In this document: one piece after another, positions 1 through 64,000 of the stretch | Layout of the letters: every line of letters begins with the position of its first letter | Numbering within the stretch: position 1 is the stretch's first letter | Assembly: GCA_008632985.1 (NCBI GenBank) | Contig: QPGO01000045.1 | Location: 1 to 64,000, forward strand | DNA length: 64,000 nucleotides | Source: Psammoneis japonica | Lineage: Eukaryota | Direction of reading: 5' to 3' | Made by a program: the position numbers and the translations under genes | The notes under the pieces: model-generated | Databases searched by the model: none | What the model was told of the DNA's origin: nothing | Seen by the model: the letters and a program-made list of their open reading frames with translations, nothing else

Positions 1-308
1 TAGTTGCTTGTTGCTCACATTGGTCCTGTTGCTGCCTGTTTCCGCGCTGACGAAAACTTGGGATGCGTTGTCCCGCCGATGACGTCACCTCACATCTCGT
101 CTGGCCGATGTTCGCGATCGATCATCCTTCCGGCGCGCGTACGTGCGTCAACCGCAACATGATGTTGTGACGTGACGTTGATGGCGGATGGACAGTAATG
201 AGAACTCTGTACTCTTTCTACGCAGAAACACGTGTGGCCGCGGCATCACCCGCCCTTTTTTCAAATCGTCACTCGTCACACATCTTTCGTGACAACATTC
301 GATTGACC

Positions 309-1142
309 ATGAAGTTCGCTCCAGGTGCTTTCTCGTTTCTTGCTCTGAGCGCATCGTCTGCGTCGGGCTTGATCTCTCGCAGTGTGACCCCTGCTGTTTA
401 CAGGGCTCAACAGAGGACGTTTGCCGCTGCAGCTCTCTTTTCGGTACAAACCGAGGTCAGCGGTGAGGTTGCTACAGAATCCTTTCGCCTGAACTTCAAG
501 GGAGAAAAGGGCCCAATTTCGCCCTGGCATGACATCCCTCTCAAGGGAAGTGGCGATTCGTTCAATATGGTTGTAGAAATTCCTAAAATGAGCAAAGCAA
601 AGATGGAAGTTGCCACGAAGGAGGAAAGCAACCCGATCGCTCAGGATATTAAGAAAGGCAATCTCCGTGACTATCACGGACCAATTTTCTGGAACTATGG
701 CTGCTTGCCACAGACCTGGGAGGATCCTAATGAGGAACACCCAGAACTCAAAGTATTTGGCGACGATGATCCGATCGATGTTGTGGAGATTGGAAGCAAG
801 ACGCTTGACATGGGCTCAGTCACTGAAGTTAAGCCTCTTGGCGTCTTGGCAATGATTGATGACGGAGAATTGGACTGGAAGGTTGTTGCTATCTCTAAGG
901 ACGACCCTTTGGCAGAGGAGTACAACGACATTGATGATGTCCCTGAGTCTGTCTTGGCTGGAATCCGTGAATGGTTTCGCTGGTACAAGACGCCCGATGA
1001 CAAACCGCTCAATGGCTTCGGATTTGACGAGAAGTTCCTTGACGCCGCCGAGGCCAAAAAGGTAATCGAGGAAACCCACGAGGCATGGAAGAAGCTCAAG
1101 TCGGGCGAAACGGAAGCCGGAAAACTGTGGACTGGAAACTAG
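309..1142 (+). CDS. PPA: Soluble inorganic pyrophosphatase (family I), probably organelle-targeted
   Basis: Motifs ISPWHDIPL, VEIPK, WNYGCLPQTWED, DDDPIDVVEIG, MIDDGELDWK; ATG at 309 followed by a signal/transit-like leader. Confidence 0.93.
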   Translation: MKFAPGAFSFLALSASSASGLISRSVTPAVYRAQQRTFAAAALFSVQTEVSGEVATESFRLNFKGEKGPISPWHDIPLKGSGDSFNMVVEIPKMSKAKMEVATKEESNPIAQDIKKGNLRDYHGPIFWNYGCLPQTWEDPNEEHPELKVFGDDDPIDVVEIGSKTLDMGSVTEVKPLGVLAMIDDGELDWKVVAISKDDPLAEEYNDIDDVPESVLAGIREWFRWYKTPDDKPLNGFGFDEKFLDAAEAKKVIEETHEAWKKLKSGETEAGKLWTGN

Positions 1143-1539
1143 GAAGTAAACTAGATGGACGCTAACACACACAAAGAATGCTTACCATAGACTGATAAGT
1201 CTTCCCATTTTCTGATGTCATTTTTCCTGAAAAGTTTCATTTTCTCCTCCTTTACAGGTGGCTCTTGTTCGGTTCCCCTAGTCTGTGGTCTGAGTCTCAG
1301 CCGCTCACAATTTACAATGTCGCATCAGTCTTCCGAAAAATTAGGGCGGCGGACTACCTAAGAAGGTCAGGTCGGACGGACAGCAGCGCATCGGAACGAC
1401 GGACCGCACCAGCGGAATGACAATGACATGAGGAGTCGTTCCACAATTTGTATAATTGTTCCGAATGAGCGATAACATCTTTTGGATGAGCCATGTCCCA
1501 TTGTGAGTTGAGGTGTGCGGAGTTAGCTGCGAAGTGAAA

Positions 1540-3170
1540 ACCAAGATTCCATCTGAATCCATGATGACCCCAGTGAATGTCTCCCATTTGGTGATTGGGG
1601 CAGCTGTGCTCTCTGCTGCTCTGTCAGTTTCCTAGAGAGGGCCCCAATGGAGAGAAAAGCAGACCTCCGGCTGCTGTGCTGCCCTGGAGTCACCTGCTGG
1701 TGCAGACTCCCGATGTCAGAGCCACCCACTGGCAGCNNNNNNNNNNNNNNNNNNNNNNNNNNNNNNNNNNNNNNNNNNNNNNNNNNNNNNNNNNNNNNNN
1801 NNNNNNNNNNNNNNNNNNNNNNNNNNNNNNNNNNNNNNNNNNNNNNNNNNNNNNNNNNNNNNNNNNNNNNNNNNNNNNNNNNNNNNNNNNNNNNNNNNNN
1901 NNNNNNNNNNNNNNNNNNNNNNNNNNNNNNNNNNNNNNNNNNNNNNNNNNNNNNNNNNNNNNNNNNNNNNNNNNNNNNNNNNNNNNNNNNNNNNNNNNNN
2001 NNNNNNNNNNNNNNNNNNNNNNNNNNNNNNNNNNNNNNNNNNNNNNNNNNNNNNNNNNNNNNNNNNNNNNNNNNNNNNNNNNNNNNNNNNNNNNNNNNNN
2101 NNNNNNNNNNNNNNNNNNNNNNNNNNNNNNNNNNNNNNNNNNNNNNNNNNNNNNNNNNNNNNNNNNNNNNNNNNNNNNNNNNNNNNNNNNNNNNNNNNNN
2201 NNNNNNNNNNNNNNNNNNNNNNNNNNNNNNNNNNNNNNNNNNNNNNNNNNNNNNNNNNNNNNNNNNNNNNNNNNNNNNNNNNNNNNNNNNNNNNNNNNNN
2301 NNNNGGGTGCACACTTGCCTTTCGATTTTCGAAACGATCAAAATTGAAGGAGTTCAATGCACCAAACTGCGCAGAAAATCGGCCTCTCACGTGATGAAAA
2401 GCGGAGCACCTGGAGCTGGAACACAGGCCGCATGGATCAGCATTTTTGCACAAGATTTGGTGTAAATTCCATGTGAGAGCAATGCTTCCTTCAACATCCT
2501 TCTCGTCACATCATCAAGGCTCCCTGTTTCAAACCTGCAAGTCTTCATCTTCTCCCTGCTGGCCTGCCAACTTGCTGCTCTGAGTGGCGAATGGTTTGTT
2601 TTTGTTCCGGCACTTGCAAATGTGAAAACCCAGCCAGTCTTTGTTGAAGACAAGACTTGCTCTTGGAAGCAAGGCATTTCTTTTAGAGTTCTTGTGCTGG
2701 CTTTGTGTTCTCTTCTCAGCACGATTGTCATTTGCTGTGGCAGTTTGGGTGCTCTGCACATTCTCTCCAAAAAAGCAACAATCTCATTTCTGTGCAATTT
2801 CATCTCAGCCAGTTGTCTCCGGTGTGCACCACTGCAAAACGGCACACCAGGACCAATCATGTGCACTTCTGCTGCACCCCCAGCAGGGTGCACCTGATGT
2901 GTGGGGGTTGTGGCCTGTGCCGGTGTTGCTGGGCAAAGGTGCCACGGCACTCAAAACCAGGTTTGAGTTTTTTTTTCACCTGCCAGTGCAGTGCCTCTCC
3001 ACCAGCAGTGCGTGGAGACTGGCAGTGAATCGATCCTCGTCTTGCCGCGTCACAAAAAAAAGGTGTCCATGGGTCCCCATTGGTGTTGTGGCAGAGGACT
3101 CAGTGCTAACTGCCAAACTGTGCTGAGCAACCCCACAGCACCTGCAATGTCACTGTATCCAGCAAAAGTC
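1540..3170. repeat. TpA-depleted, TG/CA-rich degenerate repeat island spanning an assembly gap
   Basis: Only a few TA dinucleotides, no credible ORF, same composition as the transposon cluster; boundaries approximate. Confidence 0.6.
1737..2304. other. Assembly gap (N run)
   Basis: Continuous n characters. Confidence 1.
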
Positions 3171-3655
3171 ACAACGGAGATAACCTCCACACCCAAATTT
3201 GCAAATCGATAAGTTAATTAGGTGTAATGACTTCCCGCCAAGTATTTATGAAAGGTACGTCCGTTGCACATATTCTGTGCAATACTAAAACCTTGCATTT
3301 AACAGCTGTATCGTGATAATTGAGTCATATCAAACTCTACATGTATGTAGTGACGATCCAAGATTGGCCAAAAATTCGCCACAATTTGGTCCTAAAAGGT
3401 ATCCTTTCGATATCACTGACACCACGTGCGCTTACCGGTAGTTCACGTCCCCCCCTTCCCTCATTCATTGTTTGGACCACAAAGAACTTGTCTGCCTCGT
3501 GTTCAAAGGTCTGGTTCTAGAGAGGTGAAGTAGTTGAACAGTGTATGGGACTTCATTCGACAAGCGTGAGTATGTGGAAGGCGCGTCGATGTACTTTTGT
3601 TGTTGACAAAGACCGACTTTTGACCTTGTCTTGTTTCCCACGATTGCTTTACCAG

Positions 3656-5798
3656 ATGCGACTCTCTCGTAGCAAGATGCCAGACCTTATTGCTGTCGTT
3701 GGGCTTAGCCTGTTGATGATAAAGAATAATGCAAGCGCCGTGGATCCTGAAGCAGACAGAATCAATTCGCCCAACAAGAGAATCCGGAGGGCCGTGAAAG
3801 TTGAGCCTGAAGCTTCGGCGAAAGAACTAAGTGCTATGTGGACAAATAATGAGCGCGCTGATCAAGAATGGATGAGACTTCTGGATGAGGATGTTTCCTC
3901 GTTGAGCCTTTCGCTCAGTTTTGTGGACCCCCCAGCCCCGTCTCCGACTGCTCCTACACCACCCTCTGCCACGCCGCCGACTCCTTCCGGACCGCCGCAG
4001 GAACTCCAAGTCCTCCACCTCCTCCTACACCGCCAACTCCTTCTGGGCCGCCGTCGGGAACTCCAAGTCCTCCACCACCTCCTACACCGCCAACTCCTTC
4101 TGGACCGCCGTCCGGAACTCCAAGTCCTCCAACGCCCCCTGGGCCCTCCCCTGCCACGCCGACTCCTTCCGGACCGCCATCGGAGCCTCCAACCACCCCT
4201 GGGCCACCTCCTGGTACGCCGCAAAACCCGCTGGGCTCTCCTCCGTCCTCTACCGAGCCGCCCTCTACAGCGCCACCGACTGCTGCCCAGTTTTTTGCAA
4301 ATCCGACTTCCGTTTCTCCGCCTACACCTGTCGCTGTGCCAACTTCCATCTCGTTTCCTATCGTTCTCCCCGTGGTTGATGTAGAGGCGTCATCGGTAGC
4401 GACACAGAGTACCCGTAGCTCCCTGCTGCCTGAATTTGCTGTTGATCGGGACTACACAACTAGGTGGGCTTCCGAGGCCACTGATGATGAGTGGATTTAT
4501 GTTCGTCTAGCAGCAAAGTATGTTCTCCAGCAGGTGTTCCTGTTTTGGGAGGCATACGGATCTGTTTATGACATCCAAACATCCAATGATGGCTCTATCT
4601 GGACGACGCGTATATCTGTAACTGACGGACAGGGAGGGACTGAAGTTTTCGACTTACCCTATGTTGAAGCTGAGTATGTTCGCATGTGAGTTAGTATGAA
4701 CGAAATGGTGATGCTGCAATGGCAGAATAGAAAACTAACAAGATTTTCTGTTTTGCAGGAGAGGCATCCAGCGCGGCACAGCGTCTGGATATAGTCTGTT
4801 CGAGTTTGAAGTTGCAGGCACAGCACTCCCGCCTTCTCCACCACCTCCTACTCCCATGCCAACGTTTGCACCTGTTACCGTAGAGCAGCTCGAGATTGTC
4901 GAAACGGCGGCTTCTGGCGTGGAAACGCAGAACCCCACATTTGTAGCTAACAACGCAATTGACGGAGATTATAGCACACGGTAAGTAGGGCGTGTTGCGG
5001 GCTGCATCAATCTATGAATGTGTTTATGTGTCCCGTTTACTGAAACGATTTTATGCGTCTCGCGCACACAGATGGGCTTCTGAGCGTACTGACGATCAAT
5101 GGATTTACTTCAAGCTGAGGGAAATATCGATTATTTCAAGAGTAGACCTCTTTTGGGAAGCATGGGGAGAAGAGTATGATATCCAGACTTCCTTTGACGG
5201 TGAATCCTGGACGACGCGCATATCTCAGCGCGATGGTGTGGGTGGTAATGAAACAATTGACGTAATTGAGATAACCCAGTATGTTCGAATGCGGGGATTG
5301 AAAAGAGGTACAAGATTTGGGTACTCTTTGTGGGAAGCCGAAATCTACGGTTTCGTTTCCGAGGATGTTACGCCACCACCCACACCCGTGGTTCCGGAAA
5401 TACTTGAGACAGTCGCGGCGACGGCATCCTCCGTTGACCCGCAAGATCCGACTCTTGTGGCGGCCAACGTTATTGATGGCGACTTGTCAACTCGGTGGGC
5501 TAGTTTGAGGAACAACGAAGACGAATGGATCTACGTAGAACTCCAGAGTAGGTCCTTGGTGACACGCGTCGACCTCTACTGGGAGGCCGCGTACGGAGAG
5601 GAATACGATATCCAAGTGTCCGATGATGCCTCTTCCTGGAATACTGTGTTTTCACAGACGGGAGGAGTTGGAGGGAATGAGTCGCTTGTCCTCAGCTCCC
5701 CCGAGGAAGCAAACTACGTGAGAATGCAGGGAGTGAAGCGGGGCTTTAGATACGGGTACAGTTTGTACGAAATGGTCGTTTGGGGTGCTTTATCATGA
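3656..5798 (+). CDS. Secreted Pro/Thr/Ser-rich protein with three F5/8 type C (discoidin/CBM32-like) domains; apparent 1-bp frameshift near 3997
   Basis: Hydrophobic leader, PTPPTPSGPPSGTPSP repeats, three copies of (A)xDGD..TRWAS..D.WIY...WE..Y.IQ.S..YVRM.G..RG...GYSL.E; GT-AG introns 4686-4758 and 4981-5071 restore the frame. Confidence 0.8.
3945..4270 (+). repeat. Coding tandem repeat (about 57-60 bp units) encoding a Pro-rich linker
   Basis: Repeated ccgccaactccttctgg-ccgccgtc-ggaactccaagtcctcca units. Confidence 0.85.
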
Positions 5799-7332
5799 GG
5801 CCCAGAACGAGAAGGATTTGTTCTGTGTTGCATGCGATTAGTAGTAGCTGAATAATTCTGAATTTAGTTAGATGCCTGAGTAAGATTTGTGGTAACAGAT
5901 GAATTGAGAGAAACGACATGAAGCAGAAAGCGAAACAGTTAGCAGGGGCAAAGACGATATTCTTTCTCGAACGTGTAACAAGTGTAAGGCCCTAGTCACT
6001 TCTCACGTCACACCATCGTCACGGGAAACCTTTTGTCAAGGGCTGTGTTTTCTCTTGGCAGTCATTGAGGATCCTTCGTGTAGTCGCAAAATCCTCTTTG
6101 ACTCGACACCCACTCTTTCTTTTGTGGATGTTTCAGAATTGTGTCATTTTGAGTTAGTTTTCATCAGAAAGCCAGAAGGCCTTCTTTTTCATGGATGCTC
6201 AAAGGACAAAACTCTGATGCCATTGCTAATCATGTCAATGTCAGCACAAGTGCCATATTGGTGGACTCACATTAGTTTGTTCATCTCCGTTTCTCTCTAG
6301 AAGAGCTTTCGTTACGTTTCCAGCGGGAGATGCAGTGCGCATTTGAGCTGAGCTTGGGATTCTGAGTCTCGCAGGCAGTATCACATATAAGACGTGGACA
6401 TAGAGCGCTCCAAGGAGCGCTTTCCTCTCATCTTAAACACTGTCCCAATAGCTGTTCGACGGGCGAGAATTCATCGTCGCCACCTGCCACGACACTGTGA
6501 TCAAGATGGTTCAAAACAAATCACAAAGGTGCATGGCAGGATTGCACAATGAAGTCACCGTCGCCACCTCGACGTGTTGGAATACATGGAACATCGCGAC
6601 GCAAGAACGCCTCAAGAACTACCTCAAGAACTAGTACCCTTCGACAAGCCGATGGATCACTTTTCACTTGTCAGATCTTTTCGGATGGCTCAAACTCTTC
6701 TATAAGATTTCCACTGTATAAGCACCAAAATGGATAATGTCCTTGGAGCGCACAATCAGACTCACTACGGTACCCAAGTGTCGTGCCTTCATTTTTGCGT
6801 CATGGTAGTCCGAGAGCAGAGTCCCGTTTGTTTGCCTTGTAGAGGTTTCTGCTCCTTTTCAAAGGCGCCTGCAGTTGATAATATATAGATCACGACATAG
6901 CTTTGAGCTCTCACGCAGAGAATGACAGAATCCATCGAATTCTGTACCTTCCTCGAAATGTAACTCTTTTGAAAGGTGGTCGACCCATGAGAGCAAGCCC
7001 AGAGACAGGAAAACCACGACATTCTCGAAATGTATTCTCGTTTTTCCACCGGTCTTGAGCAGCCAAGCCGAAGCGAATGTAGATTGTATGTACCGGCTCA
7101 TTGCTCATTGCCATTGACATTGAACATGAGCGAGACGATACTGGATACTGTACGATGTACGATGAAGACGCGATGATCGTCTGATCGCATTTTCTGTTGT
7201 TTTTGCTGATTTTGAGTTTTTCGGATTTCTGCACAATTTTTGAGTTTTGCGTTGTTACACACCTCATCGCACTCCTTGTTTCTTGTGGCCTGTGTTGTTG
7301 GCGCTGCAAGGAGTCGCAAGTCCCTCCCAAAC

Positions 7333-8685
7333 ATGGCATGGTTATTATTGCATCTCTTTTGTGTCTTGAATACGCTGTCTGTAGCTGTTTGGGGTAGTGA
7401 CGGCCATAGGTCTCTTTCAGGATATCCGTGGATCACGGGTGTAAGCAAAGCCAACAACCAGAGAAGATACCACCGTGCCGACCCATTGTTGCGGAAAGAA
7501 GCCTTATTGTCAGACGACGATGGGGACGACTTGTTAGACTCGGATGCTCTTGGCAGTACTGAAGAGTTAATTTTTGGTATAGGAGAAGGACGAAAAGATG
7601 CCAGCAGGTCATCAAAGGAACAAGCTAGAAGAAACATGTTTGAAGTGCAGCCTCAACTCTCCGACAATTACGCGACAAGTTTCGAAGAATCGTCGTCGTC
7701 AGTTCCTCAAAGTTCATGGTTTCGACAGCCAATACATCCTGGAAGTAATCTTGATGCTGCATTGCCAGAAAAGTACAAAACGTTCAAATCAGGCGCTCCC
7801 ATTGACAAGGCTCGACTACGTTCAACTGGAACCACCATTGTAGGATGCTTGGTGAACGGGTGCGTCGTGCTTGGAGCCGACACTCGTGCTACAGACGATC
7901 GAATGGTAGCTGACAAGCGTTGTGAAAAAGTTCATTGCATCTCCTCCAATGTCTGGTGTTGCGGAGCTGGAACATCTGCCGATCTGGATGCTCTCGTAAG
8001 AAAGGTTCGATATTCGTTGGCACTTCAAAACATGCATTCGGAATCCATTGGAAACCGGGATACTTCTACCGAATCGGCTGACCTATTTGACTCACAACAA
8101 CAACCGGCTAGTGGAATTTTTACCAGCAAATCGAGTGTATCATTGGTTTGCCGATTGCTTCGTGATACTCTCTACTCGGCAGGCGGTTCGGTCGGCGCCA
8201 ATCTTGTGTTGGGGGGATACGACCATGACACTGCTCGGCCTGTTTTGGTTGCCATTCATCCTCATGGAAGTATGGATGTGGTACCTTATTCAGCATTGGG
8301 GTCCGGTGGATTAGCTGCCATGGGAGTTCTAGAAAGCCGCTATCATGAAAACCTTTCGTTGGACGAGGGTATTGCGTTGGTGCAAGATGCGGTCAAGGCG
8401 GGCATTGACAATGATCTAGGAAGTGGAAGTCAGATTGATTTGGTCATCATCGGTCCACATGGAGCTAATTATACCAAGGGTGTCGTCCCTGAAGAAGTAC
8501 TCGAGAGTTATCGCACTACGTCCCAGCCATCAGTGCTGGATACCACATTGGAACAATACTCAAAAGGCGTCAACGGATTTGGCAACCTTCCATATACAGT
8601 GCAGTCAACTCGAGTAATGCTTCGTAGCCAAGAATATGAGGACGAGAAGGAGCAGTTGACTTGGAAAGATATCTTGGGACTGTAA
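7333..8685 (+). CDS. PSMB7: 20S proteasome beta-2 type subunit with long N-terminal extension
   Basis: STG|TTIVG, LGADTRAT, VADKRCEK, CCGAGTSAD, HPHGS, LGSGGLAAM, DNDLGSGSQID. Confidence 0.88.
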   Translation: MAWLLLHLFCVLNTLSVAVWGSDGHRSLSGYPWITGVSKANNQRRYHRADPLLRKEALLSDDDGDDLLDSDALGSTEELIFGIGEGRKDASRSSKEQARRNMFEVQPQLSDNYATSFEESSSSVPQSSWFRQPIHPGSNLDAALPEKYKTFKSGAPIDKARLRSTGTTIVGCLVNGCVVLGADTRATDDRMVADKRCEKVHCISSNVWCCGAGTSADLDALVRKVRYSLALQNMHSESIGNRDTSTESADLFDSQQQPASGIFTSKSSVSLVCRLLRDTLYSAGGSVGANLVLGGYDHDTARPVLVAIHPHGSMDVVPYSALGSGGLAAMGVLESRYHENLSLDEGIALVQDAVKAGIDNDLGSGSQIDLVIIGPHGANYTKGVVPEEVLESYRTTSQPSVLDTTLEQYSKGVNGFGNLPYTVQSTRVMLRSQEYEDEKEQLTWKDILGL

Positions 8686-8914
8686 ATATCCAATGATACC
8701 TGCAATATCGGCAAGGATGTTGAGCTCGTTTGTAGAGGATATAGTTGCTAGGTGCTGCACGTAAATGGAATGCCGCAGTACCCTACAGTCAGCGCAAGGT
8801 ATGCGTGCTTAGATTGTTTTAATTAATCAACAAAAACCATAGCATAAAGACTGGTAGACGATGATACGAGAGGAATTATAAAAGCTCCTGCCTAATACCT
8901 TTACTCCAAGAAGC

Positions 8915-9607
8915 TTAGAAATAGATCTGCATAGAGGGACCCATCGTGCTCTTGATGTAAATGCATCCAATGTTCTGCCACTGCTTCTTGAGAAGACTGG
9001 CTAGGAAGTTAGCAGCCAACTGGGTGTTGACGACAATCTGCTGCTTATCCATGGACACGTTTCCAACAGAAACATTAAGGCACATAACCTTTTTCATCTG
9101 GAACTTGATGGTCGAGCGGACTTCATCAACCTTCTCCTGCATATCATCACTCGAAGACAAAAGAGTAGGGAACTTTCCTGCCTTGGTGAGACCGGGTCCC
9201 AAAAGACGAGGGATCTGCTTGATCAAGTTGTCAGAGGCGATGAAGAAATCGTACTTCTTGGCGAGTTTCTTGACAAGCTTCTTGTTCTTGTTAAGCTTCT
9301 TGAGGTCCTCCACACTCATGTGAGCGAGGCCGATACGGTCAGCCTGTTCACAATGCGCAGCGTTTCCCAAAACACAGCACTTGAGGTTAGGACGAGGCAC
9401 AGAAGGAAGCTTGAAGGTTCCAGAGAAACGCTTATCACGGACGGGATCGTAGTTCTTGAGCGAGATCTGGCATTCAATAGTCTCGACAAAGTTACGCTTC
9501 TTGCCTTGGAGTTCCTCGCCACTCTTGGTAATGGTCTCACCACTGGAGTAGGCAAGGATATCCGTAATGGCCTTGTCGAGAAGTTGGGAGTTGAGCTTGT
9601 TGGACAT
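8915..9607 (-). CDS. RPL10A: 60S ribosomal protein L10a (uL1)
   Basis: [59 protein letters not shown]. Confidence 0.97.
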
Positions 9608-10302
9608 GATTAGACTAGATAGACCTCAACCGAGTAATGACGGGACGAGACTGATTCTCTGTAAAGGGAATTTAAAACAGTTTGCGACAATTTGATTAGT
9701 AAAAGATGGAAATCAACCGAATAAGATGAGGGGAAGAACATCATCACGATTCTCTGCCGCAAAAATGTGAGGGCAGGTTGGTCAGTTACCGCATACTACA
9801 ACACGTAGGCTATCGTATAAAACTACCGTAGGCAAGTAGAGACGACCGATAAAAATTCGTCTCCCTCCGATCCACCATGCTGATCTTCAAGATCTCATGC
9901 ATCGTTCGACATCAAATTACCCTCTTCCTTCCGTTACCATGTTCATTTACGAAGCACACGGCGCAATCAAGTTTTATCACGCCACACAATGGTGCGACGC
10001 TATGACAACCACATGGTCGATTGCTCTCACCTTCTCGCGTTGAAAAGTGAGCGGTGGAGGTGGGGGACGCCGATGACGCGACGGGCGAATGACGGATCGG
10101 AAGCTCCTGTCGCGCGTTTTCCATCTTCGCGCAATTTTCGCGCGACAATCCGAACCCTGGTGTCAAGACGTGTCAGTCTTGTGTCAGTCACGTCATTCAA
10201 CACGACTTCCCAGAACTTCCAACTCACAAAATTCTCAAAAGCGAACACCAAACCGCAATCTGAACTCGACCTGCAGTATCAAGAGCCTTTACTTATCTGA
10301 AA

Positions 10303-12558
10303 ATGCCTCCCAACAAAGCAGATTCATCTATTTTCAGTATGCGGAGGAGACCGTCATCTCACGTTTCCGGAGTCCCAACAGACGGCACTGGATCGGTTCG
10401 ATTTGCTCCAGAAGCAAGAAGCCTTGTCGATGTTGATTTGGAACAGCAGCCGAGCAACGCCGAACAGGAAGAGGAAGAGCAGGAGAACAGCATCCACACG
10501 GAACACCAGTCAGTTCTATCTGGCCCCAAGGAATTCCATGAATCAAAGCCTGCTCCACCGGAATTCCTGATTGATAACATTGCGAGCATTCAAGCGGAGG
10601 AGGAAGAAATCGAAGAGCCGGTTACATGGAAAGACGTCATGACGACTTGCTGTTGTCATACCCGTGCCGAGTGGATGCGGATCGGCTTCCTTGTGATCAT
10701 ATTACTATTTCTTCTGTACTGCTTTTTGATTGGACTCGAACTCCTCAGTCGAAGCTTTCGCGTGGTTGGCGGTTGCACCGCAGAGTCCTTGTTGGGATCC
10801 GAGGGGAATCCCATTGGTTCGCTAATGGTGGGTATACTCGTCACGGCAGTACTTCAGTCATCATCAACCACTACTGCCATTGTAGTATCACTTGTCAGCG
10901 GAGGACTCGATGTGCAGACAGCTATTTACATTGTTAGTAAGTTCTCGTTGTGGCGTCGTGTCGTGATGGGTTGAAAAAATGTTCTTCAGTACTGACCTAA
11001 ACTCTTTTCGCACTAATTGTTGCATGATCTAGTGGGAGCAAACATTGGAACAGCCGTTACGGCTTTGTTTGTTTCACTTGCTCATTCAGGCGAAATTGAT
11101 GAGTTAGAACGAGCATTTGCTGGAGCCACGGTTGTTTGGGTCTTTAAGATCTTGACCGTCTGTGTTCTTTTCCCTCTCGAAATTACTGTTCAGTACCTAT
11201 ATAATCTTACCAAAACAATGCTTCCAGCTGACGTGGGAGAAGGAGAGAGCTGGGAAGGGCCAATCAAAAAGATTGTTGCACCGTTAGGCAACAAGATAAT
11301 CATTGCTAACAAGGCTATGATGGATGATATTGCAAGTAGCGGCGGAACGATTACCTGCAACGACTACTATCCTGTCGAATGCCAAGATGGCAAAGAGTCA
11401 TACACAACATGTGTTGCTGGACTAATTGGATGCGACTCCAAGACAAACAGCTGCCCGTTATTCTTTCGTGATGGGGCGACAAAGGATGACGATGTTCTGT
11501 CGGGTTGGGTTTGTCTCATCTTCGCTCTTGTTCTACTCATTCTATGCCTTATCGGACTTGTTTCACTTCTCCGATTCATGCTATTGGGCGCATCACAGCG
11601 CATCATTTACAAGGCTACCAACATCAATGGCTATCTAGCCATGTGTATCGGATGCGGGGCTACCATTTTGGTGCAGAGTTCGTCGATCGTCATCTCCACT
11701 CTCATTCCGCTTATTGGTATGGGTGTGCTAAGTCTGGAAAAGATGTATCCGCTGACACTAGGTGCCGATGTTGGAACTACCTTTACGGCTCTCATGGCGG
11801 CCATGGTATCAAACTCTGTTGACTCTTTGCAGGTAGCTCTTGTTCACTTATTCTTCAATGTGAATGGGATTCTCATGTGGTATCCCATACCATGCATGCG
11901 AAGGGTTCCATTGAAACTCGCTCGTCGACTCGGAAAGGCCAGTCGACTATGGCGGGGCTTTCCGCTGACGTTTCTTGTCATCTCCTTCTACGTGTTACCA
12001 CTCATTCTACTGTTGATAGCTATTTGTTTTGACCAAGGGACCACCGGCTTTACAGCTCTAGGGGTCTTTCTGGTCATTGCAATTGTCTCGGGAACGATTT
12101 ACTTCATTTTCTGGTGGAAGTGCCGATCTGGAAGCGAAAAGTGCCAATCGTGCTTGAGAGCCCGCCAACGACGAAAAGCGGCAGTCCAGAATCTCGCCGA
12201 TGATATGGATTATCTAAAGGTGGACATTGAATACGTGAAGAACGAGATTGGACGATTAAAGCAGTACGCTGGTATGCATCACGAAGTTCGATCAGCCCGT
12301 CCTAGTATGCACGATGGCAGTGTCTACACGCAAGAGCAAGAAGAAACCCTCTCCCTGTACGAAAGCTGCCGATCTGTAGCTTGGTCAAAAATTCTAATGG
12401 CAGCCGCTCGATCGTCAGCAGGGTCCGTCGATTGGTCTCGCCGCTCACCTCGAAGCACCATGCACACGTATAATAGCGGCACGCCAGCTTCAGTTGATAG
12501 CACCGCAACGCCGAGCAAACGGAACACCACAAAGCATTCGCGGATTCACTCCCGGTAG
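10303..12558 (+). CDS. SLC34: Sodium-dependent phosphate cotransporter (SLC34/NaPi-II family)
   Basis: QSSSTTT and MGANIGT (joined across intron 10937-11032), second repeat VQSSS...LTLGADVGTT; multiple TM helices. Confidence 0.92.
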
Positions 12559-12702
12559 ATAGGTGTGCCTCATTATTCTTACATACAGGCGTTGCGTCAA
12601 TTTTGCTTCCGCAAATTCAAGAGCGTCCAAAATGTTGCTCTCTTCGCTATCCGTAACGCCGCTACAAATTTACATAATCTCTATTTCTCGCTATCCTAAA
12701 TA

Positions 12703-15700
12703 TTATCTATTCTGAAGCGCTAGGCGTTCCTGCCGCCGTCGCAAGGCTTCTTGGCGATTGGCTTCAATCATCCTCTTTTGCTCGTCAGTGAGAATCCTTT
12801 TAGCCTTCTGCGGTGCGTCATTAGCGCGAGGATCATCATTTTCATTATTCACTCGCCGGTTTGGCTTCGCTTTTGGATTCTGATTCGACGAGTCAGAAGA
12901 AGCCGATTCGGCGTGCTCTACTACACTTTGTGACACACCATGTGCTTCGGGTACCGTTTCATTTTGTCTTTGAGAACAATCTTTACCGACCTGGTGGAAA
13001 AACTGCTCGATTTCCTCAGCACGACCGCCATTCCTGTGATGCTCCAGGACACTGCGTATGAAATGCATATTACCTAGTCCTTTCTGTGAAGAAGGTGCAG
13101 AAATCGGGGTCTCTTCATCCCAAGTTTGCAGATTCTCGCCATATGGCTTTCTTCTTTTTCGATTGAGAACAGGCGTCGCCCACATCGCCTTGCGATGTGC
13201 ATCAATGTCGACATGTCTGTGTATCGTGGTAGCTTCTGGCGAACCATCTTCATCGACGCGGGCGAGTGAGTCTTGTGTATAACCAAGCTGTGACGAATCA
13301 TTGATGAACGATGCGTGAGACATTGCTTCTTCCTCTTCTATTCGGAGCGCTTCGCGATCTTCTACATTGTCTCCATCTTCATCGGAACTGACGTCAGCTT
13401 CGCTGTCAATAAACTTGCAGCTATGCATCGCTTTCTTCCTCTCTTCTATGCGCTTTGTCATGCGTCGCCGTTTCACCTCTCTCTGATCACATTCGTCCTC
13501 AACGTTCGATTCTCCAGCAGTGCCAATGGGCTCACTTTGAACCTTCTTTCGCAATCGACGCCGCTTGTTTTCATTAGCAACACTTGGAGTGTCTTCCAAA
13601 CCGACCGAGTTGCGAATTGACTCTCTCCCAAGCTTTCCTGCGTTACTACGGTCGCCGCTCGACGCAAAGAAAACGCATCTGGGCAGTTTATAATCAGAAC
13701 CTATCTTCATACCACTTTGCTTTAAAAGGTCTTTCGCGGCTTGGGAATCCTTGTCACAAAATAGAAGTCGTAACGGAGGGCAGTCTTTCGCCTCAATCTG
13801 GACAAGATACCCATGATGTCCTCGAAAGCCCTCTCTTTGCACGGCACAGTAAGGGTGGGCGGCTCTGTCGCAACCTTCGGCGGCGCAGGGAACAGCCCCC
13901 CTTGACTCACAGTAAGTGCAAACCAAGGCCACATCTCCGCCGGCCCACCTCGTACAGAGCGGGTGAGCCCAAAGCTCCTGGTTCTTTCTCAGGGGGCCGT
14001 CTTTTTCGGAACAAACGCTACAGCTTACCTGAAAAGGCGGAGCAGACAAATGTGTCCGTCGGCGTTCGTGTTCTACCTCGCAAGTGTCACACCTCCAGCT
14101 CTCTACATCGTCCAACGATTTGGTGATACCATAACAAGACATATGAACAGCAAGCTTGCAGCTGTAGTCGTTTTCCGGACCGTCGCAGAGAACAATTGGG
14201 TCGTGGTCTGGGCTATGACCAGAACAGCATACAGCACAAACAATATCATCGACGTTGACTTGAGAAAGTGATCCACGGCCCATTGCTTCAATGGAAGTTT
14301 TCGCTTCATCCGGGGTATCCGCCAAGTTGGTGCCATCATCTTCCGGAATGGGAGTTTCCACAACGTGCCCCGTCCTGTTTGTCTCGGACTCGGCCGGTGA
14401 CGGTGTGTCGGCTAGCATATCGATTGGATTCACCGGTTCATTCCTAAGCGAAGAGGCGACGCTGCCCGCATCCTCAAAGCTCTCTTGGGACATTAGAACG
14501 TGTCTCTGTCTCTTTCCGCACTTTTTCAACAAAGGTGCATTGGCTGGCTTCTCCTCACTCGTGCCAATAGTACCACCTACACAAATCTCAGCCTCGGCTA
14601 CATTCTCAATCGCGTCATTGGGAAAAGATGATGAAGCCTTCTGCGAATCGAACACACCGACTCTATTTGAGAGCTCGGTGCGATCGTTGAGCGCGCCAAT
14701 TGGCGCCTCGTCCTCTAATACAGATGATTGCTTACATTGTAATGTACCTCCATTGCTAGTTGACGTCAGAGGGCGGACAGGGACACCAGAGAGTTCTTCA
14801 GAAGCTGTGCGGGGAGGCCCATCTATTTCGAATGTACAATTTCCGTTCGAACGCTGATCGGTCCTGTCAGCGACCACGCCACCGGCTGAATCATTCGAAG
14901 TAGACTCGAGGCTACTCTCATCCGACGAAGACGATTCCTGAGTTGGCAAGACCATACTCTGAGCATCCGTTGGAGCGTCTGGACGTGTTTCATTCCCTGC
15001 GTGTCCCTTTGATTCTACGTTTTCTAAATTGTTCGGTGTAACGTTGAAGCGATCAACCGGCGTCGAATGTTGATTATTCGTTTCTTGTCTTGGGAAATGC
15101 GAACCAGCTAGAGCTTGCCTTTGTTGCCTTGGCTGTACTGACTTCAAATTGACACTGCCAGTGTCATGTTCGTCGCCTCCCGTAACATGCTTTACGCGAA
15201 TACCATTGCGGCTGTCCAAATCATAAACATCCTCGTTATCGCTGCAGGACGATCCTGAAGAGGAGTCCGACGAATCAGATGGCGTCGGCAAACAAAAGCC
15301 TCCATCGTTGTCATCACTATCGGCGCTAGCACAGTTAGCTTCGTTTGAGAAAACGATTTCATTTGGAATGGAGCCTCCGTCTTTGGCCTTCTTACCACTG
15401 CACAGCGCGTCTGGAGGCTCCGCGTTAGTTGACGCCACGACATTTTTCACGTTTGTTCTTTCGGCTTCTTTCGCGGGGGCGTCTTTTTTGCCACTGAAGC
15501 CAGCTGCAGTTGAACCAGAACCGTCGCCAGATCTTGTGTTTTCGATAGGCGCCACGAATAACGGCTTGATACTCGAAGCGGCGACATTACAATCGCGACT
15601 CACCGTGTGTTCCGCGACGTCATTCCCAGTGGGTGGATTGCAGGTGTCAGCAGCATTTGGAAAAACGGGATCGTCATTGGATCTCCCCTTCTCACTATGC

Positions 15701-18700
15701 TCAGCTAGAGGCCGTCCAACGTTGACAGCTTCATTTCTCTCATTGCGTTCGTCCGTGCCTTGTTGCAACGCGACATCTCGATTGGCGTGAAAGTCGACGA
15801 CGCTATCATCATTCAATTCTCCACTAAATCCGAAACTACTTGAGTCTAGTTCAAAGCCTTTGCTATCCCGCACAATCGGTCTGTCCTCGTCATCATCTCG
15901 AGGGACCTTCTCCACAGGGAATAGCACGCCAAAGAGTTCCTTCTCGCTGAGTGTAGCTCCGTCAAGTCCATTTAGCTTTCTGTTGTATGCACGTATTAGA
16001 CTGCTTCGTGATGAAGTGGGGGTGGCAGCAGTACTAGACCACAGCTTATCCAATTCTTTCACTATTGCACCTGTAATACCGAGATGCTTGGTCGCACTCT
16101 TCTCTCGCCGCGGCCGCGACGGCCTTCGAGTCCTCGCGCGAACTATGATACGCTGTAAAGCTCTTGGAAATCGGCAAGTTTCTCGGCCCTTGTCATCAGA
16201 TATCAAATCGACATTACCAAACAAATCCCATCTTTCCTGCTCTTGATCTTCCGTCAACCTCCAAGCGTCCACGTCGACAACTGCGTCCGTTTTGTTTGAT
16301 ACAGGTCGAGATCGTTCGGGTCGCTCGTGACCGCCAACTTGGGACAAATGAAAAGTCGACTGAATAGTCATTTCTGTCTGAAGAAGAGTGGGGTTCTGAG
16401 GAAACAGTGGTTGGTTCCGAGTCACCTTGAATTTTGCTGGATTCTTGAGAGCACGTCCCAATGTCTTCTCTGCGAGCTTGGAGGCGTTTAGAGTCCGTTC
16501 CTCCTGTCCCTCCGAGACTAGACAGACAACCCTGCCATCTCGTTTTCGACCCGTACGTCCAACGCGTTGAATCATTCGTATCGGCGATCGCAACGTGTCA
16601 AAGTTGACAATCTACAAAGATGATCCAATCGAAGGTTAGCCACAAGCGTGAAGTGCGATTAGAACCCACAACAAACAAAAGGGCTTACCAAATCCACCTC
16701 TCCAATATCTAATCCCTCTTCTCCGATACAGGTGCACACAAGCACATTAAACTTGCCATCTCGGAATTCTCGAATCACCTGCTGTTGCTCCTTTTGCTTC
16801 ATGCCGGCCATTGACGCAACAGCGCCAGAGTTTTCTGCTTGTTTCTTGTTTCCGCGTGAACCCGTAGTTTTGCCTTGACCCACAAAGTGACGCGGGCGAA
16901 GCAACGGGCTCGATGGAAGCAGAACCCTGACAATTTCTTCCACCGAATCACGCCACTGCGAAAACACAATAGCGCGAGAAGATTCATTACATGCGCGAGC
17001 ACGCTCGAAGTGCTCCACAAGGATTTCGTCGAGCTTCATGAGCTTTGGGTTATTGAGTTTGATATTTTCTGCTGATTCCTCGCTGCTGTGCCTGACATCA
17101 TTCGGATCCTGAGATGCGTCCATCACGGCACTCCAGAGTTCCTCAAAACTCTTACTGTCGACAACCTTGGAATAGCGCCCCCTTCTACAATCGTGTTCAT
17201 TGCGAGATAGCTTCTGCCGGACTATACCAACACCATGATTTCGAAGGTCGCTACGCATCTGAACAAACTGGTGCGCAACCACAAAATAGAGCTGTATAAA
17301 CCCCTGGGAATGGGGCAATTTCTTGTACTCCTCCAAGCCCTTGATGAGACTCCACGCTGACAAGGTCGCGTTTCCACCCTGTAGCAATCGCGATCCACAA
17401 TTTTCTCGAATCCGGTCCAATATCGGAGAAAGTAGATTGCTAAAGAGCCGCTCAATTGTCGTGACAGCACTGCCCTGCTTCACCACAACAATCTCGTATC
17501 GACGCTCATGAATGTACTTTTTGACGCTTGGGTCGTCCTCTAGCCGTGCCTCAATTTTACTGATCTTGAGAGTCTCCACCACTTGTTGGATGGATTTTAT
17601 GTCGGTTCCGGGGGTCTACTCGAGACGATCGAGTCAACCCAGCAGCAACAAAAAAAAGAAAGAAAGAAAACAGCAATTAGAAAAAGAATTGTCACTGTCA
17701 TGTACATCCCGCAACTATGTCACTTACGGCACTGAGTCCCAAGACACGAAATTTACCACCTGCCGCATCTATCTGATCAACAACCTTGGTGTATGCATAT
17801 TCACCGGTCGCCTTGTGAGCTTCGTCCAAGACTAAACACACAATCGTTTTTGAGTTGCACCGCCCGTTCTCCATATCTTTTTGTACCGTCTGCGGAGTAC
17901 AAAAAAAGACTCGCCGTTCATCCCAGTATCGCTTTCGTTCATTTGCACCAACCTTTCCCGTAAGCACCGCAGTATGCTCCGCTGGAATCCCCATAATGTT
18001 GTAGCACGCCTTGACTTGCTGATTGACCAAGGGCAGCGTGGGCGCCAGAAACACCACCTTGCCTTCCGGGAACCATCTGTAAAAGTTGTACAAGACAACA
18101 GCAGCAATAAGGGTCTTTCCCAGGCCCGTTGGTAAGGACACGAGAGTGTTGTGCATTATAGCTGTTTTTGAAATCTCCAATTGATAGTCTCGTACTGGGA
18201 AATCCTTGTTGACAGGGTAAATCCACACTGCAGCAGCTTCCTTATCGAGTGGAACAGGTCCCGGTTCATAGGGAAGGACGGCAGGTTTGTAAGCTGCAAT
18301 CGTAAAGGGATTCGTTTTTGGTTCTCTTGGTGGGCCAACCGGCTTTGGTGTTGCTGTTGGTGGTCGGTTCGGAACTCTCGTTTCAGGGGCGGTCCGATGA
18401 ACAGAACGGGCAGTGCTGAGCGTTGAGACAGACGGTTGTTGTTGGAAAGCTCCTCCAGCAAGAGCGGGTCTCTGTGGTTGCAAAAGTAGATGGCTCGAAT
18501 CTTGTGCTCTTGTAGCGGAGTTTTGGTTGGGCCACGTCGCCGCAGTGTTGATGTTGTTCTTGTTGTTTGTATGCTGCATTGGTGGTGGGTTTGACCTATT
18601 CGACGACGACAACGACGGGTTCGGGTGTCTTTGAATATCAAGCTGTGTACCTGAAGTCTGTTGCTGTCGTCGTTTTGATACTGAAGCGTGATAAATTTGG

Positions 18701-19116
18701 CTGTTAAGTTGCTGTGGTTGATGCGGTACGTTTGCTGCGGGTGCCGAAGCGTTCGAGACCTGACCGGCAGGTGGATGCGATTGTATTTGACTTTGTGGCT
18801 GTCGTGGCCGTGCATATGGATTACGAATAGGTTGATTCCTCCCCGATGACGCTATTCGGGAGGTTAGTGCGCGTTGAGGCTGAGGCTGTTGGACGGCAAC
18901 GATTTGCACTTCTTCTTCTTCTGCTGCTGGCTGCTGTTGAGCGCTGCCAGTGCTGAGACTTGTCCGTGTGTTGTCAGTGTTTGTTTTCAACGTTTTTCCC
19001 ATGACAAAGTCCCGCATCTGCTCTCGACTGACTCGGAGCTCATCACACATGACACATCGAGGTGAGGGATAATTGTGGTAATATGAACATCGTGAGCAAC
19101 TCCATCCGTTCGTCAT
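12703..19116 (-). CDS. FANCM: FANCM/Mph1 DEAH helicase with N-terminal RanBP2-type zinc finger and C-terminal PHD-type fingers
   Basis: VRDYQ, LPTGLGKT, DEAHKA, LGLSA(TPG), IGEEGLDIGEVDL, RMIQRVGRTGRKRDG over three ORF segments (introns near 17.6-17.7 kb and 16.6-16.7 kb); WSCSRC..N...CVMC; CAVC...IVLCDG..C...VH..CYG...WRCDTC. Confidence 0.9.
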
Positions 19117-19207
19117 GGTCGCCGCAACAAAAACTTCATGCCCACATGCGACAAGCAACATCAAGCAGCAAGCATGATGGCGGAAGGCGCAAAGACGAAA
19201 GCAGCTC

Positions 19208-19229
19208 GCGCGAAAAATTGGCGCGCCAA
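19208..19229. promoter_or_regulatory. Clustered E2F-like sites upstream of FANCM
   Basis: GCGCGAAA (TTTCGCGC on minus) at 19208-19215 and palindrome TTGGCGCGCCAA at 19218-19229, about 90 bp upstream of the ATG. Confidence 0.45.
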
Positions 19230-19454
19230 CTAGGATACTGAAACTCAACGTAGGTTCCACATACTGATTTCTTAGTATTGACCAACGCGTGACGTCGACG
19301 ACCTTGTCCACATAAGAAATGTATTCGTTCATGAAGGTTAAAAATGTTCACTTTTCTGTGTTCGCTGAAACCACGCATGCACGCTCTCACATTTTGTTCA
19401 GCAAATAAACGGCCATGATGTCAAGTCGGTGTCAATGACGGAAGACGGAAGACG

Positions 19455-20585
19455 ATGACAGTTAGGCGAGGTCTTTGGTTTCTGCTGCTTGTGCAATGTG
19501 CATTCACCAGGACAGAACAATTGCAAAGAGGCAAAGAGATTGTTGGAGTCGTCAGCTCCAGCGAACTGTACCAAGCATATCAAGAAATAAAACAAGAATA
19601 CCAAGAAAAAGCATTCAGACCTTCCAATGCCAAAGATTGGAAAGTTCTTCATCGAAGCGGCGATGGCATTGAAATTTCAATGATGAAACACCCATCGGAT
19701 CCGTCATGTCCCTATGTACGAATGAAAGCTAAGATGCCAACTCCCATTCGCGATTGTTGGCAGTTCCTATCGTTGACTAATTGGGACCGGACCATGCCCA
19801 AGATGGATCCTTTCTACGAGGGACTTTCTGTCTTTGGTGAATACAGAGAAGGTCCCGTTCATATGCTGTTGGCTAGAAAACGGACTAAGCGCGTGTTTGG
19901 TTTTGGAAAACGAGATTTTTGTTTTGTCTCTGTCTCGGACGTACCGCAACCTGATGGGACTTGGATTTCGGGAACAGTGTCCGTCAGAACAGATCAAGTA
20001 CCTCGACGTCCAGGATATACACGAGCCTACCAAGATAGCATTGCTTTCTACAAACCCGTCGACAACGGAAAGAAGACTCAAATCACAATAGTGTTTCGTA
20101 TCGACATGAATGATTCAACACCAGACGGAGAAGGTGGCTTCATGCCAATGTGGATCTATGTCAAAAACATTGGAAAGATCGGTGCACAATCTGTAAAGAG
20201 TATGCAAAAGTGCCTAGATGAAGAATTGAAGGAAAAGGATTCCATGGCTGCCGCATCAGAGACTTCAAAAGGCGTTGTTCTTTTTCCTTGGCGACCGAAA
20301 CCAATGATTTCTACTGGTGAGCCAGTCTTTGAAAGGGAAGACCTTGCAGATGCGGATGCTTTGGGCATTGACAAAAAGGGAAAGCCGCCACTCTTTGTGT
20401 TTCCGTGGGGAAAGGCGGGCGATACAGACAGCGCAGAAAAAGGAAATCAGCAGCACAAACAGATGCGACGGAATCCATTTCTTCCGCGAAGAAAGCCGAA
20501 AGAAACGGAGTCGCAGTCACGAGGAGGAACTCATACGACATTCCCATGGAAAACACCGTGGAAAAACGCCAAAGTATCTCCTTAG
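19455..20585 (+). CDS. START/SRPBCC-domain lipid-binding protein with signal peptide
   Basis: 376-aa ORF; W..L....G..I, WD..M.K.D, KRDFCFV, G.TRA...G.MP.W pattern of START domains. Confidence 0.7.
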   Translation: MTVRRGLWFLLLVQCAFTRTEQLQRGKEIVGVVSSSELYQAYQEIKQEYQEKAFRPSNAKDWKVLHRSGDGIEISMMKHPSDPSCPYVRMKAKMPTPIRDCWQFLSLTNWDRTMPKMDPFYEGLSVFGEYREGPVHMLLARKRTKRVFGFGKRDFCFVSVSDVPQPDGTWISGTVSVRTDQVPRRPGYTRAYQDSIAFYKPVDNGKKTQITIVFRIDMNDSTPDGEGGFMPMWIYVKNIGKIGAQSVKSMQKCLDEELKEKDSMAAASETSKGVVLFPWRPKPMISTGEPVFEREDLADADALGIDKKGKPPLFVFPWGKAGDTDSAEKGNQQHKQMRRNPFLPRRKPKETESQSRGGTHTTFPWKTPWKNAKVSP

Positions 20586-20630
20586 CTCTTGTACTTGGAT
20601 GATACCTCTTGGTGTGGAGTACTACGTGAA

Positions 20631-21882
20631 TCACGGAGCACCCGGCTTTGACGGAAAGACAGGCATGCGCTGCATTGATACGGGCAGCGGCGTCTCTTTG
20701 AAGTATGCAGATTCTAGTGCTCTTGAAGCTGTACATCGTTTGTTGAAGTCGTATGCGAGGAGGTCTTTTAGAAGAGTCAAACCCGCTGTGGACAAGTGCT
20801 GAAACCTGTCGAGAAGTGACTTTCCCGGTTCGAGTCGCCGACCCTTGGGAGTTGCAAAGGTACCGTCCCGAATCAACGGCATCTGAGAAAATTCCTGAAG
20901 AAAAAGAAGACACAAAACGTTTTCGCTAGTTAGTTTCAAGAATCATAGCATCCTTGACTATTTGCCAAAAAGCAAACAAAACAACACGTACGGGCCACTC
21001 TTGCTCGGTTGGAGGACCTAAAAGCTGATACGTCTGGTTTAGCTGATCTTTCTCGTCTTTCCCGTGCAACAACGGCTTTCCGGTCAATAGCTCTCCAAAA
21101 ACACATCCTACTCCCCAATTGTCGATACTCTTGTCATACCGAGCTGAGCCCAGCAAAATTTCGGGCGGTCTGTACCATAGGGAAACAACCTTGCCAGTCA
21201 ACGGTTGCAAATTCTCTTCCTCTATTTCTTGATCAATTTGACGAGCATAAGAAAGTTTTCTTGCTAGTCCAAAGTCTGCTAGCTTTAATCGACCCTTGGA
21301 ATACAGCAGATTCGATAATTTCAAATCACGGTGGACAAAGTGCCGACGATGCATGTAGTTGAGGGCGTCCAAGAGTTGCATCACCAATTGTTTTACTTCC
21401 GCGTGAGTAAACGGTGATTTTTTATGGTCCGCATAGTGAGAGTCGACCAAGTAAGCTAGATCGTGTTGACAGAATTCAAATACTAAAAACACACCCTTGT
21501 TGGAAACCGCGACATGATGAAGCTGAACAATCGACGGATGAACCAGCGTCTTGAGCGATGATATTTCTCGTAGAGTTGTCAGTGAAAAACCATCACTGGC
21601 TTCGTGATGCGGTAGGCATCGTTTCAGTGCTACAATCTCTTGCGTCTTGTTATCTCGTGCCTTGTAAACAATCCCATAGGTACCCTCTCCAATCCTCCCC
21701 AGTTTTGTGTATCGTTCGCCGACCGAAATACATCGACCTGGGCTCGTTCTACTCGGCGTAGTGTCATTGTCGTCTGTCTTGGCCTTTTTGAACTCAATCA
21801 CGCGATCGCCTGTTCCTCTTGCTTCTTCTTCCAATAAATCATCAGCCGGATCCCGCTTTGCGCTTTCCTTTAACGACGCCAT
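20631..21882 (-). CDS. Cyclin-dependent kinase, CDK10/CDK11-like
   Basis: IGEGTYGIVYKA, DGFSLTTLREI, HRDLKLSNLL, LADFGLAR, VVSLWYRPPE; intron about 20897-20990. Confidence 0.9.
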
Positions 21883-22263
21883 GGTGTTCAAACGAACACA
21901 ACTTGAAACTGTACACGGTACTGTAGCGACTAGTAGAGCCGCGATTTCTTCGACTACACTACGATACAAACCTCCGGGTGCCTTATTTGGCACTGCAAAA
22001 AGCATTGCAAGCCTCCATGACCGACGGCCGACAAGAGTTTGAAGAAAACGCCACTGTACATACCCGCTGTGCTGAACAAGCTCCAACTGTCAGCTCTTTT
22101 TTTGTTAAAGGGTCTAGAGTATAGAGTGGTCGAACTCTATATTTTCAAAAGGGAAAGAATAAGTTCGATTGAGAACTTCTCAAGTCGGAACGGTGCTTAT
22201 TCGTTATTCGCCTCAGTGATTCGTGTTGAACAAAAAAAAAAAAGACCGAAGAATTTCGAGTCC

Positions 22264-22751
22264 ATGTTTTCAAAGAATAACGGCAGTAAATACAGTCAGC
22301 TGCCATTGCACGAATTCAGCGATGATAGCAGTGACGAAGGCGAAAATGACTTTGTGCAACGGAGTATCAACACACAGCAGGTATGTTTTCATAGCGCGTC
22401 TTTCACGATTTGGCATTGATTGTTGCTGACTCGCAACTGGTTCTCGGCTTGTTGTTATTTCTTTTGTAGCAAATGTTGAAACAACAAGATGAGGGTTTGG
22501 AAATGCTGAGTCAATCAGCACATCGCTTGACACAAATGTCTCTGAATATTCACGACGAATTGGGACAGCAAAACCAAATGCTAGACGAAATGGAAGAAGA
22601 CTTGGAAACGGCGACCAACAATCTTGATATGCTGACACAAAAAACAAAAGAACTAGTCAAACAAATGGGAGGGAGACAGAATTGTATTATTATTTGTGTC
22701 TTGACGTTGGTGGCGATAGTATTGTTCTTTTTGATTATATACTTCCCATGA
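22264..22751 (+). CDS. Qc-SNARE (syntaxin 6/8-like)
   Basis: QQDEGLEML...IHDELGQQNQMLD SNARE heptads plus C-terminal TM helix; intron 22381-22469. Confidence 0.85.
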
Positions 22752-22881
22752 CAGGACTCACGAGGGGTGTTAAAGGAGTTAAACTTTTATAGAGAGACTT
22801 GAAAACAACATCGTCTAAATTATCGCGATCCACCGCCCCAATGATTTGATCCCTACTGTACGAAAAGCCCACCCAGTTTCA

Positions 22882-25800
22882 TCACTCTTCCTCCTCCTCT
22901 TGGTCGGCCCCCCCCTCTTGAAATTGGCTCAAGGCCGCTAACGTTGGGCCAGCAACATGAACTTCCGCACGTTTCTCGTCCTCCATTAAAGTCGGAGCCA
23001 AGTCCTTAACATGACGCATCGTGGGCCGGCCGTGAGGACAATTCCATGGACTCTCCACCCCCGCAAGCTTCTTAACAATCGCATCCATTTCTCGTTGTGA
23101 CAACGCAGTTCCTATCATGATGCTTCCCCTGCAAGCTCTGCTGGCAAACATGGCGATTGCTTTAGGTAGACGCTTGATGATTTTCTTCGCGTTGCTATTC
23201 TCAGCGATACTGCCGCCGTTACTGCCTGCAGACGCCTTGTCTCGTTGTGAGAGGCCTCCCGCATATCGTCGCACCGCATTGTTGCCGTAGACACCACTTC
23301 CGTCAGCTCCGGTGCCATGTCCATCTCCACCAGCTCCATTCTCGGATGGATCATCTTCCTCTCCCAACATGGCACATAGTGCTCTTACATCTTCCTTACC
23401 AAACTGGACAGCCTTACGACCATCTGGAGCTCCACTATGTGGTAATGCGGTGAGAGCTAGACGATGTCGCGGCTCCTTCTCGCTATCGTACGAGAAACGG
23501 AACCCGTTCTCCTCAAAAATCTCCATGTGATCCAAAATACAGCTCTCTTCTGACGGAGAAAGCTCCAGCGGCATGGGAGCAATGAGCTTCTGTTCGTGAA
23601 TTTTGGTAGTAGCGCAAAGTCGTTCAAAACGCGCCTTTTCGTCACAGGCGTGCTGGTCAAGTATCCACAGATGGTTGTTTCGACAACGTGCCAAAATAAA
23701 GCCTAAGTTGAATTGTCCAATAATCTCCATGTCGGCAAAGTCAGACTTTGCAAAGCCAACAACGTCGTTGTCATGGGACGCAGCTCGTTCAGATACGTTG
23801 TCAACGTCAACTCGAGCGTCTGCCTCGATCTCGTTCGTGGGAGTCCTCAACTGGATATCTTTCTGAAGAGACCTCCTTTGTTCACGCATCGATAAACGTG
23901 CTGTCTTTGCCGCCTCCATCACCTGCTCCGCGCCAATGAAGGAATTCCAAACAACAGTCGTTCGTGCCGCCGCCGCTCCGGCATCTGACCCGGAACCGCG
24001 GCGTTGAAGTTTTCTTGGCCTTGCGGGGGAGTCCTCAGTCTCCTCGTCGGAACAATCCATAGCCCTTTCATCGCCATTGTCAACTTCGTTATGCGGTTTG
24101 GAGCTTCGCATAAGCACTACAGGAGCACCTTTACGTTGTTCTGACGAAAGACCTCTGCCAGCAGGCTCAGTGTTCGATTCCTCCGGAGTTACAAGCATAC
24201 TGGCGACACCGCCCAGATCAACGGTTTCAGTAGACTTTGGTGTGCCTCTTTCGGACGGTCTTGATTCTTTCGCGGGCCTTTCGTTGCCGATGGCAGCGTC
24301 CGCCTTGCGCTTTAGAACCGATGTTTGTTCCGTCCCGGACGTAAAAGCGAACTGTTCCAGACCACCGAGCAGGGGCCTGCTACGGGAAGAACTTGAGCCA
24401 TCTCGAGAGCGACTCGGGGCTTCCTTGGTGTGACCGATCGTTGATGGACCTGGTTGAGATCTTGAAGGTTCCTCAGACAATGCATTATCGGCTGTCGGGG
24501 GAGATGGGGGGTCGTCTTGCTTGTTCAATATGTTGATTTCTTCGGTTTGAGTTGTGCCGTCATCACGATTGATTCTGTTGAACTGCACTTGGGTTTGAGA
24601 CCAGTTAATCCGTTCTCGGTCGCTCGGCATATCCATACGAGGAACGCTCTCCACTGGTTCAACCTGGGTTATCGACATGGCCTGACTCTCATTAGAAGCT
24701 TCACAAGACGCAAGCGGGTTTGCATCCAACTCGATACCATGATCTGTACCTCCGATACTTCCTTCGCCATGAACCACAGTTCCTTGCAATGCCTCCATGC
24801 GATCACCTCCTTCATGCTGCATACAAGCTGTACTCAGATCATTGACAAAGGCCATTCTTCGCCTCGCACGCCGCCGACGTGGTGAGCCAGGACTCTCAGA
24901 TTGCGTTACGGCGGCTGCGTGCTGGGTGCTTTCCTGCGTCTGGCTTATCAATTCCACTTCATTCGCTGGGAAAGCCGCGTCGTTCATGCTCGACCATATC
25001 GACGTAACTGCCTCTCGAATTAGCTCACAGATACCAGCCTCGTCTCTCAGAAACACCTCACGCTTGTCCGGAGATAGATTGATATCGAAAGCATTGTTGG
25101 GAAGTGAAAAGCATAGAACACATGCAGGTCGCTTGGTGTTGGACCCTTCTAATGCTCTCCAAGCCTCGTTCAGAGCACGTGAAATTCGAGGCAACTCCAC
25201 CGGCCGATGATTGATGCTGAAGAACTGTAGATCCCGAGCAGGTGGTTCGTTTCTGCCAGCATTAGCTGGTGACTTTGATACAAGGCCCTCCACTTTCCAT
25301 TGGTTGTCTGAAATGCCATCTCCGCCAACGACGGCAGTCAAGTCTACCGACAAGCGAGTCACGCCTCTCAAGAAGCGACTTCCCAAGGCAGACGAAACCG
25401 TGTGCTCCAGAGTTATGCTGCCTGAACTTGTTGCCAGGATTTTAGACTCTCGGTTTCCAGGACCAATAATGTCCATGAGATTGAATCGTACCCCAGTGCA
25501 AAGTACCGCATCTGTTTCGGGAACGCTTAGCGAGGTCAGTAACTACCTTAAACATCGCAATAGGGAACAAGATAGGTTTCTTCTCGATACTTACACCCTT
25601 GCATCATCTTTAGCATTTTGCTGCGCTGTTTCTTAATTCTCTTGATCATATCTGCTTTTCTTACCGGCAGGGCATCGAAAAGACCTACAACCGCAACGGT
25701 GGTTCCAATCTTTCGTGGCACTTGACACACGCTCTCTGGATCTAAGTACCCATCACGACCAAAGGCAAGCCGTTGTCCCAACTCGTCAAAAGCTGTCCGA

Positions 25801-26247
25801 GTACTGACCAAGAGTTCTTGAGAAATATTAGCTAAACAAAACAGCGCTTCTCCCCGAAACCCCAGAGTATTAGCATGGCTGTAAATGTCTTCAAAGTTAC
25901 GAATCTTTGAGGTTGCATTCTTAATAGCGACATAGGGTCTTGACTCTAGCGGTATCCCTCTACCATCGTCCGAGACCTCCAATATTTTAGTACCAGAGTC
26001 CCACAGTCGAACTTTCATAGAAATGAACAAATAACTATGAGTGATTATTCAGCAAAGTTGTACTTCAGGAACGAGAATTCTCGTGCTTACTATTGATACA
26101 AGTGGCACCCGCGTCAAGCGCATTGTCCACTAGCTCTTTCACCGCGCTGGCTAAATCAGTAACAGCTTGACCTGCTGTTAGCCGACGAATGGAACTAGTT
26201 TCCATGGGAGCGATGGTTTGACGCTGTGTTTCACCGTCATGTTGCAT
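22882..26247 (-). CDS. PMS2: Mismatch repair endonuclease PMS2 (MutL homolog)
   Basis: VKELVDNALDAGA, DDGRGI, TLGFRGEAL, GQFNLGFI, DQHACDEK, ACR, NCPHGRPTMRH; two short introns near 26.0-26.1 kb and 25.5-25.6 kb. Confidence 0.93.
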
Positions 26248-26683
26248 GATGACTCTCTCTCTCCTTTCGAAATATGATATGTCACTTTCACTTGGTCGCT
26301 CGTCAAAGTGATACTCAGAAGACGAGAACGCAATCAACGAAGCAATGACCTCAACAAGGTGTCGGATGCAGTGAACAGTCTGTCTCGCTCTGAGTTGGAT
26401 TGGAAGGCTTGATGTGGCACGCGACGTGAACAATTGCCCTTTCGCTTTCAGCTGAAACGTGAACGGCTTCGTCGTCAACCTACCAAATTAATTCAAAAAT
26501 TTCATACAAGTATTCAGTCAATAAAGTTATATGACTTTTACTATCAAAATTGAATAAATGCTGAATAATAATAAATGAGAATTATTGTAGAAGCTGAATG
26601 AAAAAAAGACAAATTGGTATTTAACGGTATCAGATTTTTCGTAGGGATAGTATGACATATTCAAGTCATGAAACGCCAAGGGC

Positions 26684-26733
26684 GCGCCAAAAAGTTCGAA
26701 GGGACAGTTTTCGCGCCACAAACTTGGCGGGAC
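26684..26733. promoter_or_regulatory. E2F-like sites upstream of PMS2
   Basis: GCGCCAAA (26684), TTTCGCGC (26709) and TTGGCGGGA (26724) next to an AT-rich patch. Confidence 0.35.
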
Positions 26734-27339
26734 TTTCGATGATTGGATAGTCTAGCTTTGAGCTTTGAAGCTCTGGGTTTCAAAAAATGTGCTGCAACAG
26801 GCACAAGCCCATTCCGGCAACGACAATGGGTACTGTAGAACGACTGCGGAGAGAACTTGTGAAGAAGGAATGAAATAAAACGTTCCGTCCACAGCTCTTG
26901 ACAAGGCCTTGAGAAACTCAGCCGTCACATTCTTAGCGAGAATAGCGGGAAGAAACGAAGCTGGCGAAAGACGGTGCGCCCCGTCGTCATCATTTTGTGC
27001 TTCACCACTCATTTAGCAGACCCAGGACGCTCTACATCATGCGGCCGACGTAGCTCTTTGCAAGTATGCAGGTGCAAGAAAGAGAATGGATGGCTTTTGC
27101 CAGATGCGTTACAGATGCTGGCGATCTCTTCGTTGAGATGCAAAACCTGAGCTCTGAGGCATGAAGGGTGGCGACGATTATGAATAACAAGCAAAGAAGA
27201 CCTTGATAAGGCCATAAGCAGAGGTTGCTTCTTCTCGTCCCATCCTCACCGAAAAAGTGGACAAAGTAATCCGTGGCATATCGTTTTATTTCACAAGTGG
27301 ATACTGCAGTTGCGAATCTGTCACTTGCCTATCTGTTCC

Positions 27340-28168
27340 GCTAACGTCTTGATGGCCATTAAAGTCTTCTAGGACTGCTGAATCATGAATCATTGCACGC
27401 AAACTTGTAACGCCTGCTCCAAGGAGTCACACTCATAGTCTACTGAGTTCTTCTCCAAACTGAGCATGCAGACGGCCTTGTCCTGGCCAAGTACGGCCAA
27501 GTAAAAAGGCAGTAGCATTTCCGGAAGAAGCAAGTCTTCAACTTGTTTGACTCTTCGCTCTCTTTCCTGTTGCCACGAGGATATAGACATGTGGATTACG
27601 ATTTCTACTGTAGGGCTTTATCCTCATCACAGACTGAAACAGCCTATTGAGCTCTTCTTCAAACTGTTCGTGGGGGCGACTCAGACGCCCCTTGTAGCTG
27701 ATGTACACCTTGGATTGGTCGTGGCAAAGTGCGTGTATCGTCTGCGCCAATGCACAACGCTAACGTCTTGATGGCCACTTACTGTAAGTCTTCTAGGACA
27801 GCTGAATCATGAATCATTGCACGAAAACTTCTAACGCCTGCCCCAAGGAGATACACTCAAAGTCTACTGAGTTCATCTTCCAAACTAAATGCAGACGGCC
27901 TTGTCCTGGCCAAGTACGGCCAAGTAAAAAGGCAGTAGCATCTAAGTCTTCAACTTGTTTGACTCTTCGCTCTCATTCCTGTTGCCACGAGGATATAGAC
28001 AAGTGGATTACGATTTCTACTGAAGGGCTTTATCCTCATCACAGACTCAAACAGCCTATTGAGCTCTTCTTCAAACTGTTCGTGGGGGCGAGTCAGACGC
28101 CCCTTGTAGCTGATGTACACCTTGGATTGGTCGTGGCAAAGTGCGTGTATCGTCTGCGCCAATGCACA
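27340..28168. repeat. Tandem duplication (about 415 bp x2) of the methyltransferase 3' end and 3' flank
   Basis: ctaacgtcttgatggcca...ctgcgccaatgcacaa occurs at about 27340-27757 and 27760-28168; ORFs 27538-27750 and 27950-28501 share a near-identical C-terminus. Confidence 0.9.
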
Positions 28169-29207
28169 AGGATCGTAAAGGGAAGCGACGACATCAGCCC
28201 CGAGAATGACATCGTGTGGAGCCGTGCGATAGTCTTGTTCTTCTCCCCAACGGAGTACGAAAGCTGATACAGTGCCTGAGGCCCGCTTCACGTCATCGAG
28301 CCCATCATGCCCGTATAGTTCCCGTTGGATATCTTGATCAGTTTCTACTGCATCACCTGAATCAAAGTTCATAGCTATGTTGCGATTCATCAAGTCTAAC
28401 AGTTCTGGAAGGTCAGTGATGTCAACTTGACAATCACGCAAAGCTTTGGCTAACAAGTTGAAAGAGGAAATTAGCAACATAAGTAGTATATCTGTTATCA
28501 AAAAACCTGTGGAGTGGTGTCATCACCACTTTCAACTCCACAGCATCAGCTTACTCACCAACCATCAGTCCACAAAGCCCAGTTCCGCTTCCTAACTCGA
28601 CAATTTTGGATTTTTCTTTGGTTCTCCAATCTCGCCAATGTGAAACTACATACTCTCCCAGAATGAACGCGGCGTCCCAACACTGCATAAAAGGCGAGGG
28701 CCGTAAAAGAAAATAAAGAGAAAGCAGAACGCACGGTCAAATGAGTGGAATAATACTAGATTCTCCTTTTTCTTCCACCAAAGCACCCATTGCTTACCAA
28801 ACCTCCTTTTCCGAGACTCTTGTCTTGTTCAACTATCAAACGCCCGGCATGATCGTCTTCAGTTCCCTCCACGAGACCATAATCAATGTAGTCACAATCT
28901 ACGTGCTTCAAATCGTCATAGTAGCGTTGATGCTTGAGATAAGAATCATATCGAAGCACGCGTTTCCCATTCGAAAGCGTGTCGATTCTGTCCTTTGCGT
29001 CGTCAGAGGTTGCTTCGTTAGGAGTGGATCCTCTCGTTCCTCGGCATCTGCTTGCTCCATCAATCTTAGCTGTCTCATGTAGCTTCCTCTTGCCATGAGG
29101 GCATCGGCCATTCCCAGGGGCTCCTCATCTTGTGACGAGTCATCAGAAGCGTTCTCATCCGGCATCATTGGCTCATTTCTTGCTGCTGTTTCTATGGAGG
29201 CCGCCAT
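27950..29207 (-). CDS. METTL21/family-16 protein lysine methyltransferase-like; multi-exon, apparent frameshift near 29025
   Basis: LIVEQDKSLGKGG, VDITDLPELLDLMNRNI, VLRWGE, DVILGADVV, YISYKGR; exon structure only partly resolved. Confidence 0.7.
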
Positions 29208-29505
29208 CGCCCACGGTCCCACGCACACTGGGAAATGCGAAATCCGCGCGAAAATGGTGCGGGGCCGCTGGTGATAGTTCGCGGTGCAGGACGCGCGGCA
29301 ATTCCCCTTGTAGATAGACTAAAACAACAACGACTGATGAAGGACCACATGACACAGTCTAACCAAAAAACAATCCACTAACAGTACAGAATACAACTTG
29401 ACCATCTATAAAGAAGTGCTAGAGACCCTCTCTAGCTGGAGCTCTATAAGCCACGTAAGGATTGGGTGGTACTCGTATGCATTTTGTATTCTTTGTACCT
29501 CTCTA

Positions 29506-31192
29506 CTAGTGGTCTTCAGCATCACAGTGCGAGTGGCTCAAGAGGACCAAACCAATGGGGACCGCGCCAAGGACAAAAAAGAGCATTGAAATCAAGCGGT
29601 CCTTTCCCGTGGCTAAAAGTTGGTTGACTCGTGGAAGACACTCGCTCGCGGCCAAGTGAATGTAGACACCCGACGATACCGCCAGAATGACCCCAACTGC
29701 CTCTTCGCTAGGGTTTGATGCCAAGACCACAATTCCTCCCAGCATGACGGACAAGCCACACACAAAGTTGACTAGCAGTGCATACAGAGGCGCAAGGCCG
29801 CCGTGATTGGTAAGGAGGAAAAAGTCTGCGAGTTCTTGAGCAATCTCGTGGTAGACGGTAGCGAGAACAATCGTAATTGCAACGCTGTTTGTACAAAGCA
29901 TAAAGGCAGTACCCACAAAAATACCGTCTGCAAAATTGTGGAAGAAATCCCCGATAAGAACCGAAGCGCAGAGGCGCCAGTTGATAGTATGGCCCTGCTT
30001 GATGCCATCATGGGTGTGGGTGGGGTGGGTGCTCATTGTTCCTTGGGAAATGGACTTGTCGCCGTCCTTGTCGGCAGCTTAAGTATTGCAAAAAAGAAGA
30101 AGAGGTCAGAGCAGATGCAGCTCTTGCTCAAGAGAATCCAGCACAAAGAAGGGCGAACTTACAAACTGCGACTTCAACATCATCGCTGCTGGTGGACGCC
30201 TCCTCCGCGGCGCCAAAGGTCTGGCTTTCCGCAGCAAGAGTCTGACTTTCTGGTCCTTGGACGCATTCGTTGTCACACTCGTGCTCTGAAGCACGCGGAA
30301 AGATTGCTGCAAGCACAATAGGCAGTAGGAAACCGCCAAGAAAGGCAGTTCCAAACTTCCAAACCGAATCTTCTCCAGCGTGATCACCATGGCCTGCATG
30401 CTCGTCGTGTTCCTCCTCTGTTTCTCCCTCCATGTGGTCTTCTTCGTGGTCTTCCTCATGCTCTTCGCCACCACTTGTCCGAGTGATTAAAAGAATCGCC
30501 TCAGGGATAATCAGAAAGACGGCAGTAGCGAGAATAGCTCCACACGCAAAGGATGACATGGCAATATCAAAGATGGCCCTTCTCTTTTGGATCTTTAAAG
30601 GAATATCAGAGTCTCCCCGCGGTGTGGTGCGAAAGAGTCCCTTGACACTCGAACAAAAAGATTCCGTCCTTGAAACCCGTGTAACAATCGGTACAAGAAC
30701 AATCACCCCTGCAATCGTTACAACATTAATGAGAAAGGTAGACAAAAGTACCTCTCCCCATGGTTTGTTGCTGTTCGACTGCTCTTCGTGTTCGTGAGCC
30801 TCGTGCTCCTCTCCCTCGTGTTCGTGAGCCTCGTGCTCCTCTCCCTCGTGCTCGTGAGCCTCGTGTTCCTCGCCTTCATGCTCTTCTCCCTCGTGTTCGT
30901 GAGCCTCGTGCTCCTCTCCCTCGTGCTCGTGAGCCTCGTGTTCCTCTCCCTCGTGTTCCTCTCCCTCGTGCTCCTCCCCTTCATGTTCCTCTCCCTCGTG
31001 CTTTTCGTCTTCTTCGTCGTCACCATCAAGTAGTCTCGACACTCGAGAAGCCACAACGTAGTGATTACTTACGTCATGTTCGTTCTCAAATTCTGCTAAT
31101 TCGGCGCGAGAAAGCTCAGACCTTGCTCTTGCTACAACAAACAGAGCAAGGAGTAGGGCTGCTACCGACGAGATAGATGTGAAATGTCTCAT
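29506..31192 (-). CDS. ZIP-family metal (Zn) transporter with signal peptide and His/Glu-rich repeat
   Basis: GDFFHNFADG, YHEIAQELADF, SFACGAIL, TM helices; intron about 30078-30162. Confidence 0.9.
30780..31002 (-). repeat. Coding 15-bp tandem repeat encoding (HEGEE/HEAHE)n
   Basis: Repeated ctcgtgttcctctcc / ctcgtgagcctcgtg units. Confidence 0.9.
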
Positions 31193-31459
31193 GGTTCTCT
31201 CTAGCTCAACAAGGCTGTTTCGCAAGATTGATTGTATCAACACCAACAAAAATCAATAATCAAAATGGCGTTGATTGAATGAAAAATGAAAAATGAAGGG
31301 TTCGCAATGCAGAAAAAAGGCTGAAAGAGGCTGTTTTCGAGAACAGCCTAAATACACTAATTATCATATAAAATTTGATTTAGGCTAAAACATTAAATAA
31401 TAAATAGCTTTCTTTCTTCAACCACGTCGTGTCTATAAATAACGGAAAAGCCTTAATGT

Positions 31460-33700
31460 CAAAGGATGCGAACCCGAGGAAGGCCTTTTGTTGCAGTGGG
31501 CAGCTGTTGCACTTTCACATGCCAGAAGGTGGCCAAGAGGACGGGTCAAGTGTCAGGTGGAGAAGATGATGTGGAACAGTTCTTCAAACGGTGCTCCACA
31601 ATGCTCATGAAGTGCTTCAATGTCAACTGCACAAGCGCAATGCTCGTTGCCTCCGGGCAAACGAATCTCTGCTTGCTGCGGCTGCTTCATGTGGTTGCTG
31701 AGAAAGCCACACAAGCAGGGCAGAATTCAAGAAAATTCAAAGAGAGTTGTGTCCATGGATGCAGCTCATCAATGCCATGCTTGCTGAGATGTGATCATTG
31801 AGAGGGGAAGTTGCTGGCTGACACTGGCAACACACGCTCTCCTCTGCAACACATGAAAGTGAGCGAGCACTCATGTTGTGAATGGCGGTGAGCTCACTTC
31901 CTGCATGGGCTGGCACCTGCCACAATGAGGTCACTGCCTTGTGTGTAGAAGACATCACATCAGCTCCAGTCAGTCATCTGGCATCTCACCAAAAACAAAG
32001 CATCGATGGGCGCTGATGGTTCTCAAGAGATGTGTGTGCTGTCTTCTCTGTGGCTGAACCAGCTCGCTGGATCTTCATCACCAACACCTCACCATGAGAA
32101 GCCAGCAGGCAGACAAAAGCCAAAGCATCTCCTGCAAGACTCTCAAGCAACAAGCAGTCCAAAAAGATGTGTGGCCTCTGCTGAGGAAAAGAGCTGGCTG
32201 GCAGGAGTTTGCAACTTTTGCACGTTGATGACAGCACATGAGTGCAAGAGTTGCACGTGATGCAGATTTGAGCTTGTGGCTTCTTTGCAGCCTTTCCCAG
32301 CTGGTCTGTTTGCTCTCCCTGGCACAACCACATTTTGCCCCCAAATGGAAAATGTTTTTGCAAATGTGGGAGATCGTGCTTCCCCTTGACCACTCCCTTG
32401 CAAAACCCAAGTTTTGTGTCTGTTCTCATGCACACATGAGATGAGCCTGAGTTTTGTGAGAGCTGGCCATCAAATCAGGTGTTGAGTCTCTGGGCCCAAC
32501 CACAAACTGTCATTCAAGCTTTTGTGTCAAATGCAAAAGTGCGCATTGTGACAATGTGTTTGTTGAAGAACAACCGAAACCTCAAAGATTCAGTTTTTGA
32601 TTGAGTGCCATTGCTGCTCAACCAAAAGTTGTGCAGATGGCCACTCATGCACCAACAGCACTGCGCACCTTGTTGAGGGCTCAAATTGTCAAGCCTTTTT
32701 TGTGCACTTGCAATGCAGAGGTGCAGTGCACAGAGGTGCACAAACCATTTGTTGTCACCCAATGCAAGTGCACCACTGGCGACAAAACAATTTGTCATTT
32801 GTGCGTGCACCCTGAGTGTGTGAGCGCACATTTGCAAATGACAACAGACAATTTGTGCACCACTTCTGGCAGCAATGCAGAGGTGGGCAACAATTCATCA
32901 TGTGTCAGGCACAGAACTGTGAGTGCTGCAACAAAGCATGAAACACAAGCCAATTGCGTCAATCAGCATCAAATGCAATGATCTGAAGATGGCCCTTGCT
33001 GATCCACAATGCCCAGCACTTGCTCCTCAAACAAGCTGGCTGGGATCAACAACATCAAGGAAGGAATGCTCAACCCAAGTCCAAAACAGAAATCTCAAGA
33101 ACTGGGGACAACAAATCAACTGCAGGTGACACATTGACAGCTTCTTGACCCCATGCACCTTGTCCAACCTTGCCAATTCTTTGGTTGATCTTTTTTGAAC
33201 TCTCTTTCTCTTCTTGTCCTCCTCTTGATTTCCCCAATTACATCTCAAACAAATTGATGCTTCGATGGCAAACTCTTGAGCTGCCTTTTTCCTTTCCTCA
33301 GGGCACTCCAACTGTGCCCTCTCTCCAGCAATTCAAGACTCTGGCGACACTTTGAACAGTCTGTGTGCATGCTGATCACATTCTGTTCATACCTCTTGAA
33401 ACCAGCCATGGCTGTGATGACTGAGCTTGTGGAGGAGATGGTGCCTTTATCCTCTTCATCTTCAATCCTCTCTGCAGTGGGCTACAAGGACTGTCATGTT
33501 GGCACACTTTGTGCAACTCCTGGGAAGTCTCTGTCTCTGAACCCGAACGCTGCTGTGGACATGTCAGTGCCGCAGGGATCATGGCGTTCGTGCTCATTGC
33601 ATTACCTGGGACCCCATTCCTCCTCTGTGTTTCAAATCTCGCTCTCAGCTCTAAAGCGCATTACCCGCACATGTGCACCAGCAACGAACGCATGTCGTCC
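31460..33700. repeat. TpA- and CpG-depleted degenerate repeat island
   Basis: No TA seen by eye from about 31950 to 33235; TG/CA-rich; only spurious Cys/His/Gln-rich ORFs. Confidence 0.65.
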
Positions 33701-33937
33701 TTCTTTACCGCGTATCCATAATCCATACGCTTTTAAGTACAGTGACACGAATGGGGTGGATTGACTTTGATTTCGAGTAGTCAAACATGTTAATTACGAT
33801 GTTGCAATAGCCGTAAATGACGCGTTAACCCTACAGTTGCCCGTTTGTCGCTTTGAAAGCACGTACTGTACAACGTTGTAATAGAGCATTGTTCTGCGAA
33901 ACCCTTTCTCCCCGGCTGTTACAAAGGCCCCTGGTGT

Positions 33938-34903
33938 TTATTCATCTTCCTTGTCCACTACCCTTGCTTTAACACCTTTAGGAACACGCATCTTTGTACC
34001 ATCGGGAAGTTCAATAATGTCAAATTCTCCCTCCGCGGCAGCAGGTGCCGGATCGTCTGTACCCATAATCTTGATGAGCTCAACCTCAAAAACTAGAGAA
34101 GCACCAGGAGGGATAACACTACCGGATCCCTCGTCACCATATGCCAAGTCCGAGGGAATGACCATGGTGGCCTTGCCTAGGTGATGAAATGATTAGTATA
34201 CCGTTGATGATGATGTGACATCTGAGCAATACACATTGTAAAACATACCTCCTTCTTGCATTAGTTGTAAACCCTCTGTCCATCCCTTGATGACTTGATT
34301 CAAAGGAAAACTAATTGGCTCCCCCCGTTCAAAACTGGAATCAAACACAAATCCATCCGTCAGGGTTCCGTGATAATGTACTTGTACAACGCTATTTGGC
34401 TTTGGGGTTTCTCCCGTTCCCACCTCCCTCTCTAAATATATCAATCCAGAATCTGTTTGTTTTGCTTCGGGGAAGTCTTCAAGAAAGTTGGCAATAAACT
34501 CCTGCCCGGCCCTCTTAACTTGATCCGCGGCCAGCCCTGCACGAGATTGTAAAATTTGATTCAATGCAGGTCCGTACGTCTCAAGAATCTTTTGCCCCTC
34601 CTCTTTTGTATCCTCGCCGCGAAGACTTGCGCAGAAGCCTTCGGCAACGATTTTAAGCTCGTCTTGTTCAAAAAGTGTAGGTAGATTCCCACCCGTCTGG
34701 AGAGCAAGGTTTGTTCCGAGCGCGTAAAATACCATTTTGTCCTCGTCAAAGGGCATTGGCTCCAAAGGAGGAGGAGGAGGGGCCGCAGCATACAAGCGAC
34801 TTGTGCACATGATGGCCTTGCATGATACTCCTGGACGCGCTGTGAACGCTCCAGCGGACGACGCCAGAAGCGAGACAATCAGAGTCTTGGTACTAGGGAC
34901 CAT
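33938..34903 (-). CDS. FKBP-type peptidyl-prolyl isomerase (FkpA/Mip-like), probably plastid-targeted
   Basis: [58 protein letters not shown]; signal peptide ending AGA|F; intron about 34178-34248. Confidence 0.92.
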
Positions 34904-35200
34904 CTTAAGCTTCGGTAAAGATGGCTATGAAATGACGACGCGTGCAAAAATGATTGCTTGTGTCATTGAGCATTGCGGATTGCGACAACAAAGATTTTGA
35001 TTTCAAGTTGCAAGAAGATGCCGCGGATGCCATCAAAAAGATTCGCTCGAGAACGACCGCAAGACGACAAAAATGGGAGATGTGATGTGATTGAAAGGAG
35101 AGAGCCTATTTCTAACAACAATTAGCTGTTTTAACTGGTAACAAGTTACGAGTATCTTATGAGTATAAAGCTACGGTACACAAGATCTGAGTCCCTCTTT

Positions 35201-36475
35201 CTAGTGAGGAGGGACAAGAATACCGGGCCTCGAGGCTGGAGCAAGCAAGACCGTGTGCATCAAACATTCCTTCAAGTGAATGAGCTCCATATTACTGAGC
35301 TCGTCATAACACAGCTCTCTAGTTTCCGTCGCAATTCGGTACAGTGCCCACGATACCAAGGACACCCAGAAGAACATCCAGAACCAACCACCATCAGAAG
35401 AAGAAGAATCTGACTTTGATTTTGGCGCTCTTTTCTGCATGGTTAAGAATGGCATTTGACTATCAGCACTTGCAGAAATGGCATGGATTGCAACGCCGTC
35501 CTCTTCTCCGCAGAGAGGAAGCGCAAAAGGCCGCGCCGCGATACATGTGACGTGTATTTCATGCACCTCTGGGAACTTTTTGAGTACTTTCCACTGCGTC
35601 ATGTCCATCAAAGTGATTGATCCGTCAACATCTCCAAAGGCCATTAGAGCCCCATCTGTAGAGAGCGACATGGCTGAAACAGGAACGCGACTAATTTGGA
35701 CACGTTGGCGACACTGAAACCCTCCCTCGCCCGGTCTGCCTTGTAGCACCCAAGAGAACAGATAGGCTTTCCCCTTTTTCGTCGACGCTACAGTGTACAA
35801 TTCCTTGCCTTCTAAATCAGCAAAAGCACAACCTCGAACCAATACCTGTTGAGGCCTTTTGGGTGGAGGTTCTTTTGGGTCCAAGACGTCACACTCTAGA
35901 TTTGCAAGCTGAGCTCCATTCGCCACGGCCCACACCTTTGCTGTACCATCCTTGGCGGAGCTTGCAAGCATTCCTCCTCGAACCGCAAAGGAAAGCGCGC
36001 ATATCGCCTTGGCATGCGTCCTCATGATCCATAACTGAGATCCAATAGTGTCATCACTGAGTTTGTACAGCGCTACTGCTCCTTTCTCGCATCCAATCGC
36101 CATTTTATCAGCCATTACATTCACAGCGACTGCATCGCAGTTGTCCTCTACTTCAATCTCACCGCGTGGTTCACACGACGGAAGACTATACCGACACACT
36201 CGCTTCCCAATCGATCCCAACAGCCATATCGACTTGGTGAGCGGGTTCTGGTAGATATGCACCGTCCCACACACTTGATCTTGCGTCGAAATCTCCACAG
36301 GCTCAAGTCCCGCAACACGTACTTCAATCTTGTTGTTGACTCCCGTTGCCGCACTGCCTCCTCCTCCAGCAAAGGCGACAATGGAATTTCCATCCTCGTG
36401 AGAAGCCCACCAAGTTAGTCCAAACACGGGAAAGGGTACAGTCTCCACACGAGAGGGAGGCCGCGGTCGAGGCAT
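35201..36475 (-). CDS. SEC12: Sec12/PREB-like WD40 guanine nucleotide exchange factor for Sar1
   Basis: K-loop GGGGSAATGVNN, WD40 repeats, single C-terminal TM helix. Confidence 0.8.
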   Translation of the reverse strand: MPRPRPPSRVETVPFPVFGLTWWASHEDGNSIVAFAGGGGSAATGVNNKIEVRVAGLEPVEISTQDQVCGTVHIYQNPLTKSIWLLGSIGKRVCRYSLPSCEPRGEIEVEDNCDAVAVNVMADKMAIGCEKGAVALYKLSDDTIGSQLWIMRTHAKAICALSFAVRGGMLASSAKDGTAKVWAVANGAQLANLECDVLDPKEPPPKRPQQVLVRGCAFADLEGKELYTVASTKKGKAYLFSWVLQGRPGEGGFQCRQRVQISRVPVSAMSLSTDGALMAFGDVDGSITLMDMTQWKVLKKFPEVHEIHVTCIAARPFALPLCGEEDGVAIHAISASADSQMPFLTMQKRAPKSKSDSSSSDGGWFWMFFWVSLVSWALYRIATETRELCYDELSNMELIHLKECLMHTVLLAPASRPGILVPPH

Positions 36476-36684
36476 TGTCAAGGTCTTTTTCTCGCGTTTT
36501 TGTGAAGGCAAAATGCCGATTGCCACGTGCCGAACCGCGGCTACAGAAACTTCCGTATGAAATGTACATAGTCTACGATGAATATTCATACTACGGTACA
36601 TGCGCGTTTGGTATCAAACATGCTTTTTGACTCCTTCGACTTGGGAGGATTGAGACGGGCGGTGGTCGGTGGTCGGTAGCAAGG

Positions 36685-36815
36685 TTTCTCTCTCTCTACT
36701 CTCTATCTCTAGCTACTAGCTAAGTAGCTAATACTAGCTAGTAGAGCTACTCTCTACTCTAGTAGCTAGCTGTAGCTGTCGTACAGTAGAGTAGAGCTCT
36801 AGAGATTAGTAGCTA
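36685..36815. repeat. Low-complexity CTAG/AGCT/CTCT-rich tract
   Basis: ctctagctactagctaagtagctaatactagctagtagagctac... Confidence 0.75.
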
Positions 36816-37018
36816 TGTGGAAGAACTACTGCAGCTTGACCTGTAGACTATTCGATGGATCAACGATTCGCAGGTTGACAGGAGCCCCGCAACAAACTGC
36901 ACTTCACTACAATACAAGTACGATGTGGACTACTATGGATATGCACAAGGACTAAGAAGCTCTCGAGCGAGATGCCGACCAAAAACTCTCTGTAACGAAA
37001 AACATAAATAACAAACCA

Positions 37019-39751
37019 TCAAGTTTCTTCGGAGGAAACTTCTACGCGAGGAGTATCGGGTGTCGACTTGGTCTCCGGTTCAAGCTCCCCCGGATGATCG
37101 TCTTCAATGCACGCATCTACCCTTTCTTCAATTTTATCAAGAATCTTTCCGGCTTCAGTTTCCTTGAGTAGTCCCTTTTCTGTCAAAGACTCTACTTCTC
37201 TCGCAGCGTTCAAGAGCAAGATTTTGCAAAACTTGTGAGAAACAATCATTTGGGTGACTTCCTCTGGAACGGATTTCAAAAGCTCTTCTGCTTTCTCGTA
37301 TTCTTCTTTGGATTCGTCAATCACGGTGCCCGCCAACTCTGAAAAACCGCCCGACATGAACTGATCCGCGAATTCAGCTTGCGCCTTTTCATGCGCATGC
37401 ATAAAGGCCAAGCACCGAGGAACAATAAGACGATTCATCTCCAGCTCCAAATCGTGAACAGCTGAAGGACCCAAACAAGATTCCAAGCAGTTTCGCACCA
37501 TACCGGTCACCTTGAGACTGCCAAAACGGCGATCCAAAGGCATTTCAACCACATCAATAAAGTCCCAATCGTTGAGCTTTTCGCCCTTTGCAACTGCGTC
37601 ACTGGCAAACTCGAGAGACTGCTGCAGAGAATACACCATAAAGTCATTTTCTGTCCCCAGTTCTCCATTTTCCATCTGGTGACTATACTGGCTTTGGACA
37701 AGGTCTAAAAAGACTTGACGCAACTCGACAATGGACAACTGTGCGTCCTTGTCGAGAAGAGGAACCAAGCCACTTTTGGGACCGGAGGATTGTGAATCTT
37801 TCTCCTCTGTCTTAACGTCAGGCTGCTCCGGTGCCTCGTCATCCTTCCCAGCCTCGATGTAGGGAAGAATGTTGCTCAGCTTGGGTTCACGATAATCTCT
37901 CTTGTAACTATTCGCAGCACGATAGGATTGAACCGCATCAGAGAGCTCTTTTTTCGTCAAATTCTTGAGCTCGGGTACATGATGACGAATGACTGCAAAG
38001 TTGACACTCTCGAAACGTTCTTGGCTTAGCAACCGAACCATATTCTCAATACTCTTGGTCCTCACATACTGCTTGTACCCTTCAACAATGTGTTCTCGAA
38101 CCACGGTCGAATCAGCTAATCCGAGCTTCTTGAGAAGTATCCCTGCAGTAGGTGCAGTGAACCAAAGACTCAAGAAAGCAATACCTCCAATTTGGCCAAA
38201 CAGTTGGGTGGTCTGCTCTTGATACACACTTCCCGGATCTGTCTCGGCTCGGACGGTATTGTCCAGGGCAATGGCTAGCGAAATTCCAACTGCTCCACGC
38301 AAGCCTCCGTAAGCCTGAAAGAACTGCTCCTGCCAGCACGTTCCAAGACCGATGCGTTTGGTAATTGGATATGCACCAAAGATCAAGAGGAAACGAATGA
38401 TGGTCAACAGGATGAAGTTGAGAAAAAGATAACCCCAATCTGTCCCGGTAAAAGACGTGGCTCGTTCTTCTGGATTCCCAATCACGCTTCCCCACACGAG
38501 ACCACCGAGAGCGAATAACACCGTGTTGAGCAAATGCTCCACCTTACAAAGCAGACACAAACACGTGCAATGGGGTGAGTTGCGGCACCAGACGCAATCA
38601 GGCAGAGCACGAACGACGTCCAAAGATGCGAAACGTTGATTTATTCACGTACCAACTCCCAAAAGTTTTCCAAGAGCTCCATATCATTGATGAGAGCATA
38701 TCCAAACGATCGGACAACCACGCCACAAGTCAGTGTGGCAATCACACCCGATGTTTTCCACGCCACATCGGCCGTGTAGTAGGTCAAGTAGGCATCGTTA
38801 TCGTAGAGGCGACTTGGACGACGTTCTCTTCTCCCGACAATCGACGATTGAGAAAACGAAGTAACGACAGGAGGCCCAGTCCAAAAAAGATTCCAATGGC
38901 GACGGCTCCAAGGGACATGCGACAGAATTTCGCCAAACCAGATCCGAAGTTGTACGTGTCGCCGAGCTCTTCGTCGATTTCATTGAAATACATGTCGGAG
39001 AAAATGGTAAAAAAGACACTGTGACAGACGAGACAAGATCTTGTGAGATGGTGCTGCAGCAGAAAACCGATTGTTCTCTCACAGCAACAACTTACATTGC
39101 TGATCCATCGTTCATGAGAGACTCGCCTGAGATATGCATCTGTAAACGAGGCGGGGCTCCTAATTGAGCAAGAAGGGCTGACACAGCAACCGGATCGGTC
39201 GCTGCAAGAATTGAACCAAATGTCATGGAAAGATTCCAGCTCCAATTGTAAGGGAAGATGTAGAATGCAACGAGGGCAGTCAACGCCGCTCCCGCCAACA
39301 CCAAAGGAAAGGCAAAGATCAGGCACTGTCCCAACGATACTTGAAGGAGATGAACATTAAGAGAAATGGAATCCTTGAACACCAAGCCGGGGAGGAACAC
39401 GTTAAGAAGCAACTCGCTGTCGATTGGGATCCAGAAGTTTAAGATACTGCTGCTTAGTTGATTCTCATTTTGCAGCCTCGTTGTGCCCACACCCATGGCC
39501 ACACCCAAAATGAACATAACTGCTGTGTATGGTAACCAATCCATGTATCTCGTCAGGATCAAGAACGAAATCACGCCAAGAGCTTGAACGAACCACGGAA
39601 ACAGCGTCGCTTCAACGGGTTCAGACTCTTCGGTCTCAAACAATACAGCATCCTCATTCGCAAATACGGACGGCGAGCTGATGCAAAGAATGAAGAAGAC
39701 AACGACAACAAGCACCGAGTTGCGTCGCTTTGGCAACATCAACAACGACAT
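37019..39751 (-). CDS. CPA1 Na+/H+ antiporter (SOS1/NhaP-like)
   Basis: FLPGLVF, FGSILAATDPVAV, ISGESLMNDGSA, GGLRGAVGISLA; introns near 39.0-39.1 kb and 38.55-38.65 kb. Confidence 0.9.
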
Positions 39752-40342
39752 TGCGTTTGTTACGTGTAAAGCTAACAAACCGGCCTCTATAGTGACCCAG
39801 CGGCTTTCTTTCGACTGCTACTAGAGAGTCGGTAAGCATTTAATAGTTGGGGTAGATGCTGTGGAAGGGCAGATGGGTGGCTCGTGCGTGGCGTCAAGGT
39901 TCTTTGTTCTTTGTTCTTTGATGGCTGAATTTGATTGATGCTAACCTTACGCTTGATGCTGCTGGCTTTCTTTTTGGATTTTTTGGAATTTCGGTGTTCG
40001 CGTGGGCTGAAATTTTTCGCGCCAGTTTTACTTTATAATTACATAAAGTACTTTATAAATATTATATAAACAAGTCTGAGCAATTCCATACTGTATCAAA
40101 TAATAACGACATAATGAAACATATGTTCCCGTTTATTACTAATTAACTTTATTTAGGTAGAAAAGTTGGGTCCTCCAACACGTTGATAAAATATCTACAG
40201 TCTTGAATTTTAAAATTTGAAGGTACGTTGTGTCCGCCCACCATCATGCATGGGGTCGCTCACAAACTCGCAAATCCGCCAAACAGGAACAAAGAACAAG
40301 GACAAGGAGCACAACAACAAACGCTCGCAAAGAATAGGAGCA

Positions 40343-42306
40343 ATGGTGGCAACCCATGAGCGAAGCTCTAAGATCTGGAGCAAGATGAGGCGATCGAGAA
40401 AGAATCACTCTCTTCCGCCAACGGGGAGGCAGATGCTGTCTTCAGACAGTACAGGGCAATCCTACAAACAAGGAGGAGCAGATAGTGCAGCGAGGTCAAT
40501 CGCCGAACAACACTTTGAAGATGATGAAAGTTCTGATGACGAGGCCTTGAGAGGAGATCGTTACAGGATGCTCAGATCAATTTCAACTTTGAGCAATCTC
40601 ACTCGACTCCGTAGCTCTTCACAAATGAAGTCGATCAACCCTTCGCCTTTTTCAAAGACTGTGTCGTATTCATCTGCCAGGTATAACGAGATCCTCAACG
40701 CCCAACACATTAGCAATAATAGAGGTGCGTCATGCGTGACATGATAGATGCTGAGCGATAGGTGTACCAATGTCATTACTGGATTCCTCAACGGCGTCTG
40801 TTTTGTTTGCTTTCCTGCTGGTAATCTATCTTCCTTGCAGAAGCAGCATACATGGATGTACTGACTCAGCTGCAGGATGGACATGACAGGCGTCACTCGA
40901 CGAGTGATCTTAAAGCCTACAAAGACGAGGTGAAGAAACAGTTGAAAACGTTCGACAACGATTTCAAACTCGAGCACGGTCGAATGCCAACAGAAGAAGA
41001 AAAGGAGCCTGTGAAGTACCTCTATAAAATCTACAACATCTTCAAAGACGAAGTGATACTAAGAGAGGCGGAGGAAGAGCAGACAAATGTTGGAATTACC
41101 ACACTCCCACCTTCTGAGATCCATATTGATTGGACTCATGACAAAAGTTCAATGAGGGAATGCTCGAGCGAATCAGAAACAGAATCGTACTTTCAAATAA
41201 GTCAAAGAAGAGGACGAGAGAGCCACCGTGAAGAAAGAGATGATACTGATCTAGCACAGCGCAGTTCAAGACTTGATGTTAAATCACCACAACGAGACAA
41301 GAATATTGAAGTAGAGTATGAAAGTGAAGACGATGACGAAAGCAGCGATGAAGAAGAGCTATATACTCAATTTAAACCAAGAAGGGTCTTCTCTCTGAGA
41401 AGTAGGACCCGCCAGAGATCCTTTAATCAAGGAGGAGACTCAGCGCCATTTTCCTCGAAACATAAGCAATCCGGTGGAGAAAAGAGTTCCACGGCTCGAT
41501 TGGCAAGGTCATTGTCACCAGCCCGAGGTGCAATTTCCAGACGGAGCGCTGGCACCGGCAATCGCACCAGAAAGAACATGTTCTTGTTTCGGTCCAAGTC
41601 AAAGACTGAATCCAACGTATCTCTTTCTCGTTCTTCTTCCATGCATGGTAAGAATGACATGCCGACAAGAGACAGTGTGGACTCTCAAACATTAGAACCC
41701 AAGAAGGAATTGTTCCCTTCTTTCTCAAAATCGAGGTCCGTGAAGTCTATACTACGTGCTCGAAAATACTCAATGACGAAGGATGCCGATGACGAACAAG
41801 ACTGTATCAAACTGAAATCCAACAACTCCAAACAAAGAGAGAAAGGACCGCGTGGCCCTCAAACTTTCGTACGAAATCAAAGCAAAAGTACCAGTACGGT
41901 CCCCGCTTTTTATGACGTTGAGATTGGAGTGGACGGAATGAATCCTGCGGAGAAAGAGCCAAATGTTGACCGTCCACCTCCGCAAATCGAGTACCCGTTG
42001 TTTGGGAACGATGATGAAGGCACAAGCTTTGTTTTATCAGCATGTGGAATCCACATGCCGAGGTTGCTCCCAGGGGAAGCGCCAAACCACGAGACTCCCA
42101 TGCGTCGCAGTGCCGATTGTGCAAGTTCTGATGGCTCTTACTCGATTGACGATGATCCCAAAGTAAGGACGATCAAGGCGGCTACTCCAAGCATGGTGTC
42201 AGACTATCGTGATACGGCATTTGACATATTTGATAAGATCGACCAGTTTTTCAGTTTGAATCAAAGAGAAGATTCGCAACTGGTGGATGAATCCGGCCAT
42301 CAGTAA
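40343..42306 (+). CDS. Ser/Arg-rich protein with a FAM13-like helical motif
   Basis: 484-aa ORF with K..VKKQLKTFD..F..EHGR.PT..EKEP...LY..Y; probable first exon from 40343 and intron 40681-40840. Confidence 0.6.
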
Positions 42307-42559
42307 CACGTAGTGAGTGAACTTTCGTTCAGATAGCATATCATGATCAAGCTCCTGGGCATAGTCTCTCGACTGATATATGTAACGTTCATTGGTTGCA
42401 CGAATGTATGTCGCTTTCTTCTTGTGGAAACCGGATGTGGGAGACGTGGTGAAGTAGTAAGAAATAGCTATCTACACTCTCGTAATCTCTAGCCCAAGCA
42501 AAGACTACCGTAAATTCCTCGTTAACTAATCATTCCCTCTTGTCGTACCGCGCGGGTGG

Positions 42560-43880
42560 GTGTCATTGTATGCACTTCAACGCAAGTCTCATTCAATTTC
42601 ACGCAAAATGCCCCCCACCTTCTTTTGCAATTCCATTGCAAAGTCAACTCCTCAACAATGGGTGCAATCAATCACTGCGTTGCCCTCACTGTTGTAGCAG
42701 AGGAGCTTCAGGAAGTCAAGGGCTGACTCCTCAAGATTCTCATTGTCCCAAAAGGATTCCGTCAAATCTCTTTGTGTGCTTCACCCCTCTCTCATGGTGA
42801 GTGAGTTGCCAATCCAAACAAGCAATGACCACACTGTTGCAGGAAGCAGTCTGGCCTTCTTGGGTCTGGTCTTCTTTCAAAGCTGCAGAAATGCAGCTTT
42901 GACAAAAGCCTTGTTGTGCATCTGGACACGCAACTCAACACTGGACGGCAAGTGTGCAACTGTTCAAGCAAGAAGATTGCAGAGTTGACATCATCAGTCA
43001 GGAAGCAATTGTGGAGCCCTTCTCTTGTTTGCTTCATTGTTGTTTTTCATCGCTTTCTCTGCTTCTGTGTGCGGTTGTGGGGACGTGGGGCTGCACTGAC
43101 CACAGCAGAGCTTCTCAACTGCCAAGAGATCCAGCCATGGCTGTTGGGGGCACAGCCATCATTGCTGCTCTCCAAAAAGTCAAAAAATTGAGGTGGGACC
43201 ACTTCAGCTGCTCACAACTGAAATCACGAGTTCAGCCCAGCTGCTCGTGTTTTTGCGCAGCATGGCATGCACTTGCGCACACACCTGTCAGCAAATTCAT
43301 GCGCCATCCACTGTGTCCATGTGCATCAATGGTCAACAGCCTGCCCCTTCTAACCTTCTTTCCAAGATTCACCTGACAAGTGTCCAAGTCAAGCTCCTTG
43401 GTCATGACACGCCCCATTTGCGAGACTCCTCAACTGTTGCACCCACCAGTGGTGTCTTCCTGCCCCCCAGCGCTCAACCCATGATCATCTTGGTGCAGAG
43501 CGCAGAGCTGGGCACCATTTTCTCACACCTTTTTATTTGGCCATTCTAACAAGGCCTCTGCCTCTCCCCCCTGCCCTCCCCAGCCCCTGCCTTGGGCCAT
43601 TCCCTCTCACTTCTGCAAGAGCTCCCAACCAAGCTCCCTTCTCAGTGCGCCAATCTTTCCTCCTCTCTCCACCACTTGAGAATCTCTGCTCACTCCTTAA
43701 ATGTCAGCTCTCTCCCCACCATTTCAGGTCCTCCTCCTTTTCTTCTTCTCCTCGATCCTGGGCTGCCCAGCTCCTCAGTCTCAACATTGGCCTTGCCCTC
43801 TCCAATCACCCATCTCCGGCACCTGCCAGTCACCGCCGCCCGCCTCCGCCCTGCCACCACACGACACACCGCGAGCGCCT
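42560..43880. repeat. TpA-depleted degenerate repeat island
   Basis: About 7 TA in 1.3 kb by eye, TG/CA-rich, no credible ORF. Confidence 0.6.
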
Positions 43881-43942
43881 TTTGTATGCCTTGCCACCGC
43901 ACGCTACTTTGGACTTTCAACTTTCTCTCATAACATTCGCAC

Positions 43943-44861
43943 ATGACGAGCGGAGTTGGATCATCAAGCAACGACATGAAACAGCGAAGGCGAGTATGTC
44001 TTTTCGGCTTATCAGCCGACCCACCAACTTCAGACGGTGGACATGGGGGCATCGTGAAATCCCTTGCGAACGAAAGCTTTGATGAAGTGCGAATCATACC
44101 GGTGTATCAACACACTTTCTCGGTAAGGTTCATTCATTCGATGCGAAATTCCAAGGTGCTTTTTCTGACATTATGTTGCTCATAACCCCAAACTGTTTGT
44201 TTCAGGAAAAGAGAGACAGAATGGCATCATACAGAGACCGAGTTGAAATGTGTAGATTGGCGTTTGCTGGCATCCCCCACGTCACTGTGTCGGAGGTGGA
44301 GCGAACATGCTTTGAAAAGAAAGCTTCTGGCTTGTAAGTGAATATGCATTGTAGAACAATGATGAGGATCATGGATATAGAACTAATTCATGTACTCTTT
44401 CCTTTTGGTTGAATAACAATATTTTCCTGAAAAAAAGAAGCGATTGCGAAAAGGCATCCCTGCGAGTTGGTACAGCAGATTTGCTAGACATGCTCTTGGA
44501 GGAAGAACCGGAATCCGATTTTTATTTTGCGCTCGGAGCAGACACTTTTGTGGACTTGACGAGTTGGAAATGGAGGCGATCACGTGATGTGCTTGACTTG
44601 TTGCAAGGTCGATTCGTTGTTGTCTATCGAACTATGGAGGATCCAAAACGACAGGTTTCACTTGACGCAATCAAGAAGCAAGTAGCAAAAGTTGCCGAGC
44701 AATACCCGGGAAACCAAAGAATACTCTGCATTCCAGGCCTTGAAGCTGTATCATCCACCCAAGTGCGGGCATGTAAGAACGAGGCGTTGCTCCGAGAAAT
44801 GGTGGACGCCTCTGTGCTGTTGTACATACGAGAAAACAAGTTGTATGATTTCGAAGATTAG
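43943..44861 (+). CDS. Nicotinate/nicotinamide-nucleotide adenylyltransferase (NadD-like)
   Basis: VCLFGLSADPPT..GH, R.EMC.LAF, GTADLL, FALGADTF.DL..WKW, VSSTQVR, VLLYIRENKLY; introns from 44123 and 44334. Confidence 0.85.
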
Positions 44862-45263
44862 TTTCTGTTTTGACGTTGCCGGATTCGAGCGAGAAGGATT
44901 GAAAATGAAGAAATCTTGGTTGGCATGGACAAAAAATATCAGTGCACTAAAGGTCAAACGTGGAAGCGCCCTGCTACCTGGCTCATTTAGATCGTTTCCT
45001 TCCAAGGCCACGAGGCCGATGGTTTATTGCGATCAAGAGAATTTGCCCAAGGCACCACATTGTTACGAGTTACACCAGAACGCTTTGTTTCGACAAGAGT
45101 ATGTCGCGAGTGCCGTTTCTAATCAAAAACTAAATCATCAACGAAACCACCTCCGGTATGGAGAGCATTGTCGTTCTGGAGTAATTTGTCCGAAGAATGG
45201 GCAGGTCTATCTTTCTCGACGAGGAGGCACGTCGCGAGACTCGAGACGCGAACGAGATGATGA

Positions 45264-46380
45264 ATGAGCGGTCCTGCATCGGGGAGTACTAGTAGGGCTA
45301 GCGACACGAAACAGAGGAGGCGAGTATGTCTTTTTGGCTTATCGGCCGACCCACCAACTTCAGACGGTGGACATGGGGGCGCATCAACAAGGTTTATCTT
45401 TCTCGACGAGGAGGCATGTCGCGAGACTCGAGACGCGAACGAGATGATGAATGAGCGGCGCTGCATCGGAGAGTAGGGCTAGCGACATGAAACTGAGGAG
45501 GCGAGTATGTCTTTTCGGCTTATCGGCCGACCCACCAACTTCTGATGATGGACATGGGGGCGCATTGTCAAAGCTCTTGGAAACGAAAGTTTGATGAAGT
45601 GCCGATCCTACCTGTCTATCAACACACATTCGTTCGATGCGAAAGTTCCAAGGTGTTTTTTCTGCCAAAGTAGTGCTCACAGCCCCAAACTCATTTGTTT
45701 CAGAAAAAGAGAGACAGAATGGCACCATACAGAGACCGGCGTTTGATGTAACTGTTCGGAGGTGGAACGAACATGCTTTGAAAAGAAATCTTCTGGCTTG
45801 AAAGTGAATGCCGTATGCACTGTATCGTAAAACAACAATGGGTTCACAGATAGAAAAATACCTGGTGTGCTATTCCCTCCTGGTTGAATACCGGTACCAA
45901 TTCTTTTTTAATTTCGCGCTCTGAGCAGACACTTTCGTGGACTTGACGAGTTGGAAATGGAGGCGATCACGTGATGTTCTTGACGACTTGATGTAAGGTC
46001 GATTGGTTGTTATTCATAGAACTATGACGGCTCCAGAACGACAACTTTCCCTCTACGCAATCGAGAACAAGTAGCTTAAAAGTTGCCAAGAAACTCCCAG
46101 GAAATCAAAGAGTACTCTTCATACCCGGCCTTGAAGCTGTATTATCCACCCAAGCGCGGCATACAAGGACGAGGCTTTTCTCCGAGAAGTGGGGGGTGCC
46201 TCTGTGCTGTTGTACATACGAGAAACGGATGTAGGAACTCGATTCACGTTACTTTATTTGAGAGAGAAGGATCGACATCAAAGAAATCTTGGACGGTAGG
46301 CACAAAAAATATGAATGGACTAACGGTCAAACTTGGAAGCGCCCTGCTACTTGGGAAATTCAAATCATCTCCTCCAACAT
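45264..46380 (+). pseudogene. Two tandem degenerate copies of the NadD-like gene (exon-1 fragment 45264-45383; longer deleted copy about 45450-46380)
   Basis: ggcgagtatgtctttt-ggcttatc-gccgacccaccaactt repeated at about 43990, 45320 and 45500; later blocks match 44190-45000 with indels and stops. Confidence 0.85.
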
Positions 46381-47214
46381 CGCTATGGATAGATACATCA
46401 AAACTCTTTTTTCATCAAGAAGCCTGTCACGAGTGCCAATCCTAAGCACCCACAGACATTGCCGCAACATTTATGAAACCAGCTCCTGACCCGAAGAGGT
46501 GGCCATCGTATCCGTTGACCCTTTCGCAGTTGAGTGAGTGGACCTTTTGAAGTCGTTAATCAAAGACGTTCCTCTATGCATTTGCAATGCCGTCGCTGTT
46601 TTCACTCTTGTGGCTTGTGCACACACCCAATAGATCGGGTCAACGATTCCTAGTAGCTCCTTGCGAGAGCCATTCGATTGTCAGAATAAAAGGTCTATTC
46701 CTATTGACAATAAACTCCTCGATATCATCTAATGAGCCCAAGACAGCAGCTGCTGATAAGCCCGTTGCAAGGGCGCCTCCAATGGTCAAGAGTGAGTTGC
46801 AAACAAATTAAGAGTGGGTAACCACATTGTCATCCACGACGATGTTTTTCGTTTCAATCGGAAGAGCTAGTGACTCGACATTCTCTACAGACAGTAGGCC
46901 TAGACACATGCGCATTCTATTGTTGAACTATAGTCTTGCTAGCCATAGCATTACTCTTCTAACGGTACATGCACAACACCATAATGGCACCGCAGGCGAC
47001 TGGCCAAGACACGACAAAAGCATAAATTATAAATTTAGACTTCACCATGATGCTCGCGATTGCCCCAAAGCAGCAGCACAGAACTTGCACCCATGTCCAT
47101 TTTTTGGGAGAAGAACAAATTTTGCCACAGCGCAGGAAAGATCGAATGTCAAGGCAACCCAGCTGGCATCAGCAGACAGGGCAACCAGCTCATGCCTGCT
47201 GACAGTCATGAAGC

Positions 47215-47581
47215 TGCACTATGCTCGAAGAACGAGTGTAAACGAAAGTAGAATAGTGTACGAAAAGTGGAAATTATGAGATTAAATTTTGCTCTGTGAT
47301 TTTTGGTTTCTCCGAACGAGTTCTCAATGGCCTAAAGCTTCTGTACTGCTTCTACAGACAAAAGGCCTTTCGGAGAATATATTCGTGACAACAGATTGTC
47401 CGGATACGATTGCTATTGACACGTAAGATGTCAACATCGTCAATCGATCGTATTTGCAATTCTCGACATCCGATCAACTCTGTGTGATCGTTCTGTCCTT
47501 TGTACGCATCCACGACTGTGGTACGATTGACATATAAATAATATATAATCATAAATATGTATATAACAGTCGCATACTGCA
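47215..47581 (-). repeat. Gypsy 3' LTR (TpA largely retained)
   Basis: Gap-free alignment with 51575-51941. Confidence 0.95.
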
Positions 47582-50500
47582 TTCGCCTCCCTAATTGCAC
47601 ATTAGAGTCATTTGTAAGTGGATTATTCGACGGACATCGACAGTGTCAATAATGTCTCCACTTTCATTGTATTGTGCCATTAGCAATGACTGTTGTTGTT
47701 TTGTATAGGCAATATAGGGCCGTTCCAATTTCCGAATGTCTTTTGAGAGTGACATTGTTTGTTTCTCACTTAATGTGTATATATATAGCATTACGTCGAG
47801 TATTCTCATTGACGTTCTTGTTGATATGAACACAAGGACTAATTGTCCTGGAGTAAGTGTTTTTCCTGATATCGATTGTACATAGCATCGTGCCCAGCAC
47901 TTAATGTACGCTCTTAATTATGGCGTTCACTTACTCACTTGTGGATTTCATGTAGTTTGGCGGGCTTACTTTATATGCCACATTGCTCTGCTGCACTACC
48001 ACGTTTCATAAGTAATAATAAACGATGGTCAAAGATATTATGGCCATTTCGTCTTGATAATCAATCCTGTGATGGTTATGAATTCCATTATGGATTTTTT
48101 TTTTTGTACTTCAACCATCTATCAGTTGGATTTTAATCGTTATTTGGACGTTTCTTTCTGACATACCGGTGTTATTTTGTCATTCCGAAGGCACTGGTTT
48201 CGTGCACTAAGTGGATAAATGTCCATTTTTCTTTTCTTTTTCTAGATCTTTGGCACATCTCGTGTGTCGACATGATGTGTGTTTTAATGTCTTGCCTCGT
48301 ACATTGTACAATACAACCGTACGGGTGTTGTGAGATTGTCTTTTGCCAGTGTGAAGTGGATACGTATAATGTATACCAATCTGTCACTGTTTTTTTCTAA
48401 ATCGTCCTTTAAAAAGGCGATTTTATTCTTGTGACATGAGCATTTTTCGATCTCGCTCGCCTCCACGAAAAGTGTTCGTATGATATGTCGCGTCCGACAA
48501 TTTGGAGGGAATGTCTTTATCCCGTTTTAACGGTAGGACATTGTCGTAGGATTCAATTTTCTATAGTAAGTCGGCTGATCGCGTCTATCGCGACGATGTT
48601 CGCCTTGCCCTCGTTGTATTCTAATTCGGGACTGAAGTTGTCAACGTATGACTTTGTCCGTTGTGTCTTATGATCCGTATATGTATAAATCTGTTGGCCA
48701 AACAGTATATTTCGAAATTTTATAAGTGTTTTCACTATGGACAGAAGTTCTTTTTTCCGTTGTAACGTATAATATTGAAATCCGTGTATGATAACAATAT
48801 AGTTTTTGATTTGATACGCTCCATATTTTCGGAGACTTTTCGTTCCGTACTTGTACTTTTGCCGTTTGACCTTTATTGAGGTGAATTTGGCTAGTATTGT
48901 ACAGGAGATCGTTGAGACTACATGTCTCGATAATAGTAACGTATGACAACGAGATGTCGTAGTGTTCTTTACGTTTTTCTCGTGTTGCGATTGCTTGAAT
49001 CGCCTCCATTTTCTTTGTAATCGATTGCATGTCGTTACGTGTGGAAGTCTTGATAGTTTATTTCAAGTTAAATAGTGAAGGACTTTTGTTGTTAACCTTC
49101 TAAGCGACTGTTCTAGTCGTTTGAATGCCGTATTAAGCTGTCACTTGTGCAGGTGATATTTTGAAGTTACTTTTGTCAGGCACAAACGATCACACATGGT
49201 GGTTCTGACAACTTCAAACCTGTTGTGAGTTCACTCAAGTGTTGCACAAAAATATCTGGGGCTCTGTAGATTCTCATTGGAAGTCCACAGCACTCATTTT
49301 CTCCCCACGGCATGATTTTCGTGTGAGCACGACGTGTGCTTTTTTCATTTGACATGGTGGCATTCCATGTTTGAATCAAATGGATTGCATGTGTGAAACG
49401 TTCTTGCTTCAACAGCATTTCCTGAATATTGGGTAAAGGACACACCACCTGCATGAACCTTACACTGAGCTTCTGAGTGTCGGGTGCGGTCGAACTCGAC
49501 CTGTTTTCTTCAGACAATGAGTCTCAGAGCGACTTGTTCAGAGCAATTTCATTCTCAAGACTTCAATCTTTCATGACAGGTCAAACTCCTTTTGATTGGA
49601 CGCCTCCAAAGACTGTGATAGGAGAAGGTTCTCACGCATCGTGGAATCGCGTCAGATTTTCCACGATGAGATCCACTGATGCTTCCCATGCACTCGTCTG
49701 AGGAACTTTTCAAAACGATTTCAACCTCTTAAGAAGAAGATTGAGTTGGTTGTGTTCATTTGGGTTAGATGCATCGCCGCAGTTGTCACTTGATTAAGAT
49801 TGATGGCGTGACAATGTGAGTCGAGGACCATTGGCTCCATTGTTGACTCCATTCACGGCGTCACATTTTTCAATGTGATCGGTTTTCAGCTTGAAAACAT
49901 CGGCATCGAAGAGTGTGCGAACATTCTTCATAAGGCAATTGCTTCTTCCCATTGGATTTCTTCATTTGCGCAGTCCAATGTGACTTGCAGGACTGGACAT
50001 TAAGTCGCGTCCCATGATCACATCATTTGAACCTGAAGAAAATTTGGTGTTTTCAACACATGCTGTTTGAACATCAGCGTGCCTTAAATTTCGCACAGTG
50101 AGAACTGAGTTCGGTGTTTGCTGTCAGTCGCAAAGAGCTCACCCTTGGTTTCCCAAGTTTTTGGTGGCGGATTCTTGTGTTCTCAACTTTCGCATGAATT
50201 TGCGCAAAATCATGGTTGACGATGTTCCGTTGTCGACAGGAACACGCAGATGCTTTTTTTTTTCTCTCCTTTCCCAAGGAAGTGTTCACACAAATGATGA
50301 CTCCTGGACCAGTGTGAATTGTTTTGCCTTTTTTCTAGGCTTCCCAATGTCCAGCAAAGCGTGCAATTCGTGAACAGACCAAAATTGTTCTTCGGATTCA
50401 GTCTGGATCATCCGATCAAATTGGCATTTTTCTTCACTGAGGGTGTCAGAATCTGATTCTTTGCCCTCATGCTCTTTTTCTTTGTTCAAGGAACTCGCTT

Positions 50501-51574
50501 TGAGCATTTTTTGAACCGCCTGATCAATCATGACGTTCATCTCTTTTTTTGCGAGCGGCATTTTCGTTGTCGCGACGCGACCGCGTGCGATTGCCATTTG
50601 AACGGCGCATTTTTGGGTCTCTTTCAGAGTCACCCTTGCACTCTTTTGCTGGCTCATTTTTAGAATGGCTTCAATCCGTGATGTGGGTGTTCTTTTTTCA
50701 AAGATGAGACCTTGCATTCACTTTGGATTGTTCTGGCACCATGTGGGAGACCATTTTTGGAACCAAATTTGGAGCCTTTTTTATTTTGGAACCAACTGCG
50801 CTGTCAGAGCCTGAGTTGACATGTTTTTTCGTCACGGACGTCATGAACGACCTTCAGATGACTCAAAACTTAATCATCTCATCAAGGATGAGTTGCAATG
50901 GTTGATTGTTTTGGACAGTAGACTGATGCTGCCATCCTTGCGGTGCGAGTGATGGCTGATAAATCAGCGCTCGGTTTCCCGCTAGATTCGACTTAGAATC
51001 CATCTGAGGGTCGTGTGGACTCTCATCGTTGACCTCTTGGGTCTGACAGAGGCTTTCTCGCTGTCAAGCAGCTCTGGTTTCTTCAGGTCGTCTCGAAAAT
51101 AATTTCCCTGATTCTGAAGTGCATTTCCTCGGAGGACATGAGTTGTGAGACGCTTGAGGCACTTTCCAACGATTCCCTCTTGCTCCTTGGACTCGAGGAT
51201 CATCGACTCGGTCTCAAAAAACTCTCCAATGGTCTCTCCTTGCATGGTAGACGCATTTCTCGGATCTGATCGACTCGGAACTTGCGTTCTCTGCAACCAT
51301 GACTTGGTGTAGATTTTTTGACAATGCGGTGCACTTGAGAGCCCTTGATCCTTGGGTGCTTGGAACAGACCGCATTGGAGCGAATCCTCTTGTCTGGCAG
51401 ACGAAAAACAGCGTTCCATCTTGAGGTGCTGCTCGGCTTGAGCTTCTTCCGCTCGGAAATCGATTCCAGCAGAACTGACGCGATTCGTTCCTGTTCACAG
51501 AAGAATTTGCAAAGGCACATTGGTTAAAATTTTCATTTTCCGTGCTTTTTGCCTTCTGTGGTGTGTGTGCACAA

Positions 51575-51941
51575 TGCACCATGCTCGAAGAACGAGTGCA
51601 AACGAAAGTAGAACAGTGTGCGAAAAGTGGAAATTATGAGATTAAATTTTGCTCTGTGATTTTTGGTTTCTCCGAACGAGTTCTCAATGGCCTAAAGCTT
51701 CTGCACTGCTTCTACAGACAAAAGGCCTTTCGGAGAACATGTTCGTGACAACAGATTGTCCGGATGCGATTGCCATTGACACGCAAGATGTCAACATCGT
51801 CAATCGATCGCGTTTGCAATTCTCGACATCCGATCAACTCTGTGTGATCGTTCTGTCCTTTGTGCGCATCCACGACTGTGGTGCGATTGACATGTGAACA
51901 ACATGTGATCACAAACATGCACACAACAGTCGCACACTGCA
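51575..51941 (-). repeat. Gypsy 5' LTR (TpA hypermutated)
   Basis: Identical to 47215-47581 except at TpA sites. Confidence 0.95.
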
Positions 51942-53295
51942 AAGCAGCACCAGCAGCACACAACACCAGCTGTGCCAATGATTGCACAAAGGGAGCATTG
52001 CATTCCTTGTGGGGTTGCCCGGTGGGGCCATCTGTGTGGCAGTCTCAAAAAAAGCAAAAAACTCATCAGATGCCCCCCACAACATTCAGCAACCAAGTCA
52101 GACCATTTGGAAGGCCAACAGCACTGCACAATTTTGGTGACTCAGTCAGCTCAAGAATGCTGCAGTCATTTGGAGTGACATGCTTTCTCTGCTGCTGTGG
52201 CAACAACCATTGTTTGTTGCTGCTTCCACCATCTCTGTTTGCTCTTGCAGCTCAAGAATTCAGGCTTGCATTGTGGCACAAAACAAGGTCATTTCAAATG
52301 TCTTTTTGTTGAAAGAGACACCCGCCTGCATCAGTGAAAGAGAGTTCAAGGACCATGCTTCATCTCAGAGGCTTGCACCACTGTCTTGAGAAAATCACAC
52401 CTGTCCTCCAGAGACAACAAAAGGGAGAGGAGCACAGAATTTCTTAAATTTCTGCTGGCAGTTGCTCACTGCAGCCCACTTCTGGCTGGCACATTGGCAA
52501 AGTCATGTGTGGTGCTGCTGCTGGCCAGCACTTTTGTGTGCCAAGATTTTCCAAAGTTTTGCTCCACCACCTCAAGGACCATGCACCAATCCAATGGTGC
52601 AACTCTGCAGCAACAAAAGAGCCTGTTGACTTTTTTGCTGTGCCAAGCACCTGGGCTGTGTCTTGCACAACCAGAGTTTGTTGTGGGTGCACTGACAACA
52701 CTTCTTGCAGAGAGCAGCCAGAGAAGCTGGGGCAAGAAGCAGAGATGAGCACTGGCATTTTTTGACACTCTCCTGGGGAAAGAGAGGCCCACCCAGGCTC
52801 CACTTCTGTCTGCAACTCATTGACACAACTTCATTGACTGTGGATTGGCAAGCATGGTGGGGAGGCCCCTGTGTTGATGAAAAGACTGCAGGCTCTTCCT
52901 CTTCTAGAAAAAGGACAAGGCTGGTGCGCACTTTTTTTCAAGACTTTCAAATGTCGAAAATCATTTTTCACATTGAAGAACATGCCCAGTCAAACAAAGC
53001 AAGTCTTGACATTGATGCTGGAAGCACGTGCAACACTCCACCAAAGAGGGACACTTTTTGCAATTTGGGGCACAAGACAGTGCCCAAGTTTGGCTTCTCC
53101 TCCTGCAAGAAGCCTTTGTTGGAGCGCTGCAGCTTGCTGGTCTAGCTGGCACATGTTTGGCTTCAGAAACAACCCCGAACTCACCGCGTGTGTCTCACAA
53201 GCACATTCCCAATGCTGTTGACCACCATTGCCATGTCAACCGGGTGAAAAAGCCAAAAAAGTGAGCACAAGACCCACAACACAATCCAAGCTGTG

Positions 53296-53740
53296 TGCAG
53301 CATGCATGCAGACAAAAGGTTATTTTGTCACGCCCTTTGTGACATTTAAAGGCTGCAACACGTCGCCGTGATGCATCAACTCTCATCAGTGGCTGCATGT
53401 TGCACTCCTCCCCATGTGTCACGCGTCCATGCGGCTCTTTGCTGACGTGCACTGACACTGCACGGTTTTGGTGGAACAGTGTGGGTGCGTGCGAAGGAAC
53501 ACACAGAACTGCACAGAGTTTTGCGCGTTCGACAGTGATCAACGTTGCTGCAGACAACTCCCACTCAGGGTTTCGAACCCCTGGCCTCCTGCCCAATGGT
53601 TGCGATGAACCACTCCGCTGTGAATTCACAACGCAGCATGCGTGCAGACAAAAGGTTATTTTGTCACGCCCTTTGTGACATTTAAAGGCTGCAACACGTC
53701 GCCGTGATGCATTGACTCTCATCAGTGGCTGCATGTTGCA
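53296..53740 (-). mobile_element. TRIM-like miniature LTR element
   Basis: 109-bp direct repeats 53296-53404 and 53632-53740 with inverted termini, TSD TGTG (53292-53295, 53741-53744), PPT ggggaggag (53405-53413, minus). Confidence 0.8.
53558..53625 (-). other. tRNA-like Pol III A/B-box segment inside the TRIM
   Basis: Minus strand cAGCGGAGTGG (53610-53620; A box TRGCNNAGYGG with T>C) and GGTTCGAAACC (53569-53579; B box), 30 bp apart. Confidence 0.55.
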
Positions 53741-54459
53741 TGTGAGTGCAAATTCACCACATTGTCTGCATTGTCAGCGCATCTTTGCACCGCAACACTG
53801 TTTGTCTGTCCTGTGACAAAAACCACCTTTGACCCTTGATGTTCCAACACACTCCTTTGCATGAGCCGTCAGTTGGTTGGCCTCGTGCACATCAAGTGCA
53901 GTGCCAGGAGGATGACACTTGGAAATCATGCCACCCAACACCACTTTGACTGCTTCATTGATTCAAAAGCCCACATCATCTGACTCTGCCAACAAATGAT
54001 CACTGTCAGGACAATCCTTTGTCACATGTCCAACCTCATCACATTTCTGGCATTTGATTTGCGTTTTCTTGTTCTGGGCAAAACTTGCAACCTCAGGTTT
54101 CTTGTTGTTCCCAAATGTGTCCAACACCTGCAATGCCTCCCCTTGGTCACATTGGGGTGATCATCACCCCTGACAGAAATTGAAGGCAAATGGCAAGAAT
54201 TCAAACAACAACTCCTCACTGCTGTCTAAACAGCAGATGAGTCTCCGCTCAGAGACCGTTGCAGGAGCCGAAAGACGTGCAAGTCGGCACAATCGGGCTG
54301 CTGTTGTCATTCTTGTGAGCCTTGTGGCTCGAAAGCAAACTACATCGCGCGTGAACGCGCGGAACTAAAGCACACAAAACTGTGCGCGGTAAACTAAACA
54401 GCGCGCGATGCTTCGCGCGCATCCAAATCCTGTTCAAATCCTGTCACTCCCCAGTTTGC

Positions 54460-57400
54460 TTGAGGAGCCACAGAAACAGATTCGACTTCGGATGGAATGA
54501 AGTTCCAGAACATGAGGGGGCGGAGAAGGTCCCAGATTTGGGAGCAACCCCAATGCTTGCTGAGAATGTCAGCAGGGTTGCGGGAGCCTTCGATGAAGTG
54601 GAACTCAAGGCAACCAGAGGCAATTGCCTCACGCACACGGTGGAACGACAGTGCGGTGTGTCGCTTGTGTAACTTGGAGTGCGGGATGGTGGCACTGTCT
54701 ACAACCGACTTGTTGTCACCGAACATGTAACTGACATTGCGGATCGGGACGCCAAGGTGGCGCAGGGTGATGCGCAGGTCGACAATCTGCTCAACACAAT
54801 TCCTTGCGGCAACAAATTCAGATCCAGGTTGCAGTCTCCACGGTGGCTTGTTTCTTGGAGAACCAATCAGCTGGGAATTTGTTGAGGAAGTGGAGCATTC
54901 CCATGACAGAGCGTCCGGTGAGCATGCAATGGCACAAGTTTGCATCGACGTAGTGGGTGGCAGTGATGAACTTGCCAAGGGGCGGTGGAGCGTCCTTCGG
55001 GATCATCTCTTCTGCTTCACCATGCACGGAATGCATCCATTCATAGGCCGGAGCAGGGAGATCCGAATGGTCGGGCTCTTCCGTGCGAACGCGGAGAGCA
55101 CCGTGTCGCATCTTGGAGAGGCACCCACAGACGCGTTTGGCACGATCCAAGTGGCCTTGACGGGGCGCAGCTCGGAAGCTAGAGAGTGACATGACAGCCG
55201 TGGCAATGTCAATTCGACCAAGGGACACTGCCCATTGGAGTGAACCAACAAGAGACTGGAACTTGTGAATGCCATCGGGTCCCAGCAGTTTGGAAGTGTC
55301 CAGTTCGGGGTGGTCACCCTTCTCTAGAGGTGACAGGGCGTTGGTGGCAGGTTTCTCCCCAAACAGTCGGGCGCAACTGTCGACCATGCGCTCGATGTAC
55401 TTGCGCGGAGACAGGCACAAGGTTCCATCGGGGTCCCGGGAAAAGTCGCAACCCAGATGGAACTCAATGGGTCCCGCACCCTTGAGCTTGAACTTGTGCT
55501 TTTCCGTGAGAGTGTCGACGAAAGATTGAGGGTCCTTCATGGCAATGGCGAGGTCATCCACATAAACGGCAATGTGTTCACAGTGGTCGCCGTTCCTGCG
55601 CATCCAAATGTCGGGTTCGGCGCGGCAGGGGAAGAAGCCTTCAGCTCGCAGGCAGTCGGCGAAGCGCTCGTGCCAGCGGAGACCGGAGCTGCGCAGTCCA
55701 TGCAGTGCCTTGTGGATGACAAGGATGTGTCCTTCGAGTTTGCCAAATTCGGGTCCAGCTACAATGTAAAGCTTCTCCTTGGTGGTGGCTTCAAGGTGGG
55801 CATTGCCAATGTCGGTGGCCCATGTCTCCAGCTCGTTGAGTTCGGCCAGGAAAATCATCAGCCGAAGGCCACGGAGGGAGACCACTCCGGAGTAGACACT
55901 GTCGACAGGTACGTCCGTGAGGTGCCCGTCGGCTACGAGTCGTGCCTTGTGGCGACCGTCGTGTTTCACGTCGCACACCAGGTGCACTCGGATCTTCTTG
56001 TGTCCCGCAGGAGGAGTGGAAGACTTGAAGGGCCCGCAGTCATGGAAGACTTCGTATTCGTCGAGTTGGTCCATCTCGAGATTAGTTGCGTCTCCCCACT
56101 TGCGGTTGCCGTTGCGTTCGTCTAGTGACATGGCGTGTTTGTAGTTCCGGGGAACTTCGCATCCGTACTTGTAGCGAGGTGCAGTGCGGAAGGAGCGAAG
56201 CTTGGCTTGGTTGGCCATGCGAAATAGCTTCTTTTGGCGCCTCGCGATGGTGCGGAACCGCTTCCAGCCATCCGTGTCGAGGAGTCCGTTCTCTCGTGCA
56301 TAGATGGCACAGGTGACGGGGTCGTCCTTGGCGATGATGGCAAGAGGCTCGGACGTGATCTCCCCACTTTCCCATTCAAGCATGATGTTGTAGCTTGAGC
56401 CTTTCCAGGTTGGGTCGTGAGGCTTCAGAGGTCCTTCGTGTGACACGATGCGTCGAAATTTCCAAACAGTGGTGTCTTCGTCTTCTTGCTCAATGTGATT
56501 CATGATGTCATTGCAGGCAAGGACTTCCTCGTATTCGTCATTGTTGACAGAGCAGACGAACTTAGTGAGCTCGGGATTGCCGTTCACTTTCCATTCGTGG
56601 TCTTCGACGGCCTTGACGATGCGAGCTCTGTGGCGTTGTCCGTCCTCTTGTGGCTGCATGAGGAAGGTACGTCCAATGATGTCTTGCGGATCGAAAACTG
56701 GCATCTTGGGTGTCCTGATCTCCCCATCAGGAGAATCGACGGGGTTGTCGTCATGGCGAGATTTGATGATGGGTTCAGGTGGCTCCCCATCAGGAGGATC
56801 AAGACGCAGGTTTCGAACGGCAGGATCGGGGGTAGCGGAGCGAACGTTGGACCGGCAGAGGATCTTCTGAGTCTCGTCAGATAGAATCTTGAAGGTCATC
56901 TGGTGGCCGACGTGCTCAGCAATGCCAACGAAGCGTCCACGCAACTCACGGGATTCGGACGGCCAATCAGAGTCATCGAGGTGGAAGTGCACTGGTTCCC
57001 ACCAGTGAAAGCGAAGCAATGGGCTGATGTCCGGGGTGGATCCAGTGAGAGTCTCGAGGGGCGTGCGCCAGTGGAGACGTGGGGACGCTGTGTGGTTGAG
57101 CATGAAGCACACATGCATGAGCGCCAGCAGCCATGTGTGGGCGGGCGAACCAAAACGGTCCATGACAGTGTTCGCCATGCGCTTCACGGTCTGGTGTCGA
57201 CGCTCGGCAAAGTTTTGGTGTTGCTGGTGAGGCTCACTTTGCCAGCTGGAGATGAAGAGGGCGCGTAGGATCCCGAGCACTTTGTTGCTGATCTCAACTT
57301 GAGCACGGTCGCTAATGAGTTTGGATGGGGCACCACGTTCACGGATCTGATCCTCGAGTGTGTTGACAAACTCTTTGTCCGTCTCAGTGCCGTAGACGTC

Positions 57401-60061
57401 AGTGACGGTAGACTCGGTGCCAACAAACAGTTGGGCGCTGGTGCAACCAGAGTCGACGGCCGGGGTGTCGGCACAAACGGTGTCAGTGGCGACAGGCTCG
57501 TTGCGGCGGTGCACATTAAGGGCGGGGTTGGGTGATTTGTGGGCCTTGCGAAGGTGTGCACCGGCGGGCATGCGGGCGTACTGCGTGGTGCAGTCAAAAG
57601 TACGACGGACCGTGTCGGCAGGTAGGAAGCCAAAGCAAGGCCGAAGAGACTCGAAGGGGGGGTCCTTGGGCTGTACAGTGCGCTCCGGAGGTGGAACGTC
57701 ATCGCCCTGGGGGTCAATCGCATGTAGATGACACTCGGAGAACACGTCGTCGTTCGGAATGAGGTGATCATCGAGGGCGGACGCGTGATCGGCAGACAAG
57801 GAAGCGGACAAGATGGTCTCGTTGACAACGACACGGTGACGGCAGTTGCCGCACTCGTCAAATGGGTTGGCGGTGGGATCGTCCTGCAGGTCAGAGATCG
57901 CGTCGTGCCACTGGTCGTCGTCAGTGACAGAGTGATCGAGGACGGAAGGGTCCCATGTGTCATCACCGGTGAGGATGACATGGGGCAGGGTGTCCCATTC
58001 GGCGTCAGTGCAAGGTCGCATGGCAACATGAGGCAGGCCAGCCTTGATGTCAATGGGGATGACACAGCCATCAGGAGTGGCAACACGTTGCAAGCCGTTG
58101 GGCACCTTGACAGAGCGATCGTTGACATCCTGTTTGTGCCATTCGAGCTGGCCGCAGGAATGGATGGTCTTGCCCTTTCCCGTGCATGCGCACTGATGGA
58201 GGATGGCGATGACGGGACCACGCTGGGTCTCAATGACGGCACCAGCGGTGACAATGGGGATGTCCACCAATTGGTGATCGTCAATGCCCTGAACGTCGAC
58301 TTGGCGAGAGGTGCGTGCAATGACGCGAACGTCGTCGCCAGCAATGCCGCCGTTGGCCCCACGATCGACTAGAGCGCCAGTGCGTGTGGAGCGATGAGCA
58401 GAGGCAGAGTAAATGACATTGTGGTTGTCAACGCGGCGGCAAGTGCGGCCGTTAAGTTCTGTGTCATCTGCAGGAGCTGGCGGGGTAGAGGAAGCGGCGG
58501 ATGGCCCCGGTCGACTGGCATTGGGGGCTTGGTTAGGTGACAACAGACGTTGCAGATCACCGGGTGGCAGTGGCTTGCACTTGGTGAGGTGCGCCAGGAT
58601 GGGATTGTCCGAAGTGGCGTCCACATGTGCAGCGGAGTCACCACAGTCAGCAGGAGTCGTGTTGGATGAGTTGACATCACCGTCGCTCCCAAGGTGTTGG
58701 TCGTGAAGGTTGGCCGTAACAGACTCATGGCAGTTGCTGGCTCGCGGGTTGCGGGGAGGCGGACAAGAATGCTCAAGGATGATCGCCTTGGAGGAATCGG
58801 GCAACGAATCCCAGAGCCGTTGGTGGTCGGGAGGGAGACGTCTCCATTGGACACCGGTGAGGCTGGGACCGCGGGTGCAGGCAGCATTGGCTTGAAGGAC
58901 GTCAACGTCGCTGTCAATGTCGTAGAACACATCGTCGGACGGTTCCTCGGAGCAGACGTCGTGTGCGCATGTGGCGCGTCGGGGAGCTCTAGGTGTCGTC
59001 TTGGGTTGAAACGTGCTGTCGCACTGAGCTGCCGCAGAGAGGAGCAAGCCACAGCATTGATCGCATGTGAGGCTCTTGCCACTCTGTGTACGATGCTGAT
59101 CAGCTTGGTTCTTGACAGCACGGAGTTCCTCGACAGGGTGCACGGCATTCTCGAGCATGACGCGCTTCTGTCCTTCAGAGAAGTGGTCACTGGCGGGGAT
59201 GAGTGCCTCGCACTTGCGCAACTGATCTTGCCAATGAAGGATGAACCCGTGGGTCGGACCTTTCCAAGTGCCATCACCAAGACGTGCGGTGGTGAGGTGC
59301 GTGAGCAGGGTGGAGGACTCGACAGATGCGCGGGTGGAGGCAAGCGCGTGCTCAGACAAGGAGCGGCAGACGGTCTGTGCGTCAGAAGACCCCACATTGT
59401 CGCGAATGAGAGCCTTGCCCTTGTCGGTGAGAAGGATGCGTTCGAAGACGGCGAACATGTGCTTTTGCTGTTCAGCAAAGAGCAGTTTGTCTTCGGGGCT
59501 GGTCGGTTTGTACGACGAGTCTAGAATGCACTCGACGTCTTGGGCACGGGCTTGTGCCACAAGTGAGGTGTGCCAAGTGTGCCACTGCTTGTCAGATTTG
59601 AGAGCTGTGAAAGCAGTGGGATCACGCTTGATGCCTCGCTTGAAGTCTCGCACCAGGTCGCGTGCCTTGGTCGGGTTGGTGACATGTGGAGGTGCAAGGG
59701 GTGAGCTGCCGATGGACACAGAAGACATGTGGTCGGGGCTGAGGCGGTGGGCAAGGAACTCGTCATGCGTGAACAAAGAGGAGTCGTTGGCAACGTCAAG
59801 ACCTTTGTGTGCTTTGACAATGTGCAGACTGACCAGTGCTGCTAACATGTTCTTATAACCACGGGGCAAAGGGATTGCATTGGTGCCGTTGTCGCACTCA
59901 AGCGAGTCGATTTGGGACGGCATGAACGTGAACAGTTCCTGATGTGAGTCCGTGCCGTCTTGGGCCAAAGCCAAACGAAGAGGACTCCCAGCACCTTGGG
60001 CAAGCACGGTTCCAACAACATGCTCGAAACCATCGGTTTGTTGCTGACGAGTGAGAACCAT
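54460..60061 (-). pseudogene. Copia gag-pol polyprotein, Tyr-depleted, frameshifted near 54825
   Basis: LVDRGANG (protease), ISDRAQVE / QNFAERR (integrase), RHKARLVA, YVDDL (RT), SEFVAAR, GDNKSVV, NPADILSK (RNase H, second frame). Confidence 0.92.
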
Positions 60062-60990
60062 GGCAGACAAAAGTGGTGTCAGGACAATCAATTCTGGTTG
60101 GGAAGCGAAGGTAGACTCGAAACTTGGGTGAGAATGGACTTGACTTGAAATGGACTTGACTTGAAATCTTGAACTATCTTAAAATCAGAAGTCGCCGGGC
60201 TTTGTCATCCCGTTCGTTGTTGAGTGCTAAACTTCCCATCCGGTCCGTAGAGTTGTGCCGGCACGTCCGAACCCGCAGCCAGCGGCACTTTGGGTTGCTC
60301 ACGAGCGGAGTAGCGGGTTGTAAACCCCTGCAGGTAAGCTGACTAGAGGTGGACAAGACCCCCGAACCGTTCTTGTTTTTATGTCGGTTGGATTTCCCGA
60401 TCAGGCTGGCCAGTTGACGCAGGCGTTGGGCGCTGTGGACGAACGAACAAACGCGGGAAAGCACCCTCGCCCCAACGTAGGCTGCAATCACGGCCACTTG
60501 CTCTCACAGTCATCCTCGTGGACCTAGCAGAACTGTAGAGCACCAGTGGTCCGGGGTAGATCAGGTGCAATGGACTCGGTGTGCTTGTAGAGTGGCAGCA
60601 AAACCGTAGTCCGAAGAGTGGATAAAGGTTCTTGGCCGTGAAGATATGCATGTATATATATATATGTCTTCAGCGACTAAGATCCTTGAATGTGTAGGGT
60701 TCTTGACCGTTAACCGAGGAATAGGTATATCAAGGGATGTTGATCAAGGATAGACTTGGATATGACCGTTGAATATAAGTCTTCAGCGACCAAAGGTAGT
60801 ATAATCAATCCAGATATCCAGCGGTAAGGAGACTTGACGGTGACGTTAACTTCCTGCCGATGCCCTGGTATTGAATGCGCGTAGACTTGCCGATGTATGT
60901 AGAATATATACGGAGGTCCACGTAGAATTGAAATAGCGTCGTTGGTAAATCAACGACGACGATGGCGGTTGCTCAATGGGTTGACAATGA

Positions 60991-61005
60991 GCAAGACTGT
61001 TAATC
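60991..61005 (-). promoter_or_regulatory. Putative primer binding site complementary to a tRNA-Asn anticodon arm
   Basis: Plus strand gCAAGA CTGTTAA TC directly abuts the 5' LTR; it reads as anticodon stem, CT-GTT-AA loop and start of the 3' stem. Confidence 0.55.
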
Positions 61006-61286
61006 TGACAGAAAATGAAGGCAAATGGCAAGAATTCAAACAATAACTCCTTACTGCTGTCTAAATAGCAGATGAGTCTCCGCTCAGAGACCGTCACAGG
61101 AGCCGAAAGACGTGTAAGTCGGTATAATCGGGCTACTGTTATTATTCTTGTGAGCCTTGTGGCTCGAAAGCAAACTACATCGCGCGTGAACGCGCGGAAC
61201 TAAAGCACACAAAACTGTGCGCGGTAAACTAAACAGCGCGCGATACTTCGCGCGCATCCAAATCCTGTTCAAATCCTGTCAACCCC

Positions 61287-64000
61287 CCAGAGTGAACTGC
61301 TGATGTAAATCTTTCAAGACATGCCATCATTCATTGGCACACTCCTCCATTGGCACTGCCACTGACAACTTGTTTCTTTCTTTTTTCTGGGCATCATCAG
61401 CATCTTTGCTGAACCCATCTTCTTTCTTGGCAATCTCCCCCATGATGATTCTGCCACAGCACATTTCTGCCACCCCCTCAACAAAATGCTCAAGAGCTGA
61501 CGATTGAAACTGCCTTGAAGCACCTTTCCTCCTTCATCTTGATGAATGGTTTGCAGCCACTTCCAAGCCTTGGCCACCTGGACATGTGGGTTTGTCTTCT
61601 CACTTGCATCAAACAAGATCAACACGAGATTTTCTGGTGGTGCTGCCATGATGTTCTCCACTCCTTTGTGACTCTTGCAAACTCCCCACTCCTTCAATCT
61701 TGTGAGGATGAATGGCCTTGGCACATTGTCCCACAATTGTGCCAAATGCACTTGCCTTCTGGATCTTGCAGATCACATTCTGTTTCACACAGTGATCACA
61801 TTGCTTGTCCCAGATTGCCTTGCTCTTCTCCAATGTTGTGTCTCATGATGAAAGCTGCCTCTGACCCCAAAGTCCACAGCCTTTCCCAAGCAGACAGAGA
61901 GATCTGCCCCCATGCCACCCAGCAGCATTGGAGCTCTTTTCTTCAAAGAGAGCATCGCAGCTCAAAGAGCTCTGCAGCCCACTTCTGTTTTCTGCTTGTG
62001 ATCCAACCAACAAGGTCAAGCTCATCTCTGGCTCCACCAAAATGCTGCAAGCCTCTGTGAGTCTTTGATTGAGCCTCGCCCCATTCTTTGAAAGGGGGTG
62101 AGAGACCTCATTGGTGTGTTGGACTCAATGGAGCTCATCACTTGGGCTCAGCAGATTGGCTGCATGTGCCAAAAGGTTTGCTTTGGAGTCTGGATTTCAT
62201 GACTGAAAATTCTGGTTCAAGCCATCCCTGCACCTTGGCAGCCATTTCCAGCCCTGGCAGAGTGTTCTTCAACTCCACACTCTGCATCAAAGCATTGAAA
62301 TCTTCCAACATGGCCATGTTTCACATGGAATGACAAGTGCAATTTTTGCACAAGTTGCCATGGCAGTGTGCTGTGTGGTTGTTTTTGGCAACTTTTTTTA
62401 AGTTTGTGATTGCAGCAGTGGCACCAATTGACAACATGTGAAAAGGACATGATCAATGTGTGTCACAAAGCGCCAAAATGATGCACACTTTTTCCTGTTG
62501 AAATGGCCCTGTCATGCTGCACTCAAGATCTTTTTCTGTCTTCTTGTTGCACTGCAGAAAGTCTGTAAAATGTCATGGCTTTTGTTCAAAATTTATCCGC
62601 ACTGGATCAGATCCCTGTGTTCTTGACAAGGGCCGGTTGATTGTGGTTGAAGAGCCTTTCACAATTGTTGTGACATGTGAAGCAGGAAACAACACTGAAT
62701 GAAAATTGTTCTTGCAGTGCATGTCATCTTAACAAGATGATCTTTGTGCACACCAAGAGTGATTTCAACATGACTCAGTTTTTGTTTGCAATCAATGTGG
62801 CAGACAAAGCAGGAAACAATGGCAAACAAACCTTGTGACTTGCAAGGCTGTGTGCTGTTCACACAATCTGATTCTTGCACGCCACAATTTGTTTTTTTGG
62901 CACTGAGTCTGCTTTTGCTCCCTGTTTTTTCTTGTTCTTTCCTCCTTGCTTTGTTGGCTCTTCTGCCAGTGCTGCCATTGCCCTTTGCTGTCTGCACATG
63001 ACAAGCCATCATCAGACATCTCTTGAGCCAGAGAGCCAGTGCTGAGTTCCTCCATCACCGGTGCACCATGATGAGAAAATCAATGTTTTTGTTGAACAAC
63101 CACTTCCCACCTTGTTCATTGGGAAAGACACCTCCATTGTTTGTTGATTGAGGCTCTTGATTGCTGCCAGGAAGCAACAAAAAGGAGAGACAAGTGTGAG
63201 GGATTGTCATCAAGAAGGTGTGGGGGGACATGAATCTGTTGGTGCTTGAGCAAAGGAAATTGTTGAGAGGTCCTGGCACATCCAAAGAGGAGCATGAGGC
63301 AAATTGTCACTTGAGGAGCTGACAGGGGAGGGAGGTGCATTGCACAGGCCAAAATGGAAGAAAGAAAAGAGTGCTGAGGACACCATTGAAAATGTCTGCA
63401 GAGAGCACACTGGCCATTGTTGTCAGACATCTGACCAGGAGGACAGAGTGGGTTGCATTGCAACAGGGATGTGCCATTGTCGTCAGTGCATGACATTGGA
63501 GGATGAGTTGTGCAGTGTCCAATGGGAAAAAAGGACAAATGCAGCAGAGCAGAAATGGAGCAAAACAAAGGCAGAAAACTGAAGGGTGGAAAAAAGCAAA
63601 CAAATGAAGTTGTTGGCAAGTTTGACATTTGGACAGAATGAACATCATCATTCATGAGTTAAAAGCCAGCATGAGACAAAATTTGCATTTGTGCAAATTG
63701 AGTGTTGTGGTCACAATCATCAGCACAAATGTGAAAATTGTGACAATTGGTCAGTGCTCTTCTGATGGTCAAGCATGGAAACATGTCACAAACTAAAGTC
63801 AGACTGTGAGGCAGCTAAATCAGATCCTTGCAACACATCAACACCTGTGTAGACTGGTGCAAATGTGGTGGACACAATGCCGTTGTTGTTCTGTTGAGAT
63901 GGCTTTTAGAGCAGAGTGTTGAAATGGCTGAAGACAAGGTTGCAAGAACTTTGCATTTTTGACAACAATTGCTGAAGTCACCAATGATGAGTGCAACATT
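61287..64000. mobile_element. Older, heavily mutated repeat relic (right of the Copia insertion)
   Basis: No TA by eye in 61308-62398 and 62732-63659; very few CG; no intact ORF. Confidence 0.65.

Follow-up and report, generated by a model that had tools for sequence, protein, structure and literature searches.

What has removed nearly every TA dinucleotide from parts of a diatom contig whose genes have kept theirs? The window, by which we mean the whole 64,000-nucleotide stretch that was analysed (Psammoneis japonica, contig QPGO01000045.1, positions 1 to 64,000), had been described in an earlier note, made from the sequence alone, which proposed that repeats here undergo A:T>G:C hypermutation at TpA on both strands, a 'reverse RIP'.

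TA-poor domains and their contents

A two-state HMM resolved five TA-poor domains in the window, amounting to 18,583 of its 64,000 bases, or 29% (Table 1). The observed/expected ratio (o/e) of TA in these domains is 0.04–0.15 by one count and 0.03–0.21 by another, compared with 0.58 in genes, those of TG and CA are raised to 1.3–1.96, and that of CG is low (0.08–0.37) in some of them; no other dinucleotide deviates, and averaged over the four pyrimidine-purine dinucleotides o/e remains at ~0.94–1.0, with 0.96 in genes. This footprint, in which TpA-poor windows with high CpA and TpG lie in clusters, agrees with the earlier description of repeat-derived DNA as almost TA-free and TG/CA-rich, and within the window the signature is confined to DNA of mobile or, in the oldest blocks, presumably mobile origin. 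The longest TA-free run measures 1,293 bp (31947–33239) and lies in an island with 5 TA in 2,148 bp; two stretches already reported as lacking TA were recovered as runs at 61307–62398 (1,093 bp) and 62731–63659 (930 bp). At the gene background of 0.0387 TA per base (positions 3000–30000), the Poisson probability of a 1,093-bp TA-free run is ~4e-19. Depletion does not fill the whole of the interval 46960–64000 given in the earlier note, since 46960–49267 and ~60112–61306 have normal TA (o/e 0.81–0.85). Tandem Repeats Finder, applied to 46000–64000, placed no array within the TA-poor stretches; its sole row there is a 35-bp array at 60133–60167, just outside them.

Table 1 Coordinates of the features found in the window.
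Feature	Position	Strand	Remarks
TA-poor domains (HMM)	1525-3106; 31455-33602; 42570-43884; 49268-60111; 61307-64000		five domains
TA-poor, CG-poor island	1525..3106	.	N run 1737-2304 (assembly gap) inside
TA-poor, CG-poor island between genes	31455..33602	.	sharp left border (last dense TA 31454)
TA-poor, CG-poor island	42570..43884	.	TA o/e 0.07, CG o/e 0.34
Element 1, LTR retrotransposon, degenerate, gypsy-like, 4.7 kb	47215..51941	.	LTR pair and target-site duplication
Element 1 LTRs	47215-47581, 51575-51941		LTR pair, 367 bp, 92.9%
Element 1 mutated LTR	51575..51941	.	compared with sister LTR 47215-47581
Older block nearly without TA and CG	51942..54169	.	elements 1 and 2 inserted in it
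Element 2, copia-type LTR retrotransposon, 7.1 kb	54170..61287	-	LTRs, target-site duplication, RVT_2 (E 3.9e-26)
Element 2 LTRs	54170-54452, 61005-61287		LTR pair
Element 2 mutated LTR	54170..54452	.	compared with sister LTR 61005-61287
Element 2 polyprotein frame	54818..60091	-	1,757 codons, open but heavily damaged
Old block nearly without TA and CG	61307..64000	.	runs off window end

Element 1, with a matching 4-bp target-site duplication (AAGC), has normal TA up to ~49267 and is TA-poor from the HMM border at 49268 to its right end; its coding trace is a weak RT_RNaseH match on the minus strand (48556–49062, E 5.8e-5, below the Pfam cutoff). Element 2, whose matching target-site duplication is 5 bp long (ACCCC), is TA-poor from 54170 to ~60111, intermediate to ~60480 and normal in its last 0.8 kb, with a TA o/e of 0.21 and a CG o/e of 0.93, i.e. 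without CpG depletion. The domain 49268–60111 starts in the middle of element 1, runs through older DNA and ends nearly at the far end of element 2, disregarding element borders. The end of element 2 (~60480–61287) retains TA despite adjoining TA-free DNA, which simple spreading out of neighbouring sequence would leave unexplained; gene conversion between mutated and unmutated copies could be the source of such mosaics.

Copy number was gauged from deeply sequenced public reads of this organism (run X1; one sample and one study), in which summed depth is 8,000–27,000 for element 1, against ~59 for unique DNA, and 63,000–117,000 for element 2. The older block that received both elements is single-copy from ~51942 to 53200 (depth 69–70) and high-copy from 53200 to 54169 (63,000 and more), and its continuation beyond the element 2 insertion, 61307–64000, lies at or near single-copy depth (~66). 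TA o/e is 0.04 in both parts, with CG at 0.37 in 51942–54169 and at 0.08 in 61307–64000, where TG and CA reach 1.83 and 1.82; family and homologue searches with 51942–54169 gave none. CpG loss is found in old blocks only (CG o/e 0.08–0.37) and fits decay of CpG to TpG/CpA, probably ordinary 5-methylcytosine decay acting as a separate, slower process. The term 'repeat-targeted' goes beyond the evidence: read depth puts the oldest TA-free blocks at one copy, duplications of 180–470 bp in normal DNA are without the signature, and the TA-poor domain crosses element borders.

Specificity, direction and timing of the changes

Matching target-site duplications mean that each LTR pair derives from one insertion and was identical at integration, so that the differences seen now arose after integration. 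The right-hand LTR of element 1 shows conversion at 25 of 30 TA sites present in its sister (15 to CA, 9 to TG, 1 to CG); all 26 mismatches are transitions at TA, and the two LTRs are otherwise identical. In element 2, conversion affected 10 of 15 TA sites (7 to CA, 3 to TG), and transitions at TA make up 10 of the 13 mismatches. Over both pairs, 36 of 39 mismatches fall within TA sites, in line with the earlier note, and 38 of 39 are transitions; outside the TA conversions there are one TG-versus-CA site (2 mismatches) and one transversion. Transitions converted 35 of 45 TA sites but none of 281 other A/T positions (Fisher P 2e-38); A>G in non-TA contexts, which the earlier note had named as refuting its proposal if equally frequent, is absent from the LTR pairs. 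None of the 42 CpGs changed (Fisher P 1e-15 against the 35/45), and a single one of the 35 converted sites ended as CG. These counts (35/45 TA sites versus one substitution in ~554 other sites) give an indirect rate ratio of roughly 400-fold with a very wide error. In three control duplications in TA-normal DNA, transitions at TA accounted for 1 of 22, 0 of 11 and 9 of 72 mismatches, and transitions and transversions were mixed.

The direction of change can be read from the polyprotein of element 2, in which a frameshift at ~54824 removes the last ~112 residues. It contains 1.1% Tyr, 5.0% His and 2.6% Cys, against median values of 3.9, 3.5 and 1.0% across 120 homologues. At 38 conserved Tyr columns, defined by Tyr in at least 80% of 45 homologues, 25 residues differ in the window copy, 13 being Cys, 8 His, 3 Phe and 1 Trp, compared with 34 at 607 other conserved columns (P 1e-19). 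Tyr (TAY) has therefore become Cys (TGY) or His (CAY) at 21 of the 38, as the earlier note had claimed for conserved Tyr codons, indicating that the direction is TA>TG/CA on both strands; with this direction, the 36 LTR mismatches in TA sites read as A>G/T>C. Among 56 Tyr-majority columns, 17 Cys (TA>TG) and 14 His (TA>CA) outcomes occur within the same copy, again showing that both strands were affected; strand-coordinated clustering was not significant in the LTR pairs or the Tyr columns. Together, the LTR and Tyr evidence upholds the core of the earlier proposal, namely a chromosomal, post-integration change of A:T to G:C only at 5'-TA-3', on both strands, in transposon-derived DNA.

The sequence context extends beyond the dinucleotide. 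A pyrimidine follows the mutated A on its 3' side in 28 of 34 oriented events versus 29 of 56 unused orientations (P 0.004). YTAR makes up 42 of the 109 TAs surviving in depleted DNA, compared with 31 of 211 in undepleted transposon DNA, while the corresponding shares of RTAY are 14 of 109 and 81 of 211. The preferred site is 5'-T-A-Y-3', mutated at A, with RTAY first to go and YTAR resistant; TAG and TAA contexts resist. Among 79 related copia loci from metagenomes, collected by a search that favoured intact copies, none carried the signature (TA o/e 0.41–1.02), which is therefore not general to diatom copia elements. Some of these relatives combine a CG o/e of 0.22–0.24 with a TA o/e of 0.41–0.52, the low CG probably reflecting 5-methylcytosine deamination.

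The changes are also present in reads, where the earlier note had wanted them checked: contigs built from the single read set carry the TA-free sequence at single-copy depth. A read contig of 1,408 bp covers 51915–53323 with 2 differences at depth ~59–70, and contigs covering 61253–61799 and 61789–64000 (2,212 bp), at depth ~66, show 1 and 2 differences. As these reads are perhaps the assembly's own data, with the platform not recorded, they are not an independent confirmation. The read contig and the assembly disagree at 51985 and 51987, with TA in the former and CA in the latter. The longest read contig reached 315 kb at ~60x in a 31-mer assembly, which implies that the reads are accurate. 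Read copies of both elements differ by A>G (76), T>C (88), C>T (69) and G>A (75), with 2–9 in each transversion class, and at seven sites the window has TG where other read copies have CA, or the reverse.

A proposed mechanism and its rivals

We consider it probable that the locus records regional, post-integration A:T>G:C hypermutation at TpA, most likely by enzymatic adenine deamination and by the same process as in the chlorarachniophyte Bigelowiella natans. A deaminase-fold enzyme would be recruited to silent foreign or repeated DNA and would act, in kilobase domains, on integrated, transposon-derived and probably silenced chromatin, converting adenine to hypoxanthine, which would then be read as G. 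Change would be almost wholly restricted to 5'-TA-3', with TG or CA as the product depending on which strand is hit, and would run at hundreds of times the ordinary substitution rate, and above CpG decay, until TA is nearly exhausted. From this pattern we infer the enzyme, adenine as its target base, the link to chromatin and a role in defence. Change at TpA can remove stop codons and never creates one, so dead elements retain long open frames; for annotation, frame length is consequently no sign of activity. No deaminase, TET/JBP or DNA methyltransferase Pfam family was found in 51 ORFs scanned in 1–47200 (19 of 25 ORFs of at least 200 aa and 32 of 99 stop-to-stop frames of at least 110 aa), matching the earlier remark that no effector gene is visible.

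Because TA is its own complement, an attacked A and an attacked T look the same in sequence. It is conceivable, though unlikely, that the T of TpA is modified or oxidised in silenced DNA, for example by a TET/JBP-type dioxygenase yielding 5-hydroxymethyl- or 5-formyluracil, and that the product pairs with G; T>C would then appear as TA>CA on one strand and TA>TG on the other, the same outcome as adenine deamination. 5-Formyluracil promotes A:T>G:C mutation, and thymine that precedes A is the preferred substrate for modification in some protists. No TET/JBP gene occurs among the scanned window ORFs, however, and the B. natans authors, in the available part of their preprint, favour an adenosine deaminase, without experiment (10.64898/2026.01.13.699255). 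Distinctly improbable, in our view, is that TpA is held as N6-methyladenine (6mA) in heterochromatin and deaminated, spontaneously or enzymatically, in parallel with 5mC>T at CpG. Such decay would fit the oldest blocks, in which both palindromic pyrimidine-purine dinucleotides, CG and TA, go to TG/CA, but the young elements, with 35/45 TA sites and 0/42 CpGs converted, resemble the product of an active, fast process and not of passive decay. Moreover, well-supported eukaryotic 6mA sits at ApT near active genes, unlike TpA in silent DNA. In the part of one source available, 6mA is tied to transcription (bioRxiv 10.1101/2024.10.28.620566). Pol eta-like error-prone synthesis while silenced DNA is repaired, akin to the A/T phase of antibody hypermutation, had been suggested earlier because of its WA hotspots; Pol eta does favour A>G at WA motifs, including TA, but we think this very unlikely, as the other WA motif, AA, is untouched and the LTR pairs show 0/281 transitions at non-TA A/T positions and one transversion only.

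A marginally smaller chance still attaches to an artefact of sequencing, base-calling or assembly, such as modified bases miscalled in long reads. The restriction of the sequence to one sample and study of unrecorded platform and the discordant calls at 51985 and 51987 speak for it; against it stand the full unique depth of the TA-free read contigs, the read accuracy implied by the 315-kb contig, and an evolutionary structure made up of conserved Tyr turned Cys or His, differing outcomes among copies and LTR asymmetry. A miscall on both strands would also give mixed or CG calls, whereas CG stands at 1/35 converted sites. Editing before integration, by an ADAR-like enzyme on transposon RNA or by cDNA deamination, with edited copies then inserted, deserves almost no credence: the great abundance of element 2 and the predominance of transitions between its copies would fit it, and mutated copies still transposing could spread changes, yet the LTRs of single insertions differ at 25 and 10 TA sites, an asymmetry that contradicts RNA or cDNA editing. 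Both strands are affected in one copy, the domain takes in non-element DNA across element borders, and TAG and TAA resist, although a 3' G is what ADARs favour. Selection against TA, or GC-biased gene conversion in repeats, can practically be dismissed. TA is mildly under-represented everywhere, as its o/e of 0.58 in genes shows, but the deepest depletion lies in dead, frameshifted and unrecognisable sequence, which contradicts selection, and gene conversion of this kind would raise G+C in all contexts, whereas non-TA A/T positions are unchanged and CpG in old blocks was lost toward A/T.

Comparison with known systems

The process resembles AID/APOBEC editing as a context-specific hypermutation of mobile or foreign nucleic acid, for which the favoured model also invokes a deaminase-fold enzyme. 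APOBEC, however, deaminates C (G>A on the plus strand) in single-stranded cDNA, before integration and with strand bias; with change here at A:T, on both strands and after integration, APOBEC/AID editing was rejected. Adenine deamination would liken it to ADAR, TadA/ADAT and TadA-derived adenine base editors, which share A>I read as G and a 5' U/T preference; the native TadA substrate, U-A-C, resembles the TAY motif. ADAR and TadA/ADAT act on RNA, but the diatom process acts on DNA, and the 3' G favoured by ADAR is the context, TAG, that resists here; we know of no ADARs outside animals. ADAR hyper-editing fixed via retrotransposition was rejected on the LTR differences at 25 and 10 TA sites and on the presence, within a single copy, of both 17 Tyr>Cys and 14 Tyr>His changes. 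As a natural process, deamination of adenine in DNA is, according to the accessible part of the source, documented only for amphioxus ADAT2, whose adenine preference is GAA and not TA (PMC10354150), which counts against the proposed deamination at TA. Deamination of 5-methylcytosine at CpG likewise turns a palindromic dinucleotide into TG/CA in silenced transposons, but it cannot remove TA, and with LTR CpGs intact (42/42) in the young elements while TA is largely gone (35/45 changed), it was rejected as the cause of TA loss.

With RIP in ascomycete fungi, the process shares chromosomal, post-integration, dinucleotide-specific transitions on both strands, regional extent, destruction of transposon coding capacity and skewed dinucleotide indices, which makes 'reverse RIP' a fair analogy. 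RIP-type mutation itself was rejected on direction, as RIP changes C:G>T:A at CpA and creates TpA, whereas the diatom process changes A:T>G:C at TpA and creates CpA/TpG; RIP also makes stop codons, which the diatom process cannot. RIP is triggered by duplication, hits both copies, is premeiotic and involves a RID/DNMT4-type methyltransferase. Here, high-copy elements are hit, one LTR of each pair escapes, and depletion is deepest in blocks present today in one copy. Diatoms are reported to carry DNMT4 genes related to RID (PMC9998398).

We know of no cellular process, before a 2026 preprint, that turns A:T specifically into G:C in chromosomal mobile DNA. The evidence of the diatom locus is independent and polarised internally, and it comes from a second lineage, distantly related to the first and dominant ecologically, in which the TpA-only process acts on inserted LTR retrotransposons and can near completion; the locus adds the wider motif, independence from CpG decay and border-ignoring domains. 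An enzyme, if found, would be a natural DNA-directed modifier of adenine (or thymine), with a bearing on transposon control, mutation-rate heterogeneity in algae, GC-content evolution and base-editing technology. We put forward only tentatively, as an idea more apt to fail than to hold, that an ancient enzyme-driven defence is common to diatoms and chlorarachniophytes and widespread in SAR, with a DNA adenine deaminase of 5'-TAY motif recruited to silenced transposon or viral chromatin and erasing coding capacity; if true, it would be a real counterpart of fungal RIP and a natural source of DNA adenine editors.

The claim that no system of this kind had been described is overtaken by that preprint, whose available part describes, for B. 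natans, A>G/T>C hypermutation that strikes integrated viral DNA at TpA only (Mettrop et al., bioRxiv 10.64898/2026.01.13.699255, 14 Apr 2026), in one species and two viral insertions. In mutation-accumulation lines, A>G or T>C accounted for 230 of 231 new mutations in the two regions of integrated viral DNA, each of them at TpA, at a measured rate ~1000-fold above background and in only some of the lines; elsewhere the genome mutates in the ordinary way, the effector is proposed to be an adenosine deaminase, and TpA-poor, CpA+TpG-rich clusters are enriched in reverse-transcriptase and DDE domains. Our literature search found no report of such TpA hypermutation for diatoms. Set against the same part of the preprint, the two cases share near-exclusive A>G/T>C change at TpA to TpG/CpA, kilobase regions of foreign or mobile origin, and a long-term TpA-poor, CpA+TpG-rich footprint. 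They differ in host (Stramenopila here, Rhizaria there), in target (LTR retrotransposons and unidentifiable relics versus giant-virus or virophage insertions), and in the kind of evidence, which is historical here (LTR pairs and Tyr codons) and was measured in mutation-accumulation lines there. Depletion is far deeper in the diatom (TA o/e 0.03–0.15, TA-free runs of more than 1 kb) than in the B. natans viral region (Rho 0.45), and that part of the preprint mentions neither the co-occurring CpG decay found here nor the wider motif (TAY favoured, YTAR resistant). The diatom locus joins a very recently described kind of process, represented by B. natans.

TA depletion is confined to discrete domains

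In 1-kb windows, genes show TA observed/expected (o/e) ratios of ~0.45–0.8, and the ratio drops to 0.00–0.29 in 2001–3000, 32001–33000, 43001–44000, 49001–60000 and 61001–64000. Borders set by a two-state HMM delimit five TA-poor domains, together 29% of the window, with at least one sharp edge, at 31454/31455. An earlier note had proposed repeat-targeted conversion of TpA to TpG/CpA over 46960–64000; depletion does cover 49268–60111 and 61307–64000, but TA is normal in 46960–49267 and ~60112–61306. The two TA-free runs that it had named were confirmed exactly, and at the TA frequency of genes (0.0387 per base), the chance of a TA-free run of 1,093 bp is ~4e-19.

Features of the window: LTR retrotransposons, TA-poor domains and TA-free runs
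Feature	Coordinates	Strand	Length	Details
Element 1	47215–51941			367-bp LTRs; 4-bp target-site duplication AAGC
Element 2	54170–61287	minus		~283-bp LTRs; 5-bp target-site duplication ACCCC
TA-poor domain	1525–3106			HMM
TA-poor domain	31455–33602			HMM
TA-poor domain	42570–43884			HMM
TA-poor domain	49268–60111			HMM
TA-poor domain	61307–64000			HMM
TA-free run	31947–33239		1,293 bp	longest
TA-free run	61307–62398		1,093 bp	named in the earlier note
TA-free run	62731–63659		930 bp	named in the earlier note

A comparison of all 16 dinucleotides in the TA-poor domains shows that only TA is low (0.03–0.21), together with CG in some of them (0.08–0.37), and that TG and CA are high (1.3–1.96); the mean o/e of the four pyrimidine-purine dinucleotides lies near 1, as expected if the four interconvert by transitions. 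A low-complexity or satellite origin was ruled out, since Tandem Repeats Finder detected no array within the TA-poor stretches of 46000–64000, its single row there being a 35-bp array at 60133–60167, just beyond them. The sole assembly gap (568 N, 1737–2304) sits within the TA-poor, CG-poor island 1525–3106, suggesting that DNA of this kind has copies in other places and is difficult to assemble.

Two young LTR retrotransposons, elements 1 and 2, are inserted into an older block (51942–54169 and 61307–64000) that is nearly devoid of TA and CG. The coding content of element 1 is a weak RT_RNaseH match only. Element 2 encodes a copia-type polyprotein (RVT_2, E 3.9e-26) in a 1,757-codon open frame (54818–60091), which is frameshifted near 54824, the final ~112 residues running on in another frame (54825–54490); some other read copies of element 2 carry 1–2 additional bases at 54824. 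Both dinucleotide ratios and the HMM show that the TA-poor state crosses element borders: in element 1, TA is normal to ~49267 and then depleted through the right end, and in element 2 it is depleted from 54170 to ~60111 and normal in the final 0.8 kb. The escape of this last stretch, which adjoins TA-free DNA, could reflect either a protected active LTR/leader or gene conversion from an unmutated copy. CpG is not depleted in the two young elements (o/e 0.86–0.93).

Searches for the origin of the old TA- and CG-free blocks returned no Pfam family at E <= 0.01 among 35 stop-to-stop frames of at least 90 aa from five blocks, no homologue of the frame at 61449–62057 among proteins of 111–356 aa, and none of the frame at 53198–53773 in an exhaustive representative search. 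In a blastx search against 120 copia polyproteins, element 2 alone gave matches, and within the window the blocks show no paralogy to one another. Unlike 51942–53200, the part at 53200–54169 is very high-copy in reads (summed depth 63,000 and more) and contains direct repeats (53297–53404 and 53633–53740, 97%), and it probably belongs, as a fragment, to another abundant element.

The ORF products of the first 46 kb are ordinary eukaryotic housekeeping proteins, among them a pyrophosphatase, a proteasome subunit, ribosomal protein L10a, MutL and a kinase, and the top matches of the L10a ORF (8915–9607, minus strand) are 85–92% identical proteins from diatom transcriptomes and genomes, such as those of Odontella, Thalassiosira and Trieres. 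No candidate effector gene for TA hypermutation was seen among the scanned window ORFs, in agreement with the earlier note; the MutL homologue (22882–25476) is an ordinary housekeeping gene and was not counted as evidence for an effector. Directly right of the TA-poor island 42570–43884 lies a cluster of dispersed or tandem repeats (43972–46354, 80–94% identical) with normal TA and an ordinary substitution spectrum.

Timing and direction of the changes

The matching target-site duplications indicate that the two LTRs of each pair arrived in a single insertion, at which point they were identical. The 367-bp LTRs of element 1 differ at 26 positions, all within TA sites of the left copy, which has 30; 25 of these read CA (15), TG (9) or CG (1) in the right copy. 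Over 277 aligned bases, the LTRs of element 2 have 13 mismatches, with 10 of the 15 TA sites of the right copy converted in the left copy (CA 7, TG 3); the remaining differences are one site at which TG is aligned with CA, and one transversion. In total, 36 of 39 mismatches fall within TA sites. Across both pairs 35/45 TA sites have changed, compared with transitions at 0/281 other A/T positions (P 2e-38) and changes at 0/42 CpGs (P 1e-15). Three duplicated segments in TA-normal window DNA, serving as controls, have the usual mixture of transitions and transversions; TA-site transitions make up 1/22, 0/11 and 9/72 of mismatches. These counts place the process after integration, confine it to TpA and show that it outpaces both CpG decay and ordinary substitution by far. 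The asymmetry between the LTRs of a pair rules out editing before integration.

One of the controls is a ~420-bp tandem duplication (27339–27757 and 27758–28169, 92% identical) next to a lysine-methyltransferase-like ORF (Methyltransf_16), in which mismatches are mainly transversions and the TA signature is absent. A single TA site in element 1 (47451–47452 versus 51811–51812) is changed at both positions, from TA to CG. A second successive hit should be impossible after TA loss, and both strands may have been modified in one event and then repaired.

Since LTR pairs alone do not tell the ancestral state, we used the polyprotein of element 2 to polarise the changes. It contains 1.1% Tyr, 5.0% His and 2.6% Cys, against medians of 3.9%, 3.5% and 1.0% in the 120 best homologues, none of which has less than 3.0% Tyr. 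When it was aligned with 45 of 79 full-length homologues, 38 columns had Tyr in at least 80% of the homologues, and the window copy is changed in 25 of these (13 Cys, 8 His, 3 Phe, 1 Trp), as opposed to 34/607 of all other conserved columns (P 1e-19). At a threshold of 50% Tyr (56 columns), the window copy has 16 Tyr, 17 Cys, 14 His, 6 Phe, 2 Trp and 1 Leu. TAY>TGY and TAY>CAY are the two strand outcomes of A:T>G:C at TpA, so TA is ancestral, rather than derived from CA/TG, and both strands of one copy have been struck. From the genetic code, such a change may abolish stop codons (TAA, TAG) and can never make one; therefore the long open frame of element 2, and open-frame length in TA-hypermutated elements generally, is no sign of activity. 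Together, the LTR pairs and Tyr codons support the core of the earlier note, namely TpA-specific A:T>G:C change on both strands of integrated DNA, including its observations that LTR pairs differ almost only at TpA and that conserved Tyr codons have become Cys or His.

Read evidence, flanking motif and mechanism

Reads came from one public sample (runs X1–X4, one study, 2019), possibly the assembly's own data and so not independent. In X1 contigs over 46001–64000, the unique TA-free parts stand at unique-DNA depth (~59–70) and differ from the assembly at 2 positions in 51915–53323, 1 in 61253–61799 and 2 in 61789–64000. A base-calling artefact is unlikely, as TA is absent at full depth from the read contigs themselves, the pattern shows evolutionary structure and just 1/35 converted sites has CG. 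At 51985 and 51987, in the single-copy TA-free block, the sole X1 contig (1,408 bp, depth 64.8) reads TATA against CACA in the assembly; the cultures may differ, through ongoing hypermutation, or the discrepancy may come from assembly or polishing.

Both elements are very abundant, with summed X1 read depths of 8,000–27,000 (element 1) and 63,000–117,000 (element 2). The copies differ almost exclusively by transitions, with A>G at 76 variable places, T>C at 88, C>T at 69 and G>A at 75, against 2–9 places in each transversion class. The 40 best-supported of 363 variable rows include 12 with TA versus CA/TG and 14 forming seven adjacent TG/CA pairs (window versus other copies, either way), the rest being 7 with CG versus CA/TG, 3 other transitions and 4 transversions. 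At 3 of the seven paired sites, marginal depths imply that TA copies exist as well; at the other 4, the ancestral state may have been either TA or CG. Differing outcomes at the same sites in different copies are expected from independent hits.

Surviving TAs are biased in their flanks: YTAR (CTAA, CTAG, TTAA) accounts for 42/109 in depleted DNA versus 31/211 in undepleted transposon DNA (P ~1e-6), and RTAY (ATAT, ATAC, GTAC) for 14/109 versus 81/211 (P ~1e-6). With 34 single LTR events turned so that the mutated adenine falls on the written strand, the base 3' of it is T (16 events), C (12), A (4) or G (2), a pyrimidine thus occurring in 28/34 events versus 29/56 unused orientations (P 0.004). 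Also, a purine precedes the codon in 10/14 Tyr>His changes, which need the opposite strand, versus 5/16 retained Tyr codons (P 0.07). These biases point to an approximate motif of 5'-T-A*-Y, in which a C preceding the T is also unfavourable, the numbers being small. Strand-coordinated clustering, expected of a processive single-strand deaminase, was not significant in a runs test on 31 Tyr>Cys/His events (P 0.52) or by change-point permutation (P 0.14), nor was the plus-strand CA:TG ratio of 39:26 (P 0.14). Short runs can be seen, for example TATA>TGTG and TATATA>CACACA, but are too few for testing.

The locus has undergone A:T>G:C change at TpA only, after integration, on both strands and over kilobase domains, much faster than CpG decay and with a preference for TAY. 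The effector would be an enzyme, most simply an adenine deaminase whose hypoxanthine product is read as G, and it would be recruited to silenced mobile DNA. The native substrate of TadA is U-A-C, and ADARs prefer a 3' G; the TAY motif resembles the former and not the latter. An attack on the thymine instead, for example its oxidation to a G-mispairing uracil derivative, would fit the sequence just as well. Error-prone synthesis of the Pol eta type, a candidate in the earlier note, is disfavoured because AA is left untouched.

Comparison with known systems and relatives

The best reading of the CpG loss in the oldest blocks is that ordinary 5mC decay was added on top over a longer period, and some metagenomic copia relatives show CpG loss without TA loss. 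Related copia elements at four loci from other diatoms (L068, L039, L004, L006) have CpG o/e of 0.22–0.24, a TG/CA excess and mildly low TA (0.41–0.52), which is ordinary methylation decay without the TpA process. Across 79 metagenomic loci with related copia polyproteins, TA o/e was 0.41–1.02 (lowest 1-kb window 0.28) and none showed the TpA signature, a weak negative, as the search patterns and ranking favour intact copies and one pattern contains Tyr. We found no report of a TpA hypermutation signature in diatoms in the literature. Diatoms do possess DNMT4 genes, relatives of RID, a factor in fungal RIP (PMC9998398); these are no more than a lead.

The earlier note's view that no system of this kind had been described is superseded by a preprint on the chlorarachniophyte Bigelowiella natans (bioRxiv 10.64898/2026.01.13.699255, 14 April 2026). 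According to its available text, two integrated viral regions in mutation-accumulation lines mutate ~1000-fold above the rest of the genome, with 230/231 mutations being A>G or T>C, always at TpA and in some lines only. The genome has 124 clusters of windows poor in TpA and rich in CpA and TpG, and reverse-transcriptase and DDE domains are over-represented in its TpA-poor coding sequences; that text does not mention diatoms or CpG. Its authors propose, without experiment, an ADAT2-like adenosine deaminase. The one ADAT2 demonstrated to act on DNA adenine, that of amphioxus, preferred GAA and not TA (PMC10354150), which weakens a simple ADAT2 assignment. The process at the Psammoneis japonica locus is of the same kind as in B. 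natans, but here the host is a stramenopile, the targets are LTR retrotransposons and the process has been driven much further. The locus extends a very recently described kind of process to a new lineage and a new target class.

Follow-up and report, generated by a model that had tools for sequence, protein, structure and literature searches.

The window analysed here comprises 64,000 nt of the diatom Psammoneis japonica (assembly GCA_008632985.1, contig QPGO01000045.1, positions 1–64,000 of the forward strand), with all base states taken from the assembly sequence at face value. It contains kilobase-scale tracts that are almost devoid of the dinucleotide TA and in which CA plus TG is doubled (Table 1). 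Across five such tracts, TA drops to 5–21% of expectation, the ratio (CA+TG)/(AC+GT) lies near 2, TpA/ApT is 0–0.2, and the longest stretches without a single TA extend up to 1.3 kb. The tract edges resolve within 100–500 bp, and host-gene stretches beside the tracts are spared, with an observed/expected (o/e) TA ratio of 0.58–0.59 against 0.04–0.16 in the tracts. The host genes themselves are diatom-like. One tract (31,455–33,650) sits between a ZIP-transporter-like gene and an FKBP-like gene, and two tracts contain LTR retrotransposons (RVT_2 match; tblastn).

Younger and older tracts can be told apart. The young tract (~49.25–60.3 kb) begins within a Ty3/gypsy element and stops within a neighbouring Ty1/copia element, and the edited DNA is a single contiguous block that takes in part of the gypsy element, an old relic and the bulk of the copia element. 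In this tract CA+TG amounts to 2006 against 1389 for AC+GT, and the CpG count is similar to that of stretches with normal TA. Older tracts have a TA o/e of 0.05 and a CpG o/e of 0.08–0.29, compared with 0.14–0.21 and 0.85–1.19 in the young tract. The 34 open reading frames of at least 100 amino acids in the older tracts yielded no Pfam family bar one sub-threshold match, a search for terminal repeats gave none that was convincing, and no similarity between tracts was detected even with transitions collapsed. The segment at 47,037–47,214 appears to be the left end of the older relic at 51,942–54,170.

Table 1. Coordinates of the TA-erased tracts and retrotransposon features in the 64,000-nt window.
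Feature	Position	Strand	Observation
TA-erased tract broken by a 568-N gap at 1737–2304	1500–3100		4 TA vs 61 expected
Separate intergenic TA-erased tract	31455–33650		6 TA vs 142 expected; 31 CG
Separate TA-erased tract	42600–44000		9 TA vs 78 expected
Gypsy target-site duplication (TSD) AAGC	47211–47214 (left copy), 51942–51945 (right copy)		
Ty3/gypsy-type LTR retrotransposon, 4727 bp, degenerate internal region	47215–51941	-	LTR pair TG...CA plus 4-bp TSD
Left LTR (3' LTR of gypsy), unedited	47215–47581	-	30 TA
Left edge of young tract, in gypsy RT region	49200–49300		TA per 100 bp drops from 6–8 to 0–3
Young TA-erased tract, ~11 kb	49250–60300		98 TA vs 620 expected from base composition
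Right LTR (5' LTR of gypsy), edited	51575–51941	-	25/30 TA sites now CA (15), TG (9), CG (1)
TA-erased, CpG-poor older relic between both elements	51942–54170		TA o/e 0.05, CpG o/e 0.29
Ty1/copia-type LTR retrotransposon	54171–61281	-	5-bp TSD ACCCC at 54166–54170 and 61282–61286
Copia 3' LTR, edited	54171–54446	-	CA/TG at 10/15 TA sites of partner LTR
Copia polyprotein frame, 1786 aa, stop-free, RVT_2	54818–60178	-	RVT_2 92.6 bits
Copia 5' LTR, essentially unedited	61006–61281	-	TA o/e 0.95 with leader (60301–61281)
TA- and CpG-erased older relic right of copia, runs off window	61282–64000		10 TA, 11 CG in 2.7 kb

The right-hand ~2.7 kb of the gypsy element lie inside the edited tract. Reverse transcriptase (RT, 49,520–48,774) and RNase H (48,756–48,556) were located by tblastn against relatives that carry RVT_1, RT_RNaseH and rve, and they follow each other in the order expected on the minus strand. 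The Pfam RT_RNaseH match scores 23.6 bits, slightly below the cut-off of 24.8, and neither an integrase nor a gag match was found in this copy. The original prediction, made from the bare sequence, had called the element Gypsy. This label rests on the RT and RNase H remnant. A correction concerns orientation: coding runs along the minus strand, which makes the left LTR the 3' LTR.

The two gypsy LTRs (47,215–47,581 and 51,575–51,941) align over 367 columns without a gap. They differ at 26 bases, 16 of them T in the left and C in the right copy and 10 of them A in the left and G in the right copy. As had been proposed from a hand alignment, whose quoted example strings occur in the sequence as given, every difference falls inside a TA of the left copy. 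The differences affect 25 of its 30 TA sites, one of which (47,451–47,452, TA versus CG) was hit on both bases, while 0 of the 307 non-TA bases differ. Only 60 of the 367 bases lie within a TA, which gives a probability of 3.6e-21 that all 26 differences would fall there, or 1e-15 if only A and T bases are able to change. From left to right copy, the dinucleotide counts shift from 30 to 5 for TA, from 20 to 35 for CA and from 29 to 38 for TG, with CG at 21 and 22. The contrast between 25/30 TA sites and 0/307 other bases upholds the claim that the changes are far faster than background mutation. It also upholds the warning about LTR dating: raw divergence of the pair is 7.1%, and masking the TA sites brings it down to 0%.

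The copia element is edited apart from its 5' LTR and leader, which form a 1-kb unedited island flanked on both sides by erased DNA. Its 276-bp LTRs differ at 13 positions; 10 of these are TA versus CA or TG, two more make up one site with TG versus CA, and A>G/T>C transitions account for 12 of the 13. As in the gypsy pair, one LTR is edited and the other is unedited. Pooling both pairs, 35 of 45 TA sites were changed, to CA (22), TG (12) or CG (1), with no indels in 643 aligned columns. The TSDs of both elements are intact, the AAGC copies of the gypsy element matching on both sides, and the changes are post-insertional, as the original prediction had it.

To polarise the changes, we compared the copia polyprotein with 40 outside relatives at 38 conserved Tyr columns, using five relatives as controls. 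The copia copy retains Tyr at 13 columns and carries Cys (TGY) at 13, His (CAY) at 8, Phe at 3 and Trp at 1. Tyr-to-His/Cys changes thus occupy 21 of the 38 columns, whereas no control has more than 2. Overall Tyr content of the polyprotein is 1.06%, whereas its relatives have 2.9% and above (median 3.8%); the search returned 1738 relatives, with identities of up to 72%. The replacement of Tyr by Cys and His relative to these proteins means that TA was lost, and classic repeat-induced point mutation (RIP, CpA to TpA), which had been an initial reading of the alignment, is rejected. The gypsy element gives the same polarity, with 6 of 9 consensus-Tyr codons retained left of position 49,250 and 0 of 6 to the right. 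Judging from these comparisons, TA is the ancestral state, and the changes run from TA to CA/TG as originally proposed. Both strands are affected: T>C changes are interspersed with A>G changes, and Tyr-to-Cys (13) occurs alongside Tyr-to-His (8). The order of CA and TG outcomes along the gypsy LTR revealed no clear strand processivity (9 runs versus ~12 expected, a hand count on which we do not rely).

The effect is a property of the chromosomal domain and not of the LTRs. Both elements are oriented along the minus strand. Editing took the 5' part of the gypsy element but the 3' part of the copia element, and these two parts are contiguous on the chromosome. In control duplicated segments from normal-TA DNA of the window, only 10 of 136 substitutions are of the TA type.

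Within the tracts, the edited adenine favours 5'-TAY-3'. In the LTR pairs, adenines were edited at 13/23 TAC, 17/34 TAT, 4/21 TAA and 2/12 TAG (Fisher p 0.0016, in a test that assumes independence of the two strands at a site, an assumption that fails after one hit). Surviving sites follow the same pattern. The share of Y-TA-R among all TAs rises from 15% in unedited parts of the transposable elements (TEs) to 35% among young-tract survivors and 52% in old tracts, and that of R-TA-Y falls over the same classes from 38% to 14% and 7% (p 2e-6). GTAC, at 9.2% of tract survivors versus a baseline of 7.6%, is not depleted and fits a simple TAY rule poorly.

We consider it likely that the tracts record genuine, post-insertional and tract-limited A:T-to-G:C editing by an in-situ, TpA-directed process, whose specificity, polarity, both-strand action, tract structure, TAY preference and speed relative to background can be read directly in the window. 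Such a process would act on the chromosome after integration and turn TpA into CpA or TpG in bounded tracts over mobile-element DNA, which is equivalent to A-to-G at 5'-TA-3' on either strand. TA-to-CG outcomes would be rare because a site hit on one strand is no longer a target on the other; with one CG in 35 edited sites, the data fit sequential single hits. In the history we propose, the gypsy and copia elements inserted into an already-erased older relic, and the tract at ~49.25–60.3 kb began afterwards. It would have covered the 5' LTR and 5' part of the gypsy element together with all of the copia element except its 5' LTR and leader, and therefore left each element with one rewritten and one untouched LTR. 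By this reconstruction, there were at least two rounds of erasure, separated by new insertions.

The chemistry suggested by these changes is enzymatic DNA adenine deamination, in which A becomes inosine and is read as G. An ADAT/TadA-like deaminase is a candidate for the enzyme, although we put this forward tentatively. TadA, ADAT2-ADAT3 and the TadA-derived adenine base editors share the A-to-I reaction in a 5'-U/T-A context. The natural target of TadA, U-A-C in the anticodon loop of tRNA-Arg, resembles the TAC/TAT preference seen here. To our knowledge, no natural member of the TadA/ADAT family erases TpA across kilobases of chromosomal DNA. The process may serve as a genome defence against mobile DNA, and one might speculate that chromatin state or RNA guidance sets the tract limits.

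Could the pattern instead be an artefact of base calling? A modified TpA (on A or T) in silenced transposons might be misread as G or C, with the consensus then settling each palindromic site as CA or TG. Methylation-motif errors in base calling have been reported, and if a palindromic motif were miscalled systematically, this could match a signature that is confined to domains, strand-symmetric, context-dependent and free of indels. However, old tracts are more fully erased than the young one and have lost CpG as well, which speaks for an accumulated history and not for one chemical state. Erasure of 80–95% of sites, in which CG outcomes are almost lacking and indels are absent, is also unlike a tie between strand-specific miscalls. 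The odd size of the 568-N gap suggests that the assembly may be scaffolded rather than purely long-read. Moreover, the same signature consists of true de novo mutations in Illumina data from the chlorarachniophyte Bigelowiella natans, according to a recent preprint (Mettrop et al., bioRxiv 2026, doi 10.64898/2026.01.13.699255). We therefore regard an artefact as unlikely.

If the TA erasure is real, the mosaics might still have been made by exchange with copies that were edited at other loci, through gene conversion or recombination. Tract edges that fall within elements, and the copia 5' LTR and leader as an unedited 1-kb island, are what such exchange could leave behind. Yet the edited block extends without interruption from within the gypsy element through the old relic and across the greater part of the copia element, and both TSDs are intact. 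As none of the 307 non-TA bases of the gypsy LTRs differs, the donor would have had to be identical at every one of them. This makes conversion very unlikely.

Editing before integration, either of the retrotransposon RNA in an ADAR-like manner or of single-stranded cDNA by an APOBEC-like logic applied to adenine, is more improbable still. Deaminase editing of retroelement intermediates is well established in animals. Since a single template gives rise to both LTRs, edits made at that stage should be shared by the pair, and the LTR asymmetry contradicts this. Editing of RNA or minus-strand cDNA is strand-specific, whereas both strands are changed here at short range. The edited portion is 5' in one element and 3' in the other, and non-element DNA between and beside the elements is erased too. 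Finally, ADARs favour a 3' G, but TAG is the least edited context (2/12).

Selection against TA, for instance to evade a TA-cutting nuclease or for RNA stability, has its counterpart in genomes that avoid TA by selection; it is hardly credible at a locus where conserved catalytic-domain tyrosines were destroyed, where non-coding LTRs and unannotatable relics are changed as well, and where the otherwise identical LTRs of one insertion differ. Fungal-type RIP or another C-to-T process that created TA in the left LTR and left part of the gypsy element could draw on the AT-richness of that half (GC 0.37–0.41), on one 500-bp window that passes RIP-index thresholds and on the DNMT4 enzymes related to fungal RID that some diatoms encode (PMC9998398), but it has practically no chance of being correct, given that the host is a diatom and not a fungus, that the abnormal composition lies on the TA-free side, with zero TA over up to 1.3 kb, and that undoing ~173 estimated edits brings the right part of the gypsy element from a GC of 0.456 to 0.391, close to the unedited part (~0.37–0.41).

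The in-situ, TpA-directed editing favoured here closely resembles a hypermutation from TpA to CpA/TpG that was measured directly in B. natans. In the preprint (doi 10.64898/2026.01.13.699255), Illumina-sequenced mutation-accumulation lines yielded 231 de novo mutations across two regions of integrated viral DNA, of which 230 were A>G/T>C, and all GC-biased ones among them were at TpA. Hypermutation of the B. natans type arises de novo in cultured lines, and in only some of them. The genome held 124 TpA-depleted, CpA+TpG-enriched clusters, with RT/DDE enriched in TpA-depleted coding sequences. The authors propose an adenine deaminase and cite the DNA activity of ADAT2. Both cases share almost exclusive A>G/T>C changes at TpA, yielding TpG or CpA by strand, in bounded regions of foreign or mobile DNA and at orders of magnitude over background. 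In both, TpA-depleted, CpA+TpG-enriched DNA is left behind and RT sequences are among the targets. By analogy, the tracts in P. japonica may be the product of the same kind of process.

There are also clear differences. The host here is a stramenopile and there a rhizarian, and diatoms are not mentioned in the text of the preprint. LTR retrotransposons and unannotated relics are the targets here, whereas giant-virus or virophage inserts are those described in B. natans. Erasure is near saturation (74–95%) in the window, while the B. natans NCLDV region is reported to retain 3.3% TpA. In the window, individual elements are split by tract edges, and a TAY preference is visible. The rate was measured directly in B. 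natans, according to the same source, but is judged here indirectly, from the LTR-pair contrast.

When comparing the tracts with RIP of Neurospora and other ascomycetes, there is considerable similarity in general behaviour. Both are fast, post-insertional, dinucleotide-specific transitions on both strands, both form tracts over mobile or repeated DNA, and both wreck coding capacity and distort LTR dating. RIP turns the C of CpA into T, so that TpA and stop codons arise and the DNA becomes AT-rich. The tracts show the reverse: TpA is destroyed, GC rises by ~4–6 points and no stop codon can be created, so the 1786-aa frame remains open in a dead copia element. RIP is furthermore triggered by duplication, a dependence that may also exist here even though the tandem duplicates at 44.5–46.4 kb of the window are unedited. 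The animal APOBEC3 and ADAR systems likewise inactivate retroelements through clustered, deaminase-driven transitions. However, they act strand-specifically on cDNA or RNA before integration, and APOBEC changes C, whereas chromosomal adenine is changed here on both strands after integration. Unlike for ADAR, the preferred 3' neighbour is Y, with G the least favoured.

Comparable tracts were absent from 79 environmental (metagenome) copia loci, in which the lowest 1-kb TA o/e was 0.22–0.27 (loci L078 and L029). This negative is weak because the locus search demanded an intact YVDD-type motif, a bias against edited copies. Among the 120 closest copia proteins listed, none was Tyr-poor (minimum 2.86%). 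Our literature search returned no diatom report of TA-directed hypermutation, only the B. natans preprint matching, and the phenomenon is unmentioned in the searched text of Maumus 2009, of Hoguin 2023 and of a preprint from 2025 on diatom TEs.

Provided that the assembly sequence is correct, TpA hypermutation, just described in one chlorarachniophyte, also acts on LTR retrotransposons and in diatoms, a phytoplankton group of major importance that has been studied extensively. A single-species curiosity would then become a candidate for a widespread genome defence that is adenine- rather than cytosine-based, and comparative genomics of the two lineages would offer a route to the enzyme. The window also adds to the mechanistic picture: each site is hit once, TAY is preferred, tract borders disregard where elements begin and end, and erasure came in two or more rounds. 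There are practical consequences as well. TpA editing badly inflates LTR-divergence dating, and gene prediction will score dead elements as intact, since neither T>C nor A>G can give rise to a stop codon. TE islands gain GC and CA/TG, and erased relics escape homology searches.

Thus, we cautiously hypothesise, at somewhat less than even confidence, that diatoms hold a counterpart of RIP that targets adenine. In this hypothesis, a DNA adenine deaminase, guided to particular domains and preferring 5'-TAY-3', would strip silenced mobile DNA of its TpA within ~10^5 generations. Were this true, elements would be killed by missense changes with their reading frames left open, and the enzyme would edit chromosomal adenine naturally. 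Since one host is a stramenopile and the other a rhizarian, the system would then be a genome defence shared across SAR, either ancient or spread horizontally.

Realignment of the two LTRs of the gypsy element (47215–47581 and 51575–51941) yielded 367 columns without a gap and 26 differences, of which 16 are T in the left and C in the right copy and 10 are A in the left and G in the right. All 26 lie within TA dinucleotides of the left copy and together affect 25 of its 30 TA sites; one site reads CG in the right copy. None of the 307 bases outside TA differs. Given that 60 of the 367 bases are inside TA, the probability that all 26 differences fall there is 3.6e-21. The alignment, the tabulated contexts and the identity outside TA reproduce the original prediction count for count. 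That these differences represent a base-calling artefact, caused by a TpA-linked DNA modification, is very improbable. The element is flanked on both sides by a 4-bp duplication, AAGC, and is coded on the minus strand. Its reverse transcriptase and RNase H remnants were recognised by similarity to relatives; the direct Pfam match scored slightly below the cut-off, and no match to integrase or gag was found within 47215–51941. The label ‘gypsy’, based on part of pol, appears reasonable.

Features of the window, with positions in the forward strand (o/e, observed/expected from base composition)
Feature	Position	Strand	Details
TA-erased tract	~1.5–3.1 kb		TA 4 vs 61 expected from base composition
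TA-erased tract	31.5–33.6 kb		TA 6 vs 142 expected from base composition
TA-erased tract	42.6–44.0 kb		TA 9 vs 78 expected from base composition
Young TA-erased tract	49.25–60.3 kb		TA 98 vs 620 expected from base composition
TA-erased tract	61.3–64.0 kb		TA 10 vs 201 expected from base composition
Old insertion-site DNA	~47037–47214, 51942–54170, 61282–64000		TA o/e 0.05, CpG o/e 0.29 and 0.08
Gypsy RT remnant	49520–48774	-	match to relatives with RVT_1, RT_RNaseH, rve domains
Gypsy RNase H remnant	48756–48556	-	match to relatives with RVT_1, RT_RNaseH, rve domains
Ty1/copia element	54171–61281	-	RVT_2, 276-bp LTRs, 5-bp TSD ACCCC
Copia frame	54818–60178	-	1786 aa, 0 stops

The loss of TA is a property of the tract and not an effect of the LTRs. 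A dinucleotide scan revealed long, nearly TA-free stretches in which CA and TG are about twice as frequent as usual; in host-gene stretches TA stands at 0.58–0.59 of expectation. The young tract starts inside gypsy, where TA per 100 bp drops from 6–8 to 0–3 within 49.1–49.3 kb, and ends in the leader of the neighbouring copia element. As a control, TA-type changes make up 9/91, 0/20 and 1/25 substitutions between duplicated segments in normal-TA DNA (10/136 in total). TA has become CA or TG in the 5′ part of one element, in the 3′ part of the other and also in DNA belonging to neither. This rules out editing at the RNA or cDNA stage, prior to integration, and bears out the claim that the changes are post-insertional. 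Adjoining an erased tract, a segment of approximately 1.39 kb is tandemly duplicated and contains nested 187-bp repeats (44500–46400; 77–94% identity); it has diverged by ordinary substitutions, CpG transitions and transversions, with no TA-loss pattern. Since these tandem duplicates are unedited, duplication alone is not sufficient for editing. The sole N run of the window (1737–2304, 568 N) falls within the tract at ~1500–3100, and thus erased mobile DNA and assembly gaps may coincide.

The LTRs of copia show the asymmetry seen in gypsy and differ at 13 positions. Ten are TA in the copy outside the tract and CA or TG in the copy inside it, two fall at a single TG-versus-CA site and one is a transversion. 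At that site (54260–54261 versus 61095–61096), and likewise at 53377–53378 versus 53713–53714, one copy has TG and the other CA, as expected from independent opposite-strand editing of an ancestral TA in each copy. The former pair implies that the ‘unedited’ copia 5′ LTR was hit at least once.

To establish polarity, we aligned the copia frame with 40 database relatives (50–61% whole-length identity). Of the 38 columns in which Tyr is conserved (80% or more of the relatives, with no fewer than 30 represented), 13 are still Tyr in the frame, 13 are Cys (TGY), 8 His (CAY), 3 Phe and 1 Trp, so that 21 have changed to Cys or His. Over 675 conserved columns the frame departs from its relatives 67 times, and 25 of these departures are at Tyr. 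Five control relatives, treated identically, kept 33–38 of 38–40 Tyr, with at most two Tyr-to-His/Cys changes. The Tyr content of the frame is 1.06%, versus at least 2.86% (median 3.84%) in the best 120 of 1738 relatives, which come chiefly from environmental assemblies. Gypsy codons with Tyr in at least six relatives were split at 49250: to the left 6/9 are kept with no His or Cys, and to the right 0/6 are kept (2 Cys, 1 His, 3 other). These losses in copia and the right part of gypsy indicate that TA was lost, not gained, in the direction originally proposed, and rule out RIP (CpA to TpA), our initial reading of the LTR alignment. As T-to-C and A-to-G changes cannot create stop codons, the frame stays open in a hypermutated copia that, despite its 1786 aa, is certainly dead; TAA plus TAG density is ~5 per kb per strand in the young tract versus ~17 in host DNA. 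Gene finders would annotate such dead copies as intact.

Comparable erasure was found neither among the best 120 of the 1738 copia relatives nor in 79 environmental copia loci, a search biased against edited copies. Two of these loci, L078 (2561 bp) and L029 (2759 bp), have a TA o/e of 0.31–0.33 overall and 0.22–0.27 in the lowest 1 kb, with a CpG o/e of ~0.75, and are possibly copies from other diatoms that underwent mild editing.

The mutated sites offer clues to the mechanism. Both strands are edited at short range, as claimed from the T-to-C and A-to-G changes of the gypsy LTR and as also seen in the Tyr-to-Cys and Tyr-to-His changes of copia. CG is the outcome at 1/35 edited sites of the LTR pairs; independent hits on the two adenines, at the frequencies seen, should have given several such doubles. 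This scarcity fits sequential single hits, the first of which would remove the TpA context of the second. Editing depends on the 3′ neighbour of the adenine (TAC 13/23, TAT 17/34, TAA 4/21, TAG 2/12; Fisher p 0.0016, with partial dependence between the paired adenines of each site). None of the five Y-TA-R sites of the LTR pairs was lost, and the Y-TA-R share of TAs rises from 15% in unedited TE DNA to 35% and 52% among survivors of the young and old tracts. The R-TA-Y share falls from 38% to 14% and 7%, respectively (p 2e-6). GTAC is an exception to this pattern among surviving TAs.

Base composition points to at least two editing rounds at this locus, because the old DNA is more fully TA-erased and CpG-poor, whereas the young tract keeps its CpG (TA o/e 0.14–0.31 and CpG o/e 0.85–1.19 within the two elements). 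The unedited parts have a TA o/e of 0.83 (gypsy) and 0.95 (copia 5′ LTR and leader). An old relic would have lost TA and, probably as methylated DNA, CpG; gypsy and copia would then have inserted into it, and a later episode would have rewritten 49.25–60.3 kb. We estimate ~173 edits in the right part of gypsy (86% of sites) and 160–259 in copia (74–82%). Undoing the former lowers the GC of that part from 0.456 to 0.391, near the ~0.37–0.41 measured in the unedited part. The older tracts showed no Pfam family, mutual similarity or clear termini. Those at 61282–64000 (11 CG in 2.7 kb), 51942–54170 and 31480–33650 are also near-CpG-free (o/e 0.08–0.29). Both self-complementary dinucleotides, TA and CG, have thus decayed to CA/TG, suggesting that cytosines in these same domains were methylated over a long time.

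The window's genes are compact with few introns. For its ribosomal protein L10a, every one of the nearest named relatives is a diatom (Odontella, Pseudictyota, Thalassiosira and Trieres; 84–87%), which by sequence identifies the host as a diatom and not Bigelowiella; MMETSP transcripts match at 90–92%. A large FANCM-like helicase gene (12703–19347, minus strand) is covered by three extended frames of 1302, 318 and 549 aa and hence has few introns. In a ZIP-transporter-like gene, a His/Glu-rich, HEGEE-like stretch is encoded by a 15-bp tandem repeat with 13 copies in register (30756–31040, minus strand). Several host proteins have signal-peptide-like N-termini ending in ...SAGAF or ...SASG, which we take to be typical of plastid targeting in diatoms.

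The same TpA-loss signature is described for Bigelowiella natans, a chlorarachniophyte, from Illumina-sequenced mutation-accumulation lines (Mettrop et al., bioRxiv 2026, doi 10.64898/2026.01.13.699255). There, two integrated viral regions hold 231/302 nuclear mutations, 230 of the 231 being A>G or T>C, all at TpA, which becomes TpG or CpA; the rate is ~6e-7 per site per generation, and only some lines are affected. The authors also report 324 TpA-depleted CDS, among which reverse transcriptase and DDE domains are over-represented, and 124 clusters of TpA-depleted, CpA+TpG-enriched 1-kb windows, and propose an ADAT2-like candidate. From the B. natans AT-to-GC rate and TpA frequency, with ~55% A+T assumed, the loss rate of a TA site would be roughly 1e-5 per generation. 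With these borrowed numbers, 83% loss would take on the order of 1e5 generations, probably too short for background mutation at the 307 non-TA bases, and no RIP-like burst would be required. The word ‘diatom’ is absent from the preprint, and literature searches, with term searches of diatom papers, returned no report of a TpA-directed process in diatoms. Whereas B. natans is a chlorarachniophyte with integrated viral regions, the targets here are LTR retrotransposons of a diatom. The original interpretation of hypermutation at TA sites is upheld. The window is best filed as a diatom case of TpA-directed A:T-to-G:C hypermutation of the B. natans type, with LTR retrotransposons as targets, and it adds detail on the motif, the one-hit kinetics, the geometry of tracts and the recurrence of editing.

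Follow-up and report, generated by a model that had tools for sequence, protein, structure and literature searches.

Two LTR retrotransposons at the locus

The DNA analysed was a window of 64,000 nt from Psammoneis japonica (assembly GCA_008632985.1, contig QPGO01000045.1, positions 1 to 64,000, forward strand), and all coordinates are positions within it. Two LTR retrotransposons were delimited by self-BLAST followed by alignment of their LTRs (Table 1). The first is a degenerate Ty3/Gypsy-like element with the target-site duplication (TSD) AAGC (47211-47214 and 51942-51945). Remnants of RT followed by RNase H were found in it by tblastn with distant homologues, a search which gave no integrase match, and its Pfam RT_RNaseH hit (E 5.8e-5, 23.6 bits) lies under the 24.8 cut-off. 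The TA-rich half of this element, with 38% GC and 8 stops in the RT frame, was already non-functional.

The second is a Ty1/Copia element, as seen from LTRs (54171-54446 and 61006-61281) with TG..CA ends, a 5-bp TSD, ACCCC (54166-54170 and 61282-61286), and a Pfam RVT_2 match (E 4e-26) that puts reverse transcriptase close to the C-terminus; a search for the Pfam integrase (rve) gave nothing at E ≤ 0.01. Its gag-pol region keeps YVDD and carries many Tyr to Cys or His changes, and in other copies 54824 is followed by an additional G or CG. The (TA)n run described beforehand near 60653 is present in the leader, at about 60655-60670. Since the TSDs match in both elements, each LTR pair represents a single insertion, and unequal crossing-over between different copies is thereby excluded.

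Copy number was gauged as summed contig depth, on which single-copy DNA stands at about 60-70, the Gypsy family at about 8,400-14,000, the Copia family at 63,000-170,000 and the repeat at 53101-54170 at 21,000-52,000. Within the latter lies a direct repeat of 108 bp (53297-53404 and 53633-53740).

Table 1. Features of the locus and their TpA content (observed/expected, o/e)
Feature	Positions	Strand	TpA o/e	Remarks
Older TA-free island left of Gypsy	47040-47214	.		175 bp, 0 TA, CG o/e 0.34
Degenerate Ty3/Gypsy-like LTR element	47215-51941	-		LTR pair, RT and RNase H remnants, TSD
Gypsy 3' (left) LTR, unmutated	47215-47581	-	0.86	30 TA, 0/30 hit
Gypsy internal, left of edge	47582-49175		0.87
Gypsy internal, right of edge	49176-51574		0.14
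Gypsy 5' (right) LTR, mutated	51575-51941	-	0.18	5 TA left, 25/30 hit
Inter-element DNA	51942-54169		0.03-0.08
Older island between elements	51942-53100	.		Single copy, depth 65-72, 2 TA, CG o/e 0.07
High-copy repeat of unknown type between elements	53101-54170	.	0.08	CG o/e 0.51
Ty1/Copia element	54171-61281	-		LTRs, TSD, Pfam RVT_2, homologues
Copia 3' LTR, mutated	54171-54446	-		11/16 ancestral TA lost
Copia left LTR, segment counted	about 54170-54454		0.31
Copia internal, left of edge	54455-60150		0.20
Copia gag-pol coding region	54472-60063	-		One frameshift near 54825
Copia leader	60151-61004		0.93
Copia leader and 5' LTR, essentially unmutated	60175-61281	-	0.82-0.93	1/16 LTR TA hit
Copia right LTR, segment counted	about 61005-61290		0.82
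Older TA-/CG-free island right of Copia	61287-64000	.	0.05	CG o/e 0.08; runs off window

A TpA-depleted tract across parts of both elements

TpA content was followed by sliding windows and segment counts of TpA o/e, edges were located as maximum-likelihood change points with 2-lnL support intervals and 300 within-element shuffles as null, and tracts were segmented with a two-state HMM. An earlier sequence-only reading had described a TA depletion of about 11 kb spanning parts of both elements, and this was confirmed, the HMM calling five depleted tracts in the window with 49174-60170 as a single one. Within this tract TA accounts for 94 of 2106 TA/CA/TG sites (4.5%) and CG o/e is 0.80 overall; the TA share is 31-37% in the unmutated parts of both elements and 21-23% in ordinary host DNA, where TpA o/e is 0.57. 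The same reading's TA-rich Gypsy 3' part and Copia 5' leader and LTR were borne out (TpA o/e 0.82-0.93), and the host DNA flanking the elements is indeed TA-poor (0 TA in 47040-47214 and 10 TA in 61291-64000). The tract follows the chromosome and ignores element boundaries, as had been proposed, covering the 5' LTR and 5' part of Gypsy and the 3' LTR and ORF of Copia.

Tract edges

The left edge was placed at 49168-49174 (2-lnL support 49139-49191), a width of at most about 50 bp, within the RT-like region of the Gypsy-like element, where the RT alignment spans it. The right edge was placed at 60170-60175 (60089-60311), which puts it about 110 bp 5' of the Copia start codon (60063). The likelihood gains of 75.8 (left) and 50.1 (right) compare with shuffled maxima of 9.9 and 7.9, and in neither element did any of the 300 shuffles attain the real gain. 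Of the fairly sharp edges claimed beforehand, the right one is softer and less certain than the left, because a native difference in TA between coding and non-coding sequence coincides with it: in unmutated relatives, too, TA drops at this place. Moreover, family contigs have TA at 60528 and 60548 where the window has CA or TG, and these two family comparisons suggest mutational hits beyond the right edge.

The contrast at the right edge could be mostly native, a TA-poor ORF beside a TA-rich leader and LTR. Relatives L006, L007 and L020 do have lower TA in the ORF than upstream (0.18-0.19 vs 0.28-0.34 in L006 and L007), and in relative L002 the ORF has a TA share of 0.042, keeps 11 of 12 conserved Tyr and starts close to a change point. 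In the window element, on the other hand, 20 of 38 conserved Tyr have become Cys or His and the LTRs have lost 11/16 (3') vs 1/16 (5') of their TA, which places a mutational border between 59895 and the Copia 5' LTR; at the left edge, inside the RT domain, no native shift is expected. We consider a native origin very unlikely.

Among the contigs listed, none bridges 49170 or 60170, and the exact edge positions consequently depend on the assembly. With two such highly repeated families, the assembly might have threaded through mutated and unmutated copies of each element and so created the internal edges, and at 48043 and 48427 every aligned contig does differ from the window. Contigs of single-copy depth nevertheless cross all four host/element junctions. 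At the Gypsy ends these junction contigs are unique and share the matching TSD: the contig at 46500-47241 has 0 differences and includes the first two TA sites of the unmutated 3' LTR, while that at 51915-53323 carries the mutated end of the 5' LTR. As unmutated left and mutated right LTR ends belong to the same insertion, a switch exists somewhere inside Gypsy, and an assembly artefact appears distinctly unlikely. A haplotype switch at the Gypsy ends, which would have undermined the earlier reading, is likewise not supported, a single contig covering each flank. The single-copy contig at 51915-53323 differs from the window at two sites, both TA in the contig and CA in the window, which is a weak hint of ongoing new mutation.

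Asymmetry of the LTR pairs

All 26 differences between the Gypsy LTRs have TA in the outer copy and CA (16) or TG (10) in the inner one, with one mutated 5' LTR site now being CG; hits amount to 25/30 in the mutated LTR vs 0/30 in its sister (p 5e-12). Because this 367-bp pair has no non-TA difference, the rate at TA bases is at least about 180 times background. In the Copia LTR proper, 10 of the 13 differing columns are TA vs CA/TG, one is a transversion, and the other two belong to one site at which the two copies have CA and TG respectively, so that an ancestral TA must have been hit in both; hits are 11/16 vs 1/16 (p 6e-4). CG counts are 21 vs 22 in the Gypsy LTRs and 21 vs 21 in those of Copia. 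The degree of mutation is similar in the two elements (25/30 vs 11/16, p 0.28), which fits one shared history. Mutation thus followed integration, covered each element in part, proceeded far above the background rate and was not coupled to CpG loss.

ADAR- or APOBEC-like editing, acting on retroelement RNA or cDNA ahead of integration, is already contradicted by this asymmetry, since the two LTRs of one insertion differ over their whole length. The sequence-only reading had argued against such editing too, and the spared sister LTRs agree with it. A-to-G change with a 5' U/T neighbour resembles ADAR preference (10.64898/2026.01.13.699255, in its Discussion), but both strands are hit here, the effect falls on opposite ends of the two elements, and single-copy non-element DNA between and beside the elements is TA-free as well. 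Editing is hardly conceivable as the source of the tract.

Alternatively, whole elements may have been mutated as repeat units, with the outer 2.0 kb of Gypsy and 1.1 kb of Copia later overwritten by ectopic gene conversion. Possible donors abound, with hundreds to more than 1000 copy-equivalents of both families, and a conversion tract would naturally end at the element end. That the LTRs hardly differ at non-TA sites is itself compatible with conversion because family diversity at non-TA sites is low (5-12 transversion places per type over 16 kb). However, two independent and very recent events would be needed, both at outer ends, the converted ends must since have escaped re-mutation (0/30 and 1/16 TA hit), and the Gypsy LTR pair lacks any non-TA difference. 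Conversion is therefore judged unlikely.

Direction and specificity of the change

The direction of change was examined by comparing the Copia protein with 39 homologues. At the 38 columns in which at least 80% of them have Tyr, the window element has Y at 13, C at 12, H at 8, F at 4 and W at 1, while conserved His is retained in 22/23 columns and conserved Cys in 4/4. Since conserved Tyr is now Cys or His, the change ran from TA to TG or CA. Single-base reversions restore the homologue consensus in 45/336 cases in TA context vs 38/1917 in other transition contexts (p 1.5e-17), and changes in the RIP direction number 0/28 and 0/24 in this reversion test on Copia. At five adjacent-pair sites other genomic copies have CA where the window copy has TG, or the reverse. 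In control duplicates from ordinary window DNA, TA-type differences make up 1/22, 0/11, 12/81 and 10/57 of the substitutions. The process is thus directional, specific to TpA and active on both strands; the changes at the locus also show a preference for ATA/TAT. Evidence on direction is weaker for Gypsy than for Copia.

The LTR pairs by themselves are symmetric on direction, and the TA-rich Gypsy half combines its low GC with many stop codons, as it might if the TA-rich parts had arisen by RIP-like C-to-T change at CpA/TpG and the TA-poor parts were original. For Copia this is already contradicted by the tyrosine and reversion tests, and the CA vs TG sites between copies also oppose it. Furthermore, the TpA o/e of 0.03-0.2 in the TA-poor parts is far under that of host DNA, RIP indices are not reached in the TA-rich part (TpA/ApT 0.76-0.79), and at 49575 all 15 other contigs have TA where the window has TG. 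The reverse direction is accordingly most improbable.

Flanking islands and CpG

The older islands have a CG o/e of 0.07-0.35 with raised CA and TG. In the young tract CG stands at normal levels (o/e 0.83-1.16) and the LTRs are free of CG differences, therefore CpG loss forms a separate, slower layer. The 2.2 kb between the elements are already saturated, and this middle fits one contiguous tract as well as two, each starting at an element's inner end. Mutation has not extended from the older island adjoining the Copia 5' LTR into that LTR, a behaviour not expected under simple spreading.

Proposed mechanism and targeting

The reading preferred here, with a probability of roughly 0.65, is TpA-specific A:T-to-G:C hypermutation of chromosomal DNA after integration, within one domain of about 11 kb set by position. 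Both retrotransposons would have integrated first, and a mutator would then have acted on chromosomal DNA, turning TA into TG or CA, most simply by deamination of the adenine of 5'-TpA-3' on either strand. Its reach would be fixed by chromosomal position, independently of element identity: the domain would start abruptly in the Gypsy-like RT region, take in the Gypsy 5' LTR and the older island, continue over the Copia 3' LTR and ORF and end near the start of that ORF. The enzyme is a putative adenine deaminase, and the domain may be one of chromatin or silencing whose borders stay stable. The older islands on the flanks would be saturated fossils of the same process, to which slower loss of methylated CpG has been added. 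Repeated rounds and a continuous low rate may fit the data alike.

Targeting directed by pairing, which the earlier reading had allowed for, is disfavoured, given that on summed contig depth the unmutated parts, sister LTRs included, are as highly repeated as the mutated ones. Action after integration, disregard of element borders, sparing of equally repeated sisters and the ability to halt within about 50 bp favour guidance by position (a domain) rather than by homology pairing, and rather than RNA/cDNA editing.

Relation to known systems

Most known hypermutation defences work through cytosine, as do RIP, AID/APOBEC and methylated-CpG loss, and to our knowledge the description of a TpA-specific A-to-G process at the DNA level is so far limited to one 2026 preprint, which concerns an unrelated alga. 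In that alga, Bigelowiella natans, integrated NCLDV and virophage DNA undergoes TpA-specific hypermutation, all changes being A>G or T>C at TpA to give TpG or CpA, in regions of tens to hundreds of kb at about 1000 times the background rate, and the process was seen live in mutation-accumulation lines (Mettrop et al., bioRxiv 10.64898/2026.01.13.699255, main text). According to the same text, TpA-poor, CpA- and TpG-rich clusters occur elsewhere in the genome too, and the authors took the hypermutable region about 21 kb past the annotated virus, so that borders there likewise do not follow the annotation; borders inside elements, flanking-base preference and diatoms are not reported in that main text (10.64898/2026.01.13.699255). 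The two cases share, as far as that description goes, the TpA to TpG/CpA change, an AT-to-GC direction against the usual bias, discrete regions, a high rate and foreign or selfish DNA as target; for a process of this type, a candidate ADAT2-like deaminase would be expected in the genome. They differ in host (a chlorarachniophyte of the Rhizaria vs a diatom-like stramenopile), in target (viral inserts vs LTR retrotransposons and old repeat islands) and in evidence (a live process vs fossils), and the older islands here are also devoid of CpG.

RIP, known from Neurospora and other ascomycetes, converts CpA to TpA, thereby raising TA and AT content, and hits both members of a duplication, over an extent set by the duplication. 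Like the present process it acts at the DNA level on repeated or selfish DNA, hypermutates by transitions specific to a dinucleotide and kills transposons, but chemistry and direction are opposite here, TpA being erased, and one LTR is heavily mutated with its sister spared, and other stretches of these elements, no less repeated, escape. ADAR, a metazoan enzyme, hyper-edits repeat RNA and APOBEC edits retroviral cDNA, both before integration and following element structure. Deaminase-type transitions, the 5' U/T preference of ADAR and retroelement inactivation are points of likeness, whereas the changes here came after integration, on both strands, and reach non-element DNA. ADAR and APOBEC are named in the Discussion of 10.64898/2026.01.13.699255, and RIP both there and in passages of PMC9998398. 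In Phaeodactylum, CG methylation of TEs by DNMT5a is described in that article (PMC9998398). Loss of methylated CpG in diatom transposons would resemble the older islands in their low CG and raised CA/TG, but not the young tract.

Significance

The locus presents the B. natans signature in a diatom-like genome and on LTR retrotransposons, and adds a geometry, namely an edge inside an RT domain. The edge coordinates are places where chromatin, methylation or small-RNA maps should step. Annotation is affected as well: in TA-free DNA every frame contains long spurious ORFs, and dead elements there pass for intact ones. A broader possibility, which we put forward tentatively and think doubtful at present, is that genome defence in diatoms includes an adenine-directed mutator, guided not by sequence homology but by a chromatin or silencing domain that is inherited, with a border that may be as sharp as about 50 bp and may cut a transposon. 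If so, the preference for ATA/TAT would be the footprint of the enzyme, and TA loss would preserve the former borders of heterochromatin as a fossil map at base resolution.

Anatomy of the two retroelements

Both LTR pairs were found by self-comparison of the window. Gypsy contains RT and RNase H remnants as its only coding content, without any integrase match, and the RT frame of its TA-rich half carries 8 stops; it is a degenerate Ty3/Gypsy-like element, probably a non-autonomous one. Its homologues are distant (best E 3e-11; 117 matches, mostly short), and a by-eye reading of a 25%-identity alignment, in which the mutated side appears to lack the aligned tyrosines and the TA-rich side to have them, carries little weight.

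Gypsy, Copia and the DNA between them (positions in the window)
Feature	Position	Strand	Details
Gypsy	47215-51941	-	367-bp LTRs; TG..CA ends; target-site duplication AAGC
Single-copy DNA	51942-53100		2 TA; CG o/e 0.07
High-copy repeat, unknown type	~52908/53101-54170		summed depth 21,000-52,000
Copia	54171-61281	-	276-bp LTRs; target-site duplication ACCCC
Copia Ty1/Copia gag-pol	60063 to 54472	-	one frameshift near 54825

TpA depletion and its edges

The observed/expected ratio (o/e) of TpA is 0.47 over the whole window and 0.57 in ordinary gene-bearing DNA (3.5-31 kb and 34-42.4 kb), where TA makes up 21-22% of TA+CA+TG sites. Between 49174 and 60170, TA occupies 94 of 2106 such sites (4.5%), with CpA and TpG raised to an o/e of 1.3-2.0. 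On the TA-rich sides TpA o/e reaches 0.86-0.87 over 47215-49175 and 0.82-0.93 over 60151-61290, the latter including a (TA)n run at about 60655-60670. Just outside Gypsy, 47040-47214 has no TA, and outside Copia 61291-64000 has 10 (o/e 0.05). By change-point likelihood, the depletion begins at 49168-49174 (support interval 49139-49191) and ends at 60170-60175 (60089-60311); the likelihood gain was not approached by any of 300 shuffles. The layout described in the sequence-only reading, with TA-rich outer parts and a (TA)n run around a TA-poor middle and TA-poor flanks, is thus confirmed by o/e counts, change points and shuffles.

The left edge falls in the middle of the Gypsy RT-like region (tblastn alignment 49517-48774), a site at which no native change of composition is expected; the TA share drops there from 37% to 5.5% over about 50 bp, with no gradient inside the tract. 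The right edge is weaker evidence than the left. About 110 bp separate it from the Copia start codon, which lies downstream, and in unmutated metagenomic relatives of Copia TA is lower in the ORF than upstream of it. Moreover, 60528 and 60548, which are CA and TG in the window, are TA in other family copies, so that the Copia leader is not wholly unmutated. These copies come from a comparison over 46.5-62.5 kb with contigs of four sequencing runs, all from a single sample and study, in which 40 of 663 differing places were listed. Strictly, the Copia border could lie anywhere between the first Tyr>Cys (59895) and the 5' LTR.

The same contigs lend no support to a haplotype switch at the Gypsy ends: the summed depth of the flank bins is that of one contig, and no second allele with another state was seen there. 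All four host/element junctions are crossed by contigs of single-copy depth (59-67) with 0-2 differences. In the left Gypsy junction contig the first two LTR TA sites are present and unmutated, and in the right one the LTR end is mutated; with no second allele seen, a switch from the unmutated to the mutated state must therefore exist inside the Gypsy insertion. For the exact position of this switch, as for the Copia edge, the evidence is the assembly itself. Among the contigs listed none bridges either internal edge, and copies of both families abound (summed depth about 8,400-14,000 for Gypsy and 63,000-170,000 for Copia).

Direction and context of the changes

Thirty-nine homologues of the Copia protein, with 50-62% identity across the alignment, served for comparison; in 38 aligned columns Tyr is present in at least 80% of them. 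Copia carries Y in 13 of these columns, C in 12, H in 8, F in 4 and W in 1. Retention was 83-100% for each of the other conserved residue types tested, with 22 of 23 columns for His and 4 of 4 for Cys. Overall, the protein has 1.1% Tyr, 5.0% His and 2.6% Cys, compared with 3.9%, 3.5% and 0.9% in the homologues. Each single-transition reversion in Copia was also scored for whether it restores the homologue consensus. Those in TpA context did so in 29 of 204 cases for A>G and 16 of 132 for T>C, compared with 38 of 1917 in the fourteen other contexts (p 1.5e-17), and reversions in the RIP direction never did (0/28 and 0/24). Taken together, the tyrosine losses, the reversion test and the zeros in the RIP direction establish that TA was turned into TG or CA, with both strands affected. 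Coordination of the changes by strand is suggestive only: coding-strand A>G is over-represented in the 5' half of the Copia ORF (19:5 vs 10:11, p 0.035) and the Tyr>Cys:His ratio is 13:4 vs 4:10 (p 0.012), with 23 CA vs 14 TG at LTR sites overall (p 0.19).

The flanking bases influence the mutation of TA. At LTR sites, the ATA/TAT classes (A before or T after TA) are mutated in 26 of 27 cases vs 9 of 18 for the other classes (p 4e-4). Across the tract (49176-60150), 2-8% of TA remains in the ATA/TAT class vs 30-57% in the CTA/TAG class, which persists longest. Residual TA density within the tract is highest at 56050-56400, where six consecutive conserved tyrosines are kept, and the resistant CTAC context of three of these six codons provides a partial explanation.

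The mutated tract follows the chromosome

The two LTRs of one insertion are identical at landing. The Gypsy LTRs differ at 26 sites, each of them TA on the left and CA (16) or TG (10) on the right, where one site became CG; the left and right copies hold 30 vs 5 TA and 21 vs 22 CG. The Copia LTRs differ in 13 columns, of which ten are TA in the right copy and CA or TG in the left, two form one site that is CA in the right and TG in the left, explained most simply by an ancestral TA that was mutated in both copies, once in either, and the last is a transversion. Counted against the sister LTR, TA sites are mutated in 25/30 vs 0/30 for Gypsy and 11/16 vs 1/16 for Copia. As a control, four duplicate pairs from ordinary parts of the window were compared; their spectrum is ordinary, TA-type differences making up 1/22, 0/11, 12/81 and 10/57 substitutions. 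The control DNA includes a tandem duplication of about 420 bp at 27339-28169 (92% identical), itself with an ordinary substitution spectrum.

Both elements lie on the minus strand, and the mutated part is the 5' end of Gypsy as against the 3' end and ORF of Copia; TA is likewise lacking from the single-copy DNA that separates them. Editing of the element RNA or cDNA is excluded by these observations together with the LTR asymmetry. Consequently, the earlier proposal of a chromosomal tract that ignores element boundaries is supported, and the layout of the mutations follows the chromosome.

As for what guides the process, pairing-directed, RIP-like targeting, which had been put forward beside chromatin, is a poor fit, since by contig depth the unmutated parts are as repeated as the mutated ones and the 367-bp Gypsy LTR is saturated while its sister, identical at origin, is clean. 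A positional domain would fit. Simple spreading accounts less well for the layout, since the 5' LTR next to the older, TA-free and CG-poor island on the right of Copia was not drawn into that island. The guide could also conceivably be linked to read-through transcription, in which case it would need to start downstream of the Copia promoter and then run leftward.

A probable older island and two proposed layers of decay

Gypsy and Copia are separated by 2.2 kb of non-element DNA. Within it, the high-copy repeat ending at 54170 contains a 108-bp internal direct repeat (53297-53404 and 53633-53740, 97% identity). Since the inter-element DNA, the 175 bp to the left of Gypsy and the DNA to the right of Copia are alike in their TA-free, CG-poor make-up, we infer a single older island as the landing site of Gypsy and Copia. 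ORFs of the inter-element DNA and flanks matched no Pfam family, TA-free DNA yielding long empty ORFs, and no tRNA genes were found in 44-64 kb. Several contigs of about single-copy depth, one with 30 other letters in between, join 54130-54140 to 61285-61397, bridging the left and right of Copia; these could represent an allele or paralogue of the island without Copia. Over 51915-53323, the window and the single-copy contig differ solely at 51985 and 51987, TA in the sequencing-run contig and CA in the window, which hints weakly at a recent or polymorphic process.

Measured by TA share, about 83-85% of the TA is gone from the young tract, and the LTR losses of Gypsy (25/30) and Copia (11/16) do not differ significantly (p 0.28). 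CG is normal in the young tract, with none differing between LTRs, whereas in the older island almost all TA is gone and most of the CG as well. This suggests a rapid process specific to TA and, as a second layer, an independent and slow decay of CpG, which would plausibly result from the CG methylation of transposons described for diatoms (PMC9998398). As the Gypsy LTR pair shows zero non-TA differences, the rate at TA bases is at least about 180x background. At the figures in the preprint's main text for Bigelowiella natans (6e-7 per site per generation, TpA 3.3% of dinucleotides; Mettrop et al., bioRxiv 10.64898/2026.01.13.699255), an 85% loss would take, by extrapolation only, about 1e5 generations and bring about 4e-5 background changes per site, which would be compatible with the clean LTRs.

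Other TA-poor DNA and host genes

Among 22 metagenomic loci related to Copia, TA depletion was seen in one, L002 (1-3516; 49% identical to Copia), whose ORF has a TA share of 0.042 from about nt 800, with a TA-normal upstream part. Because 11 of its 12 conserved tyrosines are intact, L002 was rejected as an independent mutational tract; an active lineage that shed silent-site TA is one possible reading, and a lineage with TA-poor codon use is the other.

Three more TA-depleted, CG-poor islands lie among ordinary genes of the window, at 1476-3154 (with a 568-N assembly gap at 1737-2304), 31457-33600 and 42571-43883. Their TA share is 1-2% and their CG o/e 0.25-0.35, and they gave no match to the Copia and Gypsy proteins compared. 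Diverged repeated segments (43972-46377, 74-91% identical) adjoin the 42.6-43.9 kb island and show an ordinary substitution spectrum. Host ORFs with Pfam matches in 3500-42400, all in normal-TA DNA, encode a proteasome subunit, a Na/Pi cotransporter, a PHD finger protein, a DEAD/ResIII helicase, a protein kinase, a WD40 protein and a MutL/PMS-type mismatch repair protein, the last with diatom and bolidophyte relatives (best named in Attheya, Thalassiosira and Skeletonema). The host is diatom-like; a protein search with the kinase gave no taxonomic signal.

Comparison with known systems

The closest match to the tract is the TpA hypermutation of B. natans. According to the main text of that preprint (bioRxiv 10.64898/2026.01.13.699255), 230 of 231 new mutations in two viral inserts (a 186-kb NCLDV and a 25-kb virophage) of mutation-accumulation lines were A>G or T>C, at TpA and at about 1000x the background rate, and an ADAT2-like candidate is named. 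The words 'diatom', 'boundar', 'flanking' and 'trinucleotide' are absent from this main text, and its supplements may hold data on context or borders. A full-text literature search found no report of TpA-erasing mutation in diatoms. The contribution of this locus is the geometry, a single tract lying across two elements with a border inside each.

Follow-up and report, generated by a model that had tools for sequence, protein, structure and literature searches.

Fungal RIP, which is directed at transposable elements, changes C to T at CpA and so makes TpA, leaving AT-rich DNA with many stop codons. The APOBEC3 and ADAR enzymes edit one strand of RNA or cDNA before integration, and the resulting strand-coordinated changes are normally common to both LTRs; ADARs prefer a U 5′ of the edited A. 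The tRNA adenosine deaminases of the ADAT2/TadA type, from which adenine base editors were derived, have tRNA as their known substrate and a U-A-C loop as their natural target. The closest described system comes from the chlorarachniophyte Bigelowiella natans, whose integrated viral DNA is hypermutated at TpA (Mettrop et al., bioRxiv 10.64898/2026.01.13.699255). According to its abstract, Results and Discussion, 230 of 231 mutations in mutation-accumulation lines were A-to-G or T-to-C, all of them on TpA, and coding sequences low in TpA show an excess of reverse transcriptase and DDE domains. The authors propose adenine deamination, with an ADAT2/TadA-like deaminase as a candidate. The same sections make no mention of LTRs, retrotransposons or diatoms.

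The window analysed here is a stretch of 64,000 nucleotides from Psammoneis japonica (contig QPGO01000045.1, positions 1 to 64,000), and the homologues of its host genes are diatom proteins. It contains a Copia element and a Gypsy-like neighbour, both with one TA-poor and one TA-rich LTR (Table 1). The pattern resembles that described in those sections for B. natans in that transitions occur only at TpA and give TpG or CpA according to strand, in that they are regional and orders of magnitude above background, and in that foreign or selfish DNA is struck, single-copy DNA possibly included, while the ordinary genome is spared, leaving clusters depleted in TpA and enriched in CpA and TpG. However, B. 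natans is a rhizarian with a giant-virus/virophage insert and its evidence is mutation accumulation, whereas here a diatom (a stramenopile) carries the changes in multi-copy LTR retrotransposons and relic DNA, and the evidence is comparative, from LTR pairs and Tyr codons. Compared with the B. natans description, the features of this locus are saturation (0–1 TA in 1.3–1.8 kb), edges that lie inside elements and a preference for T-A-Y. Searches of the open-access and bioRxiv literature gave no account of TpA-to-CpA/TpG hypermutation in either diatoms or retrotransposons. The kind of hypermutation is the one already reported in B. natans; the present locus would be its second, distantly related lineage and its first case on LTR retrotransposons, which speaks for a widespread defence and against an oddity of Bigelowiella.

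Table 1. Positions of the two elements, the TA-poor domain and related features in the window (TA, CpG and CA+TG ratios are observed/expected)
Feature	Position	Strand	Observation or basis
TA-free island, similar to that at 31455	2305-3106		dinucleotide counts
TA-free island between genes	31455..33238		1 TA in 1784 bp; CpG 0.24
TA-free island, similar to that at 31455	42696-43350		dinucleotide counts
Gypsy-like target-site duplication AAGC, 4 bp	47211-47214 and 51942-51945		intact
Gypsy-like 3′ LTR	47215..47581	minus	unconverted, 30 TA
Gypsy-like internal part, unconverted	47582..49199	minus	TA density
Continuous TA-poor domain, 10.9 kb	49200..60099		93 TA vs 612 expected (0.15); CA+TG 1.46
Gypsy-like 5′ LTR	51575..51941	minus	converted, 5 TA; 25/30 TA sites altered
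Relic DNA, Copia insertion target	51942..54170		TA 0.05; CpG 0.29
Copia target-site duplication ACCCC, 5 bp	54166..54170 (left) and 61282-61286 (right)		intact
Copia 3′ LTR	54171..54446	minus	converted, TA-poor: 5 TA, GC 0.507
Copia polyprotein remainder (RNase H end), other frame	54472..54825	minus	match to Copia polyproteins
Copia open frame, 1786 codons (P0001, Pfam RVT_2)	54818..60178, first Met 60061	minus	ORF and Pfam
Unconverted Copia patch: 5′ UTR and 5′ LTR	60100..61281	minus	TA 0.86; 66 TA in 1182 bp
Copia 5′ LTR	61006..61281	minus	unconverted, TA-rich: 15 TA, GC 0.471; columns 90-91 possibly converted, at most one site
Right flank, same relic, low copy	61287..64000		TA 0.05; CpG 0.08; CA+TG 1.83

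The Copia element is an intact Ty1/Copia LTR retrotransposon, with two LTRs that begin with TG and end with CA, a 5-bp target-site duplication and a polyprotein that contains RVT_2 (Copia-type reverse transcriptase); an integrase domain was not reported by Pfam. The 1786 codons of the P0001 frame contain no stop codon. A single frameshift near 54824 separates the frame from the RNase H end, and some other copies have 1–2 additional letters there. The best identities among the proteins found are 57–60%, to Copia polyproteins of ~1850 residues from metagenomes. The second-nearest atlas cluster is labelled ‘Blackbeard family protein’ (score 0.95) and, judged by sequence, the element is probably a relative of the diatom Blackbeard/CoDi elements, with which it shares the RVT_2 type and a similar length, although no protein found exceeds the 57–60% identity. 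A term search of the Blackbeard/CoDi paper (Maumus et al., 2009; PMC2806351) gave no mention of hypermutation, deamination, dinucleotide or tyrosine in the text covered. A tblastn search with five Copia polyproteins found no Copia remnants in the window beyond 54472-60055.

LTR pairs are identical at insertion, and those of the Copia element, 276 bp each, now differ at 13 nucleotides. The first-pass annotation had stated that 10 of the 15 TA sites of the right LTR are CA or TG in the left one, the only other differences being an A/T transversion and one CA-versus-TG site, and aligning the two LTRs reproduced this exactly. All ten single transitions are TA in 61006-61281 and CA (seven) or TG (three) in 54171-54446; the other five TA are common to both copies, and 54171-54446 has no private TA. 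This is not chance, for TA covers just 30 of the 276 positions. The non-TA differences are the T/A transversion (column 10) and an adjacent double site at columns 90-91 (cgtTGcag versus cgtCAcag). At the latter an ancestral TA is favoured on rates, because none of the 21 CpG differ between the two copies, compared with 10 of the 15 TA.

The Gypsy-like LTRs (367 bp) differ at 26 nucleotides in 25 sites, and every one of these sites is TA on the left and CA (15), TG (9) or CG (1) on the right. There are no differences off TA, with 0 of 307 non-TA positions changed. Among 49 ORF pieces scanned with Pfam, the single match was to RT_RNaseH and, at 23.6 bits, stayed below the cut-off of 24.8, so that the Gypsy class is tentative; the minus strand follows solely from this hit and a purine tract adjoining the left LTR. 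The polarity is opposite to that of Copia, since here the 5′ end is converted; with both elements read on the minus strand, the earlier note was right to see the mutated copy as the 3′ LTR of Copia and as the 5′ LTR of the Gypsy. As in B. natans, the transitions are TpA-only and regional and genes are spared, with 25 of 30 TA altered against 0 other changes in 367 bp.

When the two pairs are pooled, 38 of 39 differing nucleotides are transitions; 36 fall on a TA of the TA-rich copy, as single or double transitions, and two more form the TG/CA site. The changes depend on context. Adenine was converted in 30 of 57 T-A-Y but 6 of 33 T-A-R half-sites (90 in all, Fisher p = 0.0016), and T-A-G is seldom converted (2 of 12). 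Similarly, in the coding region a purine precedes 11 of 15 Tyr-to-His sites and 5 of 17 kept Tyr. CA and TG outcomes alternate, so both strands were affected: hand counts gave 10 runs in 24 Gypsy-like LTR sites and 20 runs in 35 coding sites, near random, and strand coordination was not found. APOBEC3 and ADAR similarly cause deaminase-type hypermutation of retroelements but, in contrast to their action, neighbouring sites are here struck on both strands, the LTRs of one element differ and T-A-G is poor.

The TA-poor domain spans the Gypsy-like 5′ part, the relic DNA and most of Copia. Its edges are sharp near 49200 and 60100; at the former, TA falls from 6–12 per 100 bp on the left to 0–3 on the right. 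Summed word depth over the relic (52103-53236) is 94–112 compared with 70,000–120,000 for Copia, indicating low or single copy. The two Gypsy-like halves are similar in summed depth, as far as contig depth serves as a rough guide, and one of them is converted. Elsewhere in the window lie TA-free islands that have no mutual similarity by self-BLAST, and no Pfam family was found in 18 ORF pieces from the relic and islands. The older islands also show CpG decay, an evolutionary footprint. Host genes are spared. TA observed/expected is 0.58 in the genic region 3000-30000, against 0.15 in the domain and 0.00–0.05 in the relic islands, and the Tyr content is 1.6–3.4% in 10 of 12 long host ORFs, the other two having 0.8% and, in a PMS2-like ORF, 0.3%. 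The latter says little as a host control, its family being naturally Tyr-poor and having just four conserved Tyr columns.

The TA had been taken as ancestral and the TA-poor LTR as mutated; this reading of the direction, TA to CA or TG and not RIP-like C to T, is supported by comparison with homologues. At 60 alignment columns with Tyr in at least half of 29 homologues, P0001 has Cys (TGY) at 20, His (CAY) at 15 and Tyr (TAY) at 17. At the 32 columns with Tyr in at least 80% it has Cys at 11, Tyr at 10, His at 7, Phe at 3 and Trp at 1, and seven control homologues retain Tyr at 27–32 of 31–33 such columns. Conserved His, Cys, Phe, Trp and Leu columns are retained in P0001 as in the controls, and its overall Tyr content is 1.06% compared with 3.0–4.4% in eight tabulated homologues. 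Of the 65 Tyr of P0004 the window copy keeps 14 and shows His at 18, Cys at 19, Phe at 6 and other residues at 8, while the full-length relatives L004 and L007 have Tyr/His/Cys 50/0/1 and 48/4/1. Related Copia loci were collected by a metagenome scan with P0001 (22 loci, identity 35–58% throughout, no close copy of the family among them), and 21 of the 22 have TA observed/expected of 0.50–0.85. Finally, some family sites show TA, CA and TG together, for which a single-step origin is possible only from TA; these states come from 40 of 665 variable places in read data, LTR sites not being among the 40. At 56833/56834, for example, CA makes up 58% and TG 25% of depth. Conversion has reached most of the ~1000 copies of the family, which makes CA or TG the commonest state at some ancestral TA and the family consensus an invalid test of direction. 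Within the Copia coding region TA loss is equal across codon positions (observed/expected 19/85, 14/57 and 18/88), and is therefore unselected decay. Fungal RIP likewise produces dense, regional, TE-directed transitions in the CpA/TpG/TpA set and skewed dinucleotide indices, but here TpA falls, GC rises and no stops are made; low-copy DNA is affected, halves of apparently equal copy number are treated differently, and repeat pairing is not evident.

Both lopsided LTR pairs are probably explained by a regional hypermutation after integration that changes A:T to G:C only at TpA. Following integration TpA would become CpA or TpG, or CpG where both strands were struck, throughout a stretch taking in the Copia 3′ LTR and coding region, the adjacent relic and the Gypsy-like 5′ LTR and 5′ half. 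Each pair would be lopsided because the Copia 5′ LTR and 5′ UTR and the Gypsy-like 3′ half fall outside this stretch. Chemically, an enzyme would deaminate adenine in either strand of the DNA to hypoxanthine, with 5′-T-A-Y-3′ preferred. We infer an enzyme and a cue that targets it to the domain; the identity of the enzyme is a guess, for which an ADAT2/TadA-like deaminase is by analogy a candidate, as these enzymes deaminate adenine after U or T and their U-A-C loop fits the T-A-Y preference.

From the arrangement of the sequence we infer that conversion took place in situ and not in the element lineage. The target-site duplications of both elements are intact, and the relic lies between the converted halves of two unrelated elements, which point towards it and make up one domain with it. 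At a locus of single-copy depth, 1408 bp of the window and a read contig differ by just two substitutions, CA versus TA, at 51985 and 51987; this is the sole hint here of new mutations of the kind measured in B. natans. Against a simple domain model, the unconverted patch stops ~50 bp upstream of the gag ATG, and a related element from another assembly (L002) has the same patch edge at its ORF start. The shared edge suggests a dependence on element anatomy that the simple model leaves unexplained. Some conversions may instead go back to a master copy that was already mutated, because contigs from low-coverage runs are 97.4–99.8% identical to this coding region.

The last observation also suits the rival that survives best, which we consider unlikely: the same TpA chemistry could have accumulated in the element lineage, in master copies or in RNA or cDNA during retrotransposition, with the LTR asymmetry produced by later gene conversion from an unconverted copy. 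The family is indeed very abundant (summed depth 70,000–120,000 against ~65–110 for the flanks), the patch edge lies near the ORF start in both Copia and L002, and TA loss in L002 was filtered by selection, with 1 TA against 33 expected at codon positions 2-3, 5 against 78 at positions 3-1, and Tyr partly kept. However, the window copy loses TA equally at all codon positions, and both strands are struck without runs, unlike editing of a single RNA or cDNA strand. Conversion by a foreign donor should also have introduced a few non-TA differences, of which the Gypsy-like pair has none; moreover, the low-copy flanks are TA-free, two unrelated elements have their converted parts side by side, and the TA/CA polymorphism lies at a single-copy locus.

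Ranked next, and improbable, is that the altered base was thymine, for example in the form of 5-hydroxymethyluracil or a J-like base that pairs wrongly with G at TpA, or that a T:G repair bias acted, with no adenine deamination. TpA is self-complementary, so the sequence is blind to the base struck, and R-T-A is equivalent to T-A-Y. On the other hand, there is no simple chemical route from T to C, and a repair bias, which presupposes mismatches, is hard to reconcile with changes at 25 of 30 sites and 0 in the background. The only measured case, in the preprint sections seen here, was ascribed by its authors to adenine deamination, itself unproven.

Selection against TA in place of any mutational process, for example to escape a nuclease that cuts TA, transposons that target it or RNases that cleave UpA, is very improbable: L002 does retain some Tyr codons while synonymous TA is lost, but conserved, functionally important Tyr are destroyed in the window copy, the LTRs of one insertion differ and non-coding low-copy relic DNA is TA-free. 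Equally far-fetched is a sequencing or assembly artefact, such as the miscalling of a base that is modified at TpA within silent chromatin. The four runs do represent one sample from one study, perhaps the window's own assembly source. Contigs that others built from these public reads, however, reproduce the TA- and CG-free flanks with 0–2 letters differing in each; a 547-bp contig covers 61253-61799 and 2.2 kb of a 5322-bp contig covers 61789-64000, each with 1–2 differences. Family copies also differ among themselves at the sites concerned, and the older islands carry CpG decay. Least probable of all is RIP-like deamination of cytosine (CpA/TpG to TpA) with the TA-rich LTR as the mutated one, the explanation considered first: pairwise LTR differences alone are symmetric, and the classical RIP indices of the TA-rich patches at 60501-61000 and 48501-49000 come near the usual thresholds (TpA/ApT 0.89–0.96, (CpA+TpG)/(ApC+GpT) 0.74–0.99), but it was set aside in the light of the dinucleotide profile and the Tyr test, since Tyr codons conserved in 29 homologues are His or Cys codons in the window copy, it is the TA-poor part that departs from the relatives' TA ratio, there are no stops, and single sites are dimorphic for CA and TG.

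It is possible, more tentatively, that diatoms, like the rhizarian Bigelowiella, have an active defence by DNA adenine deamination that is directed at silent foreign chromatin and not at repeats as such. It would read 5′-T-A-Y-3′ on either strand of duplex DNA, and erase TpA to saturation; its origin would be ancient and its distribution broad, covering the SAR supergroup at the least. Transposons would then be killed with no stop codons made, their long ORFs persisting as tyrosine-free ‘zombies’, and islands rich in CA and TG that are first TA-free and later CG-free would form a fossil record of past invasions. Three features narrow down the enzyme and the way it is targeted: the T-A-Y preference, the changes on both strands and the sharp boundaries within elements.

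There are also practical consequences for the annotation of such genomes. Gene finders would call long open frames of dead proteins that lack Tyr, and RIP indices can flag the wrong parts, namely the unconverted ones. LTR pairs act as a natural clock, with 25 of 30 and 10 of 15 TA converted against 0 and 1 background changes. Dating by LTR divergence fails, since the raw values of 4.7% (Copia) and 7.1% (Gypsy-like) fall to 0.4% and 0% without the TA sites.

The Copia element is a complete LTR retrotransposon on the minus strand, so that its own 5′ LTR is the right-hand and its own 3′ LTR the left-hand copy. Its frame continues to 54472 beyond a single frameshift near 54824, and the polyprotein shares 57–60% identity with Copia polyproteins of ~1850 residues from metagenomes; the second-nearest cluster in the atlas carries the name ‘Blackbeard family protein’ (score 0.95). 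The neighbouring element is labelled Gypsy-like solely from a sub-threshold RT_RNaseH match on the minus strand, an orientation with which a purine tract next to its left LTR agrees. The window has a high gene density and long exons. Its PMS2-like ORF has nine homologues with an organism in the name, eight of them from diatoms (Attheya, Thalassiosira (2), Cylindrotheca, Nitzschia (2), Fistulifera and Seminavis); the ninth, with the tag CCRYP_, we take to be from Cyclotella cryptica. These names make a diatom the most likely host.

Coordinates, TA content (observed/expected) and summed read depth of the two elements and the surrounding DNA
Feature	Position	Strand	Remarks
Copia, complete LTR retrotransposon	54171-61281	minus	two 276-bp LTRs, TG...CA; 5-bp target-site duplication ACCCC on both sides
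Copia 5′ LTR	61006-61281	minus	
Copia 3′ LTR	54171-54446	minus	
Sole long Copia frame	54818-60178	minus	1786 codons; first Met 60061; Copia-type reverse transcriptase RVT_2
Gypsy-like element	LTRs 47215-47581 and 51575-51941	probably minus	367-bp LTRs; target-site duplication AAGC
Parts of the 10.9-kb converted domain	relic 51942-54170		also 5′ part of Gypsy-like element, and Copia from 3′ LTR to ~50 bp upstream of ATG
Most of Copia, surrounding DNA, right half of Gypsy-like element			TA 0.0-0.3
TA-retaining ends	47215-49199 and 60100-61281		TA 0.85-0.86
Genic DNA	3000-30000		TA 0.58
Copia			depth 70,000-120,000
Gypsy-like element, internal part			depth ~9,000-13,000
Bins holding LTRs of Gypsy-like element			depth 20,000-27,000
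Flanks	52103-53236 and 61742-64000		depth 94-380
Single flank contigs			depth ~59-67

Alignment of the two Copia LTRs gives 13 differing nucleotides. Ten are single transitions, with TA in the 5′ LTR and CA (7) or TG (3) in the 3′ LTR; the others are one T/A transversion and one double site, where two neighbouring bases read TG in one LTR and CA in the other, which confirms the differences listed in the first-pass annotation. An ancestral TA is favoured on rates at the double site, because 10 of 15 TA sites differ between the LTRs but none of the CpG sites (21 of 21 identical). The LTRs of the Gypsy-like element differ by 26 nucleotides at 25 sites, each with TA in the left LTR and CA (15), TG (9) or CG (1) in the right. 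There is no difference other than at TA: 25 of the 30 TA sites are converted (TpA to CpA, TpG or CpG) against 0 of 307 other positions, a rate far above background. The first-pass observation that the Copia LTR pair repeats the TpA signature of the Gypsy pair is confirmed.

A RIP-like C-to-T change was the first reading and was dropped on the dinucleotide profile and on a tyrosine test. The latter is decisive for direction, as both Tyr codons contain TA. At 32 columns with Tyr in at least 80% of 29 homologues, the Copia polyprotein has Cys at 11, Tyr at 10, His at 7, Phe at 3 and Trp at 1; seven control homologues retain Tyr at 27–32 of 31–33 columns at this threshold. Columns with conserved His, Cys, Phe, Trp or Leu are retained in the Copia polyprotein as in the controls. 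A looser threshold of 50% (60 Tyr columns) gives Cys at 20, Tyr at 17, His at 15, Phe at 6 and Trp at 2. Aligned to the 65 Tyr of the homologous polyprotein P0004, the window copy has Tyr at 14, His at 18 and Cys at 19, against 50, 0 and 1, and 48, 4 and 1, for two full-length metagenome relatives. TA observed/expected is 0.50–0.85 at 21 of 22 related Copia loci. The replacement of conserved Tyr by His or Cys and the TA content of the relatives show that TA is ancestral and CA/TG derived, by T-to-C or A-to-G change at TpA, and support the earlier view that the TA-poor LTR is the mutated one. With both elements read on the minus strand, this would be the 3′ LTR in Copia and the 5′ LTR in the Gypsy-like element, as had also been suggested. 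The process mirrors fungal RIP, whose defining feature it lacks. Since it cannot create TAA or TAG, the frame has stayed open over its whole length despite the loss of most conserved Tyr. TA is lost equally at the three codon positions of the window copy (observed/expected counts 19/85, 14/57 and 18/88), so that the loss is unselected decay.

A related Copia on a metagenome contig of another assembly (L002:785–3514, 49% identity to the window polyprotein) is depleted of TA in the coding part alone (observed/expected 0.15 vs 0.69 upstream), and the boundary coincides with the start of the ORF, as in the window Copia. Across codon positions 2-3 it has 1 TA vs 33 expected, and across 3-1, 5 vs 78 expected; synonymous TA and TA across codon borders have been lost, and some of the Tyr codons remain. 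It looks as if selection had filtered the outcome of the same mutation pressure.

Along the window, TA per 100 bp falls abruptly near 49200, from 6–12 to 0–3, and rises again between 60100 and 60600. The converted domain is continuous and holds 93 TA against 612 expected. A spared patch of 1.2 kb comprises the Copia 5′ UTR and 5′ LTR, its edge lying at the Copia ORF start, and the right flank past it is TA-free again; in the Gypsy-like element it is the opposite end that has been converted. The flanks formed by the relic, the DNA into which Copia inserted, and three TA-free islands (31455–33238, 42696–43350 and 2305–3106) have lost CpG besides TA (CpG observed/expected 0.08–0.42). Their CA+TG, at 1.66–1.86, is as expected if TA and methylated CG both decay into CA/TG. 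Self-BLAST found no similarity among the islands, and ORFs of islands and relic gave no Pfam match. An assembly gap of 568 N (1737–2304) adjoins the island at 2305–3106, and the islands may coincide with hard-to-assemble repeats. Within converted Copia, a patch of ~350 bp (56050–56400) has kept 6 of its 7 conserved Tyr codons, so conversion is patchy at the scale of a few hundred bases.

Contigs from four public sequencing runs, all of one sample and one study, were aligned to 47000–64000. Both elements are highly repeated, and the two flanks listed in the table are low copy. Variation among copies consists overwhelmingly of transitions (run X1: A>G 150, T>C 181, C>T 119, G>A 123; every transversion class 5–13). 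Among the 40 places listed, none of which falls in an LTR, several have TA in the window and CA or TG in other copies, or the reverse. At 56833/56834 the window copy has TA, with CA at 58% and TG at 25% across the depth; TA is the sole state one step from both. As most copies of the family are converted, a majority consensus would often be CA or TG, so that a consensus matching the TA-poor LTR, which the first-pass annotation would have counted against an ancestral TA, would mislead. Where contigs cover the flanks free of TA and CG, they show no other letters in 242 bp and in 283 bp, and longer ones 1 in 547 bp, 2 in 1.4 kb and 2 in 2.2 kb; the odd composition is therefore not an assembly slip. 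A 1408-bp contig over 51915–53323, at single-copy depth, has just two substitutions, at 51985 and 51987, where the window reads CA and the contig TA; this hints at allelic (heterozygous) sites or recent conversion. Other contigs bridge the left flank (54130–54170) to the right flank (61285–61397) and omit Copia, skipping 7262–7264 bp; in one of these contigs, 30 letters differ between 54140 and 61285. They may represent an allele that lacks the insertion or a paralogue of the relic. The relic beside Copia also holds a very high-copy segment (53237–53803, summed depth ~68,000) with an internal 108-bp direct repeat (97% identity between 53297–53404 and 53633–53740); the edge of a repeat lies near 53256.

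Both strands are converted: CA and TG outcomes alternate at neighbouring sites, and one TA has become CG. Strand runs, sought by hand count, numbered 10 over 24 sites and 20 over 35 sites, both near random expectation. When each TA was scored as two adenines, one per strand, taken separately, conversion had affected 30 of 57 in T-A-Y and 6 of 33 in T-A-R (Fisher p = 0.0016). In agreement with this preference, a purine precedes 11 of 15 Tyr-to-His sites vs 5 of 17 retained Tyr, and CTAA, CTAG, CTAC and TTAA are enriched among the TA surviving in the domain. The preference is reminiscent of U-A-C, the sequence on which tRNA adenosine deaminases act.

The simplest reading is that duplex genomic DNA was hypermutated once the elements had integrated, regionally and specifically at TpA, with conversion in place. 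Adenine would be deaminated to hypoxanthine on either strand, which is the only simple chemistry to yield these letters, and an enzyme is probably responsible. Targeting does not look repeat-driven, because conversion distinguishes between halves of one element that have similar summed depth and also reaches low-copy DNA; this makes a chromatin-type domain a plausible target.

Literature searches gave no account of a process of this kind in diatoms or in retrotransposons, and the searchable text of the Blackbeard paper (PMC2806351) gave no relevant terms. This kind of process has already been described in a 2026 preprint on Bigelowiella natans (Mettrop et al., bioRxiv 10.64898/2026.01.13.699255). 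According to the preprint, two integrated viral regions mutate ~1000x faster than the remaining genome in mutation-accumulation lines, 230 of 231 mutations there being A-to-G or T-to-C and all on TpA; low-TpA coding sequences are enriched in reverse transcriptase and DDE domains, and an ADAT2-like deaminase is put forward as the enzyme. New here are the host lineage, LTR-retrotransposon targets with a built-in before/after comparison, the saturation, the sub-element edges, the 3′-neighbour preference and the Tyr-to-His/Cys footprint.

Other repeats occur in the window. A 15-bp tandem array (30756–31040, 13 overlapping register copies) lies inside the minus-strand ORF 30128–31252, for which no Pfam family was found. 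A tandem duplication of ~415 bp, 92% identical, occupies 27339–28169, and a set of direct repeats, 74–91% identical, lies at 43972–46377.

Follow-up and report, generated by a model that had tools for sequence, protein, structure and literature searches.

Probable TpA-directed hypermutation in and around a young Copia-type retrotransposon of Psammoneis japonica

To our knowledge, the heritable hypermutation defences against mobile DNA described so far, RIP and the APOBEC-type systems, all act on cytosine. RIP, a process of ascomycete fungi, resembles in many respects the changes that we describe here at a locus of Psammoneis japonica. It is chromosomal, follows insertion, consists of transitions only in a dinucleotide context, comes in bursts that spare unlinked and neighbouring DNA, and leaves strand-coordinated tracts with fairly sharp borders in which mobile elements are inactivated. 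The product is different, however: RIP converts C to T, chiefly at CpA, and so generates TpA, stop codons and AT-rich DNA, whereas at the present locus TpA is destroyed, no stops arise and GC goes up. RIP also targets duplicated DNA along the whole duplication, is premeiotic and depends on the cytosine methyltransferases RID or DIM-2. RIP itself was rejected as the process at work in this stretch, the direction of change being TA to CA or TG and TA o/e falling to 0.14-0.21 in the affected DNA.

APOBEC3 editing and APOBEC "kataegis" likewise leave transitions in strand-coordinated clusters, are strict about the 5' neighbour, and are attributed to a deaminase acting on exposed single strands. 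Their change is C>U, and on retroelements it is made in the cDNA before integration, whereas here A:T pairs are changed after integration and across element borders. Editing of one strand, confined to the element and of fixed polarity (the APOBEC or ADAR type), was also rejected; both outcomes occur, two elements show opposite polarities and the DNA between them has been stripped as well. The A-to-I editing enzymes ADAR and ADAT2/3 (TAD2/TAD3) cause A to be read as G, and ADAT-type enzymes need a U or T 5' of the adenine. They act on RNA, however, and the result is not inherited, whereas here the changes are in genomic DNA and differ between twin LTRs and between copies. One report concerns such editing in the sexual stage of fungi (PMC13431901). 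The decay of CpG by deamination of 5-methylcytosine also affects a self-complementary pyrimidine-purine step and also yields TG and CA, and older blocks of the DNA studied here have lost CG too. The young stripped elements, however, keep CG at o/e 0.87-0.92 with TA at 0.14-0.21, arguing that the TA process is separate from CpG loss and faster. A literature search found no description of TA>CA/TG hypermutation.

The Copia element and its tyrosines

All evidence comes from one window of 64,000 nt (contig QPGO01000045.1, positions 1 to 64,000, assembly GCA_008632985.1), whose coordinates are used throughout. The element, on the minus strand, has direct LTRs of 276 bp (TGACAG...CTGTCA) that were found as a pair. 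The 5' LTR (61006..61281) has its TA intact, and the 3' LTR (54171..54446) is stripped, 10 of 15 TA sites reading CA or TG. The target-site duplication ACCCC stands at 54166..54170 and again at 61282-61286, a polypurine tract (GGGGAG) adjoins the 3' LTR, and a leader (60062..61005) connects the 5' LTR to the start codon; visual inspection beside the 5' LTR revealed no tRNA-like primer-binding site. The polyprotein frame (54818..60061) runs for 1757 aa from a Met at 60061 that aligns with residue 1 of relatives and so marks the homologous start; from stop to stop, the open frame (54818..60178) has 1786 aa. A reverse transcriptase of Ty1/Copia type at 55376..56011 (residues 1390-1601) matches Pfam RVT_2 (PF07727; E = 4e-26, 92.6 bits, cut-off 31.6). 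Upstream of it, in Copia order, is a similarity to the integrase catalytic core at 57086..57388 (residues ~931-1031 of the stop-to-stop frame), a weak match to retroviral integrases by phmmer against PDB (best E = 1.6e-4). Pfam found no rve domain in the integrase region and no gag or protease, either in this copy or in two relatives. Thus RVT_2, the integrase upstream of it, the TG...CA LTR ends, the 5-bp duplication and the polypurine tract are as in Ty1/Copia LTR retrotransposons, whereas the long polyprotein (~1850-1900 aa in relatives) and the domains missing from Pfam set the element apart. The element is probably a young Ty1/Copia-type LTR retrotransposon copy in which, after insertion, TpA was hypermutated to CpA or TpG with little else changed.

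The frame ends early, at a TGA behind a 2-bp deletion and frameshift (54824..54826) inside a conserved Tyr codon, where relatives read ...T-Y-GSEFVAAR and other copies have CG, G or GT extra at 54824/54825. The C-terminal part of RNase H follows in the shifted frame (54447..54823), up to the polypurine tract, and an uninterrupted gag-pol frame through RNase H is therefore absent from this copy. A preliminary description, made from the sequence alone, had suggested the diatom CoDi groups of Copia for comparison, had expected such an element to look intact and had placed the motifs RHLGVP and HWGCSQ in the 1757-aa frame. The copy is in fact not fully intact, its RNase H being truncated, and both motifs lie behind the deletion in another frame (54394..55002).

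The same description had drawn attention to an open frame with about 19 Tyr, and this count proved exact. The 19 Tyr make up 1.06% of the frame, compared with 3.03-4.97% in the best 120 relatives, with His at 5.04% (relatives at most 4.62%) and Cys at 2.57% (at most 1.66%). Against 88 full-length relatives, the z-scores are -9.4 for Tyr, +9.0 for Cys, +4.3 for His, +2.3 for Ala, +2.2 for Pro and -1.9 for Ile, and the frame contains no ATA codon and a single TTA. These shifts in composition are as predicted for TA>CA/TG. Conserved Tyr columns, those in which 70% or more of 60 relatives have Tyr, number 47, of which 15 are kept and 32 changed (15 to Cys, 10 to His, 5 to Phe and 2 to Trp); among other conserved residues, 66 of 734 columns are changed (Fisher p = 1.7e-20). 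One of the two "Trp", at residue 1785, is the 2-bp deletion. A simple TA rule does not account for the five Tyr>Phe, the other Tyr>Trp and a double change, TA>CG. The shifted RNase H part has three conserved Tyr columns, one of them kept, one His and one Cys.

Most of the motifs that had been read as sites of lost Tyr were borne out by the 60 relatives. Seven sites (bracketed) have Tyr in 54-60 of them: KAL[H]GL and NA[H]LEA (60 each), H[C]EHI (59), HCE[H]I (57), RVCG[C]L (58), R[H]LGVP (59) and HWG[C]SQ (54). Three others are ambiguous, with mixed columns in the relatives (V[C]DVK, 36 Phe and 24 Tyr; G[C]EVPR, 41 Phe and 19 Tyr; RV[C]GCL, 28 Tyr, 17 Cys and 14 Val), and K[H]DG was misread, since His is native there (58/60). 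Cys or His shared by active relatives would have counted against the proposal, and the relatives from elsewhere have Tyr instead. Conserved Tyr codons (TAY) have thus become Cys (TGY) or His (CAY) codons, and no stops have been made. That this class of mutation creates no stops, as had been pointed out, follows from the genetic code; indeed, the 1786-codon frame has no internal stop, while stops number 19-91 in the five remaining frames of this DNA. Judging from the invariance of the affected residues in relatives, the missense changes would be expected to disable the Copia protein.

A contiguous stretch stripped of TA

TA has been stripped from a contiguous stretch of ~11 kb (49171..60175), in which TA o/e is 0.04-0.21 (0.21 in the Copia frame); the genic part of the window has 0.57-0.59. 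The right border lies within the leader of the Copia element (~60175-60400), with a change point at 60174 and normal TA spacing from ~60311-60525. At the left the stretch takes in half of E1, a Gypsy-like LTR element also on the minus strand (47215..51941; LTRs at 47215-47581 and 51575-51941; duplication AAGC). The orientation of E1 is given by an RT_RNaseH match on the minus strand at 48553-49062 (E = 5.8e-5, 23.6 bits, just below the cut-off of 24.8). A purine tract adjoins its left LTR, and all 30 of 30 named Atlas matches are RT_RNaseH (score 0.90). The 5' LTR and 5' half of E1 are stripped, and the 3' half and 3' LTR are untouched; GC rises from 0.38 in the untouched part, which is AT-rich with many stops, to 0.46 in the stripped part. 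For E1, the direction of change rests on parsimony. The untouched ends of Copia and E1 have TA o/e of 0.86-0.95 (0.95 for 60400-61281), with CA/TG ~1 and no excess of TA.

Both elements were inserted into an older host sequence, E0 (51942..53236, continuing at 53804-54170 and 61282-64000), which is nearly without TA (o/e 0.04) and CG (0.12), has CA/TG ~1.8, and contains no Pfam family in nine of its open frames. CG is normal in both young elements and in a small repeat at 53237-53803. Although both elements are on the minus strand, the Copia element is stripped in its 3' part and E1 in its 5' part, and a single stripped stretch that crosses both with opposite polarity argues for a change made in the chromosome once the elements had been inserted. 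The substrate was chromosomal DNA, one stretch of it that includes half of E1 and the DNA between the elements. The process removed ~70-85% of TA sites and spared the outer ends of both elements, and the stripping is not tied to the retrotransposition cycle.

The twin LTRs point the same way. The Copia pair has 13 mismatches in 276 columns, namely 10 with TA in the 5' LTR and CA or TG in the 3' LTR, two from one TG-against-CA pair, and one transversion; all 15 of 15 scorable TA sites are present in the 5' LTR. The E1 pair (367 columns) differs at 25 TA sites, which account for all 26 mismatches, and every change is in the same LTR. Control repeat pairs elsewhere in the window have 1 TA-class site for 22 mismatches, 5 for 57 and 9 for 81. 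The LTR differences contain both CA and TG, arguing that both strands were changed after the LTRs were duplicated. The mutation thus affected both strands, came after insertion and appears burst-like.

Other copies were sampled in four sequencing runs, which derive from one sample of one study, probably the assembly's own source, and so are not independent evidence. At the TAs that survive in the Copia copy, 30-77% of the depth from other copies reads CA or TG. At 55893/55894, where this copy has TA, some contigs have CA and others TG, a combination for which an ancestral TA is the sole explanation. In one run (X1), 1167 of 1411 places are transitions. Among 40 of the 1418 differences between copies, 14 are single TA-class changes and 14 are TG-against-CA pairs. 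Copia and E1 are both high-copy, with depth even across the borders of the stretch. The summed depth of E0 in X1 is 119-125, compared with 70,000-120,000 for Copia, and this low-copy sequence inside the stretch is TA-free as well, a mixed picture for targeting by repetition.

Weighing the explanations

The TA-normal parts might instead have been changed, C>T at CpA/TpG as in RIP, from an original TA-poor state. In its untouched part, E1 is AT-rich (GC 0.38) with many stops, and LTR pairs, as two sequences, give no direction by themselves. Yet Tyr stands in 54-60 of 60 relatives where the Copia copy has His or Cys, refuting this idea for Copia, and at one site some copies have CA and others TG. 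Furthermore, the "normal" parts lack the TA excess of RIP (o/e 0.86-0.95, CA/TG ~1), and it is the TA-poor frame that is open, whereas RIP makes stops. The reverse direction is therefore hardly credible, and the direction first proposed, TA>CA/TG, is upheld by the relatives, the LTR pairs, the mixed outcomes and the TA o/e near 1 in untouched parts. Equally implausible is that no special process is involved, only a slow genome-wide decay of TA or selection within the element against TA/UpA. TA is scarce in the genic background too (0.57-0.59), but this view is contradicted by the E1 twins (25 TA changes on one side and nothing else), by the loss of invariant Tyr in catalytic regions, by sharp borders unrelated to coding, and by the near-normal TA at the untouched ends of the same elements. 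Editing before integration, whether of element RNA by an ADAR/ADAT-like enzyme or of single-stranded cDNA by a deaminase as with APOBEC3, is very unlikely. An A-to-G change with a 5' T does resemble known A-to-I enzymes, and the Copia element alone, its 5' LTR and leader untouched and its 3' LTR stripped, would suit the time for which minus-strand cDNA is single-stranded. But editing of RNA cannot make two LTRs differ, the CA and TG outcomes between LTRs place changes in both strands after LTR duplication, and the stripping extends to the non-LTR DNA between the elements. The opposite polarity of E1 on the same strand largely refutes this route.

Two further alternatives accept that TA was hypermutated. 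In one, rather improbable in our view, the sharply bordered 11-kb stretch is a mosaic, stripped and unstripped copies or haplotypes having been joined inside each element by the assembler, recombination or gene conversion. The depth of the Copia family (70,000-120,000, against ~65 for single-copy contigs) leaves room for such joins, no record spans the stretch, and a contig of single-copy depth differs by TA versus CA at 51985 and 51987, hinting at allelic differences in stripping. Against this, each element is flanked by a matching target-site duplication (ACCCC for Copia, AAGC for E1), contigs of single-copy depth reach across the outer junctions (by <31 bases), and the untouched parts are the two ends facing apart, as expected of a single continuous stretch; mosaics would have had to arise twice, independently, and coincide. 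The other alternative concerns chemistry, and we regard it as unlikely. Thymine at TpA in silenced DNA would be modified, for instance by a TET/JBP-type enzyme that oxidises it to 5-hydroxymethyl- or 5-formyl-uracil, and would mispair with G, giving T>C; in a variant, adenine at TpA would be N6-methylated and then deaminated. 5-Formyluracil mispairs with G, and some protists favour TpA as the place for modified thymine. Because TpA is self-complementary, an A>G change in T-A-Y leaves the same sequence as T>C in R-T-A, and the window fits both chemistries equally. Conversion of 70-85% of sites with zero other changes would nevertheless demand very efficient miscoding by a modified thymine, and is easier with inosine, which always reads as G.

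A possible mechanism and its significance

The preferred reading, hypermutation of TpA after insertion, would most likely have as its chemistry the enzymatic deamination of adenine to inosine, read as G, in the context 5'-T-A-(Y). Enzymes of the TadA/ADAT2-3 family, which convert A to I, use adenine preceded by U or T. The favoured contexts are ATA/TAT and GTA/TAC, and CTA/TAG is spared: surviving TAs are enriched in CTAG (4.6x), CTAC (2.8x) and CTAA (2.1x), and few of them stand in ATAT and ATAC (0.14x). The enzyme may act on single exposed strands in turn, over tracts that measure one to a few kb, and in one or a few bursts. Over residues 95-902, Cys outnumbers His 12 to 1, and over residues 995-1719 His outnumbers Cys 9 to 3 (p = 0.001); in this second part, His occurs after a 5' purine in 7 of 11 cases and after a 5' pyrimidine in 2 of 15.

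The process may be a genome defence, or equal one in effect, killing mobile elements by missense. Changing TpA to TpG or CpA makes no stop codons, so that any killing is by missense and frames stay open. Older blocks of the window without TA and CG could be where this process, together with CpG loss, eventually leads. We know of no natural DNA adenine deaminase that serves genome defence, and it is as a tentative proposal, to which we give rather less than an even chance, that we suggest a mirror image of RIP. In it, silenced kilobase tracts would be swept strand by strand by a natural DNA adenine deaminase, or by some equivalent activity directed at TpA, which would change TpA to TpG or CpA. 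Its victims, hit by missense mostly at tyrosines, would resemble intact genes, and old repeats, with CpG loss, would end without TA or CG.

Such a process would follow the logic of RIP and the APOBEC-type systems but be aimed at the A:T pair of TpA. With GC raised and frames left open, it would be overlooked by RIP indices, and annotation based on ORFs would count the affected elements as intact genes. LTR twins offer a clean readout with almost no background, and a genome-wide measurement is possible with existing data. If a DNA-acting adenine deaminase is responsible, it would represent a new natural enzyme activity of biotechnological interest and, if the proposal is true, a natural counterpart of the engineered adenine base editors. 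The same proposal, if true, would explain the regions of the genome that are without any TA or CG.

Tyrosine loss from a Ty1/Copia polyprotein

The minus-strand LTR retrotransposon at 54171-61281, here called Copia, is an ordinary, dead member of the Ty1/Copia group. Its LTRs (54171-54446 and 61006-61281, minus strand) are 276 bp each with ends TGACAG...CTGTCA, the target-site duplication is the 5-bp sequence ACCCC, and a purine tract adjoins the 3' LTR. A stop-to-stop open frame of 1786 codons (54818..60178, minus strand) becomes a frame of 1757 amino acids when read from the Met at 60061, which pairs with residue 1 of relatives in the alignment. RVT_2 (residues 1390-1601, E = 4e-26) is the sole Pfam domain seen in this frame; upstream of it lies a weak but specific match to a retroviral-type integrase core (residues ~931-1031, E = 1.6e-4), and integrase followed by reverse transcriptase is the Ty1/Copia order.

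The preliminary description had called the frame open and intact in appearance. It indeed holds no internal stop, and each of the five alternative frames holds 19-91, mostly TGA; a change of TA to CA or TG (here, stripping) makes no in-frame stop, because TAA and TAG themselves contain TA and TGA arises only from TAA. The frame is not whole, however: 2 bp are missing within a conserved Tyr codon at 54824-54826, so that it ends at a TGA and the RNase H tail, including RHLGVP and HWGCSQ, runs on in another frame. Other copies in the sample have one or two extra letters exactly at this place. In the Copia leader, one base at position 60376 is missing in about 39% of the other-copy depth.

The central observation of the preliminary description, that the polyprotein is poor in Tyr, was confirmed. 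The frame has 19 Tyr (1.06%), with His at 5.04% and Cys at 2.57%. A protein search returned 1530 relatives, and the best 120, which share 59-72% identity over residues 1000-1786 and come nearly all from metagenome contigs of 6-8 kb, have 3.03-4.97% Tyr, at most 4.62% His and at most 1.66% Cys; they are known by protein only, so that this comparison concerns Tyr content and not the TA content of their DNA. Relative to 88 full-length relatives, Copia deviates by -9.4 sd for Tyr, +9.0 for Cys, +4.3 for His, +2.3 for Ala, +2.2 for Pro and -1.9 for Ile. When the first 60 of these 88 were aligned by column, 781 columns were conserved (at least 70%), 47 of them as Tyr. Copia keeps Tyr in 15 of the 47 and has Cys in 15, His in 10, Phe in 5 and Trp in 2; only 66 of the 734 other conserved columns are changed (Fisher p = 1.7e-20). 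The shifted RNase H tail adds three Tyr columns, of which Copia keeps one and has His and Cys in the other two. Among the motifs originally cited as Tyr replaced by His or Cys, seven positions are conserved, with Tyr in 54-60 of the 60 relatives, three fall in ambiguous columns (Phe/Tyr or Tyr/Cys/Val), and the His of KHDG is native. A relative's protein found no match in viral contigs or prokaryote genome contigs, and a 21-base word from the LTR, used to look for more copies, hit 16 metagenome loci, each of them GC-rich DNA unrelated to Copia and without a blastn match to it.

TA loss within one chromosomal stretch

The decisive data come from the LTR pairs, since the two LTRs of an element are identical at insertion. 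Across the 276 columns of the Copia pair there are 13 mismatches, ten of which are TA in the 5' LTR opposite CA or TG in the 3' LTR; the remainder are one TG-versus-CA pair (two mismatches) and one transversion, and five TA sites are common to both LTRs. The neighbouring element, E1 (47215-51941), is degenerate and Gypsy-like, without a long frame, and has 367-bp LTRs (47215-47581 and 51575-51941, minus strand) with the duplication AAGC. Its assignment to the minus strand is based on an RT_RNaseH match at 48553-49062(-) just below the Pfam cut-off (E = 5.8e-5), on the fact that 30 of 30 named Atlas neighbours are RT_RNaseH (score 0.90), and on a purine tract adjoining the left LTR; a PDB sequence search with two E1 fragments gave no match. 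The E1 LTRs differ at 26 of 367 columns, all transitions at 25 TA sites, one of which was converted to CG, and there are no differences of any other kind. All of these conversions sit in the right-hand (5') LTR, and a simple calculation assuming a random split puts the chance of 25 events falling on one side at about 6e-8. Ordinary spectra were seen in control repeat pairs from other parts of the window, with 1 TA-class site among 22 mismatches, 5 among 57 and 9 among 81. The window also contains a tandem duplication of about 420 bp at 27339-28169 (92% alike, 7 transitions among 22 mismatches, an ordinary spectrum) and, at 43972-46377, several diverged direct repeats that are 74-94% alike with ordinary mismatch spectra.

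A 250-bp profile combined with change-point fits was used to define segments by the ratio of observed to expected TA (TA o/e). E1 is untouched at 47215-49170 (0.86), stripping extends over 49171-60175 (0.04-0.21), a transition occupies 60176-60399, and the Copia leader and 5' LTR at 60400-61281 are again untouched (0.95). The stripped parts of E1 are thus its 5' LTR and 5' half, with a sharp border at about 49170, while in Copia, on the same strand, it is the 3' part that is stripped; the DNA between the two elements is likewise free of TA. The untouched 5' LTR of Copia had raised the possibility of a gradient linked to reverse transcription, and this was rejected on the opposite polarity of E1: had the process been coupled to reverse transcription or to element RNA, both elements would show equal polarity. 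Both patterns are accounted for by a single stripped piece of chromosome, contiguous over about 11 kb. Copy depth is even across both stripping borders, so that their placement does not depend on copy number; assembly mosaics might account for them.

Otherwise the window is eukaryotic DNA dense in genes, with frames that are long and uninterrupted; these include a pyrophosphatase, a proteasome subunit, a MutL homologue, and kinase and helicase domains. TA o/e is 0.21 in the Copia frame versus 0.57-0.59 in this genic part (3300-42500), which is itself TA-poor, with CA/TG at 1.10-1.16; the deficit there might come from weak leakage of the stripping process across the genome or from ordinary TA avoidance.

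Other copies and older sequence

Other copies were available as contigs from four runs of one sample in one study; this sample is probably the assembly's own source and hence not independent. All the evidence is from a single window and a single sample. In run X1, 21,040 contigs matched at 80% likeness, and summed depth was 70,000-120,000 for Copia, about 10,000 for E1, 119-125 for the older host sequence at 52103-53236 and about 65 for single-copy contigs. Transitions account for 1167 of the 1411 differing places in that run. Context classes rest on 40 of 1418 differences: 14 are single TA-class changes, 14 fall in seven TG-versus-CA pairs, 3 belong to the CpG class and 9 to none of these. 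Where Copia retains TA (54728, 55893/4, 56142, 56166, 56172 and 56669), 30-77% of the other-copy depth has CA or TG. Both outcomes are present among other copies at 55893/55894, which only an ancestral TA explains. This site, the Tyr columns and the LTR pairs agree on a direction from TA to CA or TG, and so support the interpretation first offered for the Tyr-poor frame. A contig at single-copy depth (64.8), with 2 differences in 1408 bp, has TA at two sites that are CA in the window (51985 and 51987), which may be an allelic difference in stripping. Certain contigs join 54130-54140 to 61284-61397 and skip Copia entirely, and some carry 25-30 other letters at the join; these contigs probably represent further copies of the flank that lack the Copia insertion.

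The older host sequence around both elements (E0: 51942-53236, 53804-54170 and 61282-64000) and three other blocks (about 2305-3200, 31560-33550 and 42600-43800) are poor in both TA (o/e 0.04-0.09) and CG (0.08-0.39), with CA and TG at 1.6-2.0. These blocks have sharp edges and complex rather than low-complexity sequence, and the longest run without TA measures 1293 bp (31946-33239). Nine open frames of E0 matched no Pfam family. CG is normal in the young elements (o/e 0.87-0.92), so that TA is lost faster than, and separately from, CG. Furthermore, the CG-poor state ends exactly at the E1 and Copia insertion sites, and therefore either predates the elements or is specific to E0. We infer that the blocks are the end state of TA loss plus CG loss. 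Within E0 lies a small high-copy repeat (53237-53803), for which depths sum to about 68,000; inside it are two 108-bp copies that are 97% alike (53297-53404 and 53633-53740). The repeat's TA o/e of 0.12 and near-normal CG (0.73) resemble those of the young elements. An assembly gap of 568 N (1737-2304) adjoins the first of the TA- and CG-poor blocks.

Nature of the process

The process is TpA-specific and confined to transitions, acts after integration on both strands within regional bounds, is burst-like relative to background mutation, and is unable to make stops. Low-copy E0 is part of the stretch, which speaks against targeting by a simple rule of repeat length. Each TA was changed once, also within TATATA runs. 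Compared with the untouched element ends, surviving TAs are enriched in CTAG (4.6x), CTAC/GTAG (2.8x), CTAA/TTAG (2.1x) and TTAA (1.8x), and depleted in ATAT and ATAC/GTAT (0.14x). If A is taken as the changed base, a pyrimidine lies 3' of it in 20 of 24 E1 LTR events (hand tally). Outcomes in Copia cluster by strand, with 12 Cys to 1 His at residues 95-902 and 3 Cys to 9 His at residues 995-1719 (p = 0.001); in the latter interval His was the outcome in 7 of 11 cases with a 5' purine and in 2 of 15 with a 5' pyrimidine. Clustering and context together form the pattern expected if an activity reading 5'-T-A-Y meets one exposed strand at a time.

The likely mechanism is an enzyme that would deaminate adenine, yielding inosine, at TA(Y) sites in DNA that is transiently single-stranded. 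TadA/ADAT-type enzymes need a 5' T, which matches the context of the process. Thymine-directed chemistry or a route linked to 6mA would leave the same footprint as adenine deamination. Resection from a double-strand break could conceivably underlie the switch from Cys to His near 57300. This idea fits the orientation of the outcomes there, but the LTRs further to the left give a mixed picture. A sequencing artefact caused by base modification was also considered as the source of the TA pattern; against this, contigs at a depth of about 65 reproduce the window sequence of the TA- and CG-free flanks but for 2 differences each, although they derive from the same sample.

The process is similar in logic to RIP, but the defining feature of RIP, C to T change at CpA with gain of TA, is absent, and the features of pre-integration editing by APOBEC or ADAR are not seen either. 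In those parts of the literature available to us, no description of TA to CA/TG hypermutation of repeats was found, only cytosine-type RIP and unrelated work, and such a description may exist under other wording. The phenomenon is TpA-directed hypermutation of chromosomal DNA, and is larger than the Tyr-poor frame in which it was first noticed.
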